A stretch of 64,000 nucleotides of DNA, taken from IMG/VR virus record IMGVR_UViG_2061766007_000271; one strand, written 5' to 3'. The notes beneath the pieces are model-generated. The model was given only the letters and a program-made list of their open reading frames with translations, made no database searches and had not been told where the DNA came from. This DNA comes from an uncultured virus (IMG/VR IMGVR_UViG_2061766007_000271). Its lineage: Duplodnaviria > Heunggongvirae > Uroviricota > Caudoviricetes. The position numbers and the translations under genes were made by a program. Positions 1 to 64,000 of the stretch are shown here, one piece after another. Position 1 is the first letter of the stretch; every line of letters starts with the position of its first letter.

Positions 1-1887
1 TTTATTTATTTTATTATCTTTTTTATCTAAATTTTCATATTCTGCAATAGTATATCTATTTAATCCAATAACATAAAACATTTCTGGCTTTTCAAATTTA
101 ACAAATTCAAATTTATATTTTATTAATTGTTCACTTTTTTCTTCATATCTTATATCCATATAATATATTAATGATGATAATGGATGAATTTTATCAAAAT
201 GATTTAAAAATTTTTCAATTAATCCATATATTTTAAAATTGGCTTTACTTACAATGCTAGAAATTTCAAATCTATTTCCATTTTCTTTATTTAATGCCAT
301 CACAGCAATCATATTTCCTTTCCAAAATAAGCCATATTGTTCAGTAAATGTTATATGTTTATGAAATGAATTTTCATTTAAAAAACATAAACATTCTTCT
401 GTTGAAATATTCTTAATTAAACAATTGTGAGATGATATTTTTTTATGATTACAATGTAATATTCTTGCTAAATAATCTTTAACAGCATTTTTATGAAATA
501 CCCACTCATCTTCAAATATATGAATTAATCTAATTCCTCTTTTTTTACATTCATTAGTTTTCCACAAATGATAATTGCTATTTTTTCCAGATTTTTCATT
601 ATGCCAAAATAATCCATCAAATTCTATAGCAATGGAATACTTTGGAATATAAATATCAAGTTCAAAAATATATTTGCCATTTTCATCTATATGATGTGTT
701 GAAATACATTCTTCATTAATTATAGAACAAATATAGTCATAAACTTCTTTTTCTTCATTAGATTTTCCATTACTATTAAGAGGATAACAATGTAAACAAC
801 GAGGCATTCTCTGGTCAATACTACAAAAATTTGTATTATATATTCTTTGTTCAAAAATATTACCACATTTTACACATTTCCATTTATAAACTTTTTTAGA
901 AGCATTACCTTCAAATTCTATTGGCTCAAATAATGGAATTACATATTCTTTCCATTTTTCATTCCGCGTATTAAAATTTCTCGTTTTAAAAGTATCAGAA
1001 CAGAAAAAAGATTCTGTTCCATAATGTTCCATCATAGTTTGTTTAGAACGTTCTTGAACATCCATATTTTTCATAGGATGCTCACATCCATATTTTTCGA
1101 TACAATGTTTTCTTCTTGCATTAAGAATGTCTTCTGAAGTTGGATTAAGAACACCATATGTGTCTAATTTATGCTGTTCAGATTTGTTTATTGTTTTTTG
1201 TTTTTGTGCTCTTTTTTCTTTAACAGATTCGATTTGAGATAAACAAGTACATCCATATTTCTGAAAAAGAGTATCTTTTATTTTTTTCTTAACAGATTCT
1301 GCTTGAGCTGGACTTTCCACTCCATATTTATCAAGACAAGTTTGTTTAATTTTTTCTTTAACAGATTCAGATTGAACTGAAAATTCACACCCATATTTAT
1401 CAAGACAAGTTTGCTTTCTTTTTTCCATTACTTCTTGTGCACTTAAAGGACTTTCAACTCCATATTTTTTTAAACAAGTATCTTTTGTTTTTTGTTTTAC
1501 ATTTTCATTTTTCATTGGATGTGTTGTACCAAATCGTTCCAAATATGTATTTTCTCTCTTTTTAAAAATATTTGCCTTTTCTTCATCAGACAACCTTTTC
1601 CATTTTTCAGAATTCGCTTGTGAACTACACTTATAAGAACAATATAATGCGCCATTAATACTGGATTTATAAGTAAGAGTTTTACCACATATAATACATT
1701 TTCTCAATTTTATTCCAAGTACAATACATTTAATTAATCTTAATTCATTTTCATACTCTGGAAATCTTTGTACTATTTTTGTACAAAGTTCTTTAATTTC
1801 AGGGTTTTTAATTAAGAAATTTCTAATCGTGTTTGGATTAAGATTTCTTCCTTCAAAATAAGAAATGATTACCTGTCTTTTTTTCAT
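1..1887 (-). CDS. Hef-like homing endonuclease (PD-(D/E)XK/Vsr-like), 3'-truncated by window edge
   Basis: Not in ORF track; read manually from ATG at 1887, still open at base 1. CxxC motifs, several KQTCLDKYGVESP-type repeats, nuclease motif ELDIYIPKYSIAIEFDGLFWH...LIHIFEDEW; markedly AT-rich. Confidence 0.8.
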   Translation of the reverse strand, partial: MKKRQVIISYFEGRNLNPNTIRNFLIKNPEIKELCTKIVQRFPEYENELRLIKCIVLGIKLRKCIICGKTLTYKSSINGALYCSYKCSSQANSEKWKRLSDEEKANIFKKRENTYLERFGTTHPMKNENVKQKTKDTCLKKYGVESPLSAQEVMEKRKQTCLDKYGCEFSVQSESVKEKIKQTCLDKYGVESPAQAESVKKKIKDTLFQKYGCTCLSQIESVKEKRAQKQKTINKSEQHKLDTYGVLNPTSEDILNARRKHCIEKYGCEHPMKNMDVQERSKQTMMEHYGTESFFCSDTFKTRNFNTRNEKWKEYVIPLFEPIEFEGNASKKVYKWKCVKCGNIFEQRIYNTNFCSIDQRMPRCLHCYPLNSNGKSNEEKEVYDYICSIINEECISTHHIDENGKYIFELDIYIPKYSIAIEFDGLFWHNEKSGKNSNYHLWKTNECKKRGIRLIHIFEDEWVFHKNAVKDYLARILHCNHKKISSHNCLIKNISTEECLCFLNENSFHKHITFTEQYGLFWKGNMIAVMALNKENGNRFEISSIVSKANFKIYGLIEKFLNHFDKIHPLSSLIYYMDIRYEEKSEQLIKYKFEFVKFEKPEMFYVIGLNRYTIAEYENLDKKDNKINK

Positions 1888-1962
1888 ACGCTTTTCCTTA
1901 TTATTATAACTACATGTACAAAACATTTCGCTTATAATAAGAAGTTACAATATAAATAAAAA

Positions 1963-2322
1963 TTAAAATTTTTCTCTCCAATCTTTCCCATATGTTTTCT
2001 CCATATACTCTATATATGGTTGAATTTCTTTTTTTCCCCATATTTCAATGGGATATGGAAAACAAGATATTTTAGCTTTTGCATCAGCATCCAAAATACC
2101 TTTCACTTCGATATAATGCCCATTCTCCAATATAAAGTCTGGTTGAAAATATTTAATTTTTTTACTTCCTTTTCGATGATAAGGAAACTTTCTAGTATTC
2201 CTCGTCAGTTCAAGATGGTTGTCATGAAAGAACACAAGAAGCGCAAGCTCCCATGACGAATCATACCACTTCCCGTTCCACCACCCACGTTTGATATCAT
2301 GATAGTTCCTTGCGCTTGGCAT
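1963..2322 (-). CDS. small PD-(D/E)XK nuclease (endonuclease I/TnsA-N-like)
   Basis: DSSWE...YFQPDF...YIEVKG motif. Confidence 0.65.
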   Translation of the reverse strand: MPSARNYHDIKRGWWNGKWYDSSWELALLVFFHDNHLELTRNTRKFPYHRKGSKKIKYFQPDFILENGHYIEVKGILDADAKAKISCFPYPIEIWGKKEIQPYIEYMEKTYGKDWREKF

Positions 2323-2734
2323 CTTCCTTCTCCTGATATTTTTTCATCTTGTCCTCGACCAGCTTTTGCCTCTTCTCCTCGCACTCACGCCATTCCTCAA
2401 GTTTCTTGTCATGGTTCATATCATACATGATATGCTCTGCGATAAAAGGACACGTGCATCCTTCGCTTGACTTTATCCTGATTTTCCACATGATGTCCTC
2501 GGCATTGCCGTATTCAAAGCGAAAGACATTGCCATAAAGCGTACACCACCCTTCTGGCACATGCTTGAACAGGGCGGATGCATCCTCAATACTGATGCAT
2601 CCGCACCCGTCCTGGCCCCATCGCTGATAATCGTCGTTCATGAACAGATACCACTTCTGTTCAATATGGTCGTACATTACCTCATGAGGATGGGAAGCCC
2701 TTCCGCAATGATGTCTGCAAAAGTTGAGATTCAT
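2297..2734 (-). CDS. hypothetical protein, Cys-rich dispersed family
   Basis: N-terminal CRHHC and C-terminal CPFIAEH as in ORFs at 33100, 50937, 57143. Confidence 0.6.
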   Translation of the reverse strand: MNLNFCRHHCGRASHPHEVMYDHIEQKWYLFMNDDYQRWGQDGCGCISIEDASALFKHVPEGWCTLYGNVFRFEYGNAEDIMWKIRIKSSEGCTCPFIAEHIMYDMNHDKKLEEWRECEEKRQKLVEDKMKKYQEKEDAKRKELS

Positions 2735-2738
2735 GGAA

Positions 2739-3791
2739 TCAATTACCGCCCTTTTCCTTTTTCTTGATGGCGTTCATAAGCTGGTCGAAATCATCGCCTT
2801 CTTCCTCAGAAGCATCGGCATTCTTGTCGTCGTAAAGACTCTCGACACCGCCGAGTTCATTGGCAAGGTCATCGACGAATTTCTGATTATCCTTGTGCTG
2901 TTGCTCCGTGAATTCCGAAACTGGGTCTGCCTGCATGTAGTATTCCTTCTGCAAAGGATTGAGTTGGACATTTTTCGGTTTCGGATTGCCCTTGTCGGAG
3001 AAATCCATTTCCAATGACATGAACACACGTTTTTCAATGATGATGTCATCGACAATGCAAGGAAACTGAGACGAAATGTCGAATCCCTCGAAACGCTCCA
3101 TTCCATTGGACATCTTGAAGTGACGGTAGCCCACGGCGGAATGCGGGGTATCATCCTTTTCAATGATTTCAATGTTCTGCGAGAACTTGTCCCAGTCATG
3201 CGTCTTGCTTCCATGATTCATCATCATGAGCAAATGGGCATAATTCAACGCTTCCTTGTAAGTCTTAAACGTATTGTGATATGAATTACTTCCGTGAGCG
3301 GAGACAGTGCTTTCAGCACCGTGACGACCATTGCGGATAGCCCACAGATTCATGGAGACGCAGTAGAAGACATTCTTTGTCTTCAATTCATTTCTTATTT
3401 TTTCCTTTTCCTTCTTTTCCTCTTCTTGCTTCATCAAGCCGAGGCATACGCCGACCTGACGCTCGGCTTCAGCGAGGTCTTCGGGGGAATCAGTCCATTC
3501 ATCGCTTTCCCAATCATCATCCTCTTCCTCGTATTCGTCTCCGAGAATGCGTTTTCTGACATCATCCATTGACATTTCATTGCCATTTTCGTCAACAGGG
3601 ATGACCTCACCATTCTTTATCTTGTCAATCGTCTTCAACGCTTCATCTGCCCAGTCTTTCATATCAGGCGTGACAGTGGCATTGCCATTACCGCTACGGG
3701 CGAGTTCCTTGATTTTGTCCGTGTACTTCTTGGCAAAATCTTCAATGTTCAGCTTGATGGAAATGTTATCCTTTTTTTCATTCTTCTTCAT
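2739..3791 (-). CDS. hypothetical acidic protein
   Basis: 350-aa ORF, AGGAG RBS, operonic spacing. Confidence 0.7.
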   Translation of the reverse strand: MKKNEKKDNISIKLNIEDFAKKYTDKIKELARSGNGNATVTPDMKDWADEALKTIDKIKNGEVIPVDENGNEMSMDDVRKRILGDEYEEEDDDWESDEWTDSPEDLAEAERQVGVCLGLMKQEEEKKEKEKIRNELKTKNVFYCVSMNLWAIRNGRHGAESTVSAHGSNSYHNTFKTYKEALNYAHLLMMMNHGSKTHDWDKFSQNIEIIEKDDTPHSAVGYRHFKMSNGMERFEGFDISSQFPCIVDDIIIEKRVFMSLEMDFSDKGNPKPKNVQLNPLQKEYYMQADPVSEFTEQQHKDNQKFVDDLANELGGVESLYDDKNADASEEEGDDFDQLMNAIKKKEKGGN

Positions 3792-3803
3792 GAAAAACTC
3801 CTT

Positions 3804-4427
3804 TTAATTAAAAAAATCACCAAAAGCTCTCTGCTCATTTTCAGGATGGTAGAATGAACTTCCATCTGCATGCTCGTATTCCTTCCGATTCTCGAAGAAG
3901 TCGGCAATGTCCTTCAATTCCTCGCCTTGGTCGCACATCTTACCCTTGTACTTGCTAGTATCCCTGTTATTGCCATAGGCGGACATGTATTTCGGATTGA
4001 AAATGTTGCCTTTTTCAGGAAAATAGATTTTCGGCACATTGTCTTCCACATAAAGAATTCCGTTGACTGGGCATTCCCAATCCCCTCCGCAATGGAATGC
4101 GAAGAACAACGCACCGCTGTCAAGAGAATGAAGACCCATCAGACCATTCCGTGTCATATCGAGGTATTCCTTGTCCGTATACTCATATTCTTTCTTCCAA
4201 TCGCGTCTATCATCAACATTTTCAAAGTCAACATTGATGTTCGGCATGTCAAAATTCTCTGCCACATGCACGACATCATAGATATATCGCGACAAGGTTT
4301 TTTCCCAGTTTTTCTTGCGAATTGAGCCTCCGAACTCCTCTTTGAAATCAATCGCCCCTTCCTTTCTTAGTTTCTTGAAGATAGATTTGAAGAACTTGTC
4401 TTCCTTTGTGCAGATGTTTCTTGCCAT
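3804..4427 (-). CDS. hypothetical protein
   Basis: 207-aa ORF with AAGGAG RBS downstream of promoter at 4475-4502. Confidence 0.7.
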   Translation of the reverse strand: MARNICTKEDKFFKSIFKKLRKEGAIDFKEEFGGSIRKKNWEKTLSRYIYDVVHVAENFDMPNINVDFENVDDRRDWKKEYEYTDKEYLDMTRNGLMGLHSLDSGALFFAFHCGGDWECPVNGILYVEDNVPKIYFPEKGNIFNPKYMSAYGNNRDTSKYKGKMCDQGEELKDIADFFENRKEYEHADGSSFYHPENEQRAFGDFFN

Positions 4428-4474
4428 AGTTTGCTCCTTTGAAATGATGTAATGATAGAAAATCTTTTACTATT

Positions 4475-4502
4475 AATATACACCGTCTTTTCAAGAATGC
4501 AA
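4475..4502 (-). promoter_or_regulatory. sigma70-type promoter, class I
   Basis: TTGCAT-16 bp-TATATT; same geometry recurs at 12 other intergenic sites. Confidence 0.7.
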
Positions 4503-4513
4503 ATTTTCTTGAC

Positions 4514-4552
4514 AAAAAAATAGCGGATATGGTGAAAATCCATATCCGCTTT
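4514..4552 (-). terminator. intrinsic terminator
   Basis: AGCGGATATGG/CCATATCCGCT stem followed by T-tract on minus strand. Confidence 0.7.
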
Positions 4553-4571
4553 CATGAGATTTCTTCTTTAA

Positions 4572-5138
4572 TTAAAGGTATACCAGCTTGAGCGTCCTTT
4601 CGATGTAGTCAGCTTTATTCTCAACCGCTGGCATGGTCTCGACCTTGATTCCCCAATCTTCAATCAATCCGCGTATCAGCATGTCGATTTTCCACTGGAA
4701 ATACGTATTGACCGTCCTGACTCCGTTGGATTCAAGCCATCCGCCTTTGTATGGGAAGTAAAACAGGTGGGAATACAGCTTCATGTTTTCCTTGCAGACA
4801 CGTTCAAGCGTGGAGATTTCATCCTCCCCGTACTTGTCCACGGAAAGCAACGCATAGGCGAAGCATTCCAATGTCGTCCTGTCGGTGATGAACCCGTCTT
4901 TCTCCAGCAATTGCTCCTGTCGCACCTTTTTGTCCACGATGCTGTATTCAATATCCTTGCTGGACAGGAATTTCTCCACGCACTCGCAACTGTCGTAATC
5001 GTATCCGAGTTCCTTCAGCAACGGTCTTGTAATGTCTTTCGAGCGAAGAAAAGGTATTCCCATCTTCTTCGCCACTTCCGTCGCCACTCCGCTCTTTCCA
5101 AGCCCTGCGCTTCCAATCAATCCAATTCTATAACACAT
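4572..5138 (-). CDS. P-loop nucleotide-kinase-like protein (AAA_28/NadR-C-like)
   Basis: Walker A GSAGLGKS, ITDRT, LFYFP...ESNGVR. Confidence 0.7.
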   Translation of the reverse strand: MCYRIGLIGSAGLGKSGVATEVAKKMGIPFLRSKDITRPLLKELGYDYDSCECVEKFLSSKDIEYSIVDKKVRQEQLLEKDGFITDRTTLECFAYALLSVDKYGEDEISTLERVCKENMKLYSHLFYFPYKGGWLESNGVRTVNTYFQWKIDMLIRGLIEDWGIKVETMPAVENKADYIERTLKLVYL

Positions 5139-5183
5139 AATGCACCTCCTTTACAGGATAATATGGCATTGAAAATGAATTTT

Positions 5184-5660
5184 TTATTCCTGAGTCTTGA
5201 CAAAATGCAATCCCCAGTGGTCTGAATCCCTGTAGATATACATGCTTCTTTTCTGAAGCTGGTCGAAAATGGGCTGGATTAAAGTGTTCACCATATTCTC
5301 GCGTTGTTCATCTTTGTCATGGTCTTTATCCCATCTGGATTGGTATTCGGATATGAATTCGGAACATTCCCCTTGCAGTCCGCGTGCTTCCACATATGAC
5401 AAGATTGCGCTTTTGGAAGTTGCCCCGATTCTTTCGTCGCCCGTCAATTCGGCAACGTAGCTCCTGTAATCTTCCCCGCATGATTCCGCGAATTTCTGCA
5501 TCGCATATTCACTGACATCCTGTTTCCCGTCAACAAACTGCCGTACAATTCCCTCCAAAGACATTTCGTTCTCCGAGAAAAACACGGATGTCAGGAATTC
5601 GGAAATCATCCGTTCGTCAATTCCACGGATGATTTCCCATTTTATTACCGTATAAGCCAT
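5184..5660 (-). CDS. hypothetical protein
   Basis: 158-aa ORF, start overlaps ferritin stop. Confidence 0.65.
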   Translation of the reverse strand: MAYTVIKWEIIRGIDERMISEFLTSVFFSENEMSLEGIVRQFVDGKQDVSEYAMQKFAESCGEDYRSYVAELTGDERIGATSKSAILSYVEARGLQGECSEFISEYQSRWDKDHDKDEQRENMVNTLIQPIFDQLQKRSMYIYRDSDHWGLHFVKTQE

Positions 5661-6196
5661 TACTTGCAGTGTTCTTCCTTCAGCATTTCAAGGTCGTACT
5701 TGTGCTCGCATTCATCAGCTAAAATGCTTCTGCACAGTCTCATCGTCACTTCATCAATGCCCTTACAGTAGTCAATCATCTTTTCGTAATAGGCGATTGC
5801 GTCCTCTTCAGCCTTGATGGTGATGGACAGTTCCTCACAAACAGAATCGCTGTTCACTTCCGTCCAAGGATTGCCGAGCACCTGCCATTCGTTCGGATTG
5901 AAGATTGGCTTGCCACCAAGCTGTTTGATGCGCTCCATGATTTTGTCAGCATGGTCTTTCTCTTCCTTTTCGTGTTGGGCGAATTCCTCGATTGCGTCAT
6001 GACGACCTTCGCCACGGGCGAGATTCTTGCAGACCCAATACTGATAGGAAGCCAGAAGTTCGTCAGCCAACGCCTTGATAAGCATCTTGACCACGCCTTC
6101 CTGATTCCTGTCGGTCTTCGACTGGTTTTCGTTCACGATTCCTTCCAACGCCTCGATGTATTTATCGATTTCGGCAGCGGTGATATTCTTTTCCAT
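5660..6196 (-). CDS. ferritin-like di-iron protein (DpsL/bacterioferritin-like)
   Basis: ALADELLASYQY, EEKDHA..I.ERI.QLGG, AEEDAI..Y, ILADECEH ferroxidase ligands. Confidence 0.9.
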   Translation of the reverse strand: MEKNITAAEIDKYIEALEGIVNENQSKTDRNQEGVVKMLIKALADELLASYQYWVCKNLARGEGRHDAIEEFAQHEKEEKDHADKIMERIKQLGGKPIFNPNEWQVLGNPWTEVNSDSVCEELSITIKAEEDAIAYYEKMIDYCKGIDEVTMRLCRSILADECEHKYDLEMLKEEHCK

Positions 6197-6233
6197 TGTT
6201 GTTCTCCTTGTATATGTTTATGATTAAGCATTA

Positions 6234-6563
6234 TTATTGCTTTACATATTTATTATACGTATCTTCATTTACATTTCCAGCAAGCGTATTGAACAATGAG
6301 CATACAGCCTTTTCCTGTTCGTCGGTCTTCAGCCCAGACACCACGGCGACATCTCCGTTCAACGTAATTGGAAGGTCAAGCGTCCCTCCTGCGCTCCATC
6401 TCGCCACGCCGTCCGCCGTAAGCTCCTTCTTCCCCTCGAACATGCAACTCCATGTCCTTTGCTCGTCAACGACTTCGGCGACATAATCCGTTTTCAGGAA
6501 ATCGCGGATTTTCATCGTCTGCGCCGACACGATTCTTCTGGCTATCCGTTCGCATTTGTCCAT
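6234..6563 (-). CDS. hypothetical protein with shared N-terminal leader
   Basis: Start reassigned to ATG 6563 (GAGG RBS): MDKCERIARRIVSA. Confidence 0.65.
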   Translation of the reverse strand: MDKCERIARRIVSAQTMKIRDFLKTDYVAEVVDEQRTWSCMFEGKKELTADGVARWSAGGTLDLPITLNGDVAVVSGLKTDEQEKAVCSLFNTLAGNVNEDTYNKYVKQ

Positions 6564-6616
6564 GTCTTCAGTCCTCTGGAAACTTGTTTCATTTGTTAAA
6601 TACAAGGAAAATAAAC

Positions 6617-6658
6617 AAAAAGTCACTGCGCGGGGGAGGAGAAAACGCGCAGTGACTT
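6617..6658 (-). terminator. intrinsic terminator
   Basis: AAGTCACTGCGCG/CGCGCAGTGACTT stem plus T-tract. Confidence 0.7.
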
Positions 6659-6687
6659 AATTGGTTCGTAAATTCGAACCTATGTTT

Positions 6688-7254
6688 TTAATCTTTCTTC
6701 ATCAGCGACCTGTGCATTGAAACAATGTCAGTCGCTTCGCTGACCTTCATTTTTCGCTGGTTCATTTGCTCGACATCATCTTCAGTAATCGAAGTGGAAA
6801 TCTTGATAAGACCAGCCGTGACCAAGTCCTTCATGGACGACAGCGCGAATCCCTTTGCCTTCCATGCCTCAAAATACATTGCGGTACTGTCGCGCTTGGC
6901 ACGGAGTTCATCGAGCTTCTGGTTCCATTCCTCAAGCTCCTTTTCGTGCTTCGTATTCATCAAGGACAAAATATTGTTCTGATTGTCCTTCTGACCAATC
7001 TTCCTGATGGTGGAACTGCATGTATCGTAAAGCTCTGCATAACGCGCTTTATAGTGACGTTCCATTTCGTTGTACTCGGCTTCGCACTTCTTCGCCAGAG
7101 TACCATAGTACGCAATTCCCGCTGCCTGAACCCTAAGCTGTTCGAGAAAATTCTCCTCAGTCACTTGCAATGCATCGTAGTCAGGCGTGTCAAACCTGAA
7201 TGCGTCGAATTCTATGCCGTGACCTTTTTCAAAAGCATCATCAAACTTGCTCAT
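6688..7254 (-). CDS. coiled-coil protein, possibly UvsY-like recombination mediator
   Basis: Helical 188 aa; QAAGIAYY..L pattern recalls UvsY-like proteins; weak resemblance only. Confidence 0.4.
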   Translation of the reverse strand: MSKFDDAFEKGHGIEFDAFRFDTPDYDALQVTEENFLEQLRVQAAGIAYYGTLAKKCEAEYNEMERHYKARYAELYDTCSSTIRKIGQKDNQNNILSLMNTKHEKELEEWNQKLDELRAKRDSTAMYFEAWKAKGFALSSMKDLVTAGLIKISTSITEDDVEQMNQRKMKVSEATDIVSMHRSLMKKD

Positions 7255-7507
7255 TCCCTGAACCCTCCACCATCTTCTTCATCTTGTTCAGAAGATTCGC
7301 TTCTTTCCTATAGTCTGATACTTTCTGGCTTATCGCCTCGCACAGCCGTTCCCTGCAATCCTTGTAGCTCTTCAACGACTGGACACCGCAGACCAATTGC
7401 CCGTCATTCGTCAGCTCTCCCTTATAAATCGTCCCGTGAGGAAACTGGTATCCTTCCTTTATCGTGACTTTGACACCGTTTTCGTCGCGTTCAAAATACT
7501 TTTCCAT
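7241..7507 (-). CDS. hypothetical protein
   Basis: 88-aa ORF coupled to neighbours. Confidence 0.55.
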   Translation of the reverse strand: MEKYFERDENGVKVTIKEGYQFPHGTIYKGELTNDGQLVCGVQSLKSYKDCRERLCEAISQKVSDYRKEANLLNKMKKMVEGSGNEQV

Positions 7508-8202
7508 CAGTTTTTCTCCATTTTTCTCAACATCATATTGCGTTCACCATACTGCTTATCAACTTTGTAGTCGGGATGATGGCTATCCACCATCACATTC
7601 CACGACATATCCTGAAATTTCTCAAGCATCGCTCCTGCTCCGATATAACCGTACATGATGTTCTTTATCACGTCTTTCTTCTCGAATGCGGGTTTTGCCT
7701 TGTAAACTATTTCATTCCCGACTTTCACCTGTCCATAATAGAACACGTTTCCGTTGTAATCCTTCCTGCATATGCTGACATCCACATCGGACTTCGATTT
7801 TTCCAGCAAGAAAAGCGTCCTCGACAAGGATGAAAAACACGAGACAAAGAAATCATCGTCCTTTGGAGGAATATGCTCCCATCCATGAAGATTTATTACA
7901 GGGACATCATTCGGATTGACTTTTTCGCAAATATCAATTATTTTAAATATCAGTTCAGCAGCCTTGTCTATCTTCGCCAACAGATTCTCGAATGCATTGA
8001 ACTTGGTCTCTCCCTTTTCTTTAAAGAGAACAAAGCTTACGCCCCCATTTTTTCCTTGCTTGACGGCAACACCAGCGGAATAATAGGTCTTTGTCTCGAT
8101 ACCACGTGTGCTAGTCCATTTGGATTCATGCTCCGTCGCAAGATTCACAACCATGTTGCTGTTTGGCACATCCCATGCTTCATTCTCGGAATTCTTGTAC
8201 AT
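7507..8202 (-). CDS. hypothetical protein
   Basis: 231-aa ORF with AAGGAG RBS. Confidence 0.7.
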   Translation of the reverse strand: MYKNSENEAWDVPNSNMVVNLATEHESKWTSTRGIETKTYYSAGVAVKQGKNGGVSFVLFKEKGETKFNAFENLLAKIDKAAELIFKIIDICEKVNPNDVPVINLHGWEHIPPKDDDFFVSCFSSLSRTLFLLEKSKSDVDVSICRKDYNGNVFYYGQVKVGNEIVYKAKPAFEKKDVIKNIMYGYIGAGAMLEKFQDMSWNVMVDSHHPDYKVDKQYGERNMMLRKMEKN

Positions 8203-8279
8203 CTGAAAACAATCTCCTTTGTTGATTTCCTGTTAAAACAATACGATGATATTATAAAATGCACCGAAAAACGGATATG

Positions 8280-9029
8280 TCAACTGGCATTGCCTGATTT
8301 TTTCGCATTTTCAATCTGCTCGACCAATTTTTCACAGGCTTCAATTCCCTCTTTGTCATCATGCTTCTTGGCGAACACTTGCATAAGCGAAAGAAATTTC
8401 GTCGGTGTCATCAACTGATTGTCATAATCGACAATCTTCTTTCTGAAATCTGGGTCGTCAATCCTCTTGCCAAGCGACAAGGCGACATCCAAAAGCAATG
8501 TCCTGACATTCTCCTTGCTGATGTTGCTCTTGCGGATACGCAACGTGTCCTTCATGACGAAGAGATACTTGTTGACAATATTGTTGGAGCAAACCGTGTT
8601 CAGGGCAGGAGGGCAGTAGAACGGATTTTTCTTGTTTTCCTCGACGGAAAGGAAGTCATCGAAAAACCATTCGAGGAATTCGACATAGTTCCCTCCTTCC
8701 TCTTTGATTGTCTGGATGGCGCGGTCGATGTTGCACTGGTGCAACGGGGTAATCTTGTCCCTGAATTCGAAGTTTGTATACGTAAGGTACTTCTTCTTGA
8801 ACAACGCGATGAAACCCCACTTGTCGGCTTTCGCGTTATCCATGTCGATGTCCTTGCCACCAGATTCCTTGATTGCCTGAGCTATCTTCAATTCGTTCAT
8901 AAGAGTCGTCAAGGCGACATTCACTTTCGGTGGCAACTTACGCCAGTCCTCGTCGGCAGCCCACTGGAAAACATGGTTGTTGATGTCGTCTATCAGTTCG
9001 ATGTATCTTGTCTTTGATTTAAGTGCCAT
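8280..9029 (-). CDS. hypothetical protein
   Basis: 249-aa ORF, GGAGG RBS, class II motif at 9075-9084. Confidence 0.7.
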   Translation of the reverse strand: MALKSKTRYIELIDDINNHVFQWAADEDWRKLPPKVNVALTTLMNELKIAQAIKESGGKDIDMDNAKADKWGFIALFKKKYLTYTNFEFRDKITPLHQCNIDRAIQTIKEEGGNYVEFLEWFFDDFLSVEENKKNPFYCPPALNTVCSNNIVNKYLFVMKDTLRIRKSNISKENVRTLLLDVALSLGKRIDDPDFRKKIVDYDNQLMTPTKFLSLMQVFAKKHDDKEGIEACEKLVEQIENAKKSGNAS

Positions 9030-9089
9030 ACTGTTCCTCCTTCGTTTCTTTAAACCAAATATGCTTCTGGAAATAATATGGCATCAAAT

Positions 9090-9572
9090 TCAAATGTCTC
9101 TTGTGATTCTGTCAACAGATTTTACAAGTGCGTCATTTTCAGACAAAAGCAATGTCGTAAGATAATCCTCGTGATGAGTTTTCTTCAATGCGATGATGAC
9201 TCGATTGATGTACCCCTTGTTCTCGTCCATGTAAACAAGCAGGATTTCTGGCTTGTCATACTTTTCAGCCAATTCGATGACCTTGCTTGAGAAAATCTTG
9301 TCATCAATTCTACTATGCACAAGTTCCATAGACTCCTCAAGATTGTAGCCATGAGCGCAAAGGCATTCGAGGCATCCAGAGGCGATGTGCTGGTTCGAGC
9401 TGTCGAGATACTCCTTCATCCATTCGAGCTTGTCAAGAGAATAAAATTTGTCAAGTCCCCTCGCCACCGTCCTGAACGAACGTTCGGAATACAATCCGCG
9501 AAGACATTTGCTTTTCAATGCGCTGATGTGGTTGTCAGCTATCCTAGTGTACGTACTTGAAAAGTCAGCCAT
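9090..9572 (-). CDS. hypothetical alpha-helical protein
   Basis: 160-aa ORF. Confidence 0.6.
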   Translation of the reverse strand: MADFSSTYTRIADNHISALKSKCLRGLYSERSFRTVARGLDKFYSLDKLEWMKEYLDSSNQHIASGCLECLCAHGYNLEESMELVHSRIDDKIFSSKVIELAEKYDKPEILLVYMDENKGYINRVIIALKKTHHEDYLTTLLLSENDALVKSVDRITRDI

Positions 9573-9592
9573 TGGTCAAAAATCCTTTTTGA

Positions 9593-9868
9593 TTAACAAA
9601 AAAATTCCAGTAAATAAAACGACATAAATATCAATGTAAGCGGTACTGTGAATACCCACAACGCAGCATAAAGAATTGAAAACACGAATGCTGTAAAAAT
9701 AAGCATCGGGACGGAAGCATCATGCAGAGATGTACCTTCCAAACGCATCCGTATCGAATCCCAACTGGAAGAATCCGACACGATGAAAAAGGATATCAGC
9801 ACCATCAATAGCATGAACGCTATCAACGATGCTATGACAAGATAAAATTCAGCGTATTGGTTTATCAT
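9593..9868 (-). CDS. small membrane protein
   Basis: Two hydrophobic segments; similar layout to 9957-10208. Confidence 0.6.
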   Translation of the reverse strand: MINQYAEFYLVIASLIAFMLLMVLISFFIVSDSSSWDSIRMRLEGTSLHDASVPMLIFTAFVFSILYAALWVFTVPLTLIFMSFYLLEFFC

Positions 9869-9889
9869 AATGCCTTATTATACCAAAAT

Positions 9890-9928
9890 AAAAAAACTCG
9901 TGGCACATAATTAATATGCCACGAGTTG
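9890..9928 (-). terminator. intrinsic terminator
   Basis: AACTCGTGGCA/TGCCACGAGTT stem plus T-tract. Confidence 0.65.
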
Positions 9929-9956
9929 TCAAAATGTCAAGCGACAATCCAATTAT

Positions 9957-10208
9957 TTAAACAACGCAACGGACAAGCCTGATGACTGGAATTGACACAA
10001 TCCATGTCAGGGACAAAATCACAATGATGGTGTTCAGTATCAGAAGAAACGAGAAGTCCGACATTCCGCGAAGATATTCGCAGTTGTACTTCAAAGACTT
10101 GTAATTCTTCTTGGCAATCTGAAAAGCCACGGACATGATTAGCAACGCCACCAGCAAATAGATTGCGAACAGCACATAAAGAGCAACATTCAGTAAAGTT
10201 ACGTTCAT
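9957..10208 (-). CDS. small membrane protein
   Basis: Start at ATG 10208 (AAGGAG); two TM segments. Confidence 0.6.
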   Translation of the reverse strand: MNVTLLNVALYVLFAIYLLVALLIMSVAFQIAKKNYKSLKYNCEYLRGMSDFSFLLILNTIIVILSLTWIVSIPVIRLVRCVV

Positions 10209-10267
10209 TTCAAATTCTCCTTTGATTTGATGATTGGTTCCAGACGGATTCTCCGTCTTACATCCAT

Positions 10268-10295
10268 AATATACATCCATTTTTTAAAAATGCAA
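10268..10295 (-). promoter_or_regulatory. class I promoter
   Basis: TTGCAT-16 bp-TATATT. Confidence 0.7.
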
Positions 10296-10296
10296 A

Positions 10297-10333
10297 TAAA
10301 AATCCCCGAAAAACGAATTCTTCGGGGATTTTA
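10297..10333. terminator. intrinsic terminator
   Basis: AAAATCCCCGAA/TTCGGGGATTTT inverted repeat. Confidence 0.7.
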
Positions 10334-10360
10334 TGATTTAAAGGGTGATTTTAATGACGA

Positions 10361-11392
10361 TTATTTGCCAATAAAGCTGTAATCGTTTTTGAAGATGTCA
10401 ACGATGGCATTAGCAACACCCTTGCATGTAAAGACAGCGACGTTGATTGCATGGACGATGATTTCAGCACCCTTTTCGATGTCCTGTCCCATCGCCTCGA
10501 TACCAGACTTGATTTCGCCGTAAAGCTTTTCCAAGGCTTCTCCAATCTTCGTAATCTGAGCGGAAATCGCTTCTCCGATGCTCCTTGAAACCTTCAAGAT
10601 AGCTTTGACACCGCTGGCGCAAAGATTGAAAGCACCTTTCACCAGTTTGTAACCAGCCCAAATAGCGGCTCCGATTCCAAGAAGAATTCCTTTTCCAACG
10701 AATTTGCCAATGTCAAAAACACCTTTAATGACTTTATGGGCTTTTTTACTAAGCCATTCCTTGACAGACTTCGCTTTCTCGGAAATCATCTCCATGAAAT
10801 CTTGAAGACCTTTGATGACGCTGGCAATCTTTTCCTTGATTGCATCAGCCAATTCCAAAGTCTTTTTATGCGCTGCGTCTTCAATCGCCTGATTTTCAGG
10901 TGTATTTTCAAACAGCTTTTCAGCTATCATCAAAGCACTGGCTTTCTTGAAATCGGCATATCTCTGGCAACTGGCGATAAACGAGTTCATTTTATAGTAA
11001 ACGTCTTCCGCTGCGACATTGATTTCATACATCGGCTTGTATTCAGTATCGCTCGCCAGTTTGACTTCGCCTTTGAACTTAGCGACAAAGGAATGATTTT
11101 CAATGAAAAGTTTGGAGGACGCGCCTTTTTCCTTGAGTTCTTCGACATCTTCTGCCATGTCCTTGCATTCATCACCAAGTTCCTTCATGCCTTCCATGAC
11201 TTCCTTTCCAGCTTCCTGAAAATCCGATTTGTTGAAAATCTGGTTGATTTCACTGGCTTCATCCTTGTCCAGCAGTTCCCCGCCACCATTGTCAGCAATA
11301 AGATTTCTGGCGATTTTCAGAAGTTCCTTTGCGACTTTGTTCCTGTTGAAACCGTGCTCGGAAGATTCAAAGTAACCATTTTGTTTTTTCAT
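10361..11392 (-). CDS. helical protein with shared leader and one hydrophobic segment
   Basis: NKVAKELLKIARNLIAD leader; amphipathic helices and GILLGIGAAIWAGY segment. Confidence 0.65.
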   Translation of the reverse strand: MKKQNGYFESSEHGFNRNKVAKELLKIARNLIADNGGGELLDKDEASEINQIFNKSDFQEAGKEVMEGMKELGDECKDMAEDVEELKEKGASSKLFIENHSFVAKFKGEVKLASDTEYKPMYEINVAAEDVYYKMNSFIASCQRYADFKKASALMIAEKLFENTPENQAIEDAAHKKTLELADAIKEKIASVIKGLQDFMEMISEKAKSVKEWLSKKAHKVIKGVFDIGKFVGKGILLGIGAAIWAGYKLVKGAFNLCASGVKAILKVSRSIGEAISAQITKIGEALEKLYGEIKSGIEAMGQDIEKGAEIIVHAINVAVFTCKGVANAIVDIFKNDYSFIGK

Positions 11393-11482
11393 TCGTCAAT
11401 TCTCCTGTTTAAATATATAACATTATCAAAACAAACCATGTCAATTGCTTTTCATTATTATACATCTAAAATAAAGAGAAAA

Positions 11483-12493
11483 TCATGAATTCATCAGCTT
11501 TTTATGGTCAAGCCCTTTCAAGAATCCAGCTTCTTGCAAGTCATTCTTCAGAACATCGCTTCCATAGCTCATGACATCTTCCTCGTTCTTCTTCAAATCT
11601 TCTTTTGTGTCGATACCCATCTCGTGAAGCTCCATCGCGGAAGACTTGCGTTTCAGACCGAATTCATTCATTGTCCGAGCCACATCCATTGACACTTTCC
11701 TGATTGCGCTGATGCTGGCGATTGTCAAGTCATTAGCAAGAGTTTTCAAACCCTCGGATTCAGCAATCATAATCAATGCATTGAATAACCGTGGCATGTC
11801 GTCGCGAATCTGTGACACGACATGGCGAATCCACTTCGGAACCATCCCTCCAGTCATCGCGCAGTAATAAGCAAATCCGTGCATCAGTTCCCCGTTGGAA
11901 AATGAATACCCTTCCCCATACACGGATGACTTGTATTCTGACAGCTCCCATGCCTCGACATTAGACAGTGGAATATGCTCGTCGGCAAAGATATACGACA
12001 GTGTGAGAAGCTCGGTCGTATTTCCATTCGCCTCGGATTCAAGCAACTTGTCCTTCATTTTGCATAGCCTCGCTGGATGATAGTACATCTTGACGGAGAT
12101 ACGTCCAAAATCAGTCAGATTGTATTCCTCGTTGATGCATCCAGTCTCCAATAAATACTTGGAGACATCATTCCAGTGCAATTCAGTGCCTTGTATGGAT
12201 GCGAGCGAACGCGAATACCACTTCTGGAACGATTCCTCGTCGTACACCCTGTCAATCCAAGGCAATACATGGAATGCGACTTCCTTGACCGTCGTAAGTT
12301 CGGATTTAACTGGCGGAGTCTCGTCGTTCAGACATTTGTCGGCATAGTCGCAATCCTGCGAAGGACACAGGATTACCGCCTTTCCAGGCTTGGTGTAACT
12401 TCTCCCAGCCCGACCTATCGCCTGTTTGATTTCCTCGATGTCAACCTGCTCACGCGCACGTCTGACACCGCATATCACCACTTCGTCAATCAT
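11483..12493 (-). CDS. Ski2/Hel308-like helicase, C-terminal part (motif VI, winged helix, ratchet)
   Basis: Begins MIDEVVI; QAIGRAGR motif VI; LTDFGRISVKMYYHP winged-helix signature. Confidence 0.85.
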   Translation of the reverse strand: MIDEVVICGVRRAREQVDIEEIKQAIGRAGRSYTKPGKAVILCPSQDCDYADKCLNDETPPVKSELTTVKEVAFHVLPWIDRVYDEESFQKWYSRSLASIQGTELHWNDVSKYLLETGCINEEYNLTDFGRISVKMYYHPARLCKMKDKLLESEANGNTTELLTLSYIFADEHIPLSNVEAWELSEYKSSVYGEGYSFSNGELMHGFAYYCAMTGGMVPKWIRHVVSQIRDDMPRLFNALIMIAESEGLKTLANDLTIASISAIRKVSMDVARTMNEFGLKRKSSAMELHEMGIDTKEDLKKNEEDVMSYGSDVLKNDLQEAGFLKGLDHKKLMNS

Positions 12494-12645
12494 TTCAAAT
12501 CGTCTTCCTCATCATCCCGAACATAGAATTTCTTTTTCTTCTTCTTGTCTGGTTTCTCAGTCTCCTCGAAATTCCATTCCTTGTTCTTGTTCTCGAACTT
12601 TTTCTTCTTGTCCCATTCGGACTTCTGTTTCTTGTGACCGTGCAT
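12490..12645 (-). CDS. 51-aa highly charged peptide
   Basis: Manual read MHGHKKQKSEWDKKKK...DDEEDDLK; AAGGA RBS; stop overlaps helicase-C ATG (ATGA). Confidence 0.55.
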   Translation of the reverse strand: MHGHKKQKSEWDKKKKFENKNKEWNFEETEKPDKKKKKKFYVRDDEEDDLK

Positions 12646-12663
12646 GTTCCTTTTCCGTTGTTG

Positions 12664-13041
12664 TTATTGCCCAATGGAGGAATCATCCTCCTTCAAATCA
12701 TCCAAATCAATATCATAATGCTCCGCCAGCCAGCGTTCGATTTCCTCATTATACACTTTTCTCTGGCTTTTCGGAACAGGTGTCTTCCTTCCAACCACGG
12801 GCTTCATCGAGCTTTTTCTCACCCGCCTCCTGTCCACCTTCTTGTCTATCTTGCGTTCCTCAATCGGGACATCGAACTTGTCCCACTGGGACTGGTTCAC
12901 AAGGGCGCATGCCTTGTTGCCCTTGTCCGTCAGACCTTGGAGCATGTAGGTGAAGTGACCACGGACGTTCGTCCGTATCTTCGACTTCACTTCGAACTCG
13001 ACCTTCGCCCTTTCGCAGGGCACGTATGCCGTGAACCTCAT
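12664..13041 (-). CDS. basic hypothetical protein, possibly DNA-binding
   Basis: ATG 13041 overlaps upstream TGA; Lys/Arg-rich middle, acidic tail. Confidence 0.55.
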   Translation of the reverse strand: MRFTAYVPCERAKVEFEVKSKIRTNVRGHFTYMLQGLTDKGNKACALVNQSQWDKFDVPIEERKIDKKVDRRRVRKSSMKPVVGRKTPVPKSQRKVYNEEIERWLAEHYDIDLDDLKEDDSSIGQ

Positions 13042-14009
13042 AGCTTTGCGAGCCTCTTGAACTCGTCCTTCAGCACGCCGTTGAGCTTTCCGAGGAAGTA
13101 CAAGGCGAAACATTCGGCAAAGAATTCATTCACGGACTTCTTGGAGTAGTTCGTCGGGAATTCGATTTCACCGTTCTTGGCTCTCTCGTAAAGCCCGTTG
13201 AAGTTCTTCCCGTCAGTTCCGAATTGCTCCTGCCTTTCCCAGAGACCGACTTGCACAACTTCCGAGAACCCGTGCTTAGTCCAGAACCTGTGACCAAGCT
13301 CGTGCAGGAGATACTGCATCGCGTACTCGTGCTCGAAGTGGTTCGCCCCTTCGAGTACAAACACGTAGTCTGTATGGCTGTTGTACAGCCCCCCGTTCTT
13401 CTTGCTGTACCCAAACTCCATCGTCCCGTAGAGAAGTTCGCCTGCTATGCCACCAAGCAAAGTCTTCGCATCGTTCAGGAGATTCACGATGTACGGCTTG
13501 TCCTCCTCCCTCGCGAAGATGATTTTCATCCCGTCATACTCGAAGCTGAGCCGCGACGAACCGAGCTTGTCCTCGTCGAACAGTCTTCCTTTTTGCTCTT
13601 CAATGTCCTGCATGGTCATTTCGTAATTATCGAGAAGCTCCCTCACAAGGGAGTCCGTATCCATCGTTTTTCTCCATTTCAGAAGGTCGGACACGGTTAT
13701 GCCATAAAGGTGGCTGTTGATTTCACTGTCGGTGTCATAGTTGCAGAAAGCATCTACCACCCTGTCCTTGAACCACTGCTTCTTGTCGTTCTTGCTCTTC
13801 TTTGCATAGAATGACTTCTTGAAACACATTACATCGAAGCTGTCGTCACCGAGCTTCTTTATAATCATGCGGACTGGCTCCGTGAACTGCCCATCCTGCA
13901 CAATCCAGACGGTCTTGGAACTTCCACCAGCCTTCTCGTAGGAATACTCGTGTATCTCCTCCGCTTTCACGACCTTTCTCGCTATCCTCTCAAGCTTGCC
14001 ATTGTCCAT
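13038..14009 (-). CDS. zinc metallopeptidase-like protein with shared leader
   Basis: HELGHRFW and PTNYS...EFFAECF zincin motifs; MDNGKLERIARKVVKA leader. Confidence 0.75.
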   Translation of the reverse strand: MDNGKLERIARKVVKAEEIHEYSYEKAGGSSKTVWIVQDGQFTEPVRMIIKKLGDDSFDVMCFKKSFYAKKSKNDKKQWFKDRVVDAFCNYDTDSEINSHLYGITVSDLLKWRKTMDTDSLVRELLDNYEMTMQDIEEQKGRLFDEDKLGSSRLSFEYDGMKIIFAREEDKPYIVNLLNDAKTLLGGIAGELLYGTMEFGYSKKNGGLYNSHTDYVFVLEGANHFEHEYAMQYLLHELGHRFWTKHGFSEVVQVGLWERQEQFGTDGKNFNGLYERAKNGEIEFPTNYSKKSVNEFFAECFALYFLGKLNGVLKDEFKRLAKL

Positions 14010-14038
14010 GTCATTTCCTCCTCGTTTCCAATTTCAAT

Positions 14039-14245
14039 TTAATTCTCTTGTTTTACAGGCGTGTCTTCCATTTCCCTCACCGTCCACGGCATGCGCCTGT
14101 GGCATTTACTGCAAAAAGCATATTCCTTGATTATCTTCGTATTCAGTTCATTTCCGCAATACGGGCATAATGGCTTTCTGCGTTTCTTTTTCTTCTTGAT
14201 GTCATCTTCGCTAAAATCAATATCCTTAATTAGCTCTTCGCTCAT
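14039..14245 (-). CDS. small zinc-ribbon protein
   Basis: CPYC...CSKC; ATG overlaps stop of helicase-N. Confidence 0.6.
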   Translation of the reverse strand: MSEELIKDIDFSEDDIKKKKKRRKPLCPYCGNELNTKIIKEYAFCSKCHRRMPWTVREMEDTPVKQEN

Positions 14246-15574
14246 AATGTAACCCCCATCCCCAATGACGACGTACACACCAATACGTTCAGCCCAGAAT
14301 ATTCGTTCCTGAAATCGGCGATGATGCGCTCGCGCACTTGTGGCTGGACACCAGCATTGTAGAATGCGCACGACACCCCGTACTCTCTCAAAAACTTGCA
14401 AATGTTTTCACCGACGACTTTGGAATGAACAAAAATCAGCATCTTCTGTTCTTCCTTTGTTATCTTTCTCGCTTCCTTCAGAATCCATTGCTGTTGCTCA
14501 TTGTAGTCTTCAGCCACCTCGACAGACTTTATCAGCTCGGTCGGTCGCCACGCGGAATTGACATACCTTGTCGTCTTCGCGTTGCATGCCTTCAGCCATT
14601 TGGCGATTTCGACATAATTGGACAATGTACCAGAAAGACAGACGATACGGCAATTCGGATTCAGCATTGTGATGTTCATGACTAATGATTCGCTTCCAGA
14701 GCCACGGGACTCGTCCATGAGCAGATGAGCCTCGTCGAACACAAGCACCGCGACATCCTTAATCCACCTGTCTCTCGCCCTGCACCGCAGATTCATTGAT
14801 TCGACTGTGGATACAATCAGGCGGGAATTCTCAAAATCGCTCTGCGTCGTATCATTGTCAGATGAAACCAGCGCGATGGGGTACTCCCTGAACGTGTCGT
14901 GACGGCTCCATTCCTGNNNNNNNNNNACTTTATCAGCTCCGTCGGTCTCCATGCCGAATTGACGTATCTTGTCGTCTTCGCGTTGCAGGCTTTCAGCCAC
15001 TTGGCGATTTCGACATAATTTGACAATGTTCCCGAAAGGCACACAATACGGCAGTTCGGGTTGAGCATTGTGATGTTCATGACCAGCGACTCGCTCCCAG
15101 AGCCACGGGACNNNNNNNNNNNNNNNNNNNNNNNNNNNNNNNNNNNNNNNCGAACACGAGCACCGCGACATCCTTAACCCACCTGTCCCTCGCACGGCAA
15201 CGCAGGTTCATGGACTCGACCGTTGACACGATGAGACGCGAGTTCTCGAAGTCGCTCTGCGTCGTCTCGTTGTCGGACGACACCAGCGCGATGGGGTACT
15301 CCCTGAACGTGTCGTGACGGCTCCATTCCTGATGCTTCTCACTTCCAATTGCTTTCAACGGAGACACATAGACGACTTTGTTCGTGTCATTTCTAGCCAA
15401 TTCGTAACCCATAATTGCCTCGGCGATAGCTGTCTTCCCAGAAGCCGTCGATGCCGACACGACAAGATTGCAGTCCTCCGTGAAAAACGGGACGCATTTC
15501 GCCTGAACTGGATTCCATTCATCGAAGTCGAAATCGCAGTAAGGGTAGTCCAATGGTGTCTTGTAAGTTGTCAT
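14242..15574 (-). CDS. Ski2/Hel308-like helicase, N-terminal part (motifs Q to V); contains ~415-bp duplicated, gapped segment
   Basis: NPVQ, ASTASGKT, SPLKA, DEAH..RG, LSGT, IFVHSK, VCTSSLGMGVTL then TGA. Confidence 0.85.
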
Positions 15575-16122
15575 TCCGAAAATTCTTTCCTCATTTCGCC
15601 AAGGATTCTCTGCCTTTCTGCTGGAACTGTATTCGTGCACAGTTCCTCGTAGTTCTTCCTGTAAACCTTTCTCACATCCTTGTCCGCGCTTGAACCGTCA
15701 AGATATTGTACCCGAAGCTGGTCGCGGAAATTGTAAATTTGGAACTGAGTGTCTCCATTAAAGCGGGACTCGAACTCCTCATCCGACAGCCTGACAAACT
15801 TCTCATCTTCTTTTTTCAAATTTTGATGCTCTATATAAATATGGCAATCCACGATGCTTATCTGCATCTTGCTCTCGTCGGTGATGGTTGTTTCGTCAAT
15901 GAAAACATTGTCCTCCAAATCCGTCACATTGCTAGACAGAAAATCACGGATGGCTTCGTCAATGGAATCGTATTCCTTGGTTTGGACTACGTTTTCCAGC
16001 TTTCTTGTCTCCTGCTCATCATATTCGGAGAACCCGATTGGGTCGTCTGGGTCTCCGCTGTATTCGCTTGTACTGTACACGGTATGAATCCAAATCGCCT
16101 TGACTTTTCTATCCTCTTCCAT
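15571..16122 (-). CDS. hypothetical protein, tandem paralogue 1
   Basis: KVKAIW...KEYDSIDEAIRDFL...DVRKVYRKNY. Confidence 0.65.
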   Translation of the reverse strand: MEEDRKVKAIWIHTVYSTSEYSGDPDDPIGFSEYDEQETRKLENVVQTKEYDSIDEAIRDFLSSNVTDLEDNVFIDETTITDESKMQISIVDCHIYIEHQNLKKEDEKFVRLSDEEFESRFNGDTQFQIYNFRDQLRVQYLDGSSADKDVRKVYRKNYEELCTNTVPAERQRILGEMRKEFSE

Positions 16123-16135
16123 CTTATCACCTTTG

Positions 16136-16639
16136 TTAATTGGAATGCTTGTATTCCCTTGCGTACTTTTCCTCGAACACCTTTCCAGCATCAGTGTTGG
16201 CTTCATAATGATTGGGGTATTCGAGTTGCAGTATGACATGGTAATTGTAGTATTCCACCAGCCCGTTGCCGTTATGATACATGTCGCGTATTTCATCATG
16301 GCTGATGGGGACGAGCTTCCCGTCGCCGTCTATTTTCATGTCCTTTTCCTGTTGAACAGAGATGCGCTTCTTGCTCTGGAAAAAATACCAGTATGGCACA
16401 CAAGGAGGCATTTCAGGCTCGCCGAAACGGACGTAATCCACGCCTTTCTTGACATTGTTCTCCAAGAAATCCCTAACAGCCTCATCGACTGTATCGTATT
16501 CCTTGACGGCAATCGGATTCTCCTGATTGATTGTCAAGTCCTTGTCGAATTCATAGGAATCGACCCAGTAATCGAATTCCATGTCGTAATACCTGTAAAC
16601 AACTCGATACCAAGTAGCCTTGACCTTATTCATCTTCAT
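16136..16639 (-). CDS. hypothetical protein, tandem paralogue 2
   Basis: KVKATWYRVVY...KEYDTVDEAVRDFL. Confidence 0.65.
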   Translation of the reverse strand: MKMNKVKATWYRVVYRYYDMEFDYWVDSYEFDKDLTINQENPIAVKEYDTVDEAVRDFLENNVKKGVDYVRFGEPEMPPCVPYWYFFQSKKRISVQQEKDMKIDGDGKLVPISHDEIRDMYHNGNGLVEYYNYHVILQLEYPNHYEANTDAGKVFEEKYAREYKHSN

Positions 16640-17215
16640 CACTCGCGCTTTCCGCAAACCGCTTCAAGTATTTGTCCCTGTACCTGTTCTTCCTGTAAAC
16701 TTCTCTCGCGTCAGCGTTCGCCGACGTTCCGTCAGCATACTTCAAATCCAGAACGTCGCGCATGAAGTAATAGCTAACCCTGTCACCTTTGTCGTACATC
16801 TCCTCTATTTCGCTGTCGTTGAGATGGACAAAATCCCCGTTTTCATCCTTCTTCACGCTGTCGTGCTCAATCCAAATTCGTCTCTCCTTCGGAAGATTCG
16901 CTTGGCTGACGCAATTGCTTTCGATGCTTATCGCAACGGTGTCGTCTGTGGCACGGTTGTCAAGGAAATCCCGAACCGCCTCATCGACGGAGGCGTACTT
17001 CTTGACGACGACGGCATCTCCNNNNNNNNNNGTTGTCTTTTTTCGTGACCTTGTACACGGTTACGGCAATGCGACCTTGGTANNNNNNNNNNTAGGCTAT
17101 CGGTCTCCTTCTTGTCGTATTCCGTCGTGTCAATCCAGTAGTCGTACTCAACATCCGTGAAATTATACACGATTCTGTACCAAGTGGCTCTGACCTTTCT
17201 AGCTTCCTCTTCCAT
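16626..17215 (-). CDS. hypothetical protein, tandem paralogue 3 (gapped)
   Basis: KVRATWYRIVY...DAREVYRKN; interrupted by N gaps enclosing a 50-bp copy of 17575-17624. Confidence 0.55.
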
Positions 17216-17220
17216 TTTCA

Positions 17221-17634
17221 TCATCCTTTGTATTGGTTCAAGTATTCCTCGACATCGCATGGTTTCTCAATTATTTCGACTATGGAAAGCCTCGCCTCGA
17301 CATCATAAATGTATTGACCTTCTCCTAACTTGATGATTTGTTCAGGATAGGCGTATGCAAGAACAGGGCAACCTGATGGAGGACAGAATTCAACCATTGT
17401 CATGGACTTTGCGACAAGCTCCTTTTCGCCCTGTTCGCCTTCGCACGACAGATTCCAGTTCTTGTACTCCTTGAGAAATTGGTCAATTACTTCCCCTGAC
17501 GAGGAACAACTATAAAGAATTGGCTTGTCAGTGCTAAACTGGAAATCGTTGTCGGAAACAGACCTTTCCACAACATTGTCTTTTTTCGTGACCTTGTACA
17601 CGGTTACGGCAATGCGACCTTGGTAATAACTCAT
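17221..17634 (-). CDS. hypothetical protein
   Basis: Start reassigned to ATG 17634 (AAGGAG), after promoter 17681-17708. Confidence 0.6.
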   Translation of the reverse strand: MSYYQGRIAVTVYKVTKKDNVVERSVSDNDFQFSTDKPILYSCSSSGEVIDQFLKEYKNWNLSCEGEQGEKELVAKSMTMVEFCPPSGCPVLAYAYPEQIIKLGEGQYIYDVEARLSIVEIIEKPCDVEEYLNQYKG

Positions 17635-17680
17635 ATATGAATCTCCTTTGCAAAATGGATAACAATAACCGTCTTCCTTT

Positions 17681-17708
17681 AATATACATCCATTTTCAGA
17701 AAATTCAA
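17681..17708 (-). promoter_or_regulatory. class I promoter
   Basis: TTGAAT-16 bp-TATATT, overlapping end of upstream gene. Confidence 0.6.
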
Positions 17709-17923
17709 GATTTCTTCGATTTAATTTTACTCCATTTCTTGACAAGCTCCTCTATTTGGCACAGCTTGTACTTGTAAATCTTCCTGACTTCCTCGCATTC
17801 GTCGCTCTCGGTCGCATTCTTGCACGCCTTGCAATACTTGCACTTCTTCGTGCATTCCTCGAAATCCTCGTCGTAGTACCCGAAGCAGGAATATGGTATG
17901 AATATGGTTTTCGGTGCTGGCAT
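17705..17923 (-). CDS. small Cys-rich protein
   Basis: CFG...ECTKKCKYCKAC. Confidence 0.6.
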   Translation of the reverse strand: MPAPKTIFIPYSCFGYYDEDFEECTKKCKYCKACKNATESDECEEVRKIYKYKLCQIEELVKKWSKIKSKKS

Positions 17924-17980
17924 AATCTTACGCTCTCCTATGAAAATTCAGTTCACATATAATTATACCAGCATACTGTA

Positions 17981-18781
17981 TTAAAACAAAAATTCTGTTT
18001 CGGAATCATCGTCAATCGGGATTTGGAAATCATCCATCTTGATATTGAATGTTTCACTATACTTCTTTTTGATATTGTATATGACCATCGCAAACGTCGC
18101 CTCGTCATATCCAGACTTCTCCCGCAGTTCCCTGTACGGGATTTTCAAGTTCTTGTCATAGGCATCCAGTATGTCACCGCTCATGGATACGATAATGTCG
18201 AATACGAACGATTCCGCCTTGTCGAGCTTCTCCCTGAATTCCTCGAACTGCTCGTTCCAAATCGTCTTCTTCAATTCACTGTCGCCCATGCTTTCTTCAT
18301 CCGTCCTGAACACGATGACATCCTCCGTGTCCTGAGAACTACCATTGTTGTTGTCCTGCGGTTCCGACGATGAAACTAGGTCGTCGTACAAGCAGAAACG
18401 GGAGTTGTAGCGATTGACGCTCTGGTGCAATGTATTGATGACGGAATTGGCAACGATGGTTATCCAAGTCGATACCATCGTCCCTTTCCACTCCTTCCAA
18501 GTATGCTTCGATTTGACTATCTTTTTCCAGATTTCCTGATAGACATCCTCCCAGTCCATCATGACGCAATTCTTGTGCATGACCTTGTAAATCATCTTTT
18601 TGATTGCCTCATGGAACTCATGCTCCTCCGAAAGAGTCAAATCCCCGTACTTGAACTTAATCATGAGCTTTCGGTTGATGTCGTTCGAGCAGATGCTCTT
18701 CACTGGATGACGTGCGGTTATCGTTTCAAGATACTTTATCTTCCCGTATATGCTTTTGAATTTTTCCATGTCAATAGCCAT
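17981..18781 (-). CDS. sigma70-family (region 2) transcription factor
   Basis: EDVYQEIW..I....W...KGT..STWI...ANS.I matches sigma region 2.2-2.4 pattern; possible HTH at C-terminus. Confidence 0.7.
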   Translation of the reverse strand: MAIDMEKFKSIYGKIKYLETITARHPVKSICSNDINRKLMIKFKYGDLTLSEEHEFHEAIKKMIYKVMHKNCVMMDWEDVYQEIWKKIVKSKHTWKEWKGTMVSTWITIVANSVINTLHQSVNRYNSRFCLYDDLVSSSEPQDNNNGSSQDTEDVIVFRTDEESMGDSELKKTIWNEQFEEFREKLDKAESFVFDIIVSMSGDILDAYDKNLKIPYRELREKSGYDEATFAMVIYNIKKKYSETFNIKMDDFQIPIDDDSETEFLF

Positions 18782-18782
18782 G

Positions 18783-20012
18783 TCACTTCCTCTCATGTCT
18801 AATCCTTTCTCTTTCCTGCTCGACCACTTCCATCCTTGCATCGTAATTCGCATTCCCAGCGTTGTACGCCTCGTCCATTATCTTCAGCAATTGCTCCCTG
18901 TTGAACTTCTTCGGGTCTTTCCCGTCAGGAAAATTCAGCACATCGATGTTTTCAATTTCACCGAACAGGGCATCCACAGCCTTCGCCGTCGCCACACATC
19001 CCGCCACATCCATGTCGAATCCAAGATACAATTCCTTCGGATTCATCTTCTTCAACATCGTCTTCTGCTCTGGTTTCAGGGACGTACCGTGAATGGAAAC
19101 GCAGTCAATCCCCTCCTGCAAAAGTTTGATGGCATCGCGTTCGCCTTCAACCAGTACAAGATTGTCCAAGTCATTTCCGCCATTCAGAACTTCATACTGA
19201 CCATAAAGATGGTTTCTTGACTGGAAACCTGGACAATACAGTGTCTTGCGATAGCTTTTCCGCACAGCATCCTCAGTCACGGACGAATCCACCTTGTGCA
19301 TCTTGTCGTAATTCCGCTTAACCCACCAATCTTCGCCCATGTAATTCACGGCGATGTATCCGCATATCTCGTGTTCGGAATTGATGAAGGGAATCATCGC
19401 CCTCCCCTCAAGATACCCATGCTCAATGGAGCAGATGCCAAGAAAATCAACCGTGTCCTTTGTAATCCCGTCATTTGCAAAATACGCAAGGCACTCGTCG
19501 CTGACATGACCTCGTGATAGAAGACGTTTCATCATGGCGATTCCCTTTTCCAATTCCTCCTGACGCTTTATCTCAATCGCCTCCCTGTTGGATTCAACTG
19601 TCTCATCAAGAATGAAATCGGGTTTTGGAAGTTTCAACGCCTCGCCATTGGTAAGCTTTTTGATTGTCTCCTCGATTGTCGGCAAGCGGTACATCCTCTT
19701 CGCTATATAAACGAAGTTGGATGCCTTACCAGACGTGAAGCACATGCAATCCCCATTCTCGGCTTTCATGAACCACTTCGGGAGATGCTGGGCATGACCG
19801 TCATGCAGAAAATGGTCTGGACAATAACCCTTCCACTGGTTGCCACGAATCAGCACAGGACGAACATTCCACGATTCAAGGATACCCCTGACATCGCAGG
19901 ATGCCATCACCATGCGCTTCAATTCGTCTGTCAACTCGACATCTTCATGCTGATTGCTCTCGTTCTCGATGTCATTGCAGACTTTTCTAAGATGATTTTC
20001 AAAGTTACCCAT
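18783..20012 (-). CDS. dnaG: DNA primase (DnaG-like)
   Basis: CPDH zinc-binding region, RAMIPF, TOPRIM LVEGERDA, GFDMD.AG, KDP. Confidence 0.9.
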   Translation of the reverse strand: MGNFENHLRKVCNDIENESNQHEDVELTDELKRMVMASCDVRGILESWNVRPVLIRGNQWKGYCPDHFLHDGHAQHLPKWFMKAENGDCMCFTSGKASNFVYIAKRMYRLPTIEETIKKLTNGEALKLPKPDFILDETVESNREAIEIKRQEELEKGIAMMKRLLSRGHVSDECLAYFANDGITKDTVDFLGICSIEHGYLEGRAMIPFINSEHEICGYIAVNYMGEDWWVKRNYDKMHKVDSSVTEDAVRKSYRKTLYCPGFQSRNHLYGQYEVLNGGNDLDNLVLVEGERDAIKLLQEGIDCVSIHGTSLKPEQKTMLKKMNPKELYLGFDMDVAGCVATAKAVDALFGEIENIDVLNFPDGKDPKKFNREQLLKIMDEAYNAGNANYDARMEVVEQERERIRHERK

Positions 20013-22293
20013 TGTTCAACTTCTTTTTCTTTTTCAAAGCTATAAGCTCGTCCAATGTCATCTTGTGTCCTATGCTGTCCGAATCCCTTTTCTCCACCTT
20101 CGGAGGCTCGTAAGACCTGTCATCGAACGGAGTCAACGGCTCTGCCTCCTTCGGTGGCTCGGACTTCAATGACTCGCCAATCTTATCACTGTCCACAGGT
20201 CGTTGTTTATCTTCTCCAACTTGCCCGTCAATGATACGTCCGTCCCCTCCGTTGTCGGCAGATTTTTCAGGTTCTCCTCCGAAGTCTGGCTCTGGCACAG
20301 CTTTTGGTTCGGGTCGTCGGGATTCCTCTTGTTTTTCTTTCTCAATATCAGGCTCATTCTCGTAATACTCCTCTTCTGATTCATCAGCGTCGGCTTCCTG
20401 GGAGTCAGGCTCTTCGCCTTCCGTGGACTCCTCTTCCTGTTCTGGCTGGTCGTCCTCTTCTGATTCAATCCCCTGTTGTTCCTCCGACACATCGTCAGGC
20501 AGGAAATTCTGCTCCACGTCGGCTGGNNNNNNNNNNGTCCCCTGTTCCTCCGACACATCGTCAGGCAGGAAATTCTGCTCCACGTCGGCTGGCTTGTCCT
20601 CTTTCACCTCTTCCTCGAACGAACTGCTGGAAGGAGCACCGTCAAGGAACGGGTCGGGTTCATTGTTTGCTTGCTCATTGGAAGACATATCGGCATTGGA
20701 TTCAGCATTAGCTTTTTCCTGTTCTGCTTTTTTACGTTCATCTTCGGCAATTTCAGCTCTTAATTTTATCATTTCCCGTTCAAGGTCTTTCAACTTCGCT
20801 TTATTCAAAGCTTCCATTGAAATCTCGGATACCATCTGACCAGGAGCAAGTGTCTCATCGCACATCTGCAATGCCTGATTAGCGACTTCTTGAAGAACAG
20901 CCTCGTCTTTTGAATCGCCGTCTTCCTCGAAGAATCTGCCTGTCGGCGCGTGCATCTTCTGTCTGAACACGAATACCGCGCCATCGCGGTTCTTCGGAAC
21001 ACACAAAACCAAATGATGCATCTGGCGTTGTTCCTCTGGAAGCTCCTGCGCCTGAGCCGTGGCGGTCTGATTGACAATGCCGATAAGCGTATTGGCTGAA
21101 TGCACTTTTCGTTTCGTGCCAAACACGTCGGATTGGTTCAAGAACGGGCGTTCCTTCTTCTCCTGCTTTTCAGATTGAATACCTGCCTGCGTCGCCGTAA
21201 TCAGCGGGACATTGCAGTTGATGGCGACCTGCTTCAAATCGGATGTCACCTTACCGCCTTCGTCATTTTCGGAATACGCCTTTTCGCATGGCTTCATCAG
21301 GTCAAGATAGTCCACGATGATGACATCAATCTTGATGCCCTGCATCTCCAACTGGCGGTATGCGCGTTCAATCCACGTCGCATCCGTCTGTTGCGGGAAC
21401 TCGTAAATGAATATGTTTCCCTTTGCATTCCTCTCATTGTCGGAATACTTCTTCAGTTCAAGGAACTGCTCGTCAGTGTACGTACCTTTCTTGAAGACAG
21501 AATACAACGCACCCGAATCAGCCGACATGTACTTCGACCTCATCTGGAATTCATTTTCCTCGTTACCGCAATGCAAGACATTTCGACCAGACTTGCGGAT
21601 GTTGCAAGCCATTGCTTTCATCAATGTTGATTTACCCTTGCCAGACAAACCGAACACGACCGTCAATTCCGCTGGGAACAACCCGCCCGTCTTCTCATCG
21701 AATTTCTGGAAACCAGTCGGTATGCCAGCATAGATTTCTGGATGGTCATGGCGTTTCTTGACTTCCTCGAACCAGTCGTCGCTGTCCTTGTGGAGATTAT
21801 AAATCCTGTTCTCCTTTTGCAACGTCCCAAGGTCGATGGACTTGCGTTTCAGCATGTCGGCAGCTTCCGTGTAATTTCCGTTTTCAAGCTCCTTGTATGC
21901 GTCGCGGATGAGTGCCTCGGTTGAATTGGCGAGCTGGACTTCCTCAAGATTCTGGATAATCACTTCCGTCGATTCGGTGACGGTTGTTTTCTCGATAAGG
22001 GTGAATTCCGAAGTCAGGTCATCGACTCTCGTCTTGTCCTTTTCCAAATCATACCGTTTCTTGATTTCAAATTCGAACTGGTCGGAAGAAAGCGTCGTGC
22101 GCTTTTCATTGAACGTGCGCATGATGCAGTCATAGATGAACAGACGGCTCTGGGTTGTGAAAAATTCAGAGCGGTGCTTTCCTATCAGACGTTGCAGATT
22201 GAGCCTGTCGGAAAGAAGCGCATGGAGCAACTGGCGTTCCAAATTTAAAGTCGGAACGCGATTCGTTACATTTGCAGTAAATTTAAGTGGCAT
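20005..22293 (-). CDS. dnaB: replicative helicase DnaB with long acidic C-terminal tail
   Basis: GIPTGF..FD...GG, GLSGKGKS, IIVDYLDLM, TATQ, KNRDG. Confidence 0.92.
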   Translation of the reverse strand: MPLKFTANVTNRVPTLNLERQLLHALLSDRLNLQRLIGKHRSEFFTTQSRLFIYDCIMRTFNEKRTTLSSDQFEFEIKKRYDLEKDKTRVDDLTSEFTLIEKTTVTESTEVIIQNLEEVQLANSTEALIRDAYKELENGNYTEAADMLKRKSIDLGTLQKENRIYNLHKDSDDWFEEVKKRHDHPEIYAGIPTGFQKFDEKTGGLFPAELTVVFGLSGKGKSTLMKAMACNIRKSGRNVLHCGNEENEFQMRSKYMSADSGALYSVFKKGTYTDEQFLELKKYSDNERNAKGNIFIYEFPQQTDATWIERAYRQLEMQGIKIDVIIVDYLDLMKPCEKAYSENDEGGKVTSDLKQVAINCNVPLITATQAGIQSEKQEKKERPFLNQSDVFGTKRKVHSANTLIGIVNQTATAQAQELPEEQRQMHHLVLCVPKNRDGAVFVFRQKMHAPTGRFFEEDGDSKDEAVLQEVANQALQMCDETLAPGQMVSEISMEALNKAKLKDLEREMIKLRAEIAEDERKKAEQEKANAESNADMSSNEQANNEPDPFLDGAPSSSSFEEEVKEDKPADVEQNFLPDDVSEEQGXXXXPADVEQNFLPDDVSEEQQGIESEEDDQPEQEEESTEGEEPDSQEADADESEEEYYENEPDIEKEKQEESRRPEPKAVPEPDFGGEPEKSADNGGDGRIIDGQVGEDKQRPVDSDKIGESLKSEPPKEAEPLTPFDDRSYEPPKVEKRDSDSIGHKMTLDELIALKKKKKLNNG

Positions 22294-22328
22294 GTCATTT
22301 CCTCATATATTTTAATTTGTATATGAAT

Positions 22329-22338
22329 AATATGACAT
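22329..22338 (-). promoter_or_regulatory. class II promoter motif ATGYCATATT
   Basis: Same motif at 5160, 9075, 33442, 40135; no -35 at the class I spacing. Confidence 0.5.
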
Positions 22339-22339
22339 G

Positions 22340-22376
22340 AAAAAAGAAAAGCCACGGCATGAAAACCGTGGCTTTC
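22340..22376 (-). terminator. intrinsic terminator
   Basis: AAAGCCACGG/CCGTGGCTTT stem plus T-tract. Confidence 0.65.
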
Positions 22377-22383
22377 GTTACAA

Positions 22384-22920
22384 TCACCAACGAACCAAAT
22401 AATCAACCATCACCATCTTCAACTGCATGAATCGGTCAAGGTAGTCGCTTTCCTCCTTCGTCCATCTCAATATCCTCAACGCCACATCCTCGTCGCATAG
22501 CTTCATGCTTCTTGTCATCTCAAGCTCAGTGTGCATTCTGACGAAATAAGCCATACAAAGACGTTCGACAAGTACGGTGCGCTTATGCATCCATGCCCTC
22601 CCCATCAGCCGTTCGACAGCTTTCAACGGGGCGATTATCTCATCATAATGATACCACAGGTTTGTATTCTTCCCAGTCAGGTCGAATTCCTCTTGCATGA
22701 ACGTCGCAAAAAGGTTGTCCTGCACACCTTCGCATTCCATGAATGCCTTTACATCGCTTGCTTCATCGACCATCTTCCTTTTCTCAATGACGGCTCGCAT
22801 GATTTCGGCATCAAGACCCTTGATGACACAAGGAATGATTCTCACCATGCTTCTTGTATCATATCGATTGAAGTAATCCATCATATTCGTTTCAGGAAAA
22901 ATGATATTATTCATCGTCAT
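22384..22920 (-). CDS. hypothetical protein
   Basis: ORF with ATGA overlap to upstream gene. Confidence 0.6.
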   Translation of the reverse strand: MTMNNIIFPETNMMDYFNRYDTRSMVRIIPCVIKGLDAEIMRAVIEKRKMVDEASDVKAFMECEGVQDNLFATFMQEEFDLTGKNTNLWYHYDEIIAPLKAVERLMGRAWMHKRTVLVERLCMAYFVRMHTELEMTRSMKLCDEDVALRILRWTKEESDYLDRFMQLKMVMVDYLVRW

Positions 22921-23333
22921 CGCCAATCACCAAATTCTCCAAAGTCAACCGCATCAATCAGCATATTGCAAAGGAACAGAAGATTACTCATCCAATTCCA
23001 TTCTTCTCCATTACAATGCCCATACAATATGCCACCTAGCTTTTTTTCAATAATCGCAAGGCATCTAGCCTTTCTCTTAATCCATTTGGCTCCGAATAAT
23101 TCCACCACCTTGCATAATTCACTTCTAATACAATCCCATCCAAGTATTTCCTGACTTCCAACCGCCCATGAGAACACGTCACTTTTTATCTCGTCAAATT
23201 TGACGTATCCAATTAAATCCCCTCTTTTTTCCGCTTCGGAACGGAGTTGCATGATTCTTGCGGACACTTCATCATCGAATTTCCTGATGCAGTGCCTCGC
23301 CATCATGTAATTTGCTTTTTCCTTTCTGGTCAT
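22917..23333 (-). CDS. hypothetical protein
   Basis: Start reassigned to MTRKEK, downstream of terminator. Confidence 0.55.
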   Translation of the reverse strand: MTRKEKANYMMARHCIRKFDDEVSARIMQLRSEAEKRGDLIGYVKFDEIKSDVFSWAVGSQEILGWDCIRSELCKVVELFGAKWIKRKARCLAIIEKKLGGILYGHCNGEEWNWMSNLLFLCNMLIDAVDFGEFGDWR

Positions 23334-23371
23334 TATAATTACCTTTATCTTATAATATGACGATGAAACAT

Positions 23372-23415
23372 AAAAAAAAGAGCCACGGGGCGACCAACCA
23401 AACGCCCCGTGGCTC
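23372..23415 (-). terminator. intrinsic terminator
   Basis: GAGCCACGGGGCG/CGCCCCGTGGCTC stem plus 8 T. Confidence 0.75.
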
Positions 23416-23466
23416 GNNNNNNNNNNTTTATTCCTTTTTGAGGAATCTTTCATCGTTCACAATATT

Positions 23467-23494
23467 AATATACATCAAAAATCAAGAAATGCAA
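23467..23494 (-). promoter_or_regulatory. class I promoter
   Basis: TTGCAT-16 bp-TATATT. Confidence 0.7.
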
Positions 23495-23524
23495 ATCGAA
23501 AAATCATTTTTTTATGATTTTTTC

Positions 23525-23902
23525 TCATGACAGGAATTTCACGTCCTTGTTTTTCCACTCCTCAATGCTCTGCATGAGATGCGCGTCGAGCTTGCGAATG
23601 TCCTTTCCGTCGAGAATCACGAGGTCGTCGTCCACGACGAGCATCCCGCCCATGTATGACTGACCGAAATATGGATGGGGCTTTCCGACTGGGTAGTTGT
23701 ATTCCACTTCGACATGCCATCTGGACTTCGTGGTTCTGTTGCCTTCCTCGTCCCTAGCCCAGAGCCATACGCAGAAAGAAAGAAACGCATCTTTGAACGG
23801 AACCATCTTCTCGAACGTCCTCCTCTTGTCATCGGCGAACATCCGCTTGTCCTCAGAATAGCCGTTCTGTTTCATCCATGTTACTTGATGTCTTGTATTC
23901 AT
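23525..23902 (-). CDS. hypothetical protein
   Basis: Start at MNTRHQ with GGAGGAG RBS. Confidence 0.6.
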   Translation of the reverse strand: MNTRHQVTWMKQNGYSEDKRMFADDKRRTFEKMVPFKDAFLSFCVWLWARDEEGNRTTKSRWHVEVEYNYPVGKPHPYFGQSYMGGMLVVDDDLVILDGKDIRKLDAHLMQSIEEWKNKDVKFLS

Positions 23903-24260
23903 ACTCCTCCACGGAATAACCTGCTTTTTTGAACCACTCCGCCACCAGATGCCTATGGCAGAAATCACCTGGCTTCTCATAACATACCATTGCGAACGTC
24001 TTCCCACCAGCCTTCTCCTTCAGCTTCTCCCACGTCTCGTGCGGGTCAAACCTGTCAAGGACTTCCTTCTGGAAGTTCTCGATGTAGAAGTTGTTGTCGT
24101 GCGTTTCCTTCCATTTCGAGAAGAACCACCACCGTGGCGCGAGCTTCCTGTATTCAAGTCCTTTCCACTCGTCTGGAGACTTGCCACAAATGGCTATCGG
24201 CACTATGTCCGCTGGCAAGTCTTTCACTTTTGCAAAATATGTTGTAAAGCAACTTTCCAT
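23853..24260 (-). CDS. DUF488-family protein
   Basis: TYFAK...LAP...CYEKPGDFCHRHLVAEW. Confidence 0.75.
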   Translation of the reverse strand: MESCFTTYFAKVKDLPADIVPIAICGKSPDEWKGLEYRKLAPRWWFFSKWKETHDNNFYIENFQKEVLDRFDPHETWEKLKEKAGGKTFAMVCYEKPGDFCHRHLVAEWFKKAGYSVEEYEYKTSSNMDETERLF

Positions 24261-24285
24261 TCTTCTTCGTTCCTCCTCACAATCG

Positions 24286-24708
24286 TCATCCTTTGCCACC
24301 ATCGTCGCTCCACAACAAAGAGTCCAATTCTCCTTCGTCCTCTTTCAATGAAAGATTTGGCTTTGGAAAGTCAACGAAAGTCCATCCTTGTTTGAATCTG
24401 TTGAACTCCATAACATAATCCACATCGGTAAACATGTAATTCCCATTGTCGAAATAAATGGTGATGCCCTTGAGCGTCATGTGTTCTTCTTTACGCAAAG
24501 CCTTGCAAGTGCTAATGCCTTCAGCCATCTTTTTGAATTTGTCCACAGATAGTCTGTATGTCTTTTTCTCTTCACCTTTATCGTTATCCTCATTGACGAC
24601 GCGAACCTCAATGGAAACCACATTTTCCCACCACAGGAAGTTTGATTCCATTATAGATGAAATGTCGTCGATTATAGATTCTGTAAAACCATGATAGAAT
24701 GTTTCCAT
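24286..24708 (-). CDS. hypothetical protein
   Basis: ORF from METFYHG. Confidence 0.55.
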   Translation of the reverse strand: METFYHGFTESIIDDISSIMESNFLWWENVVSIEVRVVNEDNDKGEEKKTYRLSVDKFKKMAEGISTCKALRKEEHMTLKGITIYFDNGNYMFTDVDYVMEFNRFKQGWTFVDFPKPNLSLKEDEGELDSLLWSDDGGKG

Positions 24709-24818
24709 TTTATTGTTCCCTTGTTCGATAATTACGTCCTGAATCGCCATTATCGTCAAAGGAATAGCCCTCGTCGCCATCGAAGGGCTATTCCTTGGTC
24801 ATCGTCATCTTTTTGTTG

Positions 24819-25985
24819 TCAGATTTCGTAATGCGGGCACTGGTTGCAACCGTTGCAGTTAATGCAACGGATTGCGCTCTCGCGCCATTCTAGAACACGC
24901 GGATGATTCCACACCTGAGCAGTATAATTCTTGTACTTGTCATCCGTCATGTCGATTCCTTCTTCCCAACCTTCCTCGCCCTCCATGAACGAGCAAGGAA
25001 ACATTTTTCCTTCTACATTAATGTACGTTGAAAAGCACTCAGCCTCACAAGGCTCTATGGAACTCAATGCCATCTGGTACAGCTTGTCGCCGTCCTTAGT
25101 GCCATTGTAATATTCCTTCAAGGCAACCATCAAGCGATTTGCGCCACAGGAATCGCTTCCATAAGGAATGTGATGGTCTTGCAGGAAGCAAATAACTTCG
25201 TTGAACACCTTGTCGTCCATCTTGCGGAATGCCTTGCCACGTCCCTTCTGCTTCATGGAAAGCAGGACAATCGCGCCCATGTCCTTGAGGCGTTCGTCTT
25301 CAAGGCGGTCTTTCAGGACTTCAAACACGAACTTCTCAGTCTCATGCGACACGAGCAAGTGCATGTTCACCTTGAAACAAGGCTTGTTCTGCGACTTGGC
25401 TTCATCGGTCAGCAACTGAATGGAATCATAACAGCAGTTCTTGTTTCGTTCATAACACGAAACGGCGCAAGCACCGCACCGACGCACGATGTTCTCGGCT
25501 ACCTGTTGGTCGATGTCAGCGACGGTGACATTAGGAACGACTCCGTTTTCAATCGCATAGTCCATAATGCGCCAAATATCGGGATTCGTCTTGCACTCCG
25601 CATCCACGCCGAACGCAATCTGCGTCATGGTCTTAGGCTGGTTCATCTTGTCGAAAATGACCTTGAAAGTATCGAAAGACATGTATAAACCGTTGGGAGT
25701 GTTAGACTTATAACAAAATATGCAAGGTGCCCTGTTTCCGTCCTTGTCGCGGATTCCACTACATGCAGTAGTTACTTCAATATCCGCGATTTCATTCCCC
25801 CACGGACAGTGTGTCGGGTCGTCTTCCTGCTTCTCTCCCCATTTAAGCGTCAGTCCGTCAGCCTTGCGGAAGGCAAGATGAAATTTCTTGTCCTTGCCGA
25901 CCACAAAGCGGTCTCCATTTGCCATCACCCTGACTTGATGCTGGTCAAAATCGTAAATAACACCTTTTGGTTTTTCATCCGACAT
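24819..25985 (-). CDS. radical SAM protein with SPASM-like domain
   Basis: C-x12-CIFC cluster motif; PCE...YIN.EG..FPCSF and C-terminal CxxC..CP. Confidence 0.8.
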   Translation of the reverse strand: MSDEKPKGVIYDFDQHQVRVMANGDRFVVGKDKKFHLAFRKADGLTLKWGEKQEDDPTHCPWGNEIADIEVTTACSGIRDKDGNRAPCIFCYKSNTPNGLYMSFDTFKVIFDKMNQPKTMTQIAFGVDAECKTNPDIWRIMDYAIENGVVPNVTVADIDQQVAENIVRRCGACAVSCYERNKNCCYDSIQLLTDEAKSQNKPCFKVNMHLLVSHETEKFVFEVLKDRLEDERLKDMGAIVLLSMKQKGRGKAFRKMDDKVFNEVICFLQDHHIPYGSDSCGANRLMVALKEYYNGTKDGDKLYQMALSSIEPCEAECFSTYINVEGKMFPCSFMEGEEGWEEGIDMTDDKYKNYTAQVWNHPRVLEWRESAIRCINCNGCNQCPHYEI

Positions 25986-26027
25986 GATTATGCTCCTTTG
26001 ATAATGTGAAAATTTGTTTACCTTATT

Positions 26028-26055
26028 AATATACACCGAATTTCAAAGAATGCAA
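26028..26055 (-). promoter_or_regulatory. class I promoter
   Basis: TTGCAT-16 bp-TATATT. Confidence 0.7.
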
Positions 26056-26073
26056 ATAAACGAAAAATATTTT

Positions 26074-26150
26074 TGGTAGCGCGTCTCGGATTCGAACCGA
26101 GAATCAGCAAATTTTAAGTTTGCTCGCTATGCCAATTTGCGTAACGCGCC
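26074..26150 (-). tRNA. tRNA-Leu (anticodon UAA), short variable loop, encoded CCA
   Basis: GGCGCGT/ACGCGCT acceptor, GCAAA-CTTAAAA-TTTGC anticodon arm, CTCGG-TTCGAAT-CCGAG T arm, ACCA end; 77 nt. Confidence 0.9.
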
Positions 26151-26156
26151 ACGGTT

Positions 26157-26603
26157 TCACTTTTTCTTTTCTTCTTTAAGAGCCTTCGCAAGCTCTTTGT
26201 ACGCCTTCGCGTCCTTTCTCATCTTCTCGACAAGCTCTGGATTCTCGTAAACGTTCCCGATGACCTGGCATGCACTCCAGTTCGCATACGAGCTGAAGCC
26301 ACCGCCAGCGTCCTCGCAACAGAACATCCCGTTGCCGTACACGACGACCGCAATCCATCCAGCCTCATCGGTTTCAAGTATGTCACCTTCGTAGATTTCC
26401 TTTCCATTGGCATCCTTGCAACCCGTGTACTGCTGGACGATTCCATAATTATCTATATAGTAAACTGCATCTTTGCAACGCATGTCTATCGGAAAGACCG
26501 TGCTGATGAATTTCTTGGATGTATGGCTCCAGATTCTGAATTTGGGTTCATCTTCTGGTCTGCGAAGCCAGAATTCTGATTTGTTTGCTGTTTTCTTTTT
26601 CAT
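26157..26603 (-). CDS. YopX-family protein
   Basis: KFRIW...QYTG.KD.NG.EIYEGDIL...VIGNVYENPEL. Confidence 0.9.
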   Translation of the reverse strand: MKKKTANKSEFWLRRPEDEPKFRIWSHTSKKFISTVFPIDMRCKDAVYYIDNYGIVQQYTGCKDANGKEIYEGDILETDEAGWIAVVVYGNGMFCCEDAGGGFSSYANWSACQVIGNVYENPELVEKMRKDAKAYKELAKALKEEKKK

Positions 26604-26624
26604 ATTTTCAATCCTTTTTTCATT

Positions 26625-26652
26625 AATATGATTCAGAATCACGGATTGTCAA
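26625..26652 (-). promoter_or_regulatory. class I promoter variant
   Basis: TTGACA-16 bp-CATATT. Confidence 0.55.
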
Positions 26653-26664
26653 GTCACAGGCAAT

Positions 26665-26695
26665 AAAAAAGCGTCGGACGGAAACATCCGACGCT
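26665..26695 (-). terminator. intrinsic terminator
   Basis: AGCGTCGGA/TCCGACGCT stem plus T-tract. Confidence 0.7.
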
Positions 26696-26713
26696 CATGA
26701 AAAACATTATTGA

Positions 26714-27505
26714 TTAAACAAGGTTCCTCTGGCTGTTGTATGTCTCCCAGAAATCAACTGGCACTCCGTTTGCATCAAGTAAAAGGACATCGAGAGTGAT
26801 TTTCCCAAATGACGAACTATCTCCCTTTGAAATCACTTCCCCTGCCTTGAATACCTCTTTGATAAAGCACTGGTTGCCATTTAAAGCGACGCTTGTTGCA
26901 ACATAGTTTTTCAGATGCGCATTAAGCCCATTGTTATCATTAAGATTAGCCTCGGCAACGTCGTCATAATGAAATTGTGGAAGATATCCACTCTTGTTTG
27001 ATGCACTGTTTTTCGTAAAATATACCTCGTTGATGTCTTCTGAAGCATTTATCGCATAAGCCTCAAGACAAGTGTATGTACCCGAATCCACTTCATATAA
27101 AAGAGTCCCTATCCACTCACCGCGCATGATTTGATTCGTTATTGCCCAGCAATTATTATATGTCCATGAATAATAACCGTCTGAGAAATGACCGTCGAAT
27201 TGATAAAGATAATAATACGGAGAAACGGCATGCTGGTACATGGATTCATCTGTTCCATCACCCCAAAAACCATTCATTTCTTGAAACCCGCCAGTTCCAC
27301 CTGTAGCCCAAAGACCTCCACCTGCAAACGATTTGCAATAGCTGATGAGGGTATGATTGGCTGGAACGGTGTAATTATATGTTGAATTATCGCCTTGCAT
27401 ACCATAGCTGTCATTCTCACCGATATGAAGAACAGCCAGCTTGTCGAACTGGCTGTACTGCCAATTTGAATTTGCCAGAATTTCCTGTACTTTCGCGGAA
27501 GACAT
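26714..27505 (-). CDS. beta-rich putative virion protein, YTVP family
   Basis: YTVP, GLWATGGTG..NGFWGD, F.AGEVI, LLDANGVPV shared with 28218-29183. Confidence 0.55.
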   Translation of the reverse strand: MSSAKVQEILANSNWQYSQFDKLAVLHIGENDSYGMQGDNSTYNYTVPANHTLISYCKSFAGGGLWATGGTGGFQEMNGFWGDGTDESMYQHAVSPYYYLYQFDGHFSDGYYSWTYNNCWAITNQIMRGEWIGTLLYEVDSGTYTCLEAYAINASEDINEVYFTKNSASNKSGYLPQFHYDDVAEANLNDNNGLNAHLKNYVATSVALNGNQCFIKEVFKAGEVISKGDSSSFGKITLDVLLLDANGVPVDFWETYNSQRNLV

Positions 27506-27518
27506 GTTGTTTTTCTCC

Positions 27519-28004
27519 TTATCCTAACTTTCCTTCCTTTCTGAGTTCCTGTATGATGGCTTCGGCTTCGCCCTCGATGTCGAATGCGTCGCCTTCGATG
27601 AACAGCTCCCCGTACAATGGACGGATGACTTTTTCAGGAAAGACAAGCACCGACCACGCCAGCTTGCCGTACTTTTTCTGTTGCCAGAGATGCCTAAGTT
27701 CATGAATCGCCACGCTAGCAATGCTTTCAATCCAGTCCTTAGTCACATTGATATTGGACGCATTGTTCTGAACAGGCATGATGTAGATGTCGTTTCCGAA
27801 CAATGGACGCGCACCCATGATACCATTGTCGGTATTCATTGAATCGCACCAATGGTATGTGCAGTCGGCGTAATCAACTTCCTTCAGCCAAGCCCCCTCC
27901 TTCGTGTTGGCGTAAGCCTTCAGTATCGTCAGAAGCCATTCTTTCTCAATTACCGTCAATGGACGGCTGTGTTTCTTGATTTTGAAAATCGTAAGCATAA
28001 TCAA
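27519..28004 (-). CDS. small zinc metallopeptidase-like protein
   Basis: AIHELRHLWQ and downstream E..A. Confidence 0.6.
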   Translation of the reverse strand: MIMLTIFKIKKHSRPLTVIEKEWLLTILKAYANTKEGAWLKEVDYADCTYHWCDSMNTDNGIMGARPLFGNDIYIMPVQNNASNINVTKDWIESIASVAIHELRHLWQQKKYGKLAWSVLVFPEKVIRPLYGELFIEGDAFDIEGEAEAIIQELRKEGKLG

Positions 28005-28158
28005 TTATACCTCCCCTTAATTAACTATTGGCTGTAATTGTCGGAACGACTTCATTCCCTGTACTTGCGATATAGTTTCCAAGCATGTTTCCATACTGAA
28101 CTATCATGAAAAATAAACGAGAACACTAAGTATTCATACATTAACGGCTTTTATAAAC

Positions 28159-28192
28159 AAAAAAGAAGTGCCTTGGATTAATCCAAGGCACT
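28159..28192 (-). terminator. intrinsic terminator
   Basis: AGTGCCTTGGATTAATCCAAGGCACT palindrome plus T-tract. Confidence 0.65.
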
Positions 28193-28217
28193 CCCTGACA
28201 ATCTGTACCGCAAATGA

Positions 28218-29183
28218 TTATTCGATATGGTCGTATGTCGTGAATTCCAGCGAATAACCATTAAACAGGCTTCTAACTGTCGCTTCTGGAACTGGAACCC
28301 CGTTGCTGTCGATAAGCATGCCAATCAACGCGCAATGGTCAACACTCGCTCCTGATTGGGACACATAAAAAATTTTATCACCGCCATTGAAAATCATCTT
28401 TTCCTTGTACGGAGTTTTATCTAAAAGGTAATCAGGCCAGATTGCGTAATCGCTGATTCTCTTGGCATTATCACGCGGATTCGACGTGCCGTTCGGAGCA
28501 AGATACAAATACATAACACCAAAGACATCGCCAGGCTGAGGTTCTGGTTCCGTTAGAGGCTCTGTCAGCCAAATAAAGTAAGGAGGCGTGCCAGTGTATC
28601 CAGAGCAGTTGTTGAAGACAACCCTGTTAGGCATTCCAGGACCATCGGTCGTCTGCCGTTCATACGGCACTTCGTATCCATCTTCTGATATGGTCGTATT
28701 ACAGGCGATGACATGTGTGAAACCTCCATTTGCTATTTCAATCTCAATCATTTCATCGCTGTTCAAATCCCCTTCATCATAAGCTCCGATAATCATCCAG
28801 TTGATGCCCCCGTTGTATGTTTTTGACGAAAAGGCGACCAGCCTTGTTACATGCCACTGCTCGCTCGAACTGTCCGCGCACTGCTTTTCCCATATCGGCG
28901 TGAGGGCACCGCCTGGAAGACCTTGCTCGTTACGCGGGAATTCAAGCACCTTGCTAAACTCGCCATTGATGTTGTCTCCCCAGAAGCCGTTGAACTTCTC
29001 ATAGAAGCCAGTGCCCCCGAACGCCCAAAGACCAGCCACAAAAGGTTCACTGCTTGACGACGAAGACGAAGAACCTCCCATTGTTGTAAACCATCTCGAC
29101 GCTTTGTAAAATATGAATCTGTATCCGCTAGGAATGGTAATCGAATCACCCTGCGTTTCTATTTTAAACAACTGAACCGACAT
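28218..29183 (-). CDS. beta-rich putative virion protein, YTVP family
   Basis: ITIPSG, poly-Ser, GLWAFGGTG..NGFWGD, LIDSNGVPV. Confidence 0.55.
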   Translation of the reverse strand: MSVQLFKIETQGDSITIPSGYRFIFYKASRWFTTMGGSSSSSSSSEPFVAGLWAFGGTGFYEKFNGFWGDNINGEFSKVLEFPRNEQGLPGGALTPIWEKQCADSSSEQWHVTRLVAFSSKTYNGGINWMIIGAYDEGDLNSDEMIEIEIANGGFTHVIACNTTISEDGYEVPYERQTTDGPGMPNRVVFNNCSGYTGTPPYFIWLTEPLTEPEPQPGDVFGVMYLYLAPNGTSNPRDNAKRISDYAIWPDYLLDKTPYKEKMIFNGGDKIFYVSQSGASVDHCALIGMLIDSNGVPVPEATVRSLFNGYSLEFTTYDHIE

Positions 29184-29202
29184 ATTCTAAACCTCCTTGA
29201 AA

Positions 29203-29583
29203 TCACGAATTGGACTGATTTACATTCGTCCATGTGCCAGCATCAAGTTCAAGCCCGATGATTTCAATCATTGTCCCAGCGACCGAGCTTTTTCCTTTTA
29301 TGGACTGCCCTGCGGTAAACAGGGTCTTTTCATAATTACTTCCATTGACGACTTCATTCGTTTCAAGAAAGTTGAGGGCTTCATCAGAATTCTCGACAGT
29401 AAGCGTGGAAAGAGTCACATTTGAACTATTGGCAAAGGTTATCGTGGCAGTGGCATCTGTCGCAATGTTCCACGAGCATGCTCTTTTGTTCATAAGCACA
29501 AATTCCTTGCCAGTCGGCACGGTGTACAATGTCGTAAACGTATTCGCCGTTGAAATGACCTGCTTTACATGTTTGAAAGCCAT
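29203..29583 (-). CDS. small beta-rich protein, YTVP family
   Basis: LYTVPTGKEFVL...LFTAGQSIKGKS...GLELDAGT. Confidence 0.6.
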   Translation of the reverse strand: MAFKHVKQVISTANTFTTLYTVPTGKEFVLMNKRACSWNIATDATATITFANSSNVTLSTLTVENSDEALNFLETNEVVNGSNYEKTLFTAGQSIKGKSSVAGTMIEIIGLELDAGTWTNVNQSNS

Positions 29584-29689
29584 GTGAGAATCTCCAAATA
29601 ATCATTGAAAACAAACAAAAATACCATTATATTGACGGAATCTATAAATAAAATGTCTCATGCTCCTTGAATGAAACGTCAAATGTTAA

Positions 29690-30703
29690 TTATATATTGG
29701 GATATACCATGACATTTGGTGGTGTTGTCGTCATAGTGCCTTTCACGTACTTGCTGACAATATCTTCTGTCGAACTGTAGTAAGCACCAGTCACGGCGGT
29801 CGTCGGACTGGCAATCCACGCATTTAATTGCGTGCCAGTTACAAATCTCCATCTTCCCTGTATAAATGCTAGCCTGTATGTGCTATCGGTTGGCGTACCA
29901 CCTACTTTGACATAAATCAACGGGTCTTCTGTCTTTTGATATGAACCAATAACACTACTATAATCGGTGGCAGAATAACGGTTCGCCAGCTTATCATTGA
30001 AATCATAAATGACCGTGATGCCACTCCAACTGTAAGAGCCTCCCATATAATTCGACACACCGCTCGAAGCGTCATTCGTAAGTGCTGTGCAATATCCCGC
30101 CACCTGAGATGTCGTATGCGTCCCGTCAAAGGTCGGCAATTCGGCACTTTCCATGATGACCCAGTAATAATTGTTTGACAGGTTGCTGATTCTTGTTTTG
30201 AAAATAAAGACGTTTTTACCAGAACTGTCTATTGGACTGCTGACATACACAGGCTCGTCATAACTGGTGATATTACTGCTTCTCCCCTGTCGTCCAAGAT
30301 ACACAGTATTCGACGTTGAATTTTTTGTATAAGTCAATTTGAGGCAAATTGTATATGGCACTCTGTAATAGGATTTGCTTTCATCATATGTCCCAGCAGG
30401 CATCTCAATACCCATGAATTCAGCATATCCGCCATAAACATTGCTTTTTCCGAATATCTTTTCTCCTGCCGTAAATAACCACCCGTTTGTCTTGAAAGTC
30501 CCTATGTTATTTAAACTGTTTGATTCATTAAAAGCATAGATTTCTCTTTTTTTATTATCCAAAAGAGTTATCTTATGAGATGAATTCTGCAATCTTGCAC
30601 GCATTTCTGTCAACAGAAATTCTTTGTTTGTCGGAACTGTATATAGCGCATTTGATTCATACATCCCACCCGCTCCTGATGCTCTGATATGTATATATGG
30701 CAT
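29690..30703 (-). CDS. Ser/Thr/Tyr-rich protein, YTVP family with C-terminal extension
   Basis: LYTVPTNKEFLL...LFTAGEKIFGKS...GIEMPAGT. Confidence 0.6.
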   Translation of the reverse strand: MPYIHIRASGAGGMYESNALYTVPTNKEFLLTEMRARLQNSSHKITLLDNKKREIYAFNESNSLNNIGTFKTNGWLFTAGEKIFGKSNVYGGYAEFMGIEMPAGTYDESKSYYRVPYTICLKLTYTKNSTSNTVYLGRQGRSSNITSYDEPVYVSSPIDSSGKNVFIFKTRISNLSNNYYWVIMESAELPTFDGTHTTSQVAGYCTALTNDASSGVSNYMGGSYSWSGITVIYDFNDKLANRYSATDYSSVIGSYQKTEDPLIYVKVGGTPTDSTYRLAFIQGRWRFVTGTQLNAWIASPTTAVTGAYYSSTEDIVSKYVKGTMTTTPPNVMVYPNI

Positions 30704-30760
30704 AAAATTATCTCCTTACTTCAATGAATTAAATCATATATTTATTCTACCAATATAAAC

Positions 30761-30788
30761 AAAAAGAGCTGGATTTTAAATCCAGCTC
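30761..30788 (-). terminator. intrinsic terminator
   Basis: GAGCTGGATTT/AAATCCAGCTC stem plus T-tract. Confidence 0.6.
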
Positions 30789-30810
30789 AAGCAATCACAT
30801 TAGGTTCGGT

Positions 30811-32181
30811 TTATTTGGCAGGTTTGAATGTCGGAATCGACTGGATAACCTGTATTACTTGTTCGGCAGTAATGTATCTCGTGCATTCATACTTCCTGTT
30901 GTCGTTCTGATGGCGCGGACACCAGAAGTAATTGCTGTGGTCGAAATTCTCGCGCACGTCGTCCCAGCAACCAATGCACGCCTGATAATTGATGACGCGG
31001 TACGGCGTGTAGAATTCCGTGTTAGGAAGCGAGAATCCAGAAATCAGGACGACTGGGACTTTGCAACCCCATGCCACCCAAGACAATCCAGAACCCAAGC
31101 CAATGAAGAAATCCGCATCCTTGATGACATTGATTCGCTCCTGAAGCGGGATGTTGCCAGTGTAGTCCTCCACGCCCCAAGGCAACTGGTTGAACGTCTG
31201 CTCCGCCCCGTACACCCTGTCCCTGTCAATGCAGATGACCTTGTAATCATGGGCTTTGAGGAAATGAACCACCCCGTCCCATCCGAACGGATTGTTCCAG
31301 AACTTGCACTGCGCCGAGGCTTTTGCGCTGATGACACAGTATTTTCCCTTAATCTGGCGTTTGGCGGACAGGTCGAAACGCGGGGGTATGTCTTCAAGCT
31401 CCTCTTTCGTGCGGAGTCCGAGAATGTAACCCGCCGTCCTGTGCAGACCGACCAGCCTGAAGTCAATTGGCTGGAAATCCGTGTCGCCCTTGAAGAACAG
31501 ACCGATGTAGTAATTGGCATATGAATTGACCTTCGCCGTATCCTCTTTTTTGATGTAATCAAATTGCGGATATTGTTTCTCGACAAGCTCTTTCAGGAAA
31601 TCCGAGATGACCAGCTTCACTTTGCAACCGAATTTCTTCTGGAAACGTTCGACATAGCTGAACCACCCGATTGAATCCCCAATGGTGTTGACTGGAAACT
31701 GCACAAGCACATCCTTGTCCTTCAAGTCCATCGTATGCTCGAACACGATTTGCTTGTTGTCCTGACGTATGATATCGAAATGATACCTGAGATAATACTT
31801 CTTCGTGGATGTGATGAGCGTCCCGTTGTTCACGTCGGAATCATACATGACCAGATTGCTGTCCGCATCGACAAAGCGGAGGTGGTACTTCACTTCGTTG
31901 TTTTCTGGGAAATAAATCCTGAACCCAGAATTGAAGTCGAATTTAATGCCATTCACCGCATCCTGCGTAGGAATGCCTGGAATGTCTCCATATGCATTCT
32001 CGCTCTTCTCCTGTTTCACTTCGACGGCGACTTCCTCTTGTTTCTTTTCTTTCTCTTGAGGTTTCTCCTCTGGCTGTTTTACTTCTTCATTCTTACTGTT
32101 TTCAGCAGATGAGATGGCATTCTTCACCGCCTCCTGCACCTGCTCTGCATTCTGATTCAAATCCTTCTTTTCTTCATCCAT
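30811..32181 (-). CDS. autotransporter-type protein O-heptosyltransferase (Aah/TibC, BAHT family)
   Basis: IKFDFN.G.R, S.KKYY, TIGDSIGWF, QCKFWNNP.GW, FFIGLGSGLSW.AW, ISGFSLP..EF, C..CW, WCPRH, ECT iron-finger cysteines. Confidence 0.9.
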   Translation of the reverse strand: MDEEKKDLNQNAEQVQEAVKNAISSAENSKNEEVKQPEEKPQEKEKKQEEVAVEVKQEKSENAYGDIPGIPTQDAVNGIKFDFNSGFRIYFPENNEVKYHLRFVDADSNLVMYDSDVNNGTLITSTKKYYLRYHFDIIRQDNKQIVFEHTMDLKDKDVLVQFPVNTIGDSIGWFSYVERFQKKFGCKVKLVISDFLKELVEKQYPQFDYIKKEDTAKVNSYANYYIGLFFKGDTDFQPIDFRLVGLHRTAGYILGLRTKEELEDIPPRFDLSAKRQIKGKYCVISAKASAQCKFWNNPFGWDGVVHFLKAHDYKVICIDRDRVYGAEQTFNQLPWGVEDYTGNIPLQERINVIKDADFFIGLGSGLSWVAWGCKVPVVLISGFSLPNTEFYTPYRVINYQACIGCWDDVRENFDHSNYFWCPRHQNDNRKYECTRYITAEQVIQVIQSIPTFKPAK

Positions 32182-32215
32182 CGTACTCTACTGCTCCTGT
32201 ATTTATACTGTTATG

Positions 32216-32563
32216 TCAATTGTCAAGCCCAAGGTTTGAACCTCCGTAGTTCGGCGTGTCCTCGTCCAACGAGGCTTTGTTCCTGTCGAGAAATTCGTCC
32301 ACGGGACCAAAGCCCCTGAGAAACAACGGTCTGGTGCCTTTCAGATTGAAAATGTACAGGATGTTGTCTTTTTTGCCTTCTGGAAACAACTCCATAATCT
32401 TGTCGTAGATGTCCTCCTTGTTCAAAAGGGTCTTGACAAGATACATCTTCGAGCTTTCATTCAACAGTCCCGCCAAGTCAACGCTTATCCATTTCAATCC
32501 ATTCTCGACAAGCTTCTCGGCTTCCTCGTCATCCGTGTGCATGATAACCATGTACAAATTCAT
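32216..32563 (-). CDS. hypothetical protein
   Basis: 115-aa ORF with AAGGAG RBS. Confidence 0.6.
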   Translation of the reverse strand: MNLYMVIMHTDDEEAEKLVENGLKWISVDLAGLLNESSKMYLVKTLLNKEDIYDKIMELFPEGKKDNILYIFNLKGTRPLFLRGFGPVDEFLDRNKASLDEDTPNYGGSNLGLDN

Positions 32564-32578
32564 TTTCCAGCTCCTTTA

Positions 32579-33110
32579 TTATTTTACAATCCAATTCCTG
32601 TTGGTCATGTAATAGGCTATCCGCCCGTGAACAGTAAACCCTTCCCTGTCGTCAGGCTTGGACGACTTTATCAACTGGTTGGAATACACTGGCTTCGTCC
32701 CGTCTGCACAGCTTACGGTGATATGCAACGTCTGGGCATCGTCCTTGATTTCATTGACGGAGGCATCGTCACATTCCACTGTCCATGCATCGCCCCTGTC
32801 ATCGGAATAATGCTTCTTCAGTGTCAGTTCCACACGGGTTCCAGCATACGGAGTGTCCGTCCCCCCGTTGTTGCCGAAATAATGCAACGTCACATGCTCC
32901 CCGTACTTGTTCGGATGAATGCTNNNNNNNNNNTCCATCGTTACCGAAATAATGCAACGTCACATGCTCCCCGTACTTGTTCGGATGAATGCTGTCCATC
33001 AGCAACTTCGCCTTGTCGGATTCGTCAATCAGAATGGCGGAATAAATCACCGTCGATTCTTTCGCCGTGGCTATTCTCTTAGCCACCTTTTCCATCTTTT
33101 CATTGTCCAT
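32579..33110 (-). CDS. 2H phosphoesterase with shared leader (internal assembly duplication)
   Basis: HVTL and HITV tetrapeptides, KPVYSN; MDNEKMEKVAKRIATA leader; ~55-bp duplicate around the N gap. Confidence 0.7.
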
Positions 33111-33435
33111 GTTCGTCCTCTTTGATTTCATTGTCGTTCCACGACTCCATCATGACCTCGACCTTGTATTCGCATTCGTCGTCAGTCCGCACGATGTCCG
33201 TGATATGTTCCTTCAATAAATCCATCTTCCGTTGTGGCTTCAATTCAATCCACCATTGAATATTGTCCCTGCTCACAAGGTCGTATATGCTTCTCAAATC
33301 CGTCTGGAAAACACATATCCCTCCTTTGTCCATGCAAAATGTGTCGATTGTCAGCATGTCGTCACATTTTCCAAGAGACACGCTGATGTTACCGCACAAA
33401 TGGTTGCATTGTTTGCAGAAAGTAAGGTTCTTCAT
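33100..33435 (-). CDS. hypothetical protein, Cys-rich dispersed family
   Basis: FCKQC...CEYKVE; ATG lies 7 bp after class II motif, suggesting a leaderless transcript. Confidence 0.55.
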   Translation of the reverse strand: MKNLTFCKQCNHLCGNISVSLGKCDDMLTIDTFCMDKGGICVFQTDLRSIYDLVSRDNIQWWIELKPQRKMDLLKEHITDIVRTDDECEYKVEVMMESWNDNEIKEDEHGQ

Positions 33436-33477
33436 GCTTTAAATATGACATGAATTTTATTTTTCATTCATTGATTT

Positions 33478-34062
33478 TCAATTTTCCCGCACCCACGAAT
33501 TGCCTGTCCAAATTAATTCGCCAGACGCATCATGAATAAATTCATCGCTTTCATAATCAATATCAGCCTTTCCCCATACCGATGCCATTCCATATAAATT
33601 CGCATTTCCATGAATAAACACGTTGGTTCCAGAAACCGAATTGCAACGCACTCGCGACGAACCGCAGATTCTCACGCTTTTCGGCATATCGACATTGAAA
33701 TGATTCTTTACACTGTAAACAAGGCAAGTCCCGCAAACTTGCGCTTTATCATATATTTCAACTTTTCCATGCACGATGGCATTTTCATAAACCCATGCGT
33801 CGCCATATACCTTTGCTCCATCATATACACATGCCTCATCTCCAACCCAGCAATTTCCAGACTGGGAAAGATTGTCGGAATTTTCAATGAATCCTCCCAA
33901 ATCGCCCGTGACAACACTTCCGAAATCCCTGCACGCCATGATTCTCCACATCTGTCTTCCAAGATGATTGGATTTTCCGTAAAGCATGTATTTTCTTTTT
34001 CCCTGCTTCGCCATCTCCAGCAAGGACAAATATGTATCATTCAATTCATTCAGCACATTCAT
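33478..34062 (-). CDS. hexapeptide-repeat (left-handed beta-helix) protein
   Basis: GDLGGFIE...NLSQ.GNCWV followed by A.VYG/A.VY repeats. Confidence 0.8.
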   Translation of the reverse strand: MNVLNELNDTYLSLLEMAKQGKRKYMLYGKSNHLGRQMWRIMACRDFGSVVTGDLGGFIENSDNLSQSGNCWVGDEACVYDGAKVYGDAWVYENAIVHGKVEIYDKAQVCGTCLVYSVKNHFNVDMPKSVRICGSSRVRCNSVSGTNVFIHGNANLYGMASVWGKADIDYESDEFIHDASGELIWTGNSWVREN

Positions 34063-34510
34063 ATTGCATATTTCCTTTGTTTTTCATCTTTGCAAGAACC
34101 TGTTTGGACTTTTTCTTGAACACCGCGTATTCCTTCTTCGCATCGTCGTCGATGACGACGTTATGCACGGTGCTCACCAGCAAATCCAGCCACCTCAACA
34201 ATGGATGACCGTATTTGTCGGCTTTCTCTTCAAGCTCCTTCAGCAATTCCACGATGGTCATGTACGGCTTCTTCAACTTCGCTTCGGACGGCAATGCGTC
34301 AAGACATCCGACAATTCCAGATGCCTCGTCCATCAAATCCTCCGAATACACGGAGTGCAGGCTCCAGTAGAATCCGAATTTCAACGGATAGCCCACGCTT
34401 TCCAGCAGATATATCTCGCGTTGCATGATGTTCCTGTCGCAAAGAGTCGAAAGCGTGGAAACACCCAACGCCTTCAAAGTCGCCGCCAACGGCATTTCGT
34501 AATTGTACAT
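34046..34510 (-). CDS. hypothetical protein, weak YwgA/Panacea-like winged-helix pattern
   Basis: R..MQREIYLL...G....F.W....VYSEDL. Confidence 0.4.
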   Translation of the reverse strand: MYNYEMPLAATLKALGVSTLSTLCDRNIMQREIYLLESVGYPLKFGFYWSLHSVYSEDLMDEASGIVGCLDALPSEAKLKKPYMTIVELLKELEEKADKYGHPLLRWLDLLVSTVHNVVIDDDAKKEYAVFKKKSKQVLAKMKNKGNMQYECAE

Positions 34511-34614
34511 TTTGTTCTCCGAATCAATATTTCCTGAGATAATATGGCGACGACAAATAAAAAAGCCGAGGAAAAATTTTCCTCAGCTCTTCATTTTTTC
34601 AATTCATCAAAATC

Positions 34615-35010
34615 TCATGACCTATACTTTCCGTTTCCGACATATTTCAATTGGTCTCCCTGTGAAAACACATTGAAGAAATACACCGTGAATTCCTCGA
34701 CTGTCTTTTCGTTCTTCTTCTTGACCGCATCTGTGAAATTCTTTTCGAGAAGCATGGAAATGTGCTTTTCCTTCCTGAACTGCCTGAATTCCAATGTCGT
34801 CTCCATCCAGTTCTTCACTTGCTGGTCGATTCCGAGAATCGGCTCCCCTCCCTTTGTCATCAGGAGAAAACGCTCCATATTGTTCAGCACGTCCCCGACC
34901 TGACTAATGACATCCTCCTGCGAAAATTCCGTCTCTTGCCTGAAAATCAGACCGACGATGATGTTCTGGATGTCAATCAGACCGTCCTGAGTAAAAAGCA
35001 TTATATCCAT
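34615..35010 (-). CDS. hypothetical protein
   Basis: 131-aa ORF followed by hairpin at 34559-34590. Confidence 0.55.
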   Translation of the reverse strand: MDIMLFTQDGLIDIQNIIVGLIFRQETEFSQEDVISQVGDVLNNMERFLLMTKGGEPILGIDQQVKNWMETTLEFRQFRKEKHISMLLEKNFTDAVKKKNEKTVEEFTVYFFNVFSQGDQLKYVGNGKYRS

Positions 35011-35217
35011 ACTCTTTCCTTTTTATTAGTATTCATGTCTCAATACATGTTATTATATATCTCAATTATAAATGAAAAAAGTAGCAATAATTACACGAAT
35101 CCCTTTCTCGTTCAATGCACAATTGCGTCCCCGTGTAGTATTTTATATTATCATCTCCCTTGAGGCAATGCTCGAAACAGAACGACATGTCGAATTTATC
35201 GCACATTTTCACAACTT

Positions 35218-36268
35218 CTATCTGAATGCGTATATTGAAAAATGATACGGCATGTACTTAATATATTGCTCATTACTGCAACCAGTCTTGATGAAATGCC
35301 CACTTGCCAGATTGTTGCACACGTCATCCCATGTGTATTTCTTTATGTAGTTCCTGAATTCTCCATGCACGTCAATGGAGTAAAGAAGTGCAATCCCGTA
35401 GTCGTCGACACCAACAACCGTGCAGTATTCAGCACCGTAGAATATGCGTCCACCCCATCCCTTTACTGGATAGAATCCAAACCACGTGGATTTTTCATTC
35501 TCATACAATATGGACAGCGTGTCACCTACAATCAGAGGCTTCCCGTATATCGACCTGTGACCTGACTGCTCTGGTCTCCACGCCGTCCCGTCAGGAAAAG
35601 GGGGCGTTGACTCCACAATCTTGCTTCCGTACCAATCTTCGTCTGGCAGTTTCGTCTTGTCCCTCTCATAGAGCTTCGTCCTGTACGCCGATTCCCACCA
35701 GTCCTTGTCATATTTGATTCTATTGAACAAGAAATGCCTCTTTTCCATCATGCGCTTGGCAATCTTGTTCGTCGTGTCAGCGATATATTCCTCGCAGGGG
35801 TCAAGGATGGACGCGAAAAGCTCCGTGGCNNNNNNNNNNGGCGATATATTCCTCGCAGGGGTCAAGGATGGACGCGAAAAGCTCCGTGGCGACACCTTTG
35901 CGGCGATGCCCCTCGTTCACGCAGACTGCGAAGATGTAAATACAGTCGATGTGATTCTTCATGCAATGATACAAGCCATCAGGTGAACCGCTTGGACAAT
36001 ACTCCAGTTCTCCGAAGAATTCCCCGAACATGTGGTCGTCGAGCTTCCTCAACGGAAAAGTCAACGCAATGCCAATCAGATAGCCATCTTCATACGCTCC
36101 CATGTTCCAGCCATTTTCCAATGTCCAAGTCATCACTTCTCGAAAATCGTCCATCATCGCCTGCTTGTTCTCGTACCATCCCCTGTAGTAGGGGTCGTCG
36201 AAAAAGTTGTCAGCGAAAACTTTCAATACCGCGTCGATTTCGTCAGCTTCGATTCTTCTAATGTCCAT
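35218..36268 (-). CDS. GNAT acetyltransferase fused to unknown C-terminal domain
   Basis: VCV...HRRKGVA motif A; removing the duplicate around the N gap joins the two ORFs, giving TTNKIAKRMMEKRHF as motif B. Confidence 0.7.
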
Positions 36269-36310
36269 AATTCTCCTTTGATAAAATTACGCCATGTGAA
36301 ACACACATAT

Positions 36311-36338
36311 AATATGAATCACATGGCGGAATTGTCAA
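36311..36338 (-). promoter_or_regulatory. class I promoter variant
   Basis: TTGACA-16 bp-CATATT. Confidence 0.55.
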
Positions 36339-36362
36339 GTTAAAATTTAATTATTTATAACT

Positions 36363-38267
36363 TTAATTATTCTTTGCTGGTTTCATGAATTTAACAAATT
36401 TATGGTCGATATCAATTGCATGGCGGAAAATTTCATTGCATGCATTTATATATTGTTTTTCATCTCTTGACATGCATTCAGTCAAATATTTGGAAATTTC
36501 ATCCGATATTATCCCTATGTTCGATTCATCCAACTTGTATTTTGCTTTTAATGAAGAAAAATAATCTGGATTTTTGCATTTATAAGCAAATGTTTCTTTT
36601 ATAATATTGCCAATCTTTTCCAAATTAAATTTCGGATATGCCTTTTGATAATCTTCAAAAGTATCAAATTTGTCAACAAAATCACTTACATTGTTGATTT
36701 TTGTAAAATATGTTTGAAGCATGTTGTTTATATACCAATATATATTGTTTTCATTATTGAGAAATTTCTTTTTAATTGTATCAACGACGAATTTAGGATT
36801 GGAAGGCTTTTTCTTCTGGTACGCTTCTTCATTATGGACAATTTTATATTCATTATTCTGTCTATCTTTATTAATATTATAAAGCGCACGAGTAATCGCA
36901 TTATAATTACTTCTTATTGCGTCGTCAAAGTAGCTATTGCTTTTTTCTTCATCGTATGTCGCATTAAAATATATTGTCTTCTTGTCGTTCGAGAGATATA
37001 CTGTTTTTCTTAATCCAAGATAAAATTCATTATATCCTTTTTCAGTTAAATGCACAGGAAGATTAACTACATATTCGTTATTTTTAAGCACATCCTTGAA
37101 AGTAACTTCACCAAGATTCATTTCAAAAACCGAACCAAGTTGCTTTTTCTCCATTCCGCTTACATCCACCGCAGAAGCTGTATTTTCTTCTTTCTTCGGC
37201 TCGGCATTCTTCTTGAACTCATTGTTGATTATGGCTTTAATGGATTCCTTCATTGTCCCTTCTTTCAATCCATTATAATAATAGCATCTGAAACAGTCTC
37301 CAACAAATTCCTCCGCGCATTCACCTGAATATGTCGTTGGAAGAAAACAGCCGTTCCTGTTTCGCCTTGCATCAAAATACATCATTCTAAATCTTGTCTT
37401 TTGAATGTCATTGGCGAATTTATACCACCATCTGTGCCCAAGTTCATGCACCATTGCGCCAACGGGGGAAATCCCTGCCAAAAGGTCTTCCTCCTCCATT
37501 GTGATTCTCAATGAATCCGTATTGGGTTCATAATCTCCTTCCACTATCAAATTCGCAGTCTCATAAACAGGAATGAATTCCACATTTCCATATAAAAGAT
37601 TTTCAGGAATACCGCATGAACATACTTCCTTAACAATGCTTGTAGCCGATTCCTTGAAATCTTCAGGACATCTCACCTTGAATTTACCGCAGTCGAATGT
37701 ATTTTCAGAAGATGCTTCAACTCCAAGGAACTTCGACACCTCCTGTGTATGGAACTTGCATTTTCCAACCAATATGTCATATGCCTCCTGCTTCGTAGTC
37801 GTCCATGTCTTTCCTTTGTATGCATCGAATTTATTTGGATTCTTTTTAAGGAGATTCATGGCTGCACCGCACATCAAATCATATTTTTCCATTTTACTGC
37901 ACTTGTCTAAATCTATTCCTCGTTTTTGCATATTCTGCATACTGTATATGAAGAATGCCTCATTGTATATGTCCTTTTCTTCTTGAGACGACCCATATGA
38001 TTTAGTATCCGACATTTCAGCAATAAACATACCAATAGTGTAACACATGAAAGTCACAGTGTCTCCAGATACCGTAATTTTCATTTCTGGACACCCATTG
38101 TCGCGTTCGAAAATAAACGCGATTTGCTCATTTTTTTTCGCTGTGGCAAAATCATATCCATTGGCAAAACTATGTTGTTGCATAATTCTATCCGCCACAC
38201 CATCGGCGACCAACTGCTTCGCCAATGCAATTAAATTCTTCGCTATTTTCAAATTGCTTTTCATCAT
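36363..38267 (-). CDS. large zinc metallopeptidase-like protein with shared leader
   Basis: NLLYG, HELGHRWW, PTTYS...EEFVGDCF; NLKIAKNLIALAKQLVAD leader. Confidence 0.75.
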   Translation of the reverse strand: MMKSNLKIAKNLIALAKQLVADGVADRIMQQHSFANGYDFATAKKNEQIAFIFERDNGCPEMKITVSGDTVTFMCYTIGMFIAEMSDTKSYGSSQEEKDIYNEAFFIYSMQNMQKRGIDLDKCSKMEKYDLMCGAAMNLLKKNPNKFDAYKGKTWTTTKQEAYDILVGKCKFHTQEVSKFLGVEASSENTFDCGKFKVRCPEDFKESATSIVKEVCSCGIPENLLYGNVEFIPVYETANLIVEGDYEPNTDSLRITMEEEDLLAGISPVGAMVHELGHRWWYKFANDIQKTRFRMMYFDARRNRNGCFLPTTYSGECAEEFVGDCFRCYYYNGLKEGTMKESIKAIINNEFKKNAEPKKEENTASAVDVSGMEKKQLGSVFEMNLGEVTFKDVLKNNEYVVNLPVHLTEKGYNEFYLGLRKTVYLSNDKKTIYFNATYDEEKSNSYFDDAIRSNYNAITRALYNINKDRQNNEYKIVHNEEAYQKKKPSNPKFVVDTIKKKFLNNENNIYWYINNMLQTYFTKINNVSDFVDKFDTFEDYQKAYPKFNLEKIGNIIKETFAYKCKNPDYFSSLKAKYKLDESNIGIISDEISKYLTECMSRDEKQYINACNEIFRHAIDIDHKFVKFMKPAKNN

Positions 38268-38346
38268 GGTTGTTTCTCCCGTAAAAACAAAAATCCGACA
38301 GTACATTATACTGTCGGATATAAGAAAAAGTTAAGTTGTTTATAAT

Positions 38347-40098
38347 TTACAAGCAACTTAATATTTCCATTGTGCTCATGTCTCCAACTTCAAATGCATC
38401 TATGTCCTCTCCAAGCAATGCATTGTTGACAATCTGTTTTTTTGTTAATATGTTTCTGACTCTTTCATCGACTGTATCCATGCAGACAAAATCATAAACT
38501 GTCACAGTATGCTGGACTCCACAGCGATATGCCCTGTCTTCACGCTGTTTCATAATTGCAGGAGAAAAATCCGATGTGTAATTGATGACATCATCCGCTG
38601 CCTGCAAATTCAATCCCGTACTCATGGCATTTGAGCCAAGAAGTATCTTGTATTTCGGGTCTGAATTGAATTTCTTGCAAATCTCCTGACGCTGTTCTGG
38701 GTCAACAGAACCGTCAATCACAAGTATATCCTTATAATCAGATTCCAAATTTTTCATCAACCAATACAAGGTGTTCGTATATTGAGAAAAAACAAGAACT
38801 TTGTGATTGTTTTCCTTTATTAATTCGTCAAGAAGCTCTTTAAATGCCTCATATTTGTCAGACGAATTGTGAAGACCTAGAATCTCTGGAAAATCAAGGA
38901 ACTGCCTTGCCCTCATTACCAATTCCATTGCGGAAGCATCCGTGGTTATTTCGTTTTTCTTCTTCACCAAATCTTTATATGCTTTCATATTTTTCGGAGA
39001 CAATTCAACAATCATATCCTTATGAAGCTTCGGAGGAAGGTCTTTTAACACATCTTCTTTTAAACGGCGAAGATAATAAGGGGCAATCTTATCGGAAACC
39101 TCCTTAATGTGATGATAGCCCTTAACTGCTCCGAAGTAGTCGTATTCGGCGTATCGCTCCATGAATTTCTGCTTGCTTACAAACAAGCCTGGTTTCAAAA
39201 TCTGGAAAATAGAATGTATTTCCTCAAGACGACCATCCAAAGGAGTGCCAGTCAATCCGATACGGTATTTAGCATTGAACTGACGACAAGCCAAAGTACG
39301 TTGCGAAGAATGATTTTTTAGCATATGGATTTCATCAAAGATTATAGCATCATATGAATTTAAGACAGCTTTATAACAAGTTATACGATTATCCTTTTTC
39401 TTTGGGTCTGCATACAAGTCCCTTGCCACAGTTTCATAATTCACAATCTTAAAAGGATATCCTGTCGCAATCCATTGTTTTTCCCTGTCTTCAACATTTT
39501 TACATTTGTGACCGATTACAAGTGCATCTTCAGAGGCAAAACGCAACAATTCATCTTTCCAATTATACTTCAATGAAGCAGGACAGACGACAAGACAATT
39601 TCTTATCTGACCGCGATTCATACGTTCCTTTGCAATGCCGATTGCCTGCAAAGTTTTTCCAAGACCCATTGAATCTCCGATAAGAAATCCATCACCAACA
39701 GACAATCCACATTGTACACCCCACCGTTGGTAATTAAACAAGCAGTTCTTGCCGTTCAGACCAACGCCTTCCACTCCGAAATCGGTCGGCTCGTCCTTCA
39801 AGGCGACTTCCTTGAATTTCAGGAAATTGTCCAAATCCTTGTGTCTTTTATCAAAGGCAATGAGGAATTCAAGCGACTTGTGGACTTTGCCATCAGCGAA
39901 TTCCTGAGCAAATTCCTTCTGGAACTTGTCCCAAATTTCATCATCGAGAGGGAATCTCCATTCCTTCCCAGACTGCATCCACTTACCGCCGATGCGATGG
40001 ACATTCGGGAGCTTGTCATACGGAATCTTCGCATAGAAAGCCTCCTTGTCGTCCTTGTGCATCGTAATGAATATTTCGTCTGAATTGTTATAAGCCAT
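38347..40098 (-). CDS. SNF2-family helicase/translocase
   Basis: DSMGLGKT, VCPASL, DEIH, LTGTP, RR.K..V, VFSQY, GLNLQ.A, QREDRAYR. Confidence 0.93.
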   Translation of the reverse strand: MAYNNSDEIFITMHKDDKEAFYAKIPYDKLPNVHRIGGKWMQSGKEWRFPLDDEIWDKFQKEFAQEFADGKVHKSLEFLIAFDKRHKDLDNFLKFKEVALKDEPTDFGVEGVGLNGKNCLFNYQRWGVQCGLSVGDGFLIGDSMGLGKTLQAIGIAKERMNRGQIRNCLVVCPASLKYNWKDELLRFASEDALVIGHKCKNVEDREKQWIATGYPFKIVNYETVARDLYADPKKKDNRITCYKAVLNSYDAIIFDEIHMLKNHSSQRTLACRQFNAKYRIGLTGTPLDGRLEEIHSIFQILKPGLFVSKQKFMERYAEYDYFGAVKGYHHIKEVSDKIAPYYLRRLKEDVLKDLPPKLHKDMIVELSPKNMKAYKDLVKKKNEITTDASAMELVMRARQFLDFPEILGLHNSSDKYEAFKELLDELIKENNHKVLVFSQYTNTLYWLMKNLESDYKDILVIDGSVDPEQRQEICKKFNSDPKYKILLGSNAMSTGLNLQAADDVINYTSDFSPAIMKQREDRAYRCGVQHTVTVYDFVCMDTVDERVRNILTKKQIVNNALLGEDIDAFEVGDMSTMEILSCL

Positions 40099-40145
40099 AT
40101 CAACTCCTTTTCACTTGTAGAATACGGATGCTTTAATATGGCATG

Positions 40146-40189
40146 AAAAAAGGCATTTACTTGCAAAAAACGCAAGTAAATGCCTTTTT
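40146..40189. terminator. bidirectional intrinsic terminator
   Basis: AAAAAGGCATTTACTTGC/GCAAGTAAATGCCTTTTT. Confidence 0.75.
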
Positions 40190-40210
40190 GATTTGATTAA
40201 TTTTCAGAAA

Positions 40211-41581
40211 TTAAAAACCAGTACCGCTTTTGACGAATTTCAGGATTTGAGTATTTGTCAAAGTGACGGGACCTTTGATGAAATCAGTGTGCCGTCCCGT
40301 CCAGACAGGCAGGATATGCTCTGGCTTGAGGTTGAGAGGACTTTCGACCAATCCCCACGCCCCGTCGTCGCTACCGCCACTGATTCCGACGATGCCACCG
40401 CCTTCCATGTTTTTGGGAGCAAGGAACAAAGAAGTCGGGATGCGCTGACCTTGACTCAAAGTAAATTTCTCGACAATCACGAATCCCTTGCAGTTAGCGG
40501 GGGTGATGCCGATTCCTCGGTCTTCGACAGTCGTTTCGTAGGTAATGAAACCAAGCACATTATCATTGGTCATCTTGAGATAGAACAGCTTGCCGAAAGG
40601 CAACCATTCGGCGACGTACTGATTGCTGTTGTTCTTGTTGGATTTCTTAACGCGATAGACATCGGCGGTTCCATCCTCGTTGAAATCAAATTTGAGAAGT
40701 TCACGCGATTTGCGTTTGAAGTCGATGGTGAATTTGACAAACGGGCTTCCTTTTTCATCAAGAATTGGCTTTTTGTTGGCATCCAATTCATACACGCCAT
40801 ATGGCGTGGCATAGTTGACATCGCAAAGATAATATCTCGTAAGTTTTCTGGGGGCAAAACGGCTGGTCACGAAAGGCGTATCTGGATATTCGGCATAGTT
40901 CGTCGCAAAGCATGCTTTCTGCAACGTCTGCTTTGCCTGCTTGTCTCTATACGGCTTTTCATTATAGGTCATGGAGAATGTGCCGTACACTGGAAGTTGC
41001 TTAATTTCCTGCGCGATTCCCGTGTCGTTGGAACCGAATCCAATCAGTGAGCCGAGGGTCGAATTCCCGTACAATGGATTTCTTCCCTTGATGATGCCAC
41101 TTGTGACGTAATGCCCCGCGAGTGTGCATTTCGCAGGGGAAAGCCCAAGACCGCGCTCGACGGTGTATTCAAGACAGATTGTACCGTGGAAACCTCCGTC
41201 AGTGGGTCTCTTGTAGGTTTTTTCTGAACTCGCCATCGGAAGCGCGGCGATAGCCTGCTTGCCTTCATAGGGAATCTGCGCGATTTCGCCGTTCTGTCCA
41301 ATGGACAACCAGTAAGCCGTGGTGGAACCGTCTTTTGTCACGATGCGGAGAATCGGGAATTCCTTCTTCCGCTTCATCTCGAAGGCAATGACGGGATTGC
41401 CTTCTGCGTCCAGAACTGGGTTCCCGTCCTCGTCAACCTTCGGCACACCATACGGAGTGGTGTACTCAAGGCTGAAAGACAGTTCAACTGTCTTGTCTGG
41501 AAGTTGCTCTTGCACGGCTTCCGACGCAATCAACCCGATGCCGAAAAGCATCATCAACACAATCAGCATGATTTTCTTCAT
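40211..41581 (-). CDS. secreted protein with two YxTPYGV domains
   Basis: Sec signal peptide; domain 1 resembles 42316-43206, domain 2 resembles 41608-42306. Confidence 0.7.
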   Translation of the reverse strand: MKKIMLIVLMMLFGIGLIASEAVQEQLPDKTVELSFSLEYTTPYGVPKVDEDGNPVLDAEGNPVIAFEMKRKKEFPILRIVTKDGSTTAYWLSIGQNGEIAQIPYEGKQAIAALPMASSEKTYKRPTDGGFHGTICLEYTVERGLGLSPAKCTLAGHYVTSGIIKGRNPLYGNSTLGSLIGFGSNDTGIAQEIKQLPVYGTFSMTYNEKPYRDKQAKQTLQKACFATNYAEYPDTPFVTSRFAPRKLTRYYLCDVNYATPYGVYELDANKKPILDEKGSPFVKFTIDFKRKSRELLKFDFNEDGTADVYRVKKSNKNNSNQYVAEWLPFGKLFYLKMTNDNVLGFITYETTVEDRGIGITPANCKGFVIVEKFTLSQGQRIPTSLFLAPKNMEGGGIVGISGGSDDGAWGLVESPLNLKPEHILPVWTGRHTDFIKGPVTLTNTQILKFVKSGTGF

Positions 41582-41607
41582 TTTACGCTCCTTTACTTTT
41601 CAATGAA

Positions 41608-42306
41608 TTACCAGTAATAACCGCTCCTGACGAACGTCAGAATCTCTTTCTCCGTCAACTGGACGGGACCTTTTTGGAAGGAGGCGTTCCCGCTGGAATA
41701 GACAGACAGGATGTGCTCTGGCTCAAGTTTGAGAGGGTTTTCGACAAGCCCCCATGCGCCGTCGTCGCTACCATTGCTGAATCCAGCGACTTCGCCTTTT
41801 TCAAGGGCTGTCGGAATCAGACGACCGTCCTTCTCCATGAACGTCTTCACCGTGGCGAAACCGTTGCAAATAGCTGGCGTAACGCCGATTCCCCTGTCGG
41901 TGACGGTGGCTGTGTATGTCATGAACCCCTTCACGCTCCCGTCTTCCATCGGGATGTAAACCAACGTGCCGAAAGGAATCCACTCGATGATGTAGTTGCC
42001 CTTGTCGTCTTTGTTCTTCGTCTTGACCACGGACAACTGACCGACTCCGTTCTCGTCGAACTTGATGCGAAGAAGATAGTTGATGTTCGCTCTTTTGATT
42101 TCAAACTTGACGACGGGGCTTCCCTTCTCGTCCTTGACTGGGTTCCCGTCAGCGTCAAGCACGGGAACACCGTAAGGGGTCGCGTAATGAATTCTGAAAT
42201 TGTAGTACCAAGCGTCCGTATCAACGGTGCCATTATCATTCGTCTTCGCATAGACGAACGCCGTGACGACAAGCAGTAATGCGAATAAAATTTTTTTCAT
42301 AGTCAT
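41608..42306 (-). CDS. secreted protein, YxTPYGV family
   Basis: Signal peptide ending VYA; YATPYGV, DRGIG.TPA.C, GSDDGAWGLVE.PL. Confidence 0.7.
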   Translation of the reverse strand: MTMKKILFALLLVVTAFVYAKTNDNGTVDTDAWYYNFRIHYATPYGVPVLDADGNPVKDEKGSPVVKFEIKRANINYLLRIKFDENGVGQLSVVKTKNKDDKGNYIIEWIPFGTLVYIPMEDGSVKGFMTYTATVTDRGIGVTPAICNGFATVKTFMEKDGRLIPTALEKGEVAGFSNGSDDGAWGLVENPLKLEPEHILSVYSSGNASFQKGPVQLTEKEILTFVRSGYYW

Positions 42307-42315
42307 GCTCCTTTG

Positions 42316-43206
42316 TTATTTCTGAACAGTAATGCCTTTTTTCAGAGTGCCCGTTATATATGTGAAGTTACCAGGGTCGTCATGATAGAACCCATTGAAA
42401 CTGCCGTACACTGGTAGGCGCACGATTCCGCTCGGCAACGGGGTTGTCGGCGTATCGTCTTCGACGACTGGCTCATCTGGTTCTGTCGGCTCGTCAGGAG
42501 TGACAACGGGGTTCTGCTGGTTGTGGTACGCGATGCAGACGGCTCTGCAAGGGCAGTCCGCACTGCAAGTGCATGTGCATTTTGGTGTTTGAGTGGTAGT
42601 GGATTCCGAACGTGTCTTCGGAGATTCCTGCGGTTGCTCCTGTGCAGTCTCCTTGATGCCAATGGCTTGCATATCGTTTTCGCCGAATCCGACAACAGTT
42701 CCGTAGAACGCGCTTGAATCAATTTTCACGTCAGAACCCCCCGTAGCTGCGAAATAGCCAGCGAGGATGCACTTTGCTGGGGAAAGACCAAGACCACGGT
42801 CAACAGTGTATTCCAGACTTATGGCACCACGTCGTCCATTGTCAATCGGTCTGTTGTAGGTTTTTTCGGAATCAGCCATTGGAAGCACGGCGAACGACTG
42901 CCTTCCTCTGTATTTATGGCGGACAANNNNNNNNNNNNNNNNNNNNNNNGTAGTGGAACCGTCCTTTGTTTCAACACGGAGAATCGGATACTCCGTCGTC
43001 TTCTTCATGACAAAAACGACGACTGGATTACCATCCTTGTCAACCATCGGTTTCCCAGACGTATTTTTCTTCTGGACACCGTAAGGCGTGGTGTAGGAAA
43101 TTTGGAAATGGATGTCGACGGTTTTGTCCTTGACTTGGCTGGCATCGGATGCCAGAAGACCGATGCCAATGAGCATCGTCAGCACAACAAACATGCTTTT
43201 TTTCAT
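42316..43206 (-). CDS. secreted protein, YxTPYGV family, with Cys-rich/Pro-Thr insert
   Basis: Signal peptide; YTTPYGV, RGLGLSPAKC, CTCTCSADCPC insert. Confidence 0.7.
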   Translation of the reverse strand: MKKSMFVVLTMLIGIGLLASDASQVKDKTVDIHFQISYTTPYGVQKKNTSGKPMVDKDGNPVVVFVMKKTTEYPILRVETKDGSTXXXXXXXXXVRHKYRGRQSFAVLPMADSEKTYNRPIDNGRRGAISLEYTVDRGLGLSPAKCILAGYFAATGGSDVKIDSSAFYGTVVGFGENDMQAIGIKETAQEQPQESPKTRSESTTTQTPKCTCTCSADCPCRAVCIAYHNQQNPVVTPDEPTEPDEPVVEDDTPTTPLPSGIVRLPVYGSFNGFYHDDPGNFTYITGTLKKGITVQK

Positions 43207-43260
43207 TTTACGCTCCTTTACTTAGTTCTTGGTTTCATGCCTTCGATTCGGCATGTCATT

Positions 43261-43307
43261 AATATGAATCGAAAAACGCGCATTTCAAGTCAAAATGCGC
43301 GTTTTTT
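43261..43307 (-). promoter_or_regulatory. class I promoter variant overlapping terminator hairpin
   Basis: TTGAAA-16 bp-CATATT (43261-43288) within AAAAACGCGCATTT/AAATGCGCGTTTTT repeat. Confidence 0.55.
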
Positions 43308-43328
43308 CTGATTTTTTACGATATACAG

Positions 43329-44030
43329 CTAGTTTTTCATCGTCTCCATGAATCTCGCGAAGACATCACCCGATACCTTCTTTATAACAACTTCAATAGA
43401 CTGATTAAACATCTCCTGTGTCTGGAATTCGATGCCATTGCCTGTGAACTTCAACACTGGAAGCCCTTTTATCAGGAGGGACATGATATCTGGCGTAAGC
43501 GTCTTGGCATAGAACTCCTCCCATTTCGCCACGTCAGCACCGACATTGTTCGCAATTTCCTTTCCAGCCTCAAGCGATTTCTGGTAGATAAGCTCCTTGA
43601 ATTTGTCAACAGGGATGACGTACTTCCCGTTAGCCGTTCTACCCGTCGCTGTCCGTGCAACGATTTCCTTCGCAATTTCTTCTGGCGACGGCGGTTTCAT
43701 TTCATTCACCCTGTCCATGATTGCGGTCAAATCCTCCTTCATCGCATTGATGGAGGATTCGTACAACGCCTTCGCCATATCTTGCATGTCTTCTGGCTTG
43801 GTGTCGCCGTCAAGAATCATGTAGGAATCCCAGTAAGGCTCGCTATCACTGGAATTGGAACTCACCCATATCTGCCCGAAATCCACCACGGTCTTCTCGT
43901 TTCTCACGCCTTTCGACGACTGGTACGGTCTTCCGTCCTTGAAAAGCTCGTCCTCATAGGCAACGACATCCAGACGCGGATAACAGTCGAATCCTAGGCA
44001 TACGCGCATCTTAATCAACTTCTTTTTCAT
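43329..44030 (-). CDS. hypothetical protein
   Basis: Start at MKKKLIK with AAGGAG RBS. Confidence 0.65.
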   Translation of the reverse strand: MKKKLIKMRVCLGFDCYPRLDVVAYEDELFKDGRPYQSSKGVRNEKTVVDFGQIWVSSNSSDSEPYWDSYMILDGDTKPEDMQDMAKALYESSINAMKEDLTAIMDRVNEMKPPSPEEIAKEIVARTATGRTANGKYVIPVDKFKELIYQKSLEAGKEIANNVGADVAKWEEFYAKTLTPDIMSLLIKGLPVLKFTGNGIEFQTQEMFNQSIEVVIKKVSGDVFARFMETMKN

Positions 44031-44040
44031 ATTCACTCCT

Positions 44041-44613
44041 TTATTTTGTAAAATCATGAAGCCTTGATTCAAACAGGTTCACCATGTCTTCAATTGTACC
44101 GTTGTTCTCGACGGTAAATGAAATGTACTTCCTGTCCAACGGCTTTTCCGATATATGGTGCTGTTCGCTTTCCGTGAGATTGCTCTTCGCATTATTCCTT
44201 GTAATTTCAAGGACAACACCGCCCAAATCCTTCACCATCTGGCATTCGTTCCCGAATCGGCAGTCCGTCACAATCACCCTCCTGCCTTCATCCAGTAGCT
44301 TCTGGACGCGGATTTTCAATATCTTGACCCACGTATCTGGATGGAATCCGTTGCGCATCGCCTCCGTCCCTACCCTCTGGAGTATCTCTCGGTTGGTCAT
44401 ACCCCATTCCGCATTGTATTTCATTTTGCCTTCCTGAGTGTAAACATCGTCATAAGAGCAACCAAGATAGTCGATGCAGATTTGCTTCAATGCGTCGGCG
44501 AACGCGATTTTGACCCACCCCCGCTTCACCAGCTCGTCCGCCAGCGTGTCCTTTCCAGAACCAGCCTTGCCGACAAGTCCCAACAACGCGACACTTCCAT
44601 CAGATTTGTCCAT
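44041..44613 (-). CDS. deoxynucleoside monophosphate kinase (T4 gp1-like)
   Basis: GKAGSGKDT, FADALK, REILQ.VGTE..R, VTDCRF.NE, H.SE. Confidence 0.9.
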   Translation of the reverse strand: MDKSDGSVALLGLVGKAGSGKDTLADELVKRGWVKIAFADALKQICIDYLGCSYDDVYTQEGKMKYNAEWGMTNREILQRVGTEAMRNGFHPDTWVKILKIRVQKLLDEGRRVIVTDCRFGNECQMVKDLGGVVLEITRNNAKSNLTESEQHHISEKPLDRKYISFTVENNGTIEDMVNLFESRLHDFTK

Positions 44614-44686
44614 GTTTTCTCCTTTNNNNNNNNNNCAGTCCCAACAACGCGACACTTCCATCAGATTTGTCCATGTTTTCTCCTTT

Positions 44687-44800
44687 TCAATTTCTGTCGT
44701 TGCAATATATAATCATCAGCGGGAAGAATGCAAGCCACGGATACGCCATTACAAGCAACATCAATGCGACAAAAATGAAAATCTTCTCGAATCGGGACAT
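44687..44800 (-). CDS. 37-aa hydrophobic peptide
   Basis: Manual read MSRFEKIFIFVALMLLVMAYPWLAFFPLMIIYCNDRN; AAGGAGG RBS after promoter. Confidence 0.55.
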   Translation of the reverse strand: MSRFEKIFIFVALMLLVMAYPWLAFFPLMIIYCNDRN

Positions 44801-44836
44801 TATGAAACCTCCTTACTTGGTTTTTATCAATACCAT

Positions 44837-44864
44837 AATATACACCGATTCGTGAAGATTGCAA
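44837..44864 (-). promoter_or_regulatory. class I promoter
   Basis: TTGCAA-16 bp-TATATT. Confidence 0.7.
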
Positions 44865-44865
44865 G

Positions 44866-45162
44866 TCACTTGTAAATCACGGGGATGAAATTCTTCTCCG
44901 CACATTCGATTTCCTTCAGCATGCCTTCAGTCGGTACCCCGAACACCCATAATTCGGAGCATTCCATGAGCAACTGCATTCCAGCCGACATGCCCATGAC
45001 CCGTTGTTTGTCGTCAGCATCGTCAAGAAACTGCGTGAAGTAGATGTGCGGGGCGACAGGAAGCAACCCGTCGTCCACTGCCATACGGCAGTATTTTCTC
45101 GCATTCTCCTCGTTCTGCGCGACATCTCCCCTGTAGGGAGAACAGATGTACACTTTTTTCAT
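44866..45162 (-). CDS. nucleoside deoxyribosyltransferase-like protein (DUF4406-like)
   Basis: VYICSPY.GD, APH.YF, C.ELWVFG...GM..E. Confidence 0.7.
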   Translation of the reverse strand: MKKVYICSPYRGDVAQNEENARKYCRMAVDDGLLPVAPHIYFTQFLDDADDKQRVMGMSAGMQLLMECSELWVFGVPTEGMLKEIECAEKNFIPVIYK

Positions 45163-45250
45163 TTTGCGTCCTCCTGCGGTTCGTGTTTCTTCCTGTTATC
45201 CTGTTTTTCCTGATGCCGAAAACGGCATTTTCATTAATATGGCTTTAAAA

Positions 45251-45467
45251 TCATGATTTTTTAAAAAATTCTGGATGCTCCGCCCTGTACTTCTCGCGTC
45301 TTTCCTTGTTTTCATCCAGAAACTTGTTCACTTCTTCCAAAAAATCATTATCATTAACCTTGGTCAGCAATAGCATCATTCCGTAATCCGAGATGCTCCT
45401 GTTGTAAGCCACTTCGCTCGTCGAGTGCTTTGTCAAAAAACAAGCTGAAAAGCCCTTCGTCGTTCAT
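45251..45467 (-). pseudogene. frameshifted short paralogue of the C-terminus of 45470-46261
   Basis: AYNRSISDY/EEVNKFLDENKERREKYR vs AANPSISDY/KDVEEVLEEHRQKRDEYR; ATG 45467 is one base out of frame across a T6 run. Confidence 0.4.
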
Positions 45468-45469
45468 GT

Positions 45470-46261
45470 TCAGTCTTCCAATGCTATTCCGTTAGCCTGA
45501 CGATACTCGTCGCGCTTCTGACGATGCTCCTCCAGCACTTCTTCCACATCTTTCATATATCTCGTCGGAGTCTTGACTTTGAGTTGCATTATCATATAAT
45601 CGCTGATGCTCGGATTCGCAGCGAGCTTCAAAAGCATGTTCTTGCTGTCGAAAATCTCCTTCGACTTCTCAGACACCATCTTCTCATCAAGCGGGGTCTT
45701 CAGTAAAGCAATATGAGTATCCAAGTCGTCGTAGTAATCGTAATGATTCTTCTTGAAATATTCAATAACCTTATCTGGAATCATAGCGCAGTCTTCTGGA
45801 AAGGAGTGCTGGTTGCGAAGGAAGATGAGAATATAGTCGTTGCCATATCTGGAAAAAATGATATTCCCGCTGTCGTCATAATTCAGGATTTCCTTCAGGG
45901 CTTCGCGTTTCAAGTCGTCTGGAAGCCTCCAGTAATACAGGAATTCACTAACATAGCCTTTCTTCCACATGGCACGCAACGCCGATTCTGGAATATGTTC
46001 TCGTTCAATCAAAATGCTCGAACGGAATCTCTCGCCACCTGCCTTACACAGCTTGACCAGTATCTTTTCAGGACAGTCTTCCCGCAATGCGATTTTCAGC
46101 TTGTTCTCCCATCTAAGTTTCTTTTCCTTCAGTGCGCGTTCGCAATACGAAAACGGGACATCCGTACTGCGTAGGATGCATCCGATTTCAGTTTCATGCG
46201 CTCCATTGAAAACCGATTCAAACACACTCTTGTAGTCAATTTCATTCTTTTCCATAATCAA
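45470..46261 (-). CDS. hypothetical helical-repeat protein
   Basis: 263-aa ORF, ATGA overlap. Confidence 0.6.
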   Translation of the reverse strand: MIMEKNEIDYKSVFESVFNGAHETEIGCILRSTDVPFSYCERALKEKKLRWENKLKIALREDCPEKILVKLCKAGGERFRSSILIEREHIPESALRAMWKKGYVSEFLYYWRLPDDLKREALKEILNYDDSGNIIFSRYGNDYILIFLRNQHSFPEDCAMIPDKVIEYFKKNHYDYYDDLDTHIALLKTPLDEKMVSEKSKEIFDSKNMLLKLAANPSISDYMIMQLKVKTPTRYMKDVEEVLEEHRQKRDEYRQANGIALED

Positions 46262-47412
46262 AACAGGTTCAAACGACCGTCTCCTTTTCCTTTTGTCTTG
46301 TTCTTGTACTCTTCACATACTTCGGCGATTGTCTTTCCAGCAGACCCCTTTCCCCTTGTGAAATTAACAAAGCACTTTCCAAGCTCCGTGGAAAGGCTCG
46401 TGTTTTCACCAAGTTTGAAGCATTCCGCCCTCATGCAACCGCCCCAGATTTTATGATTCCTCAAAATCCCAGTGCCACAGCATTCGCAACCGTGCCCGTA
46501 TTCGGATGACACGGTATTATCCCCATTCAGGAACACAAGCCCGTTGGCTTCAGCAAGTTCCGTATAGCGTTTCAGCACCTTGTCCTTGATTTCATCAGAA
46601 TATTCCCTGTCGCTACCTTCGATGACCCCGTTTTCCTTGAAGTCCTTCAAGATGTCGAATCCGAATACATCGCCAATCTTGGCATATACCTTGCGTTCAT
46701 TTTCTGGCATGACGACACGGAGCTTCAATCCCTCGGCGACAAACCCGTAGCATCCAGCTTCCTTGAACATTTTGGCATACCGTTCGGCATTGTCATAACA
46801 GTATGGATAGATGAACGGGTGTAGCCTCGCAATCACCTTGAAGCCTTTGTCAGCGAGCTTCCTGACTGCATCCATTCGCCTCGTCGGTGAAATCGCTCCG
46901 CATTCTATCTGGCTGGCGATGTCGTCGTCGCAGAACGAACACGACACGGACAGCGCGATGTTCGAGTTGATAAACTCATCGGCGTAGTCCAGAAACACTT
47001 CTGGATTCTTCGTGCTCATCTGCACTGGATAATCCAATTCATCCAGAATTTTCAGGACATCGTGCGTAATCAACTCGTCCCTTTCGCACCACGGGAACGG
47101 GTCTGACGAAGCCCCGATTTTCACAGGAATCCGCTCCCTGAAAGCGACTTCCTCCGCCTTTGCATAGTCATTGGCTTCCTTCGCCATCGTCCTGTCCACC
47201 CACCGTTTGAACGCGACTGGATTGTTGCCCTCAATATACGTTTGCACGGGATGGTCTGTCCTTCTTCTTGCAAACTGGAAGAAGTCCCTCGCAAAACAGA
47301 ACAGGCATCCGTATGTACATCCGCGATACGTGTCCATGTGATATGGCACGGGGCATACCCTGAATTGAGTCGTCACGCTCGGACTCCAGAATTTCCTCTT
47401 AATTCGTTCCAT
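46258..47412 (-). CDS. radical SAM protein, spore-photoproduct-lyase-like (SplB) family
   Basis: DTYRGCTYGCLFCFAR, IG.SSDPF, STKNP, IE.GA.SP..R. Confidence 0.82.
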   Translation of the reverse strand: MERIKRKFWSPSVTTQFRVCPVPYHMDTYRGCTYGCLFCFARDFFQFARRRTDHPVQTYIEGNNPVAFKRWVDRTMAKEANDYAKAEEVAFRERIPVKIGASSDPFPWCERDELITHDVLKILDELDYPVQMSTKNPEVFLDYADEFINSNIALSVSCSFCDDDIASQIECGAISPTRRMDAVRKLADKGFKVIARLHPFIYPYCYDNAERYAKMFKEAGCYGFVAEGLKLRVVMPENERKVYAKIGDVFGFDILKDFKENGVIEGSDREYSDEIKDKVLKRYTELAEANGLVFLNGDNTVSSEYGHGCECCGTGILRNHKIWGGCMRAECFKLGENTSLSTELGKCFVNFTRGKGSAGKTIAEVCEEYKNKTKGKGDGRLNLF

Positions 47413-48040
47413 TCTTTGTTACCTGCATCTCATTGCTAGATAAGTCATCAGTTTTAACAACTCTTATATTGTTTTCGTCACTATAATCAAAAAGAGGAAA
47501 CTTAACTCTACGAAAATATGCGGATACGCATGTAACCGAAATCCTCTCGTCCATGATAAAGTTCACGAATCCGACTTTATCGACGGCATCGAACGTCTCT
47601 TTTACAATCAGGCATTTTTCCTTCTTTTGCTTGTCAAAAGAGGAATGCTCACTGACATGCCCCCAAGAAATTTTGAGATTCTCATCAATTGATTTTACAT
47701 GTTTCTCGAATATCTTGCGGTACTTGTTGTTCCATTCCAGCCAGTCCGAATAAACATTGTCCGAATTGCGGGAAAACATGGCGGTCGAATACAAAGCCTG
47801 AAACACGAGCCAGTTCCATTTCGTCTCGGCGTTGTCGAACGTCCACAGTATTATTCCTTCTCCGAACCCAAGCCATGCTGTGTCCGAATTGCTGTAGCAA
47901 AAAATGCCGTTGCTCCATTTCCATTTATCGCTATATGAATCACACAGCATGAAATGCAGACGCAACCTCCAGAAGTCCTCCTTGTCCTTGTCAACAGTGT
48001 ATCCTTCTGGAATTGAAATATGAGTGCGTTCCTCTTCCAT
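47399..48040 (-). CDS. hypothetical protein, paralogue of 48434-49051
   Basis: IPE..TVDK and ETKWNWLVFQA. Confidence 0.6.
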   Translation of the reverse strand: MEEERTHISIPEGYTVDKDKEDFWRLRLHFMLCDSYSDKWKWSNGIFCYSNSDTAWLGFGEGIILWTFDNAETKWNWLVFQALYSTAMFSRNSDNVYSDWLEWNNKYRKIFEKHVKSIDENLKISWGHVSEHSSFDKQKKEKCLIVKETFDAVDKVGFVNFIMDERISVTCVSAYFRRVKFPLFDYSDENNIRVVKTDDLSSNEMQVTKNGTN

Positions 48041-48450
48041 TATTCTTCCTTCTCGTCGTTCCAAGGCGGAAACACCTTCGCGTTCTTCACAGATTCAATC
48101 TCCTGCATGAGAAGGTCGATTGCATGGAGCTTCAACTTGTCGATTCCAGCCTGTACATCGGTCAGCTTCTCCACCGTCATATATGAATCCAACGTGGAGT
48201 AATCGTCATTTACAGATACCCCTTCATCCTTTATCTCATTGAAATGGAACGGGCTATTCTCCTCCTGATGGAAGACATGCACATGCCATTCGATTTTGCC
48301 ACGGTAATGCTGGATTTCACGTTCGAGGTTGATTTTCCACACTTTCTGCCTTATACATGACTTCATGTGGTCTTCACATTCCAATTGCGTACTGAAGTGA
48401 TGATAGCAATTCGGGCATGTGTACAGAAATTCTTTATTTTGCTCGCTCAT
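48040..48450 (-). CDS. protein with N-terminal zinc finger
   Basis: YTCPNC...F.....C..H...C. Confidence 0.55.
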   Translation of the reverse strand: MSEQNKEFLYTCPNCYHHFSTQLECEDHMKSCIRQKVWKINLEREIQHYRGKIEWHVHVFHQEENSPFHFNEIKDEGVSVNDDYSTLDSYMTVEKLTDVQAGIDKLKLHAIDLLMQEIESVKNAKVFPPWNDEKEE

Positions 48451-49051
48451 ATTGTTCTCCTTTCAGTCTTTCCTCATGACGGGAAAGGTCTTTTTCCAGC
48501 TTCATTATTTCATCATCGACGGTAATCCAATTGCTTTGTGTCGCAACTTCCTTCATGGAGAATGCACGGTTGGCAACAGGAACCGATGGACGGCGATACG
48601 CGAATGCATTTTTCAAAAGCACTTCTCTGTTCACAAGGTATTCCGTGATTCCGATTTTCAGGACATCATCGAAATTCTCGACTGGATGAAGCGTATATTG
48701 ACGGATACATGTATCAATGATTGACTTCTCGAAAATCCTCAGCCAGTTAATCTCCAATCCCTTGTCAATCGTCCTGACATAATCGTTCAATAAATACCTG
48801 TATTCCATGCCAAAATGGAAACACGCCTGAAATAAAAGCCAGTTCCACTTGGATTCGATGTCGTCCAGAAAACTGGTCGTCCTGTCGATGCCGAAGCGAA
48901 ATGTCCCTTTTTCAAGGAATCCATAGAATTCAGGGATGTTGTCGCAAAAGACGAATTGCAACTTCATTGCCTTGTAGTCGTCACATTTATCTACCGTCAA
49001 CTCTTCTGGAATGACGATATATGAGCATCTGTCATTATTCCTGTCAATCAT
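48434..49051 (-). CDS. hypothetical protein, paralogue of 47399-48040
   Basis: IPEELTVDK and ESKWNWLLFQA. Confidence 0.6.
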   Translation of the reverse strand: MIDRNNDRCSYIVIPEELTVDKCDDYKAMKLQFVFCDNIPEFYGFLEKGTFRFGIDRTTSFLDDIESKWNWLLFQACFHFGMEYRYLLNDYVRTIDKGLEINWLRIFEKSIIDTCIRQYTLHPVENFDDVLKIGITEYLVNREVLLKNAFAYRRPSVPVANRAFSMKEVATQSNWITVDDEIMKLEKDLSRHEERLKGEQYERAK

Positions 49052-49703
49052 ATTGTTTCTTGAATAAGCTTTTCTTATAACTCTTGAATAAGCTTTCCTT
49101 ATAACTCTTGAAACAGAATTTGTCATATATGTAGTCTTCAATCAGCGGAATGTATTCCAGCATCTCGGAAATGTTCTTCCTTGCCTTCAGCCATGCTTCC
49201 TCGATTGTACTGCCTATACCCAAGTCAACGCTCGCATAGCTTTCAATGATACTATAAGAATATGGCATCTCACAGCAAATATGAAAGTCGGAATGATACT
49301 CCACGGCTTTTATTTCTTTTGTCACAATATGAAAAACATCGAGATTTTCCAGATTTCCGAATGTCATGTTGCCGAAGTAATACCATATTCCAAGTCCCCA
49401 TATGTCATTGGAGCCAAGGTCGGATTCCTCGATGCCACCATTCTGTTCGATTGCATCCATCTTGTCCTTCAATTCCGTCAATACGTTCGTCATGACATTA
49501 AGCTGGCTGGATACCGTTTCATATATCGTCAGACCATGCTTCGCCTCTTCTTCATCATCAAACGTGACAAGGAGAAAACCAAGCCCTCCGTCGCCTTTTT
49601 CGGAAATGGCTATCTCTTTTGTCATGATGTGGAAATTACTCGGATACTTTCCGAATCGGATATCCAGCCTGTCTTTAAGTTTTTTGATGTCTTTTCTTTT
49701 CAT
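49044..49703 (-). CDS. hypothetical protein, tandem family member
   Basis: GIGSTIEEA...IPLIED C-terminal motif. Confidence 0.6.
   Translation of the reverse strand: MKRKDIKKLKDRLDIRFGKYPSNFHIMTKEIAISEKGDGGLGFLLVTFDDEEEAKHGLTIYETVSSQLNVMTNVLTELKDKMDAIEQNGGIEESDLGSNDIWGLGIWYYFGNMTFGNLENLDVFHIVTKEIKAVEYHSDFHICCEMPYSYSIIESYASVDLGIGSTIEEAWLKARKNISEMLEYIPLIEDYIYDKFCFKSYKESLFKSYKKSLFKKQYD
49059..49112. repeat. 24-bp tandem repeat, ~2.25 copies
   Basis: CTTGAATAAGCTTTYCTTATAACT twice plus CTTGAA. Confidence 0.8.
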
Positions 49704-50290
49704 TCGGCAGTTTCATACAATCCAGTTGCATACACGTTAAAAGACTCTTGTTCAATAATCGGAAGCAATTCCAGACATGACTTGATTCTTTGTATTGCAG
49801 AAGCCAACGCTCCGTTAATCGTCTTTCCCTCGCCGACAAAAACTCCTCTGCTTTGTTGCATATCATTGTAATCCATATTCATCATACTTTCATCAATGTC
49901 ATTATATGCCTGTATGATATACCTTTCTCCCTTTTTCACCATTGTAAGAGACGACATGAACCAGTCTAGTTCACTGTAATTGTAATTTGTGCACATTCCT
50001 ATCTCATAAAATGTATCCCGTATATCATAATAGTCTTCTTTTTTCTCGCTTGTTATTTTAATGGATATGTCGTTCTTGTATCTCTTCAATTTTTCCACTT
50101 GTGTCATCAAATCAGACAGCATCTCTTTGACAAATTCCAATTGTGTGGCAATGAGTTCAAATCGGTCAAGTCTTCTTTGGTCGTCAAAATATATAACCAA
50201 TCCCCGTGTATATGAATTCCTTTTCTGGTGTATTGTCACCATGTTATAATCATCATCTTCCTCGAATATGAACTTTGTATTATTCTTCAT
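49700..50290 (-). CDS. hypothetical protein, tandem family member
   Basis: GEGKTINGA...LPIIEQ. Confidence 0.6.
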   Translation of the reverse strand: MKNNTKFIFEEDDDYNMVTIHQKRNSYTRGLVIYFDDQRRLDRFELIATQLEFVKEMLSDLMTQVEKLKRYKNDISIKITSEKKEDYYDIRDTFYEIGMCTNYNYSELDWFMSSLTMVKKGERYIIQAYNDIDESMMNMDYNDMQQSRGVFVGEGKTINGALASAIQRIKSCLELLPIIEQESFNVYATGLYETAE

Positions 50291-50937
50291 TTTCCATCCT
50301 TATAGTTCAAAAGCCAGTCAAACGCATATTCCTCAATCAAGGACAAGTCATCCAGCAATCTATCAACATGCTTCTTCGCGTTAGCAAAACAGGATTCCGT
50401 CGTCTTTCCCCCGCCAATCTTGACAAAGCAATCGCTTACATGCGGTTTGCTTATGTCAGTACGATGATACCTGATTTCCACACAGGCACTGTAATGCTCC
50501 ATATCGGCATGCTTCAAGATTGCCAACGGAGAAAATTCAATGCTCATATCACTTAGATTCCTCAAGTATCCGAATGTCATCATCCCGCACATCCAGAATA
50601 AATCCACTCCTTGACCATAGTACATGTCCTTGATTACCTTGATTTGTTCTGGAGAATCAAATTTTTCCTTTATTCCAGACACCCATTCCTTCATGATGGA
50701 CATCTCTTTCGTAAACCGCTCGAACATTTCAAGCCCGTTCAAATCCTGATTCATCCTGACAAGGAGGAATTCCCTCGTCCATCTGCCACAGATGCTCTTG
50801 TCCACGCAATAGATTTCTATCGCATCGAACGGAGTCAATTTACGCAATGCCTCCTCGTTCGTCCAATTGTCATAACAGTCCCTAGACACCTCGAAGACAT
50901 ATCTGCTTTTTAATTTTTTCAAATCTTTCTGGTTCAT
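50287..50937 (-). CDS. hypothetical protein, tandem family member
   Basis: KDLKKLKSR start, GGGKTTESC...LSLIEE. Confidence 0.6.
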   Translation of the reverse strand: MNQKDLKKLKSRYVFEVSRDCYDNWTNEEALRKLTPFDAIEIYCVDKSICGRWTREFLLVRMNQDLNGLEMFERFTKEMSIMKEWVSGIKEKFDSPEQIKVIKDMYYGQGVDLFWMCGMMTFGYLRNLSDMSIEFSPLAILKHADMEHYSACVEIRYHRTDISKPHVSDCFVKIGGGKTTESCFANAKKHVDRLLDDLSLIEEYAFDWLLNYKDGK

Positions 50938-51503
50938 TACATGATATATTGAAGACTTATGACGAAACTATACAATATGAGGCATGTGAAGAAGATGAGC
51001 ATGGACATAAGACCAACGAATGTCAATTTTCCTATCCAAGTGAACGAATCCATCATTTGAAGCACATTGAGAAAAAGCGAATCTTTCTTCAGTTCAAAAT
51101 ACAAATAACGCCCCATACCGCAGTTGGGGCATTTCGACTTGTTGGGGATTTCAGTACCGCAATGCTGGCAAATTCTTTTCTTGCCCGTCCACGGTTTAAA
51201 CCATATTGAATCCTTCTTTTCTTCATGCTTGACATTCATTTCATACATCCGATGTTCGAATTCAAATGGACAGTTGTATGGCACATCAAGACGATAGTAT
51301 TCATTCTTCTGATAATCTGAAACAAACATGTATTCCACATAATTGTCCATCGAGCATCCATGCCTTCTGTTGTAGAAGACGGATTTTATCCTCTCCTCCT
51401 TACAATCCACACGGCAAGGGAATATAAGGAGGAGATTCGGACAAGGATAGATGACATCCTTCATAAAATTCGGACAATGCTGGCAAACCGTGATGTCTCT
51501 CAT
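50937..51503 (-). CDS. Cys-rich zinc-ribbon protein with C-terminal TM
   Basis: MRDITVCQHC, CPFEFEH, CQHCG..CPNCG; paralogue of 57143-57658. Confidence 0.65.
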   Translation of the reverse strand: MRDITVCQHCPNFMKDVIYPCPNLLLIFPCRVDCKEERIKSVFYNRRHGCSMDNYVEYMFVSDYQKNEYYRLDVPYNCPFEFEHRMYEMNVKHEEKKDSIWFKPWTGKKRICQHCGTEIPNKSKCPNCGMGRYLYFELKKDSLFLNVLQMMDSFTWIGKLTFVGLMSMLIFFTCLILYSFVISLQYIM

Positions 51504-51506
51504 TGG

Positions 51507-52091
51507 TCAATGATTGTTGATTGAAAGCACCGCGTACTTGTCATCGTCATCCGACGCAAGAGCCTGCATGAAATCATGCTCCATGTAGGCATAAAAGTCA
51601 CCATCGTTGTCGGAGTAGCTGAACGAAGACACATTTTTGAACTTCTGCTTCATTTTCTCATAAAGCAAATCCGCGAATTTGGTGGCGAGAGGCTCAAATT
51701 CGTTATAGTCGTAATACGCGCCGTTGCAGTAGGCTTCAGCGTTAAGCTCGACATTCTGCACGCCCTCGATGTACGCATCCTGCACATCCTCGTCGTCTTC
51801 GCATCCGAATTTCCTGCACAACGCCTTGAATTCGTCGGTCGGGCTTTCCTTCTTCCAAAGAATATTCCTGTCCCTCACATTCCACATGTAGCTGTCAAGG
51901 ATTTCATGATACTTGTTCACAAAGAAATCCTTTACCTTGGATTCATCGTCGCATGCCTCGTCTTCAACATCGGAAATGAATTCCTTGTATCCCTTGTATT
52001 TTTTGATACTGTCAAAAGCGGATATGTCATTGTATGCCACGAGAAATGAACTCGAACTAGAATTCGAGACATAGCTTGTTCTTATCTTCAT
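51507..52091 (-). CDS. SNSSSSSF-motif protein
   Basis: MKIRTSYVSNSSSSSFLV start, YMEHDFM, INNH end. Confidence 0.75.
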   Translation of the reverse strand: MKIRTSYVSNSSSSSFLVAYNDISAFDSIKKYKGYKEFISDVEDEACDDESKVKDFFVNKYHEILDSYMWNVRDRNILWKKESPTDEFKALCRKFGCEDDEDVQDAYIEGVQNVELNAEAYCNGAYYDYNEFEPLATKFADLLYEKMKQKFKNVSSFSYSDNDGDFYAYMEHDFMQALASDDDDKYAVLSINNH

Positions 52092-52110
52092 GTTGAAAAC
52101 TCCTTTGTCT

Positions 52111-52677
52111 TCAATGATTATTTCTAATCCTCAAACCAAATTTTCCTTCCTTTCCTGAAACGATTCCGTACATGAAATCATGCTCCATATAGCTGTCCAC
52201 GTCATCGAAATATTCGATTACACTCATATTCCTCCACCGTAGATACATCGTCTCATAAACCGCATAGGCAAAAGCCTGAGCCATCCTTCCGATTTTCGAC
52301 GAATCGTATTTCCCATTATTGGAAACACACCCATCTATCTCCTTCTTCGCCTCATTGACAAAAGCCTGCATGCCTTCAGCATCGCAGTTCAAGCCTTCGC
52401 ATAATGTCTTGAAATCCTTGCGAATATTGGCGTACTTATTGAAAAACCTGTCTCCATAGCAGACATGATGATAATACCCGCACACCAAATCCGTAAATTC
52501 CCTCTGAAGAAACACAAGTATCTCTTTCTTATTATTGTTATGCTCCTTCACGTCCTTGATAAATCGGTTGTATCCTCGCGTATTACGACCGATTCTGTCA
52601 AAGTCGGAAATGCTGTTCCATGAAACAAGAAAGGAACTTGAACTGGAATTCGACACGTAACTTGTTCTGATTTTCAT
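52111..52677 (-). CDS. SNSSSSSF-motif protein
   Basis: Identical first 18 aa, YMEHDFM, RNNH end. Confidence 0.75.
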   Translation of the reverse strand: MKIRTSYVSNSSSSSFLVSWNSISDFDRIGRNTRGYNRFIKDVKEHNNNKKEILVFLQREFTDLVCGYYHHVCYGDRFFNKYANIRKDFKTLCEGLNCDAEGMQAFVNEAKKEIDGCVSNNGKYDSSKIGRMAQAFAYAVYETMYLRWRNMSVIEYFDDVDSYMEHDFMYGIVSGKEGKFGLRIRNNH

Positions 52678-52698
52678 CTTTATTCTCCGTTTTTCTTT

Positions 52699-52726
52699 AA
52701 TATCCGCCGAATTCCAAAAAATTCAA
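52699..52726 (-). promoter_or_regulatory. class I promoter variant
   Basis: TTGAAT-16 bp-GATATT. Confidence 0.45.
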
Positions 52727-52787
52727 GTCATCACTGAAATTATTTTTCAATAATCCTTTATTTGTAAAACGGAAGAGACAGAATTCA

Positions 52788-53393
52788 TTACCATTCCCAT
52801 GCGCTCTTGTGTGCATCATCATTATAATCTGGATGATTCATGTTCTCGACCATCGTATAAGGTGAATTATCATCAGTATGACATACAAAGCACACGTATT
52901 TGCATGAAACCCCGTTTTCAAATGCTTCGCTCATGTTTTCACGGAGATTACGTATTGTCGGATTGTCCAAGAACATCCTGAATCCATAAGTCTCTTTTGA
53001 CTGGTTGTTTTTAAGGAACAAGTCAAATTCCATGCGAATCAATTTCCATGCATTCATAACGGGTTTTGAATCGCATTTCAACCGTTTGCAGACCAGCTCA
53101 AGCTTCTCATCCATCTTGCTCCGTCTTTCAGGATAATCATGGTATTCATACAGAAACCAATCAATATAATCATCAAACGCAGAGGAAAAACCGCTTCCGT
53201 GATTATTCTCGAATTCACTATCCATGTCGAGATTATTGTCAATGTCATATAAAATGCTTTCGACGAATGCCTTTTCATTATCTGGGGCTTTCCACGTCCG
53301 CCATCTCTGGTCTTCAAGAAAAGCGATGACCATCTGCCTTTTGAACACTTTCAGATTCTCTTCATCGAATCCTATGATAGCATAATTGCTCAT
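52788..53393 (-). CDS. hypothetical protein
   Basis: 201-aa ORF, ATGA overlap with HNH gene. Confidence 0.6.
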   Translation of the reverse strand: MSNYAIIGFDEENLKVFKRQMVIAFLEDQRWRTWKAPDNEKAFVESILYDIDNNLDMDSEFENNHGSGFSSAFDDYIDWFLYEYHDYPERRSKMDEKLELVCKRLKCDSKPVMNAWKLIRMEFDLFLKNNQSKETYGFRMFLDNPTIRNLRENMSEAFENGVSCKYVCFVCHTDDNSPYTMVENMNHPDYNDDAHKSAWEW

Positions 53394-53725
53394 GATTTCA
53401 CCTTTTCAAAATAAAACACCCCATCCCAGTCGTCTCCGTACTTCGCCTGAAGGCATTGCACATATTCGCTTTTCTTTTCCTTCCTGAATGCCTTTTTCAG
53501 CTTCTTCCTGAAGCCATCAGGATTACAGCCTTTCTTATAGTAATTGCACTGCTGGCAGGCTGGCATCAGGTTGGAAATATCATCCGCGCCGTGATTGTGC
53601 AAGGACACAACGTGGTCGAGCCTCATTTCCTCAAAACGAAGCCCGACCCCGCAATACGCGCAATGCCCTTCGGTCTTGTTATAGACTTCACGCTTTTGGC
53701 TTTTTGTCCACGTTCGTCTGCGCAT
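53390..53725 (-). CDS. HNH endonuclease (McrA-like)
   Basis: CAYCG, LDHV, NL.PAC..CN..K. Confidence 0.88.
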   Translation of the reverse strand: MRRRTWTKSQKREVYNKTEGHCAYCGVGLRFEEMRLDHVVSLHNHGADDISNLMPACQQCNYYKKGCNPDGFRKKLKKAFRKEKKSEYVQCLQAKYGDDWDGVFYFEKVKS

Positions 53726-54912
53726 TCATGCTCACCGTGTACGACCTGCAATCAGGATTGTTCCAATTGACTGGGGGAATGTCCTTGACATTGTTGTTCG
53801 TGTTATAGACAAACTTGCAATTTCCTGTATTTTCACCATTAATGGTGATTTCCTTTTCAGGACCACACCAAATCGGGCTGTATGGATACGTAGGATAATA
53901 GGGATATGTCTTTTGCGGTTGATAAGGATTCCACGGAACAGTAGGTGCAGGACTTGGTTCCGTAGGTGCAGGGACGTTGATAATCATTCCCTGATGCTTT
54001 GCAAAATCGTTGACATGCTCGTTCACAATCTTCTCAAGCTCGGTAACACGCTCTTCAAGCGTCTTCCCCTGCTCGTTCGGCTTGTCATCTTCGTCGAACG
54101 GCAAGTCCTCTGGGTTCTCATACGGGTCGAAGCTGTTCATCCCGCAGAGCAGACTGCGCTTCCATTCGTAGGATACCATGCGGTCGTGCGCCTTCTTCTC
54201 GTTCTCCGTGAATTCATGGGAACGGTGGTCTGTCCACTTCTTGTACATAGATTCGACTTCGGCGTATGTGAAGCCGAAGCTGTCCTCGTCTGTCTTGCCA
54301 GTCAAACCGTCCGCTGGCGGTTTGACGACCGCCCATTCGGGCAGTCCGAGGACGAAACCAGTCTCAATCACCTGCGACACATGCAAGTTCCACAATGGCG
54401 CGATGTCGCCAACCGTGTCGCCCCACAATGTGCCATAGCCCATGAGACCCTCGTCCTTGTTCGTGGTGTTGACGACGAACCCGTGGATTTCCTCCGCGAG
54501 GCTGTGGACGAACATGTAGAGCGTAGCCGTGCGGAGCTTCGGCGAGAGGTTGATTTGGGCGCGTCTGCTGATGTCCATGCCGAGTTCGGACATGCCTTTC
54601 ATCACGGCTGTGGAAAGCCCGACATACCCATCGCGGATGTCAACCGTGCAATGCCTGATGCCGAGATGCTTGCAGACTTTCTGGGAGTCGCTGATGTCCT
54701 TCTGCTCGCCGTTCGGCATCATCACGCCGATGACGTTTTCCTTTCCAAGAGCGGCGGCGCACAANNNNNNNNNNNNNNNNNNNNNNNNNNNNNNNNNNNN
54801 NNNNNNNNNNNNNNNNNNNNNNNNNNNNNNNNNNNAGCACGGCTGTCGTCACATTTGCCTTCTTGCACTCTTTCCTAATCCATTCCACGATTCGCTTCGT
54901 AAGTTTTCTCAT
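53688..54912 (-). CDS. nadE: NH3-dependent NAD+ synthetase with Pro-rich C-terminal extension (N gap in P-loop)
   Basis: V.GVMMP, INL...LR...LY, VNTTNKDE..GYGTLWGD, KPPADGL..KTDE..GF.Y. Confidence 0.88.
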
Positions 54913-57077
54913 AGTTTCTCCTTGTATTTCCATTCGGCTCGCCATATCGTGAAGAATATGACAACAAGATAGACGACCCATTTAAANNNNNNNNNNNNNN
55001 NNNNNNNNNNNNNNNNNNNNNNNNNNNNNNNNNNNNNNNNNNNNNNNNNNNNNNNNNNNNNNNNNNNNNNNNNNNNNNNNNNNNNNNNNNNNNNNNNNNN
55101 NNNNNNNNNNNNNNNNNNNNNNNNNNNNNATGGGGTTCGTTGTTCAGCGAGGAAAGGTACTGCTCCGCGTAGTACGGGCAATGCTTTTCGACGCGCATGT
55201 TGAAATACTCCGTCTTCAAGACATGGCGTTCCCAGAACCCGTCCAGCAGGTAGCAGTCGTGGATGCGACCGTTCCTGCTGTACTCAAGCTCATCGACATT
55301 GTACGCCTCGTACAACGACGGGTTGTTCATGCTCATCGAATGAAAGATGGAATCGTTCTCCCTGAAATGCTCGCACTGCTTGCAGATGAGGATGTCTCTC
55401 ATTACCGAATCACGTCGATTTGCAACGCCTCCATCGCCTTGAGAGCGGTTTCCTTCGCTTCGGGGGTCACGCCTTCCGTCTGGTCGGCATAGACCTTGAT
55501 GACCGTGTTCGGGAACGCAGCGCGGAGAATCGCAACGTTGTTCAGAACGCAANNNNNNNNNNNNNNNNNNNNNNNNNNNNNNNNTTGTCCTCGTCCGTGT
55601 CATATCCGCCTTGCGCGAACACGTAGTTGCTCGGAATGCCGAACACCTTTTCGGCAATCACCATCGGCAACTCGAAAGAGCCGAAAGTCGGCTTNNNNNN
55701 NNNNNNNNNNNNNNNNNNNNNNNNNNNNNNNNNNNNNNNNNNNNNNNNNNNNNNNNNNNNNNNNNNNNNNNNNNNNTCGTAAGGGAGTTTCATTCCTTCG
55801 AGCGTCTGCATGTAATCGGTGCCGTGCGTATCCTGCGTGGCGACCACGTAGCCGTCGAAGTTGTTCAAAAAGTCCACCATTCGAGGGACGAGGGCAATCC
55901 NNNNNNNNNNNNNNNNNNNNNNNNNNNNNNNNNNNNNNNNNNNNNNNNNNNNNNNNCTTCTGCATGTCAACGACCACGAACACTTTTTTCGCTTCTTTCT
56001 TGATTTCTTCCGTCATGATTTGTTTTCCTTATTTTTTACGGTTCTTGTCTATCTGATTTTCAATTGTTCCGACTGTCGGCTTGCCGTTGTCNNNNNNNNN
56101 NNNNNNNNNNNNNNATTTCAGCAACGTCTCCCTGTCCGCGCCTTCGGCAATCAGCTTGCGCACGAGCGTCGAGCTGACGATGTTCGTCTTGGGGCGTGGC
56201 ACGACGAGGAACTTGTATTCATCAAGCAACTTGTCGGCATAATGCCATTTCCCCGCGTTCAGGTCGTCCCATTCGTCCTTGCCCATGACGATTGTCCCGA
56301 TTCCCAATTCGGGATGCGACGAGAGGAATTTGTACGTCCGTTCCTTCTGCTCGACCACCCGAATGGTGTCGATAATCTCGCTCTCGTAGTATGTCTTGCC
56401 ATCCACTTCGCATGGATTCGCGATGTCGATTTGGTACTTGCAACAGATGTTCTGCACGACCGCCTTGCGCCATGCCAACGGCTTNNNNNNNNNNNNNNNN
56501 NNNNNNNNNNNNNNNNNNNNNNNNNNNNNNNNNNNNNNNNNNNNNNNNNNNNNNNNNNNNNNNNNNNNNNNNNNNNNNNNNNNNNNNNNNNNNNNNNNNN
56601 NNNNNNNNNNNNNNNNNNNNNNNNNNNNNNNNNNNTCGTTTTTCGGGAATTTCAAATCAATTCACGAATGTTTTTCATGCCTTTCCTGTATTCCTTCAAC
56701 GTAGTACAGGAATTGACGAGCTTGGAGAATTCAACCGCCCGTCTGAAAATCAGACGGTNNNNNNNNNNNNNNNNNNNNNNNNNNNNNNNNNNNNNNNNNN
56801 NNNNNNNNNNNNNNNNNNNNNNNNNNNNNNNNNNNNNNNNNNNNNNNNNNNNNNNNNNNCAATGCCGTGATGATTTTATCCTGCTCGTTGCGATAACGCC
56901 AGTCGTCGATTTTGTGAGAACCGAGATATTCCTCGATTTCGCAGTCCATGTGGGTCTCTTCCTTCGCCTCGCGAATCGCGGNNNNNNNNNNAGAGAGCTT
57001 TGCTACTGGGCTTCCGTTGCATTCCGTCACCTTGCAGACGATGTTCAGACCTGGAAGATACGTGTCNNNNNNNNNNC
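54913..57077 (-). other. fragmented, diverged second copy of the NAD cluster (hypothetical, pncA, nadD, Nudix, pncB pieces); probably a second strain
   Basis: Same gene order as 57143-61668, separated by N gaps, many synonymous differences; a second nadE start at 57078-57147. Confidence 0.75.
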
Positions 57078-57142
57078 AGTCGTCACATTCGCCTTTTTGC
57101 ACTCTTTCCTAATCCATTCTATGATTCGCTTCGTAAGTTTCT

Positions 57143-57658
57143 TCATAATTTCTCCTTATATTTCCATTTATATCGCCAAGCTGCAAAAAAAAACACAGCC
57201 AAATAAACAATCCACTTAAACAAATCGACCATCTTTTCCCATAATGTCATGTCCTGCCATTTATGGTAATTCTTGAACTTCTTATACCCGCATATCGGGC
57301 AGTCAACCTTGTTCGGTATGACACGCCCGCAATGCTGGCATACGCGAGTCTTGCTGAAATACCTTGTGAAACCGTAGTTTACATCATGCAGTTCATTGTT
57401 CAACAACGAAAGGCACTGTTCACAATAATATGGACATATTTTGGTGATTTCCAGCTTGAAAAACTCCGTTTTCAAGGCATGGCGTTCCCAGAATCCATCA
57501 AACAGTTCGCAATCGTGAATCCGACCGTTTCTGCTGTATTCGAGGTCATCCCCCTCATATGCTTCATACAGAGTCGGATTCCTCATGCCGAGCGTATCAA
57601 ACAGAGAATCGTTCTCTCTGAAATGCTCGCAATGCTTGCAGATGAGAATGTCACGCAT
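57143..57658 (-). CDS. Cys-rich zinc-ribbon protein with C-terminal TM
   Basis: MRDILICKHC, CPYYCEQ, CQHCG..CPICG. Confidence 0.65.
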   Translation of the reverse strand: MRDILICKHCEHFRENDSLFDTLGMRNPTLYEAYEGDDLEYSRNGRIHDCELFDGFWERHALKTEFFKLEITKICPYYCEQCLSLLNNELHDVNYGFTRYFSKTRVCQHCGRVIPNKVDCPICGYKKFKNYHKWQDMTLWEKMVDLFKWIVYLAVFFFAAWRYKWKYKEKL

Positions 57659-57660
57659 TA

Positions 57661-58251
57661 TCAGATGATATCGATTTGCAGACCTTTCATTGCATCAAGA
57701 GCCGTCTGCTTACTTTCAGCCGTAACGCCTTCCGTCTGGTCGGCAAAGACTTTGATGACAGTATTCGGGAACGCAGCGCGCAAAATCGTGGCATTGCTCA
57801 GAACGCAAATGTCGGTGCAAAGACCGCCGACGATGATTTCATCGATGTTACCGTCAAAACCGCCCTGCGCGAACACCGCATTGCTAGGAACACCGAACAC
57901 CCCTTCCGCGATGACCATCGGGAGTTCAAAAGAACCAAATGTCGGCTTTTCAATCGCGCCGAGATACTTGTCGCCCTTGGCTTCCATCGCCTTGAGGATG
58001 TCAGGATTGATTTCCCAGTCTTCCGTGCCTTTGATGCAGTGCTTTACAGGAAGTTTCTTACCTTCAAGGGTGTCCAGATAGTTCTCTTCATGCGTATCCT
58101 GCGTGGCGACGACATAGCCATCGAAGTTCTTGATGAATTCAACCATGCGAGGCACAAGTGCCTGTGCCTGTGGGCTACCGAGGCTCATGTTGATGAATCC
58201 ATTCTGCATGTCAACGACGACAAACACTTTCTTTTCAATTTTTTCCATCAT
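57661..58251 (-). CDS. pncA: nicotinamidase (isochorismatase family)
   Basis: VVDMQNGF, TQDTH, HC, K.TFGS, GLCTDICV. Confidence 0.9.
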   Translation of the reverse strand: MMEKIEKKVFVVVDMQNGFINMSLGSPQAQALVPRMVEFIKNFDGYVVATQDTHEENYLDTLEGKKLPVKHCIKGTEDWEINPDILKAMEAKGDKYLGAIEKPTFGSFELPMVIAEGVFGVPSNAVFAQGGFDGNIDEIIVGGLCTDICVLSNATILRAAFPNTVIKVFADQTEGVTAESKQTALDAMKGLQIDII

Positions 58252-58253
58252 GA

Positions 58254-58886
58254 TTAGTTCTCCTTGTTTTTACGATTCTTGTCTATCTGATTTTCAATTG
58301 TTCCGATTACAGGCTTTCCATTATCGTCCAATTCATTGTAGGCGATACAACGGTACACCGCATCACTGATGTATTTCAGCAACGTCTCCCTGTCCGCGCC
58401 TTCCGAAATCAGCTTTCTCACCATTGTCGAGCTGACTATATTTGTTTTCGGACGCGGGATGACATAGAATTTGTATTCATCAATCAGCTTGTCGGCGTAA
58501 TGCCATTTTCCAGCCAGCAAATCATCGAGTTCATCCTTGCCGACGACGATTGTCCCGATTCCGAGTTCAGGATGCGACGAGAGGAATTTATACGTCCGTT
58601 CCTTCTGCTCAACCACCTTGATGGTGTCAATTATCTCGCTCTCGTAATATGTCTTGCCGTCCACTTCGCATGGATTCGCAATGTCGATTTGGTACTTGCA
58701 ACAGATGTTCTGCACGACTGCCTTACGCCATGCCAAAGGTTTCCACGACTTCTTATAATCATGTTCCGTCACGCCAACCACAAGCTTATCGCCGAACATA
58801 TCGTAAAGATGTTCGATAATCGCCTCGTGCGACAGAGTAATCGGGTCGAATGCCCCGCCGTAATAGACTTTATTTCTTTTTTCCAT
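58254..58886 (-). CDS. nadD: nicotinate-nucleotide adenylyltransferase (NadD-like)
   Basis: YGGAFDPITLSH, VG.D, W..AD.L, SST.VR. Confidence 0.78.
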   Translation of the reverse strand: MEKRNKVYYGGAFDPITLSHEAIIEHLYDMFGDKLVVGVTEHDYKKSWKPLAWRKAVVQNICCKYQIDIANPCEVDGKTYYESEIIDTIKVVEQKERTYKFLSSHPELGIGTIVVGKDELDDLLAGKWHYADKLIDEYKFYVIPRPKTNIVSSTMVRKLISEGADRETLLKYISDAVYRCIAYNELDDNGKPVIGTIENQIDKNRKNKEN

Positions 58887-58933
58887 ATTGCATCATCTCC
58901 TTTTTAACATGCTAACTTAGAGATTCTGTCATT

Positions 58934-58961
58934 AATATACATCGTTTTTCGGAAATTGCAA
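58934..58961 (-). promoter_or_regulatory. class I promoter, internal to NAD cluster
   Basis: TTGCAA-16 bp-TATATT. Confidence 0.7.
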
Positions 58962-58962
58962 G

Positions 58963-59937
58963 TTACTTCCCGAATGTTTTTTCGTGAAGATTAAGCAGAT
59001 TCATCTGTAATGCAGAGTATTCTTTTGCCTTTGTGAAAATCGTCCTGTGTTCAGACATGACGTTTTCAAGCGGGAACGTGGCGATTTCCACCAGCTTCAA
59101 TTCGGCAATGTCGTCGTCGGGCTTCGGATTCCCGCCAGTCCTGACCATCGCGAACAGCGTCGTGATGATTTTGTCCTGTTCATTGCGGTAACGCCAATCA
59201 TCGATTTTGAACGAGCCGAGATACTGCGACACCTTGCAGTCCAGATGCGTCTCTTCCTTCGCTTCGCGAATCGCTGCGTCCTCATGACTATTGTCGTTCG
59301 GGTCTGCGAATCCGCCGACCAGACGGTAATGTATCTCCTGCGGTTTTCTCGCAAGCCAAATTTTCTGACAGGTGTCATCGTCAAAGATGGCGCAGTCCAC
59401 CGTGCAGAATGCCGTCGGATAACGCTGTTCCGTCGCATAGACCACCCCAGCCCTCCATGACGGTGCATCGTAGGGATTGCGTCCCAACACTTTGCATGCC
59501 TCGCGCCAATTAGAGTTCGTCGTGGTTTCGAGCTTTACGAGCTTATGCGTACCGTGATAGCGGTTCACGACTTCAGCTTCAGTGCCGTAATATGTCATAT
59601 CGGCATTTTCATCCTTGCAAGTCGTCGTAATCAGCTCGTCAAGCTGTTTCGACCAAAATTCATCACCATTTGCATCTTTCAGATAAATGATGTCCCTCTC
59701 CGTCAAACGGTCGCCATAGGCTTCGAGAATCATCGTCCGCCTTGCATTAAAGTCAAGCGGGTGATTTTTCGTAGCTTTCATAAACGATATGCCAAGCACG
59801 ATAATATGCTTGTCGTGTTTTGTAGCCAAGAATTTATCGATTGGCTCCCTATACCCGTCCAAAAGCACAGGGGTCTGAAATTCGCCAATCAACACACCCA
59901 CGTCCAGTTTTTTCTTTCTATTGGTCTTTTCCATCAT
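58963..59937 (-). CDS. NadM-Nudix protein (degenerate adenylyltransferase domain plus ADP-ribose pyrophosphatase-like Nudix)
   Basis: IGEFQ, KNHPLDF..R..MI, W..QL, RAGVVYA, TVD, Nudix box GGFAD....E.AA.REAKEET, DDWRY, DDIAE. Confidence 0.85.
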   Translation of the reverse strand: MMEKTNRKKKLDVGVLIGEFQTPVLLDGYREPIDKFLATKHDKHIIVLGISFMKATKNHPLDFNARRTMILEAYGDRLTERDIIYLKDANGDEFWSKQLDELITTTCKDENADMTYYGTEAEVVNRYHGTHKLVKLETTTNSNWREACKVLGRNPYDAPSWRAGVVYATEQRYPTAFCTVDCAIFDDDTCQKIWLARKPQEIHYRLVGGFADPNDNSHEDAAIREAKEETHLDCKVSQYLGSFKIDDWRYRNEQDKIITTLFAMVRTGGNPKPDDDIAELKLVEIATFPLENVMSEHRTIFTKAKEYSALQMNLLNLHEKTFGK

Positions 59938-60223
59938 ACGCTCCTTCCAGTTTTTCATCGTTAATCAGAACGACATTGTTCGCATGAAACAAATACACCC
60001 CTCCATTTGTCGTCTCAATCTGGATTTGGTCGGAATTCTCATAATCATACCATTTTCTCACCTTGAGCACTCTCACCGTCCCGTCGGGGAACCTCGCCTC
60101 GCACTTGTTGAATTTCCAATGCGTGTCGAAAATGACACCGCCTTTGTTGCATGAAACAAGAAGCAACCCCAAAACCACGGTAATTGCCAATGCCAAAAAT
60201 TCAAGCTTGAAAATATTTTTCAT
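59918..60223 (-). CDS. small lipoprotein
   Basis: Lipobox LVSC after hydrophobic signal. Confidence 0.7.
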   Translation of the reverse strand: MKNIFKLEFLALAITVVLGLLLVSCNKGGVIFDTHWKFNKCEARFPDGTVRVLKVRKWYDYENSDQIQIETTNGGVYLFHANNVVLINDEKLEGAYDGKDQ

Positions 60224-60288
60224 AATACTTCTCCTGTACTGAATCCTACATAAAGGGGCGCGGAAAATGCGCCCCTCCCGTCATGTGC

Positions 60289-61668
60289 TTATGCTACCGC
60301 AAGCTGTTCAGGCGTGAGCTTCGCGTAACGTTCGGCGAAACGCTTCTCGAATTGAGCCTTGATAGCCCAAGGCTCGTTGGTCAAACGCCAATTGATAGTG
60401 CGTTGCAGATAGTTCACGTAGTCTTCGCTACGGCACATGCCCTTGCCTGGGTCGTCGGAGAGCTTGGCGACTGGGCTTCCATTGCATTCCGTCACCTTGC
60501 AGACGATGTTCAGACCTGGAAGATACGTGTCGGTCGCGAGATAGCCACCGATTCCAGAACAGGGTTCAAGCTCATCGATGAAATGACGGTAGATGTCGGT
60601 CATGTTCGCGAATGTCAAACTGTTGGAGAACAACAGCGTCTTGCTCGCGATGTTGATGCTGTAGCAGTCGTACAGAGACAGGATTTTTTCGCCCCACACA
60701 TACGGATTACCAGAATCATGACGGGGACCACCGAACAAGGTCGCGTAGGTCAGGTCGAAGTCGCGCAGGAAGACATCAGTGCCGATTGTGTCGGACAGCA
60801 TTATTCCATTTCTTGTTTGATATACGTCAGTCCACGCTTTCATGGCGAAGTGATTGGAATAAGCTGGATTGTTACGAGGGTCTCCCTGACCGACGCACTG
60901 CACGAATTCGTGCGCCATAGTACCAACGGCTTTCACGCCATGCTTAATGGCGAGTTCGACATCGGACGTGCCGACAAATCCTGGGGCATTCGCTTTCAGA
61001 TAGCCAACGAGCCAGTCATGGCTTTCGGCGGACAACCGACGGCGAAGACCGAATTCGGAGAACTTACCAATTTCATAAGTGCCGTTCTTCAAGCCATTGA
61101 CCTTGGCTTCCGTCCTTCTCTTGAATTCGTCGAACAACAACGGCATTTCGCCAGTGAACGCAAAATAGACTTCGGACACGATTTGCAGAAGAGCGATTTC
61201 GTACATGGATGTATTCAGATGAAGACCAAGACCCATCTTGTAACCAGTCGGGCTGGTGATGTCAGGTTCGATTTCACCGAATTCCACAGCAAGTCCGCAA
61301 TCAGTATAAGGTACAAGATGCACCTTGTCGGTCTGGTCGCCGTATGGATTTTCGGTATTGCCGTCCTGAATGACGATTTCCTCGCGGACGGGATGCCAGA
61401 AACGGAGCCAGTTCAGATAGCCTTCGGAAAGCCAAGGCTGAGCGATACGGAGCTGGTTGATTTGCTCAGGAGTGAAACGCAAAGAGCAGAAATAATCGAA
61501 CTGCTCTCGGATTTCCTGAACCATTTCCTTTGTGAAATAGACTTTGCTTCTGCACTTGAACGTCCAGCGAGTGCGGTAGTTGTTGAACAGCAGGAAGAAC
61601 ACGTTGCCCATGCTGAATTTGTAGGCATCGGTACCCAACAGGGATGTAATAATCGGTTTCAGTTTCAT
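60289..61668 (-). CDS. pncB: nicotinate phosphoribosyltransferase
   Basis: TDAYKFSM, SEFGLRRR, GTS, GTMAHE, RHDSG, GIG, KLSDDPGK. Confidence 0.93.
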   Translation of the reverse strand: MKLKPIITSLLGTDAYKFSMGNVFFLLFNNYRTRWTFKCRSKVYFTKEMVQEIREQFDYFCSLRFTPEQINQLRIAQPWLSEGYLNWLRFWHPVREEIVIQDGNTENPYGDQTDKVHLVPYTDCGLAVEFGEIEPDITSPTGYKMGLGLHLNTSMYEIALLQIVSEVYFAFTGEMPLLFDEFKRRTEAKVNGLKNGTYEIGKFSEFGLRRRLSAESHDWLVGYLKANAPGFVGTSDVELAIKHGVKAVGTMAHEFVQCVGQGDPRNNPAYSNHFAMKAWTDVYQTRNGIMLSDTIGTDVFLRDFDLTYATLFGGPRHDSGNPYVWGEKILSLYDCYSINIASKTLLFSNSLTFANMTDIYRHFIDELEPCSGIGGYLATDTYLPGLNIVCKVTECNGSPVAKLSDDPGKGMCRSEDYVNYLQRTINWRLTNEPWAIKAQFEKRFAERYAKLTPEQLAVA

Positions 61669-61750
61669 ACTTTTTTTCTCCTTTTTTTAACGTTTTAACT
61701 TAGGATTGATGCCATGCGCCAACCGAAGCGCACGGACTTTTCATATAATT

Positions 61751-61778
61751 AATATACACCAGAATTCTGAAAATGCAA
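61751..61778 (-). promoter_or_regulatory. class I promoter upstream of pncB
   Basis: TTGCAT-16 bp-TATATT. Confidence 0.7.
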
Positions 61779-61779
61779 A

Positions 61780-61968
61780 TTATTTCTTGCTGGATTCCTT
61801 CATTTGCTTCCCGAATTCCTGAATCAGCCCTGAAAGTGTTGCTGATTCGTCTTTTTCACCGTCCTCAAATTCGCGACGGCGTTTAGGTGTATCCTCGATG
61901 CACATAAAATCGAGGAATGCGTCAATCTTCTTGATGATTTTCTTCCAAATGTCTTTCATGCTTTTCAT
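61780..61968 (-). CDS. small hypothetical protein
   Basis: Short ORF after promoter variant at 62002-62029 (TTGACT-16-CATATT). Confidence 0.45.
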   Translation of the reverse strand: MKSMKDIWKKIIKKIDAFLDFMCIEDTPKRRREFEDGEKDESATLSGLIQEFGKQMKESSKK

Positions 61969-62135
61969 CCTTTCTAACATTTTAACTTAGGATTTTACAT
62001 TAATATGACTTGTTTTTTGAAAAAGTCAACTTATTATACTAAAGAAAAATAAAGAAAAAGTAAAATAATTGAAATTAATTTTTACTTATAAAATAGCTTT
62101 CTATAAAAAAGAAATTTCAACAGGATAGAATAGAT

Positions 62136-63014
62136 ATGAAAAGCAAATTCAACAAGATAACCGAAAAACTCTTTCTTGCCCACGTAAAGAAAGCGAATTT
62201 GACATTAAATATGGAAGAAGTGGAAAAGAATCAGCATGGTGTCCAAGTCGAACTAGACGGTCATTTCGACAAAGCCCCAATCACCGAATCGTTATCAGAG
62301 GAAAACAAGAATCTGCACAATCTCGCTGAAGAATTCGCAAACGCATTGTGGGACTACAAAAAAGAGAATCCGAACGACGACTTGCTCGATGAATTATCGA
62401 AAGACGACCTGAATCCGAACAAATACGAGCTTGTCCATGACGAGAACAAAAACAAGATGTACTTGTTCGTTCCGTTCACATCCTTGTATGAATCAAAGGG
62501 CAAACAGCACGAAGCTATTTTTGAAGATACATACAATAATATCCAGAACGCATTCAGGGAATTCATCAAAGAAGACTTGGCACTTTACCGCGTCAATCCG
62601 AATACGAGCATTTCATTCTTCACGAAAGAACGTGGAGCCACTAACAATATTGAAGGATATGCAGTCACGTTTGAAATCGAAAATGTTTGCAGTAAGAACA
62701 ATGACAGCCTTACCACAACAGTATCCATGAACATCAAGAAAGGTCAGGAAGTCATTTTCGACAACGATGCCAGAAACACATTTGAATTCAGCAGATACGA
62801 CATCAAGAAGGCATCCACGCACGACGACCAGAAAATCACATTCACTCCTTACAAGGGAATCGCCTCGTTCTTCCACAGCGTGTCCCAAAGCGAAAAAGCA
62901 TTTAAGGAACTGGAGGATAAAATCAAGAGACTGCAAGCCGACGTAAGGCAGTTCATGTGGAAGTCGATAGACTTGTTAATGAGGTCGTTCAAGGAAGAAA
63001 CCAGTTCAAAATAG
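62136..63014 (+). CDS. hypothetical protein
   Basis: 292-aa ORF, first plus-strand gene. Confidence 0.7.
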   Translation: MKSKFNKITEKLFLAHVKKANLTLNMEEVEKNQHGVQVELDGHFDKAPITESLSEENKNLHNLAEEFANALWDYKKENPNDDLLDELSKDDLNPNKYELVHDENKNKMYLFVPFTSLYESKGKQHEAIFEDTYNNIQNAFREFIKEDLALYRVNPNTSISFFTKERGATNNIEGYAVTFEIENVCSKNNDSLTTTVSMNIKKGQEVIFDNDARNTFEFSRYDIKKASTHDDQKITFTPYKGIASFFHSVSQSEKAFKELEDKIKRLQADVRQFMWKSIDLLMRSFKEETSSK

Positions 63015-63038
63015 CATAACGCATACAATCCAGATTGT

Positions 63039-63068
63039 AAAAGCCAGCAAACATTTGCTGGCTTTTTT
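63039..63068 (+). terminator. intrinsic terminator
   Basis: AAAAGCCAGCAAA/TTTGCTGGCTTTTTT. Confidence 0.75.
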
Positions 63069-63293
63069 GTTTCATAAAGTAAAATAAATAAAATGGATGC
63101 TTTTTCAAAGGGAATTATATACTTTAGCTTCCGACTTGACAGGATGGACAGAATTATCACAGGTGAATTCCAGCATCATGTTTCATACAGGGAACTTATC
63201 GCACAGTCAATTTTTCGTTTATTCTTATGAGTATAAATAGTATTGGTGTTTTTTTGAAGTTGATTCTATTATAACAAACAAGGAACAAAAACA

Positions 63294-64000
63294 ATGAACA
63301 GGAACATCAAAATAGCAAAGCAATTGATAGGGTTGGCAAAAGACTTGCTTATGGACACGAACATCACCGTCACTAATGATGGAAGTAAAGAGAGTAATTA
63401 TTCGATTAATTATGCTATGAATGGAAATATTGCCAACAAACCTGGCAAATATAATAATTTCTCTGGCCATATTGATTGGAAGAATATCAATGGATGGGTG
63501 GAAAATGCGATATTTGAGTTAAATGAAGGAACGATTTCAATTACTTTTGAAAAAGGTACTTGGTATAATGGTACTTGGGAAAATGGTATTTGGGAAGGTG
63601 GCATTTGGAGAGGTGGCACTTGGAAAAATGGTACTTGGAAATATGGCTCTTGGAAAGGTGGTACTTGGGAAAATGGTCATTGGTATAGAGGCGATTGGTA
63701 TAATGGCATTTGGAAAGGTGGAATTTGGGAAAATGGCACTTGGTGGAATGGTACTTGGGAAAAAGGCACTTGGAAAAATGGTGCTTGGTGGAATGGCACT
63801 TGGGAAAATGGTACTTGGGAATATGGTGGTTGGATAGATGGCACTTGGAAAAATGGTACTTGGGAATATGGCATTTGGAAAAAAGGCATTTGGGAAAAAG
63901 GCATTTGGGAATATGGTGTTTGGGAATATGGTGTTTGGGAAGATGGCACTTGGGAAGGTGGAAAAGATAGGAAGGGCAATGAGCATGGAGCAGGCGACAG
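63294..64000 (+). CDS. GxWxx pentapeptide-repeat protein with shared leader, 3'-truncated
   Basis: Not in ORF track; ATG 63294 MNRNIKIAKQLIGLAKDLLMD, open to window end. Confidence 0.8.
   Translation, partial: MNRNIKIAKQLIGLAKDLLMDTNITVTNDGSKESNYSINYAMNGNIANKPGKYNNFSGHIDWKNINGWVENAIFELNEGTISITFEKGTWYNGTWENGIWEGGIWRGGTWKNGTWKYGSWKGGTWENGHWYRGDWYNGIWKGGIWENGTWWNGTWEKGTWKNGAWWNGTWENGTWEYGGWIDGTWKNGTWEYGIWKKGIWEKGIWEYGVWEYGVWEDGTWEGGKDRKGNEHGAGD
63555..63959 (+). repeat. 27 x 15-bp coding tandem repeat (consensus GTWEN)
   Basis: GGY-ACT-TGG-GAA-AAT-like units counted by hand. Confidence 0.9.

Follow-up and report, generated by a model that had tools for sequence, protein, structure and literature searches.

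Complete Preiss-Handler gene sets have been described in gut 'NAD-jumbo phages', for example the pncB-nadD-nadE genes of Kuafu_71 (PMC11662467, Microbiome 2024). In Fig. S7 of the same paper, the map of Zhurong_5 is labelled 'pncA pncB', followed by the overlapping letters of nadE/nadD/nadM. According to the parts of PMC11662467 that deal with these clusters, the phages are predicted, by KEGG and BLAST annotation only, to make NAD+ independently of their host, and for the Kuafu phages, hosts among the Bacteroidota are given. The idea that a Preiss-Handler route would be new in a phage, raised in a sequence-only reading of the DNA studied here, is thus not borne out, clusters of gut jumbo phages being already in print (PMC11662467). 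NARP2 and the NadV and NatV (NadM-Nudix) proteins of Vibrio phage KVP40 are likewise phage-borne ordinary salvage, from nicotinamide and PRPP. The human gut phage phAss-1 (OQ749652.1, genetic code 15) also has a cluster of the deamidating type. It combines genes for a nicotinamidase, a PRPP synthetase and a phosphoribosyltransferase with a small ORF and with a NadE homologue whose annotation is 'hypothetical'. In the phAss-1 paper the word 'Nicotinamidase' appears in a table only.

Gene content and layout of the cluster

The window, i.e. the whole stretch of 64,000 nucleotides analysed here, is an IMG/VR record of an uncultured virus (IMGVR_UViG_2061766007_000271). Co-oriented pncB, NadM-Nudix, nadD, pncA and nadE genes had been proposed at 53688..61668, and indeed all five lie on the minus strand, in the order PncB, lipoprotein-like ORF, NadM-like/Nudix, NadD-like, PncA, zinc-ribbon membrane protein and NadE. 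As one joint reading, we consider it likely that the true locus is a single copy of these seven genes, carried by a large uncultured rumen phage with two copies of a phage promoter, and that it would use the deamidating (Preiss-Handler) route to regenerate NAD+ from nicotinamide. The features are as follows.

61748..61778, minus strand: putative promoter 5' of pncB, TTGCAT-N17-TGTATATTAAT with an extended -10, exact match to a recurring element
61688..61703, minus strand: leader motif CTAAGTTAnnnnGTTA, directly 5' of the pncB Shine-Dalgarno sequence
60289..61668, minus strand: PncB, nicotinate phosphoribosyltransferase, 459 aa (PF04095, 1.9e-46; PF17767, 9e-16)
59918..60223, minus strand: small lipoprotein-like ORF, 101 aa, read from the sequence as a hydrophobic N-terminus followed by LVSC
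58963..59958, minus strand: NadM-like/Nudix protein, 331 aa, with a degenerate adenylyltransferase domain and an intact Nudix domain (NUDIX, 3e-15)
58931..58961, minus strand: second putative promoter, 5' of the NadD-like gene, again matching the recurring element exactly
58905..58920, minus strand: leader motif CTAAGTTAnnnnGTTA, preceding the NadD-like gene
58254..58886, minus strand: NadD-like adenylyltransferase of the HIGH superfamily, 210 aa (PF01467, 6.8e-12)
57661..58251, minus strand: PncA, nicotinamidase, 196 aa (Isochorismatase, 7.2e-18)
57143..57658, minus strand: zinc-ribbon protein, 171 aa, ending in a hydrophobic helix (CxxC pairs and hydrophobic tail in the sequence)
57078..57146, minus strand: first 23 codons of nadE of the intact copy, translation MKKLTKRIIEWIRKECKKANVTT, the rest cut by a 10-N gap
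54836..57066, minus strand: fragmentary, diverged second copy of the cluster, in pieces split by N-runs
53688..54912, minus strand: NadE, NH3-dependent NAD synthetase family (NAD_synthase, 4.3e-30), with 71 N at 54765-54835
53390..53725, minus strand: HNH endonuclease, 111 aa (PF01844, 8.7e-11; phrog_2118, 6e-27)

Gene content and order are conserved in independent samples. In the related locus L002 (14,091 bp, free of N) each cluster gene and the HNH gene are present once, in the order pncB, lipoprotein-like ORF, NadM-like/Nudix, NadD-like, PncA, zinc-ribbon, NadE and HNH, collinear with window positions 62032-53385. Identity to the L002 counterpart is 97% for PncB, 73% for the lipoprotein-like ORF, 74% for the zinc-ribbon protein and 90% for the HNH protein. 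Family profile searches with the lipoprotein-like ORF gave no match; its LVSC is, on our own reading, a putative lipobox. The zinc-ribbon protein has a 29% identical paralogue at 50937-51503, outside the cluster. The HNH gene overlaps the end of nadE and is probably a mobile or homing gene that stands outside the pathway. A Pfam scan of 69 window ORFs (19 + 50) detected no PRPP synthetase, as had been stated from the sequence alone.

The two promoters noticed earlier (61751 and 58934) were recovered as copies of a recurring phage element, and both are also detected by a sigma-70 scan (61779-61751 and 58961-58934). This element, TTGCA-N17-TGTATATTAAT, has five exact matches in the window, all five on the minus strand, and 16 matches with at most two mismatches versus 1.95 expected. 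The leader motif CTAAGTTAnnnnGTTA is found three times in the window versus 0.12 expected, always in the cluster region. It is kept 5' of pncB in L002 and in two further loci, L003 and L004, and the L002 NadD-like gene is preceded by a near-copy. An Rfam search with the leader motif 5' of pncB gave no match at E up to 1. The strong AGGAG ribosome sites and the TTGCA/TGnTATATT promoter suggest a Firmicutes-type host.

Family assignment of the enzymes

Profile HMMs, proposed in the sequence-only reading to confirm each gene, place PncB and NadE above the curated cut-offs but leave the NadD-like protein and PncA below theirs. PncB scores 298.8 bits with TIGR01514 (cut-off 269.55), its PDB sequence matches are all NAPRTases (six of six), and it retains the GTMAHE histidine stretch. 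PncA scores 21.5 bits with the NCBIfam PncA model (cut-off 174); its best PDB matches are the nicotinamidases 1ILW, 2WT9 and 3PL1, and in the alignment the catalytic Asp/Lys/Cys and the Asp/His/His metal site are retained. For NadE, the ORF as listed (53688-54764) begins at an N-run, the true start being at 54912. This truncated ORF scores 96.9 bits with TIGR00552 (cut-off 63.65) and the intact L002 protein 142.4 bits. It had been claimed that the four pathway enzymes keep their visible motifs. This stands for PncB and PncA, but the SGGxDS ATP-pyrophosphatase motif of NadE is hidden under Ns in the window; in L002 it reads SGGKDS and is intact. NadE also carries a C-terminal extension of about 150–170 aa that has no recognised relative.

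The 'NadM-Nudix' label fits one half of the 331-aa protein. The AF2 model is confident (pLDDT 92.1), and the top six Foldseek matches are the NadM-Nudix structures 2QJT, 2R5W and 2QJO (E 2e-16 to 2.4e-13). The Nudix domain is intact, with GGF...RE..EE invariant across a 69-sequence alignment, one additional residue in the Nudix box and a His at the usual Gly. The NadM half, in contrast, is degenerate: GEFQTPVLLDGY stands in place of the GRFQ...(H/T)xGH of relatives, with LDGY at the (H/T)xGH position, Glu for the GRFQ Arg, and loss of SxTxxR. Both nucleotidyltransferase signature motifs being lost, only the Nudix half looks active. Among 80 IMG/VR loci with NadM-Nudix relatives, a PncB-like gene lies within 10 kb in one and a NadE-like gene in two, and no NadD-like or PncA-like gene was found within that distance.

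The 210-aa NadD-like protein is presumed to be a NaMN adenylyltransferase. Its description as NadD holds at the level of a NadD-like family; the curated score does not support it, as TIGR00482 (NadD) gives 50.6 bits over residues 9-149, against a cut-off of 112.45. The protein could instead be PPAT-like or some other adenylyltransferase, the phage set being incomplete and the host NadD performing the third step, which we regard as unlikely. Scores below all NadD cut-offs would fit this, as would top PDB sequence and Foldseek matches to PPAT, a sequence that over its first 60 residues is no farther from PPAT than from NadD, tied VIA Z-scores in the fold comparison (PPAT 12.0, NadD 11.6, for a moderately confident model with a pLDDT of 69.6) and an N-terminal FDPITLSH that resembles the aligned PPAT stretch. 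However, TIGR00482 is the best NCBIfam model, CoaD TIGR01510 reaching 38.5 bits, and the protein stays below every curated cut-off. Moreover, with an 8-sequence profile the PPAT matches are confined to residues 6-64, whereas the full-length alignments are solely to NaMN adenylyltransferases, e.g. 5llt (1-185, E 7e-6), with 2h29 aligned at 7-157 and 3h05 at 8-170. The stretch GKDELDDLLAGKW...PRP, which we take to resemble the NadD GxDxxxxxxxW pattern, also speaks against a PPAT. So does the position of the gene, between the Nudix and PncA genes in both the window and L002, with L003 showing pncB and then NadD-like and PncA-like matches. A different departure from the Preiss-Handler order would be a Francisella-type route, reportedly the subject of Sorci et al. 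2009, in which the NaMN made by PncB is turned into NMN by NadE, working as an NMN synthetase, and NMN is adenylated to NAD+, so that NaAD is never formed. The cluster does hold a protein of NadM architecture, a family that normally uses NMN. In addition, the second-best solved relative of NadE is 3fiu (E 1.1e-27), which we take to be the Francisella NMN synthetase, but the best one, 2e18, has an entry as NAD synthetase. The NadM-like domain lacks (H/T)xGH, the GRFQ Arg and SxTxxR, and therefore the NMN step would fall to the NadD-like enzyme; bacterial members of the NadD family usually prefer NaMN. We find this route quite unlikely.

The second copy and the origin of the DNA

Ten N-runs (679 N) lie between 54765 and 57076, and the second copy at 54836..57066 matches 57079-60531 in eight collinear blastn segments of 73.7–95.9% identity. 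Translated, it yields a C-terminal piece of pncB, part of the Nudix protein, sequences of NadD, PncA and the zinc-ribbon protein, and the start of NadE. The PncA, zinc-ribbon and NadE-start pieces (89–97%) are nearer to single-copy L002 than to the intact copy of the window. The truncated nadE start at 57078..57146 is 91% identical in DNA to 54845-54934, and its ATG shares bases with the zinc-ribbon stop codon. Most likely, the second copy is an assembly artefact, a co-occurring variant scaffolded in series. Logan contigs from three samples (X1, X3 and X5), which show presence and not absence, were aligned on L002. In X3, record 8 (2,227 nt) covers the NadD-like, PncA/zinc-ribbon and NadE genes; in X5, record 20 runs from the zinc-ribbon gene into NadE; in X1, the probable source sample, record 4 leads from the end of the zinc-ribbon gene into the NadE body and record 2 from pncB to the start of the NadD-like gene. 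All 15 contig joints listed, of 24, are 'skips', and none of those listed goes back. The source sample contains several diverged variants of the cluster, at contig depths of 11.4, 12.1 and 13.4. On the same scaffold, a segment of a helicase gene (14.5-15.3 kb) is repeated across a 10-N gap with 79% DNA identity and a near-identical protein, and at four of the ten ten-N gaps 50 nt are exactly duplicated on both flanks.

A real tandem duplication, with two diverged NAD clusters in one phage, would agree with the scaffold as given, which has both copies in series, and with an identity of 74–96% that is below typical strain variation. Yet a 10-N gap breaks off the first copy's nadE after codon 23, the second copy opens with a 74-nt piece of pncB followed by a 1.18-kb jump over another such gap, and the N-run lengths follow the spacing of the single-copy relative. 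The direct passage from the zinc-ribbon gene into nadE in L002 and in contigs from three samples, the several variants in the source sample and the in-series helicase repeat, which if genuine would destroy the enzyme, also make a duplication highly doubtful. Another concern, already voiced in the sequence-only reading, was misassembled host DNA: the block could be bacterial, from the host or a prophage flank, misjoined to phage sequence. The enzymes are of ordinary bacterial families and the window holds no structural phage gene. Against this, the promoter element that would drive the cluster recurs along the window, the cluster GC (0.41–0.48) matches the remaining window, and on its flanks the cluster has ORFans and phage-family genes that run in the same direction. 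Furthermore, pncB and its upstream region recur in L002, L003 and L004, which come from other records, and the whole cluster in L002. A bacterial origin thus appears extremely improbable, and the defect found is another one, two variants joined in series.

As the window contains no capsid or terminase gene, phage origin is inferred. Window ORFs match phage families, among them a dNMP kinase (phrog_139, 8e-47), a helicase (phrog_62, 4.5e-111) and phrog_7293 (1.1e-71). Relatives of the cluster proteins are located on contigs of 202, 391 and 656 kb, and parts of the stretch were found in 20 runs from 11 studies. The 120 PncB matches listed include no close homologue from a named bacterium, and the nearest non-self PncB among 5.8 billion proteins has at most 64% identity.

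Proposed pathway and comparison with known systems

In the Preiss-Handler reading, PncA would convert nicotinamide into nicotinate, from which PncB, with PRPP supplied by the host and ATP, would form NaMN. The NadD-like enzyme may then adenylate NaMN to NaAD, and NadE would use ammonia to convert NaAD into NAD+. In the NadM-like/Nudix protein the adenylyltransferase half would be dead, and the Nudix half alone probably splits ADP-ribose into AMP and ribose-5-phosphate. This scheme, from nicotinamide to NAD+ with ADP-ribose splitting, had been proposed from the sequence; it fits the gene content, but the NadM half is degenerate and the NadD call weak. The phage could benefit by keeping up NAD+ during infection, either against NAD-cleaving defences or for its own demand. 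Literature searches found no tests of an anti-NADase role or of the escape of NaMN/NaAD from NADases.

The four reactions and enzyme families are those of the bacterial Preiss-Handler pathway (PncA, PncB, NadD and NadE), PncB and NadE passing equivalog scores. In contrast to the bacterial sets, this one is phage-borne and driven by putative phage promoters, its NadD-like protein and PncA are too divergent for the curated scores, and its NadE is extended C-terminally. NARP2/KVP40 and this cluster have in common a protein of NadM-Nudix architecture. However, NARP2 needs two enzymes and takes the amidated route via NMN, whereas the present cluster has a PncB-type NAPRTase as its phosphoribosyltransferase, a NadM half without catalytic motifs and, in addition, PncA, NadD-like and NadE. 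With the NadM-Nudix proteins of Synechocystis and Francisella (2QJO, 2QJT and 2R5W), the phage protein shares the two-domain architecture over about 350 Foldseek columns and the Nudix catalytic residues. It differs by its 17% sequence identity, by the placement of the domains (TM about 0.45) and by the loss of (H/T)xGH and SxTxxR in its clade (four of the 69 aligned sequences). The phAss-1 proteins are 39% identical to those of this cluster; phAss-1 has its own PRPP synthetase, and its cluster stretch has no NadD-like or Nudix gene. By description, the NAD-jumbo phages are similar in being large, uncultured and from ruminant or other guts, with clustered pncB, nadD and nadE, and with pncA and nadM drawn (PMC11662467). 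As far as that description goes, the present locus differs in a NadM-like domain shown to be degenerate, in a NadD-like protein that is a divergent outlier, in two unrelated small membrane-type ORFs within the cluster and, compared with the Bacteroidota hosts of the Kuafu phages (PMC11662467), in signals that would point to a host of the Firmicutes type.

Gene content and phage setting of the NAD cluster

All genes across 50-62 kb of the window lie on the minus strand, and the five genes named by the sequence-only reading are present there and co-oriented. The cluster is a real and conserved set, in all likelihood single-copy and phage-borne, and predicted to serve deamidating NAD+ salvage.

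Genes of the NAD cluster region in the window
60289-61668, minus strand, PncB, nicotinate phosphoribosyltransferase (PF04095, 1.9e-46; TIGR01514, 298.8 bits)
59918-60223, minus strand, small ORF of 101 aa with a hydrophobic N-terminus and LVSC (read from sequence)
58963-59958, minus strand, NadM-like/Nudix protein of 331 aa (Nudix domain, 3e-15)
58254-58886, minus strand, NadD-like, cytidylyltransferase-like protein of 210 aa (TIGR00482, 50.6 bits)
57661-58251, minus strand, PncA, isochorismatase-family protein of 196 aa (nicotinamidases are the best solved relatives)
57143-57658, minus strand, zinc-ribbon protein of 171 aa with a hydrophobic tail (read from sequence)
57078-57146, minus strand, first 23 codons of the intact copy's own nadE, followed by a 10-N gap
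53688-54764, minus strand, NAD-synthase ORF, nadE as listed (TIGR00552, 96.9 bits)
53390-53725, minus strand, HNH endonuclease at the downstream end of the cluster region

The 101-aa ORF gave no family match. A role of the zinc-ribbon protein in the pathway is unsupported, and a paralogue of it sits outside the cluster: a second zinc-ribbon/membrane protein at 50937-51503, 29% identical to that of the cluster.

A recurring promoter element, TTGCA-N17-TGTATATTAAT, has five exact copies in the window, all on the minus strand, and occurs 16 times when up to two mismatches are allowed, versus 1.95 expected. Both promoter sites proposed from the sequence alone proved to be exact copies of this element. 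A leader motif, CTAAGTTAnnnnGTTA, is found three times in the 64 kb (0.12 expected) and nowhere else in the window, each time just before a ribosome-binding site and followed by AAGGAG: at 58905-58920 (NadD-like gene), 61688-61703 (pncB) and 61975-61990 (a small ORF at 61780-61980). It also precedes pncB in three related contigs, at 3659-3674 of L002 (14,091 bp, free of Ns, taken from another record), 900-915 of L003 and 5686-5701 of L004. The motif might act as an operator or in the control of translation. The pncB leader also carries a conserved GC-rich hairpin-like stretch, and an Rfam scan of 57100-62300 with E up to 1 returned no match.

It had been considered that the block might be misassembled host DNA. 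The window contains no capsid or terminase gene. Its phage-type genes encode DnaB, primase, an SNF2 helicase, YopX, a dNMP kinase (phrog_139, 8e-47) and members of several phage-only families; further phage signs are the recurring promoter, the many ORFans and transcription in a single direction. Proteins related to those of the cluster are encoded on contigs of 202, 391 and 656 kb; among them, a NadD-like protein of 97% identity comes from a contig of 202,160 bp and a NadM-like relative of 79% from one of 655,914 bp. Even the nearest non-self PncB does not exceed 64% identity, and parts of the stretch are present in 20 runs from 11 studies, the best of these runs being from bovine gut. The phage-type content, the distance of the PncB homologues and the spread over runs therefore make misjoined host DNA unlikely, and the phage-family genes, the promoter and the large-contig relatives speak against that explanation as well.

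Several other features of the window were recorded. Two radical-SAM-type proteins are encoded at 24819-26036 and 46258-47412; the former matches phrog_7293 (1.1e-71) and shares about 36% identity with proteins annotated as radical SAM in 172 records, most of which are phages of Klebsiella, Enterobacter and Cronobacter with genomes near 177 kb. Paralogous ORFs lie side by side at 51507-52677 (two, of 188 and 194 aa, 37% identical) and at 40211-43206 (three, 27-50% identity). Auxiliary genes encode a ferritin/Dps-like protein (5660-6196), a TibC-like heptosyltransferase-family glycosyltransferase (30811-32181) and a DUF7768/nucleoside 2-deoxyribosyltransferase-like protein (44866-45162). Near 62 kb the transcription direction and the GC skew flip, and past that point, at 63542-63956, are diverged tandem repeats of about 75% identity with offsets near 105 and 180 nt.

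The apparent second copy and the scaffold

The window contains 20 runs of N (821 bases), of which 10 runs with 679 N are crowded into 54765-57076. Translation of this interval yields fragments of the PncB C-terminus, the Nudix domain, the NadD-like protein, PncA, the zinc-ribbon protein and the NadE start, i.e. a second cluster copy, which aligns with the intact one in eight collinear blastn segments of 73.7-95.9% identity. In L002 the cluster is present once, in the order of the window, and the zinc-ribbon gene leads straight into an intact nadE. The PncA, zinc-ribbon and NadE-start pieces of the second copy are nearer to L002 (89-97%) than to the intact copy, the whole stretch of which is 81.6% identical to L002. 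The lengths of the N runs in the second copy fit the spacing of a single copy.

One copy is also consistent with the Logan contigs of four sequencing runs placed on L002. Record 8 of X3 (2,227 nt) spans the NadD-like, PncA/zinc-ribbon and NadE genes, and record 20 of X5 runs from the zinc-ribbon gene into NadE. In X1, from the probable source sample, record 4 covers the end of the zinc-ribbon gene to the NadE body, and record 2 covers pncB to the start of the NadD-like gene. Contig joints on L002 number at least 24, and the 15 listed are all skips with none backward; assembled contigs are by nature unable to prove absence, and the uncovered L002 bins 3300-3516 and 9159-9375 are uninformative. 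The source sample holds several diverged cluster variants, on contigs of unequal depth. A real duplication of the cluster is thus improbable, and we conclude that the apparent second copy and the truncated nadE are most likely scaffold artefacts. The true start of nadE in the window is 54912, and the long nadE ORF is either part of the fragmentary copy or common to both.

The same fault occurs elsewhere in the window. A helicase segment is doubled at 14526-14916 and 14927-15331 across a 10-N gap (79% DNA identity over 405 columns, with nearly alike proteins), and this repeat is an artefact of the same type as at the NAD cluster, with variants scaffolded in series. At four of the ten ten-N gaps (20527-20536, 32924-32933, 35830-35839 and 44626-44635), 50 nt are duplicated exactly on both sides, the recurrence lying 1-10 nt past the gap. 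These repeats are unmerged contig overlaps, and reading frames across such gaps are therefore unreliable. Another duplication is that of 17033-17082 at 17576-17625. The scaffold strings co-occurring variants in series, and gene counts taken at face value would be wrong.

Enzymes of the predicted route

The identity of PncB is secure. It scores above the TIGR01514 cut-off (298.8 versus 269.55 bits), all six of its PDB sequence matches are nicotinate phosphoribosyltransferases (NAPRTases), the GTMAHE stretch is kept, and it matches the phage Nampt family phrog_448 at 3.9e-09 only. For PncA, the best solved relatives are the nicotinamidases 1ILW, 2WT9 and 3PL1, and alignment to 1ILW and 3PL1 reveals conserved Asp, Lys and Cys positions, those of the catalytic triad, and conserved Asp/His/His positions, those of the metal ligands. 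Its score is short of the NCBIfam equivalog cut-off (21.5 versus 174 bits). NadE exceeds the TIGR00552 cut-off of 63.65 bits both as the window ORF (96.9 bits) and as the intact L002 protein (142.4 bits), which measures 412-435 aa according to the start chosen. Curated models thus confirm PncB and NadE, whereas PncA and the NadD-like protein fall below their cut-offs. The earlier statement that the four pathway enzymes keep visible catalytic motifs holds for the PncB and PncA residues but not for NadE in the window, where the counterpart of the SGGKDS (SGGxDS motif) seen in L002 NadE lies under 71 N.

NadE is predicted to be one of the short enzymes of the ammonia type, to which an additional C-terminal extension is joined. 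This extension of about 150-170 residues (window 53688-54190, L002 8960-9465) has a coiled-coil-like part, then a proline-rich part and then a Cys-bearing stretch, and it stays in frame in both variants despite indels. Pfam and a PDB sequence search returned no relatives of it, and the ESM Atlas no usable match.

The NadM-like/Nudix protein has the two-domain layout of a HIGH nucleotidyltransferase followed by a Nudix domain. Its model (pLDDT 92.1) finds the NadM-Nudix proteins of Francisella and Synechocystis (2QJT, 2R5W, 2QJO) as its top six Foldseek matches. The adenylyltransferase half reads GEFQTPVLLDGY in place of the family's GRFQ...(H/T)xGH, and NWREAC in place of SGTxxR (SxTxxR motif). 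Of the 69 sequences in the alignment, four share this motif loss, namely the window protein and the three relatives closest to it. The pattern used found the motif in 71 IMG/VR relatives, 62 of them keeping (H/T)xxH, and had no match at nine of the 80 loci. In the Nudix half, G215, G216, F217, R231, E232, E235 and E236 are invariant in the 69-sequence alignment; the Nudix box has one extra residue, and its final Gly is replaced by His. In our reading, the adenylyltransferase half of this fusion protein is probably dead and its Nudix hydrolase half is live. A Francisella-type variant of the pathway, in which NadE would act as an NMN synthetase, is less likely because the NadM half looks inactive.

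The assignment of the NadD-like protein is the weakest link of the pathway. Its best NCBIfam model is that of NadD (TIGR00482, cut-off 112.45), on which it scores 50.6 bits, and the CoaD model gives 38.5 bits. Its top PDB sequence and Foldseek matches are PPAT, and the VIA Z-scores of the fold are tied (PPAT 12.0, NadD 11.6); the model itself is moderate (pLDDT 69.6, built on 8 sequences), and a word-index search found six close relatives. The PPAT likeness is limited to residues 6-64, and NaMN adenylyltransferases are the only proteins to which a profile of the family aligns over its full length (5llt at E 7e-6). The context favours a pyridine-nucleotide substrate.

The most likely route of the cluster thus leads from nicotinamide to nicotinate, NaMN, NaAD and NAD+. 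PncA would convert nicotinamide to nicotinate, and PncB would turn nicotinate into NaMN with PRPP from the host. A Pfam scan of the 69 window ORFs found no PRPP synthetase, in agreement with the sequence-only reading. The NadD-like enzyme would then make NaAD from NaMN, NadE would form NAD+ from NaAD with ammonia, and the Nudix half would split ADP-ribose. A NadM-Nudix protein with a decayed adenylyltransferase half next to a separate adenylyltransferase makes a clear example of its kind.

Bacteria commonly defend themselves by depleting NAD+, and the cluster could serve in counter-defence. It is possible, if rather doubtful when taken as a whole, that it constitutes a fourth phage NAD+ reconstitution pathway which beats NAD-cleaving defences by a deamidated route. 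NadM-Nudix would then perform no adenylyl transfer, would only convert the defence's ADP-ribose to AMP and ribose-5-phosphate and would perhaps also sense or regulate; the divergent PPAT-like NadD would take over adenylation, and the leader motif would co-regulate the three transcription units.

Comparison with known phage NAD+ pathways

A megablast of INPHARED with window 53300-62000 gave no match, and a search of IMG/VR with PncB matched no pattern, which places the window outside that collection. Among the 50,697 INPHARED records homologues of PncB, NadE and the window PncA occur in 14, 49 and 7, respectively. Within 10 kb of 80 IMG/VR loci for NadM-Nudix relatives there are one PncB-like, two NadE-like and no NadD-like or PncA-like proteins. 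In L001, a human-gut scaffold, pncB adjoins nadE. Phage phAss-1 (OQ749652.1, 96860-101298, genetic code 15) has in a row a nicotinamidase, a PRPP synthetase, a 'nicotinamide' phosphoribosyltransferase, a small ORF and an unannotated NadE; the phAss-1 paper has 'Nicotinamidase' in a table only and does not discuss the cluster itself.

The described phage answers to NAD+ depletion, in the literature covered, are NARP1, NARP2 and NARP3; each of them follows an amidated or a riboside route and has reportedly been tested at the bench. The window differs from each of them. In contrast to NARP1 (Adps and Namat), it has no phosphoribosyl-synthetase family match among its 69 ORFs (Pfam), and its sole phosphoribosyltransferase is of the PncB type. 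In contrast to NARP2 (Nampt/NadV and an active Nmnat), this phosphoribosyltransferase is a NAPRTase equivalog and the NadM domain has lost its motifs. For NARP3, described in the available text as PnuC plus NadR, the same 69 ORFs have no PnuC-like or NadR-like Pfam match. The AAA_28 protein at 4572-5138 was considered as a NadR-type riboside kinase and rejected: its PDB matches are weak, to adenylate/deoxynucleoside kinases and to no NadR structure, and PHROGs places it as thymidylate-kinase-like.

A term search of the accessible text of the NARP1/2 preprint found no nicotinic acid, NadE, PncA, PncB, Preiss or deamidated. In their available portions, two comparative surveys treat NadV, NadM and NadR only, and a November 2026 review covers NARP1 and NARP2 only. 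The literature searched, as far as its text was accessible, yielded no experimental test of Preiss-Handler salvage by a phage. A deamidating route from NADase-released nicotinamide would be a fourth phage answer to NAD-depleting defence, a case to which the present cluster adds little because its kind has been catalogued before.

The proposed novelty of a Preiss-Handler cluster in a phage did not survive, such clusters having been described in 2024 in gut jumbo phages (PMC11662467). The accessible parts of that work, which is computational throughout, report complete salvage or Preiss-Handler sets in 174 of 668 gut jumbo phages, name a pncB-nadD-nadE cluster in Kuafu_71 and mention phage pncA; on the Zhurong_5 map in its Fig. 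S7, the label 'pncA pncB' comes before nadE/nadD/nadM letters that overlap. The predicted route is chemically distinct from NARP1 and NARP2, as had been proposed, but not from sets already known in phages. This kind of cluster is already described. What sets the present instance apart is the decay of its NadM half, the outlying position of its NadD-like enzyme, the tail of its NadE and the common leader motif, in a compact, well-conserved seven-gene version suited to cloning.
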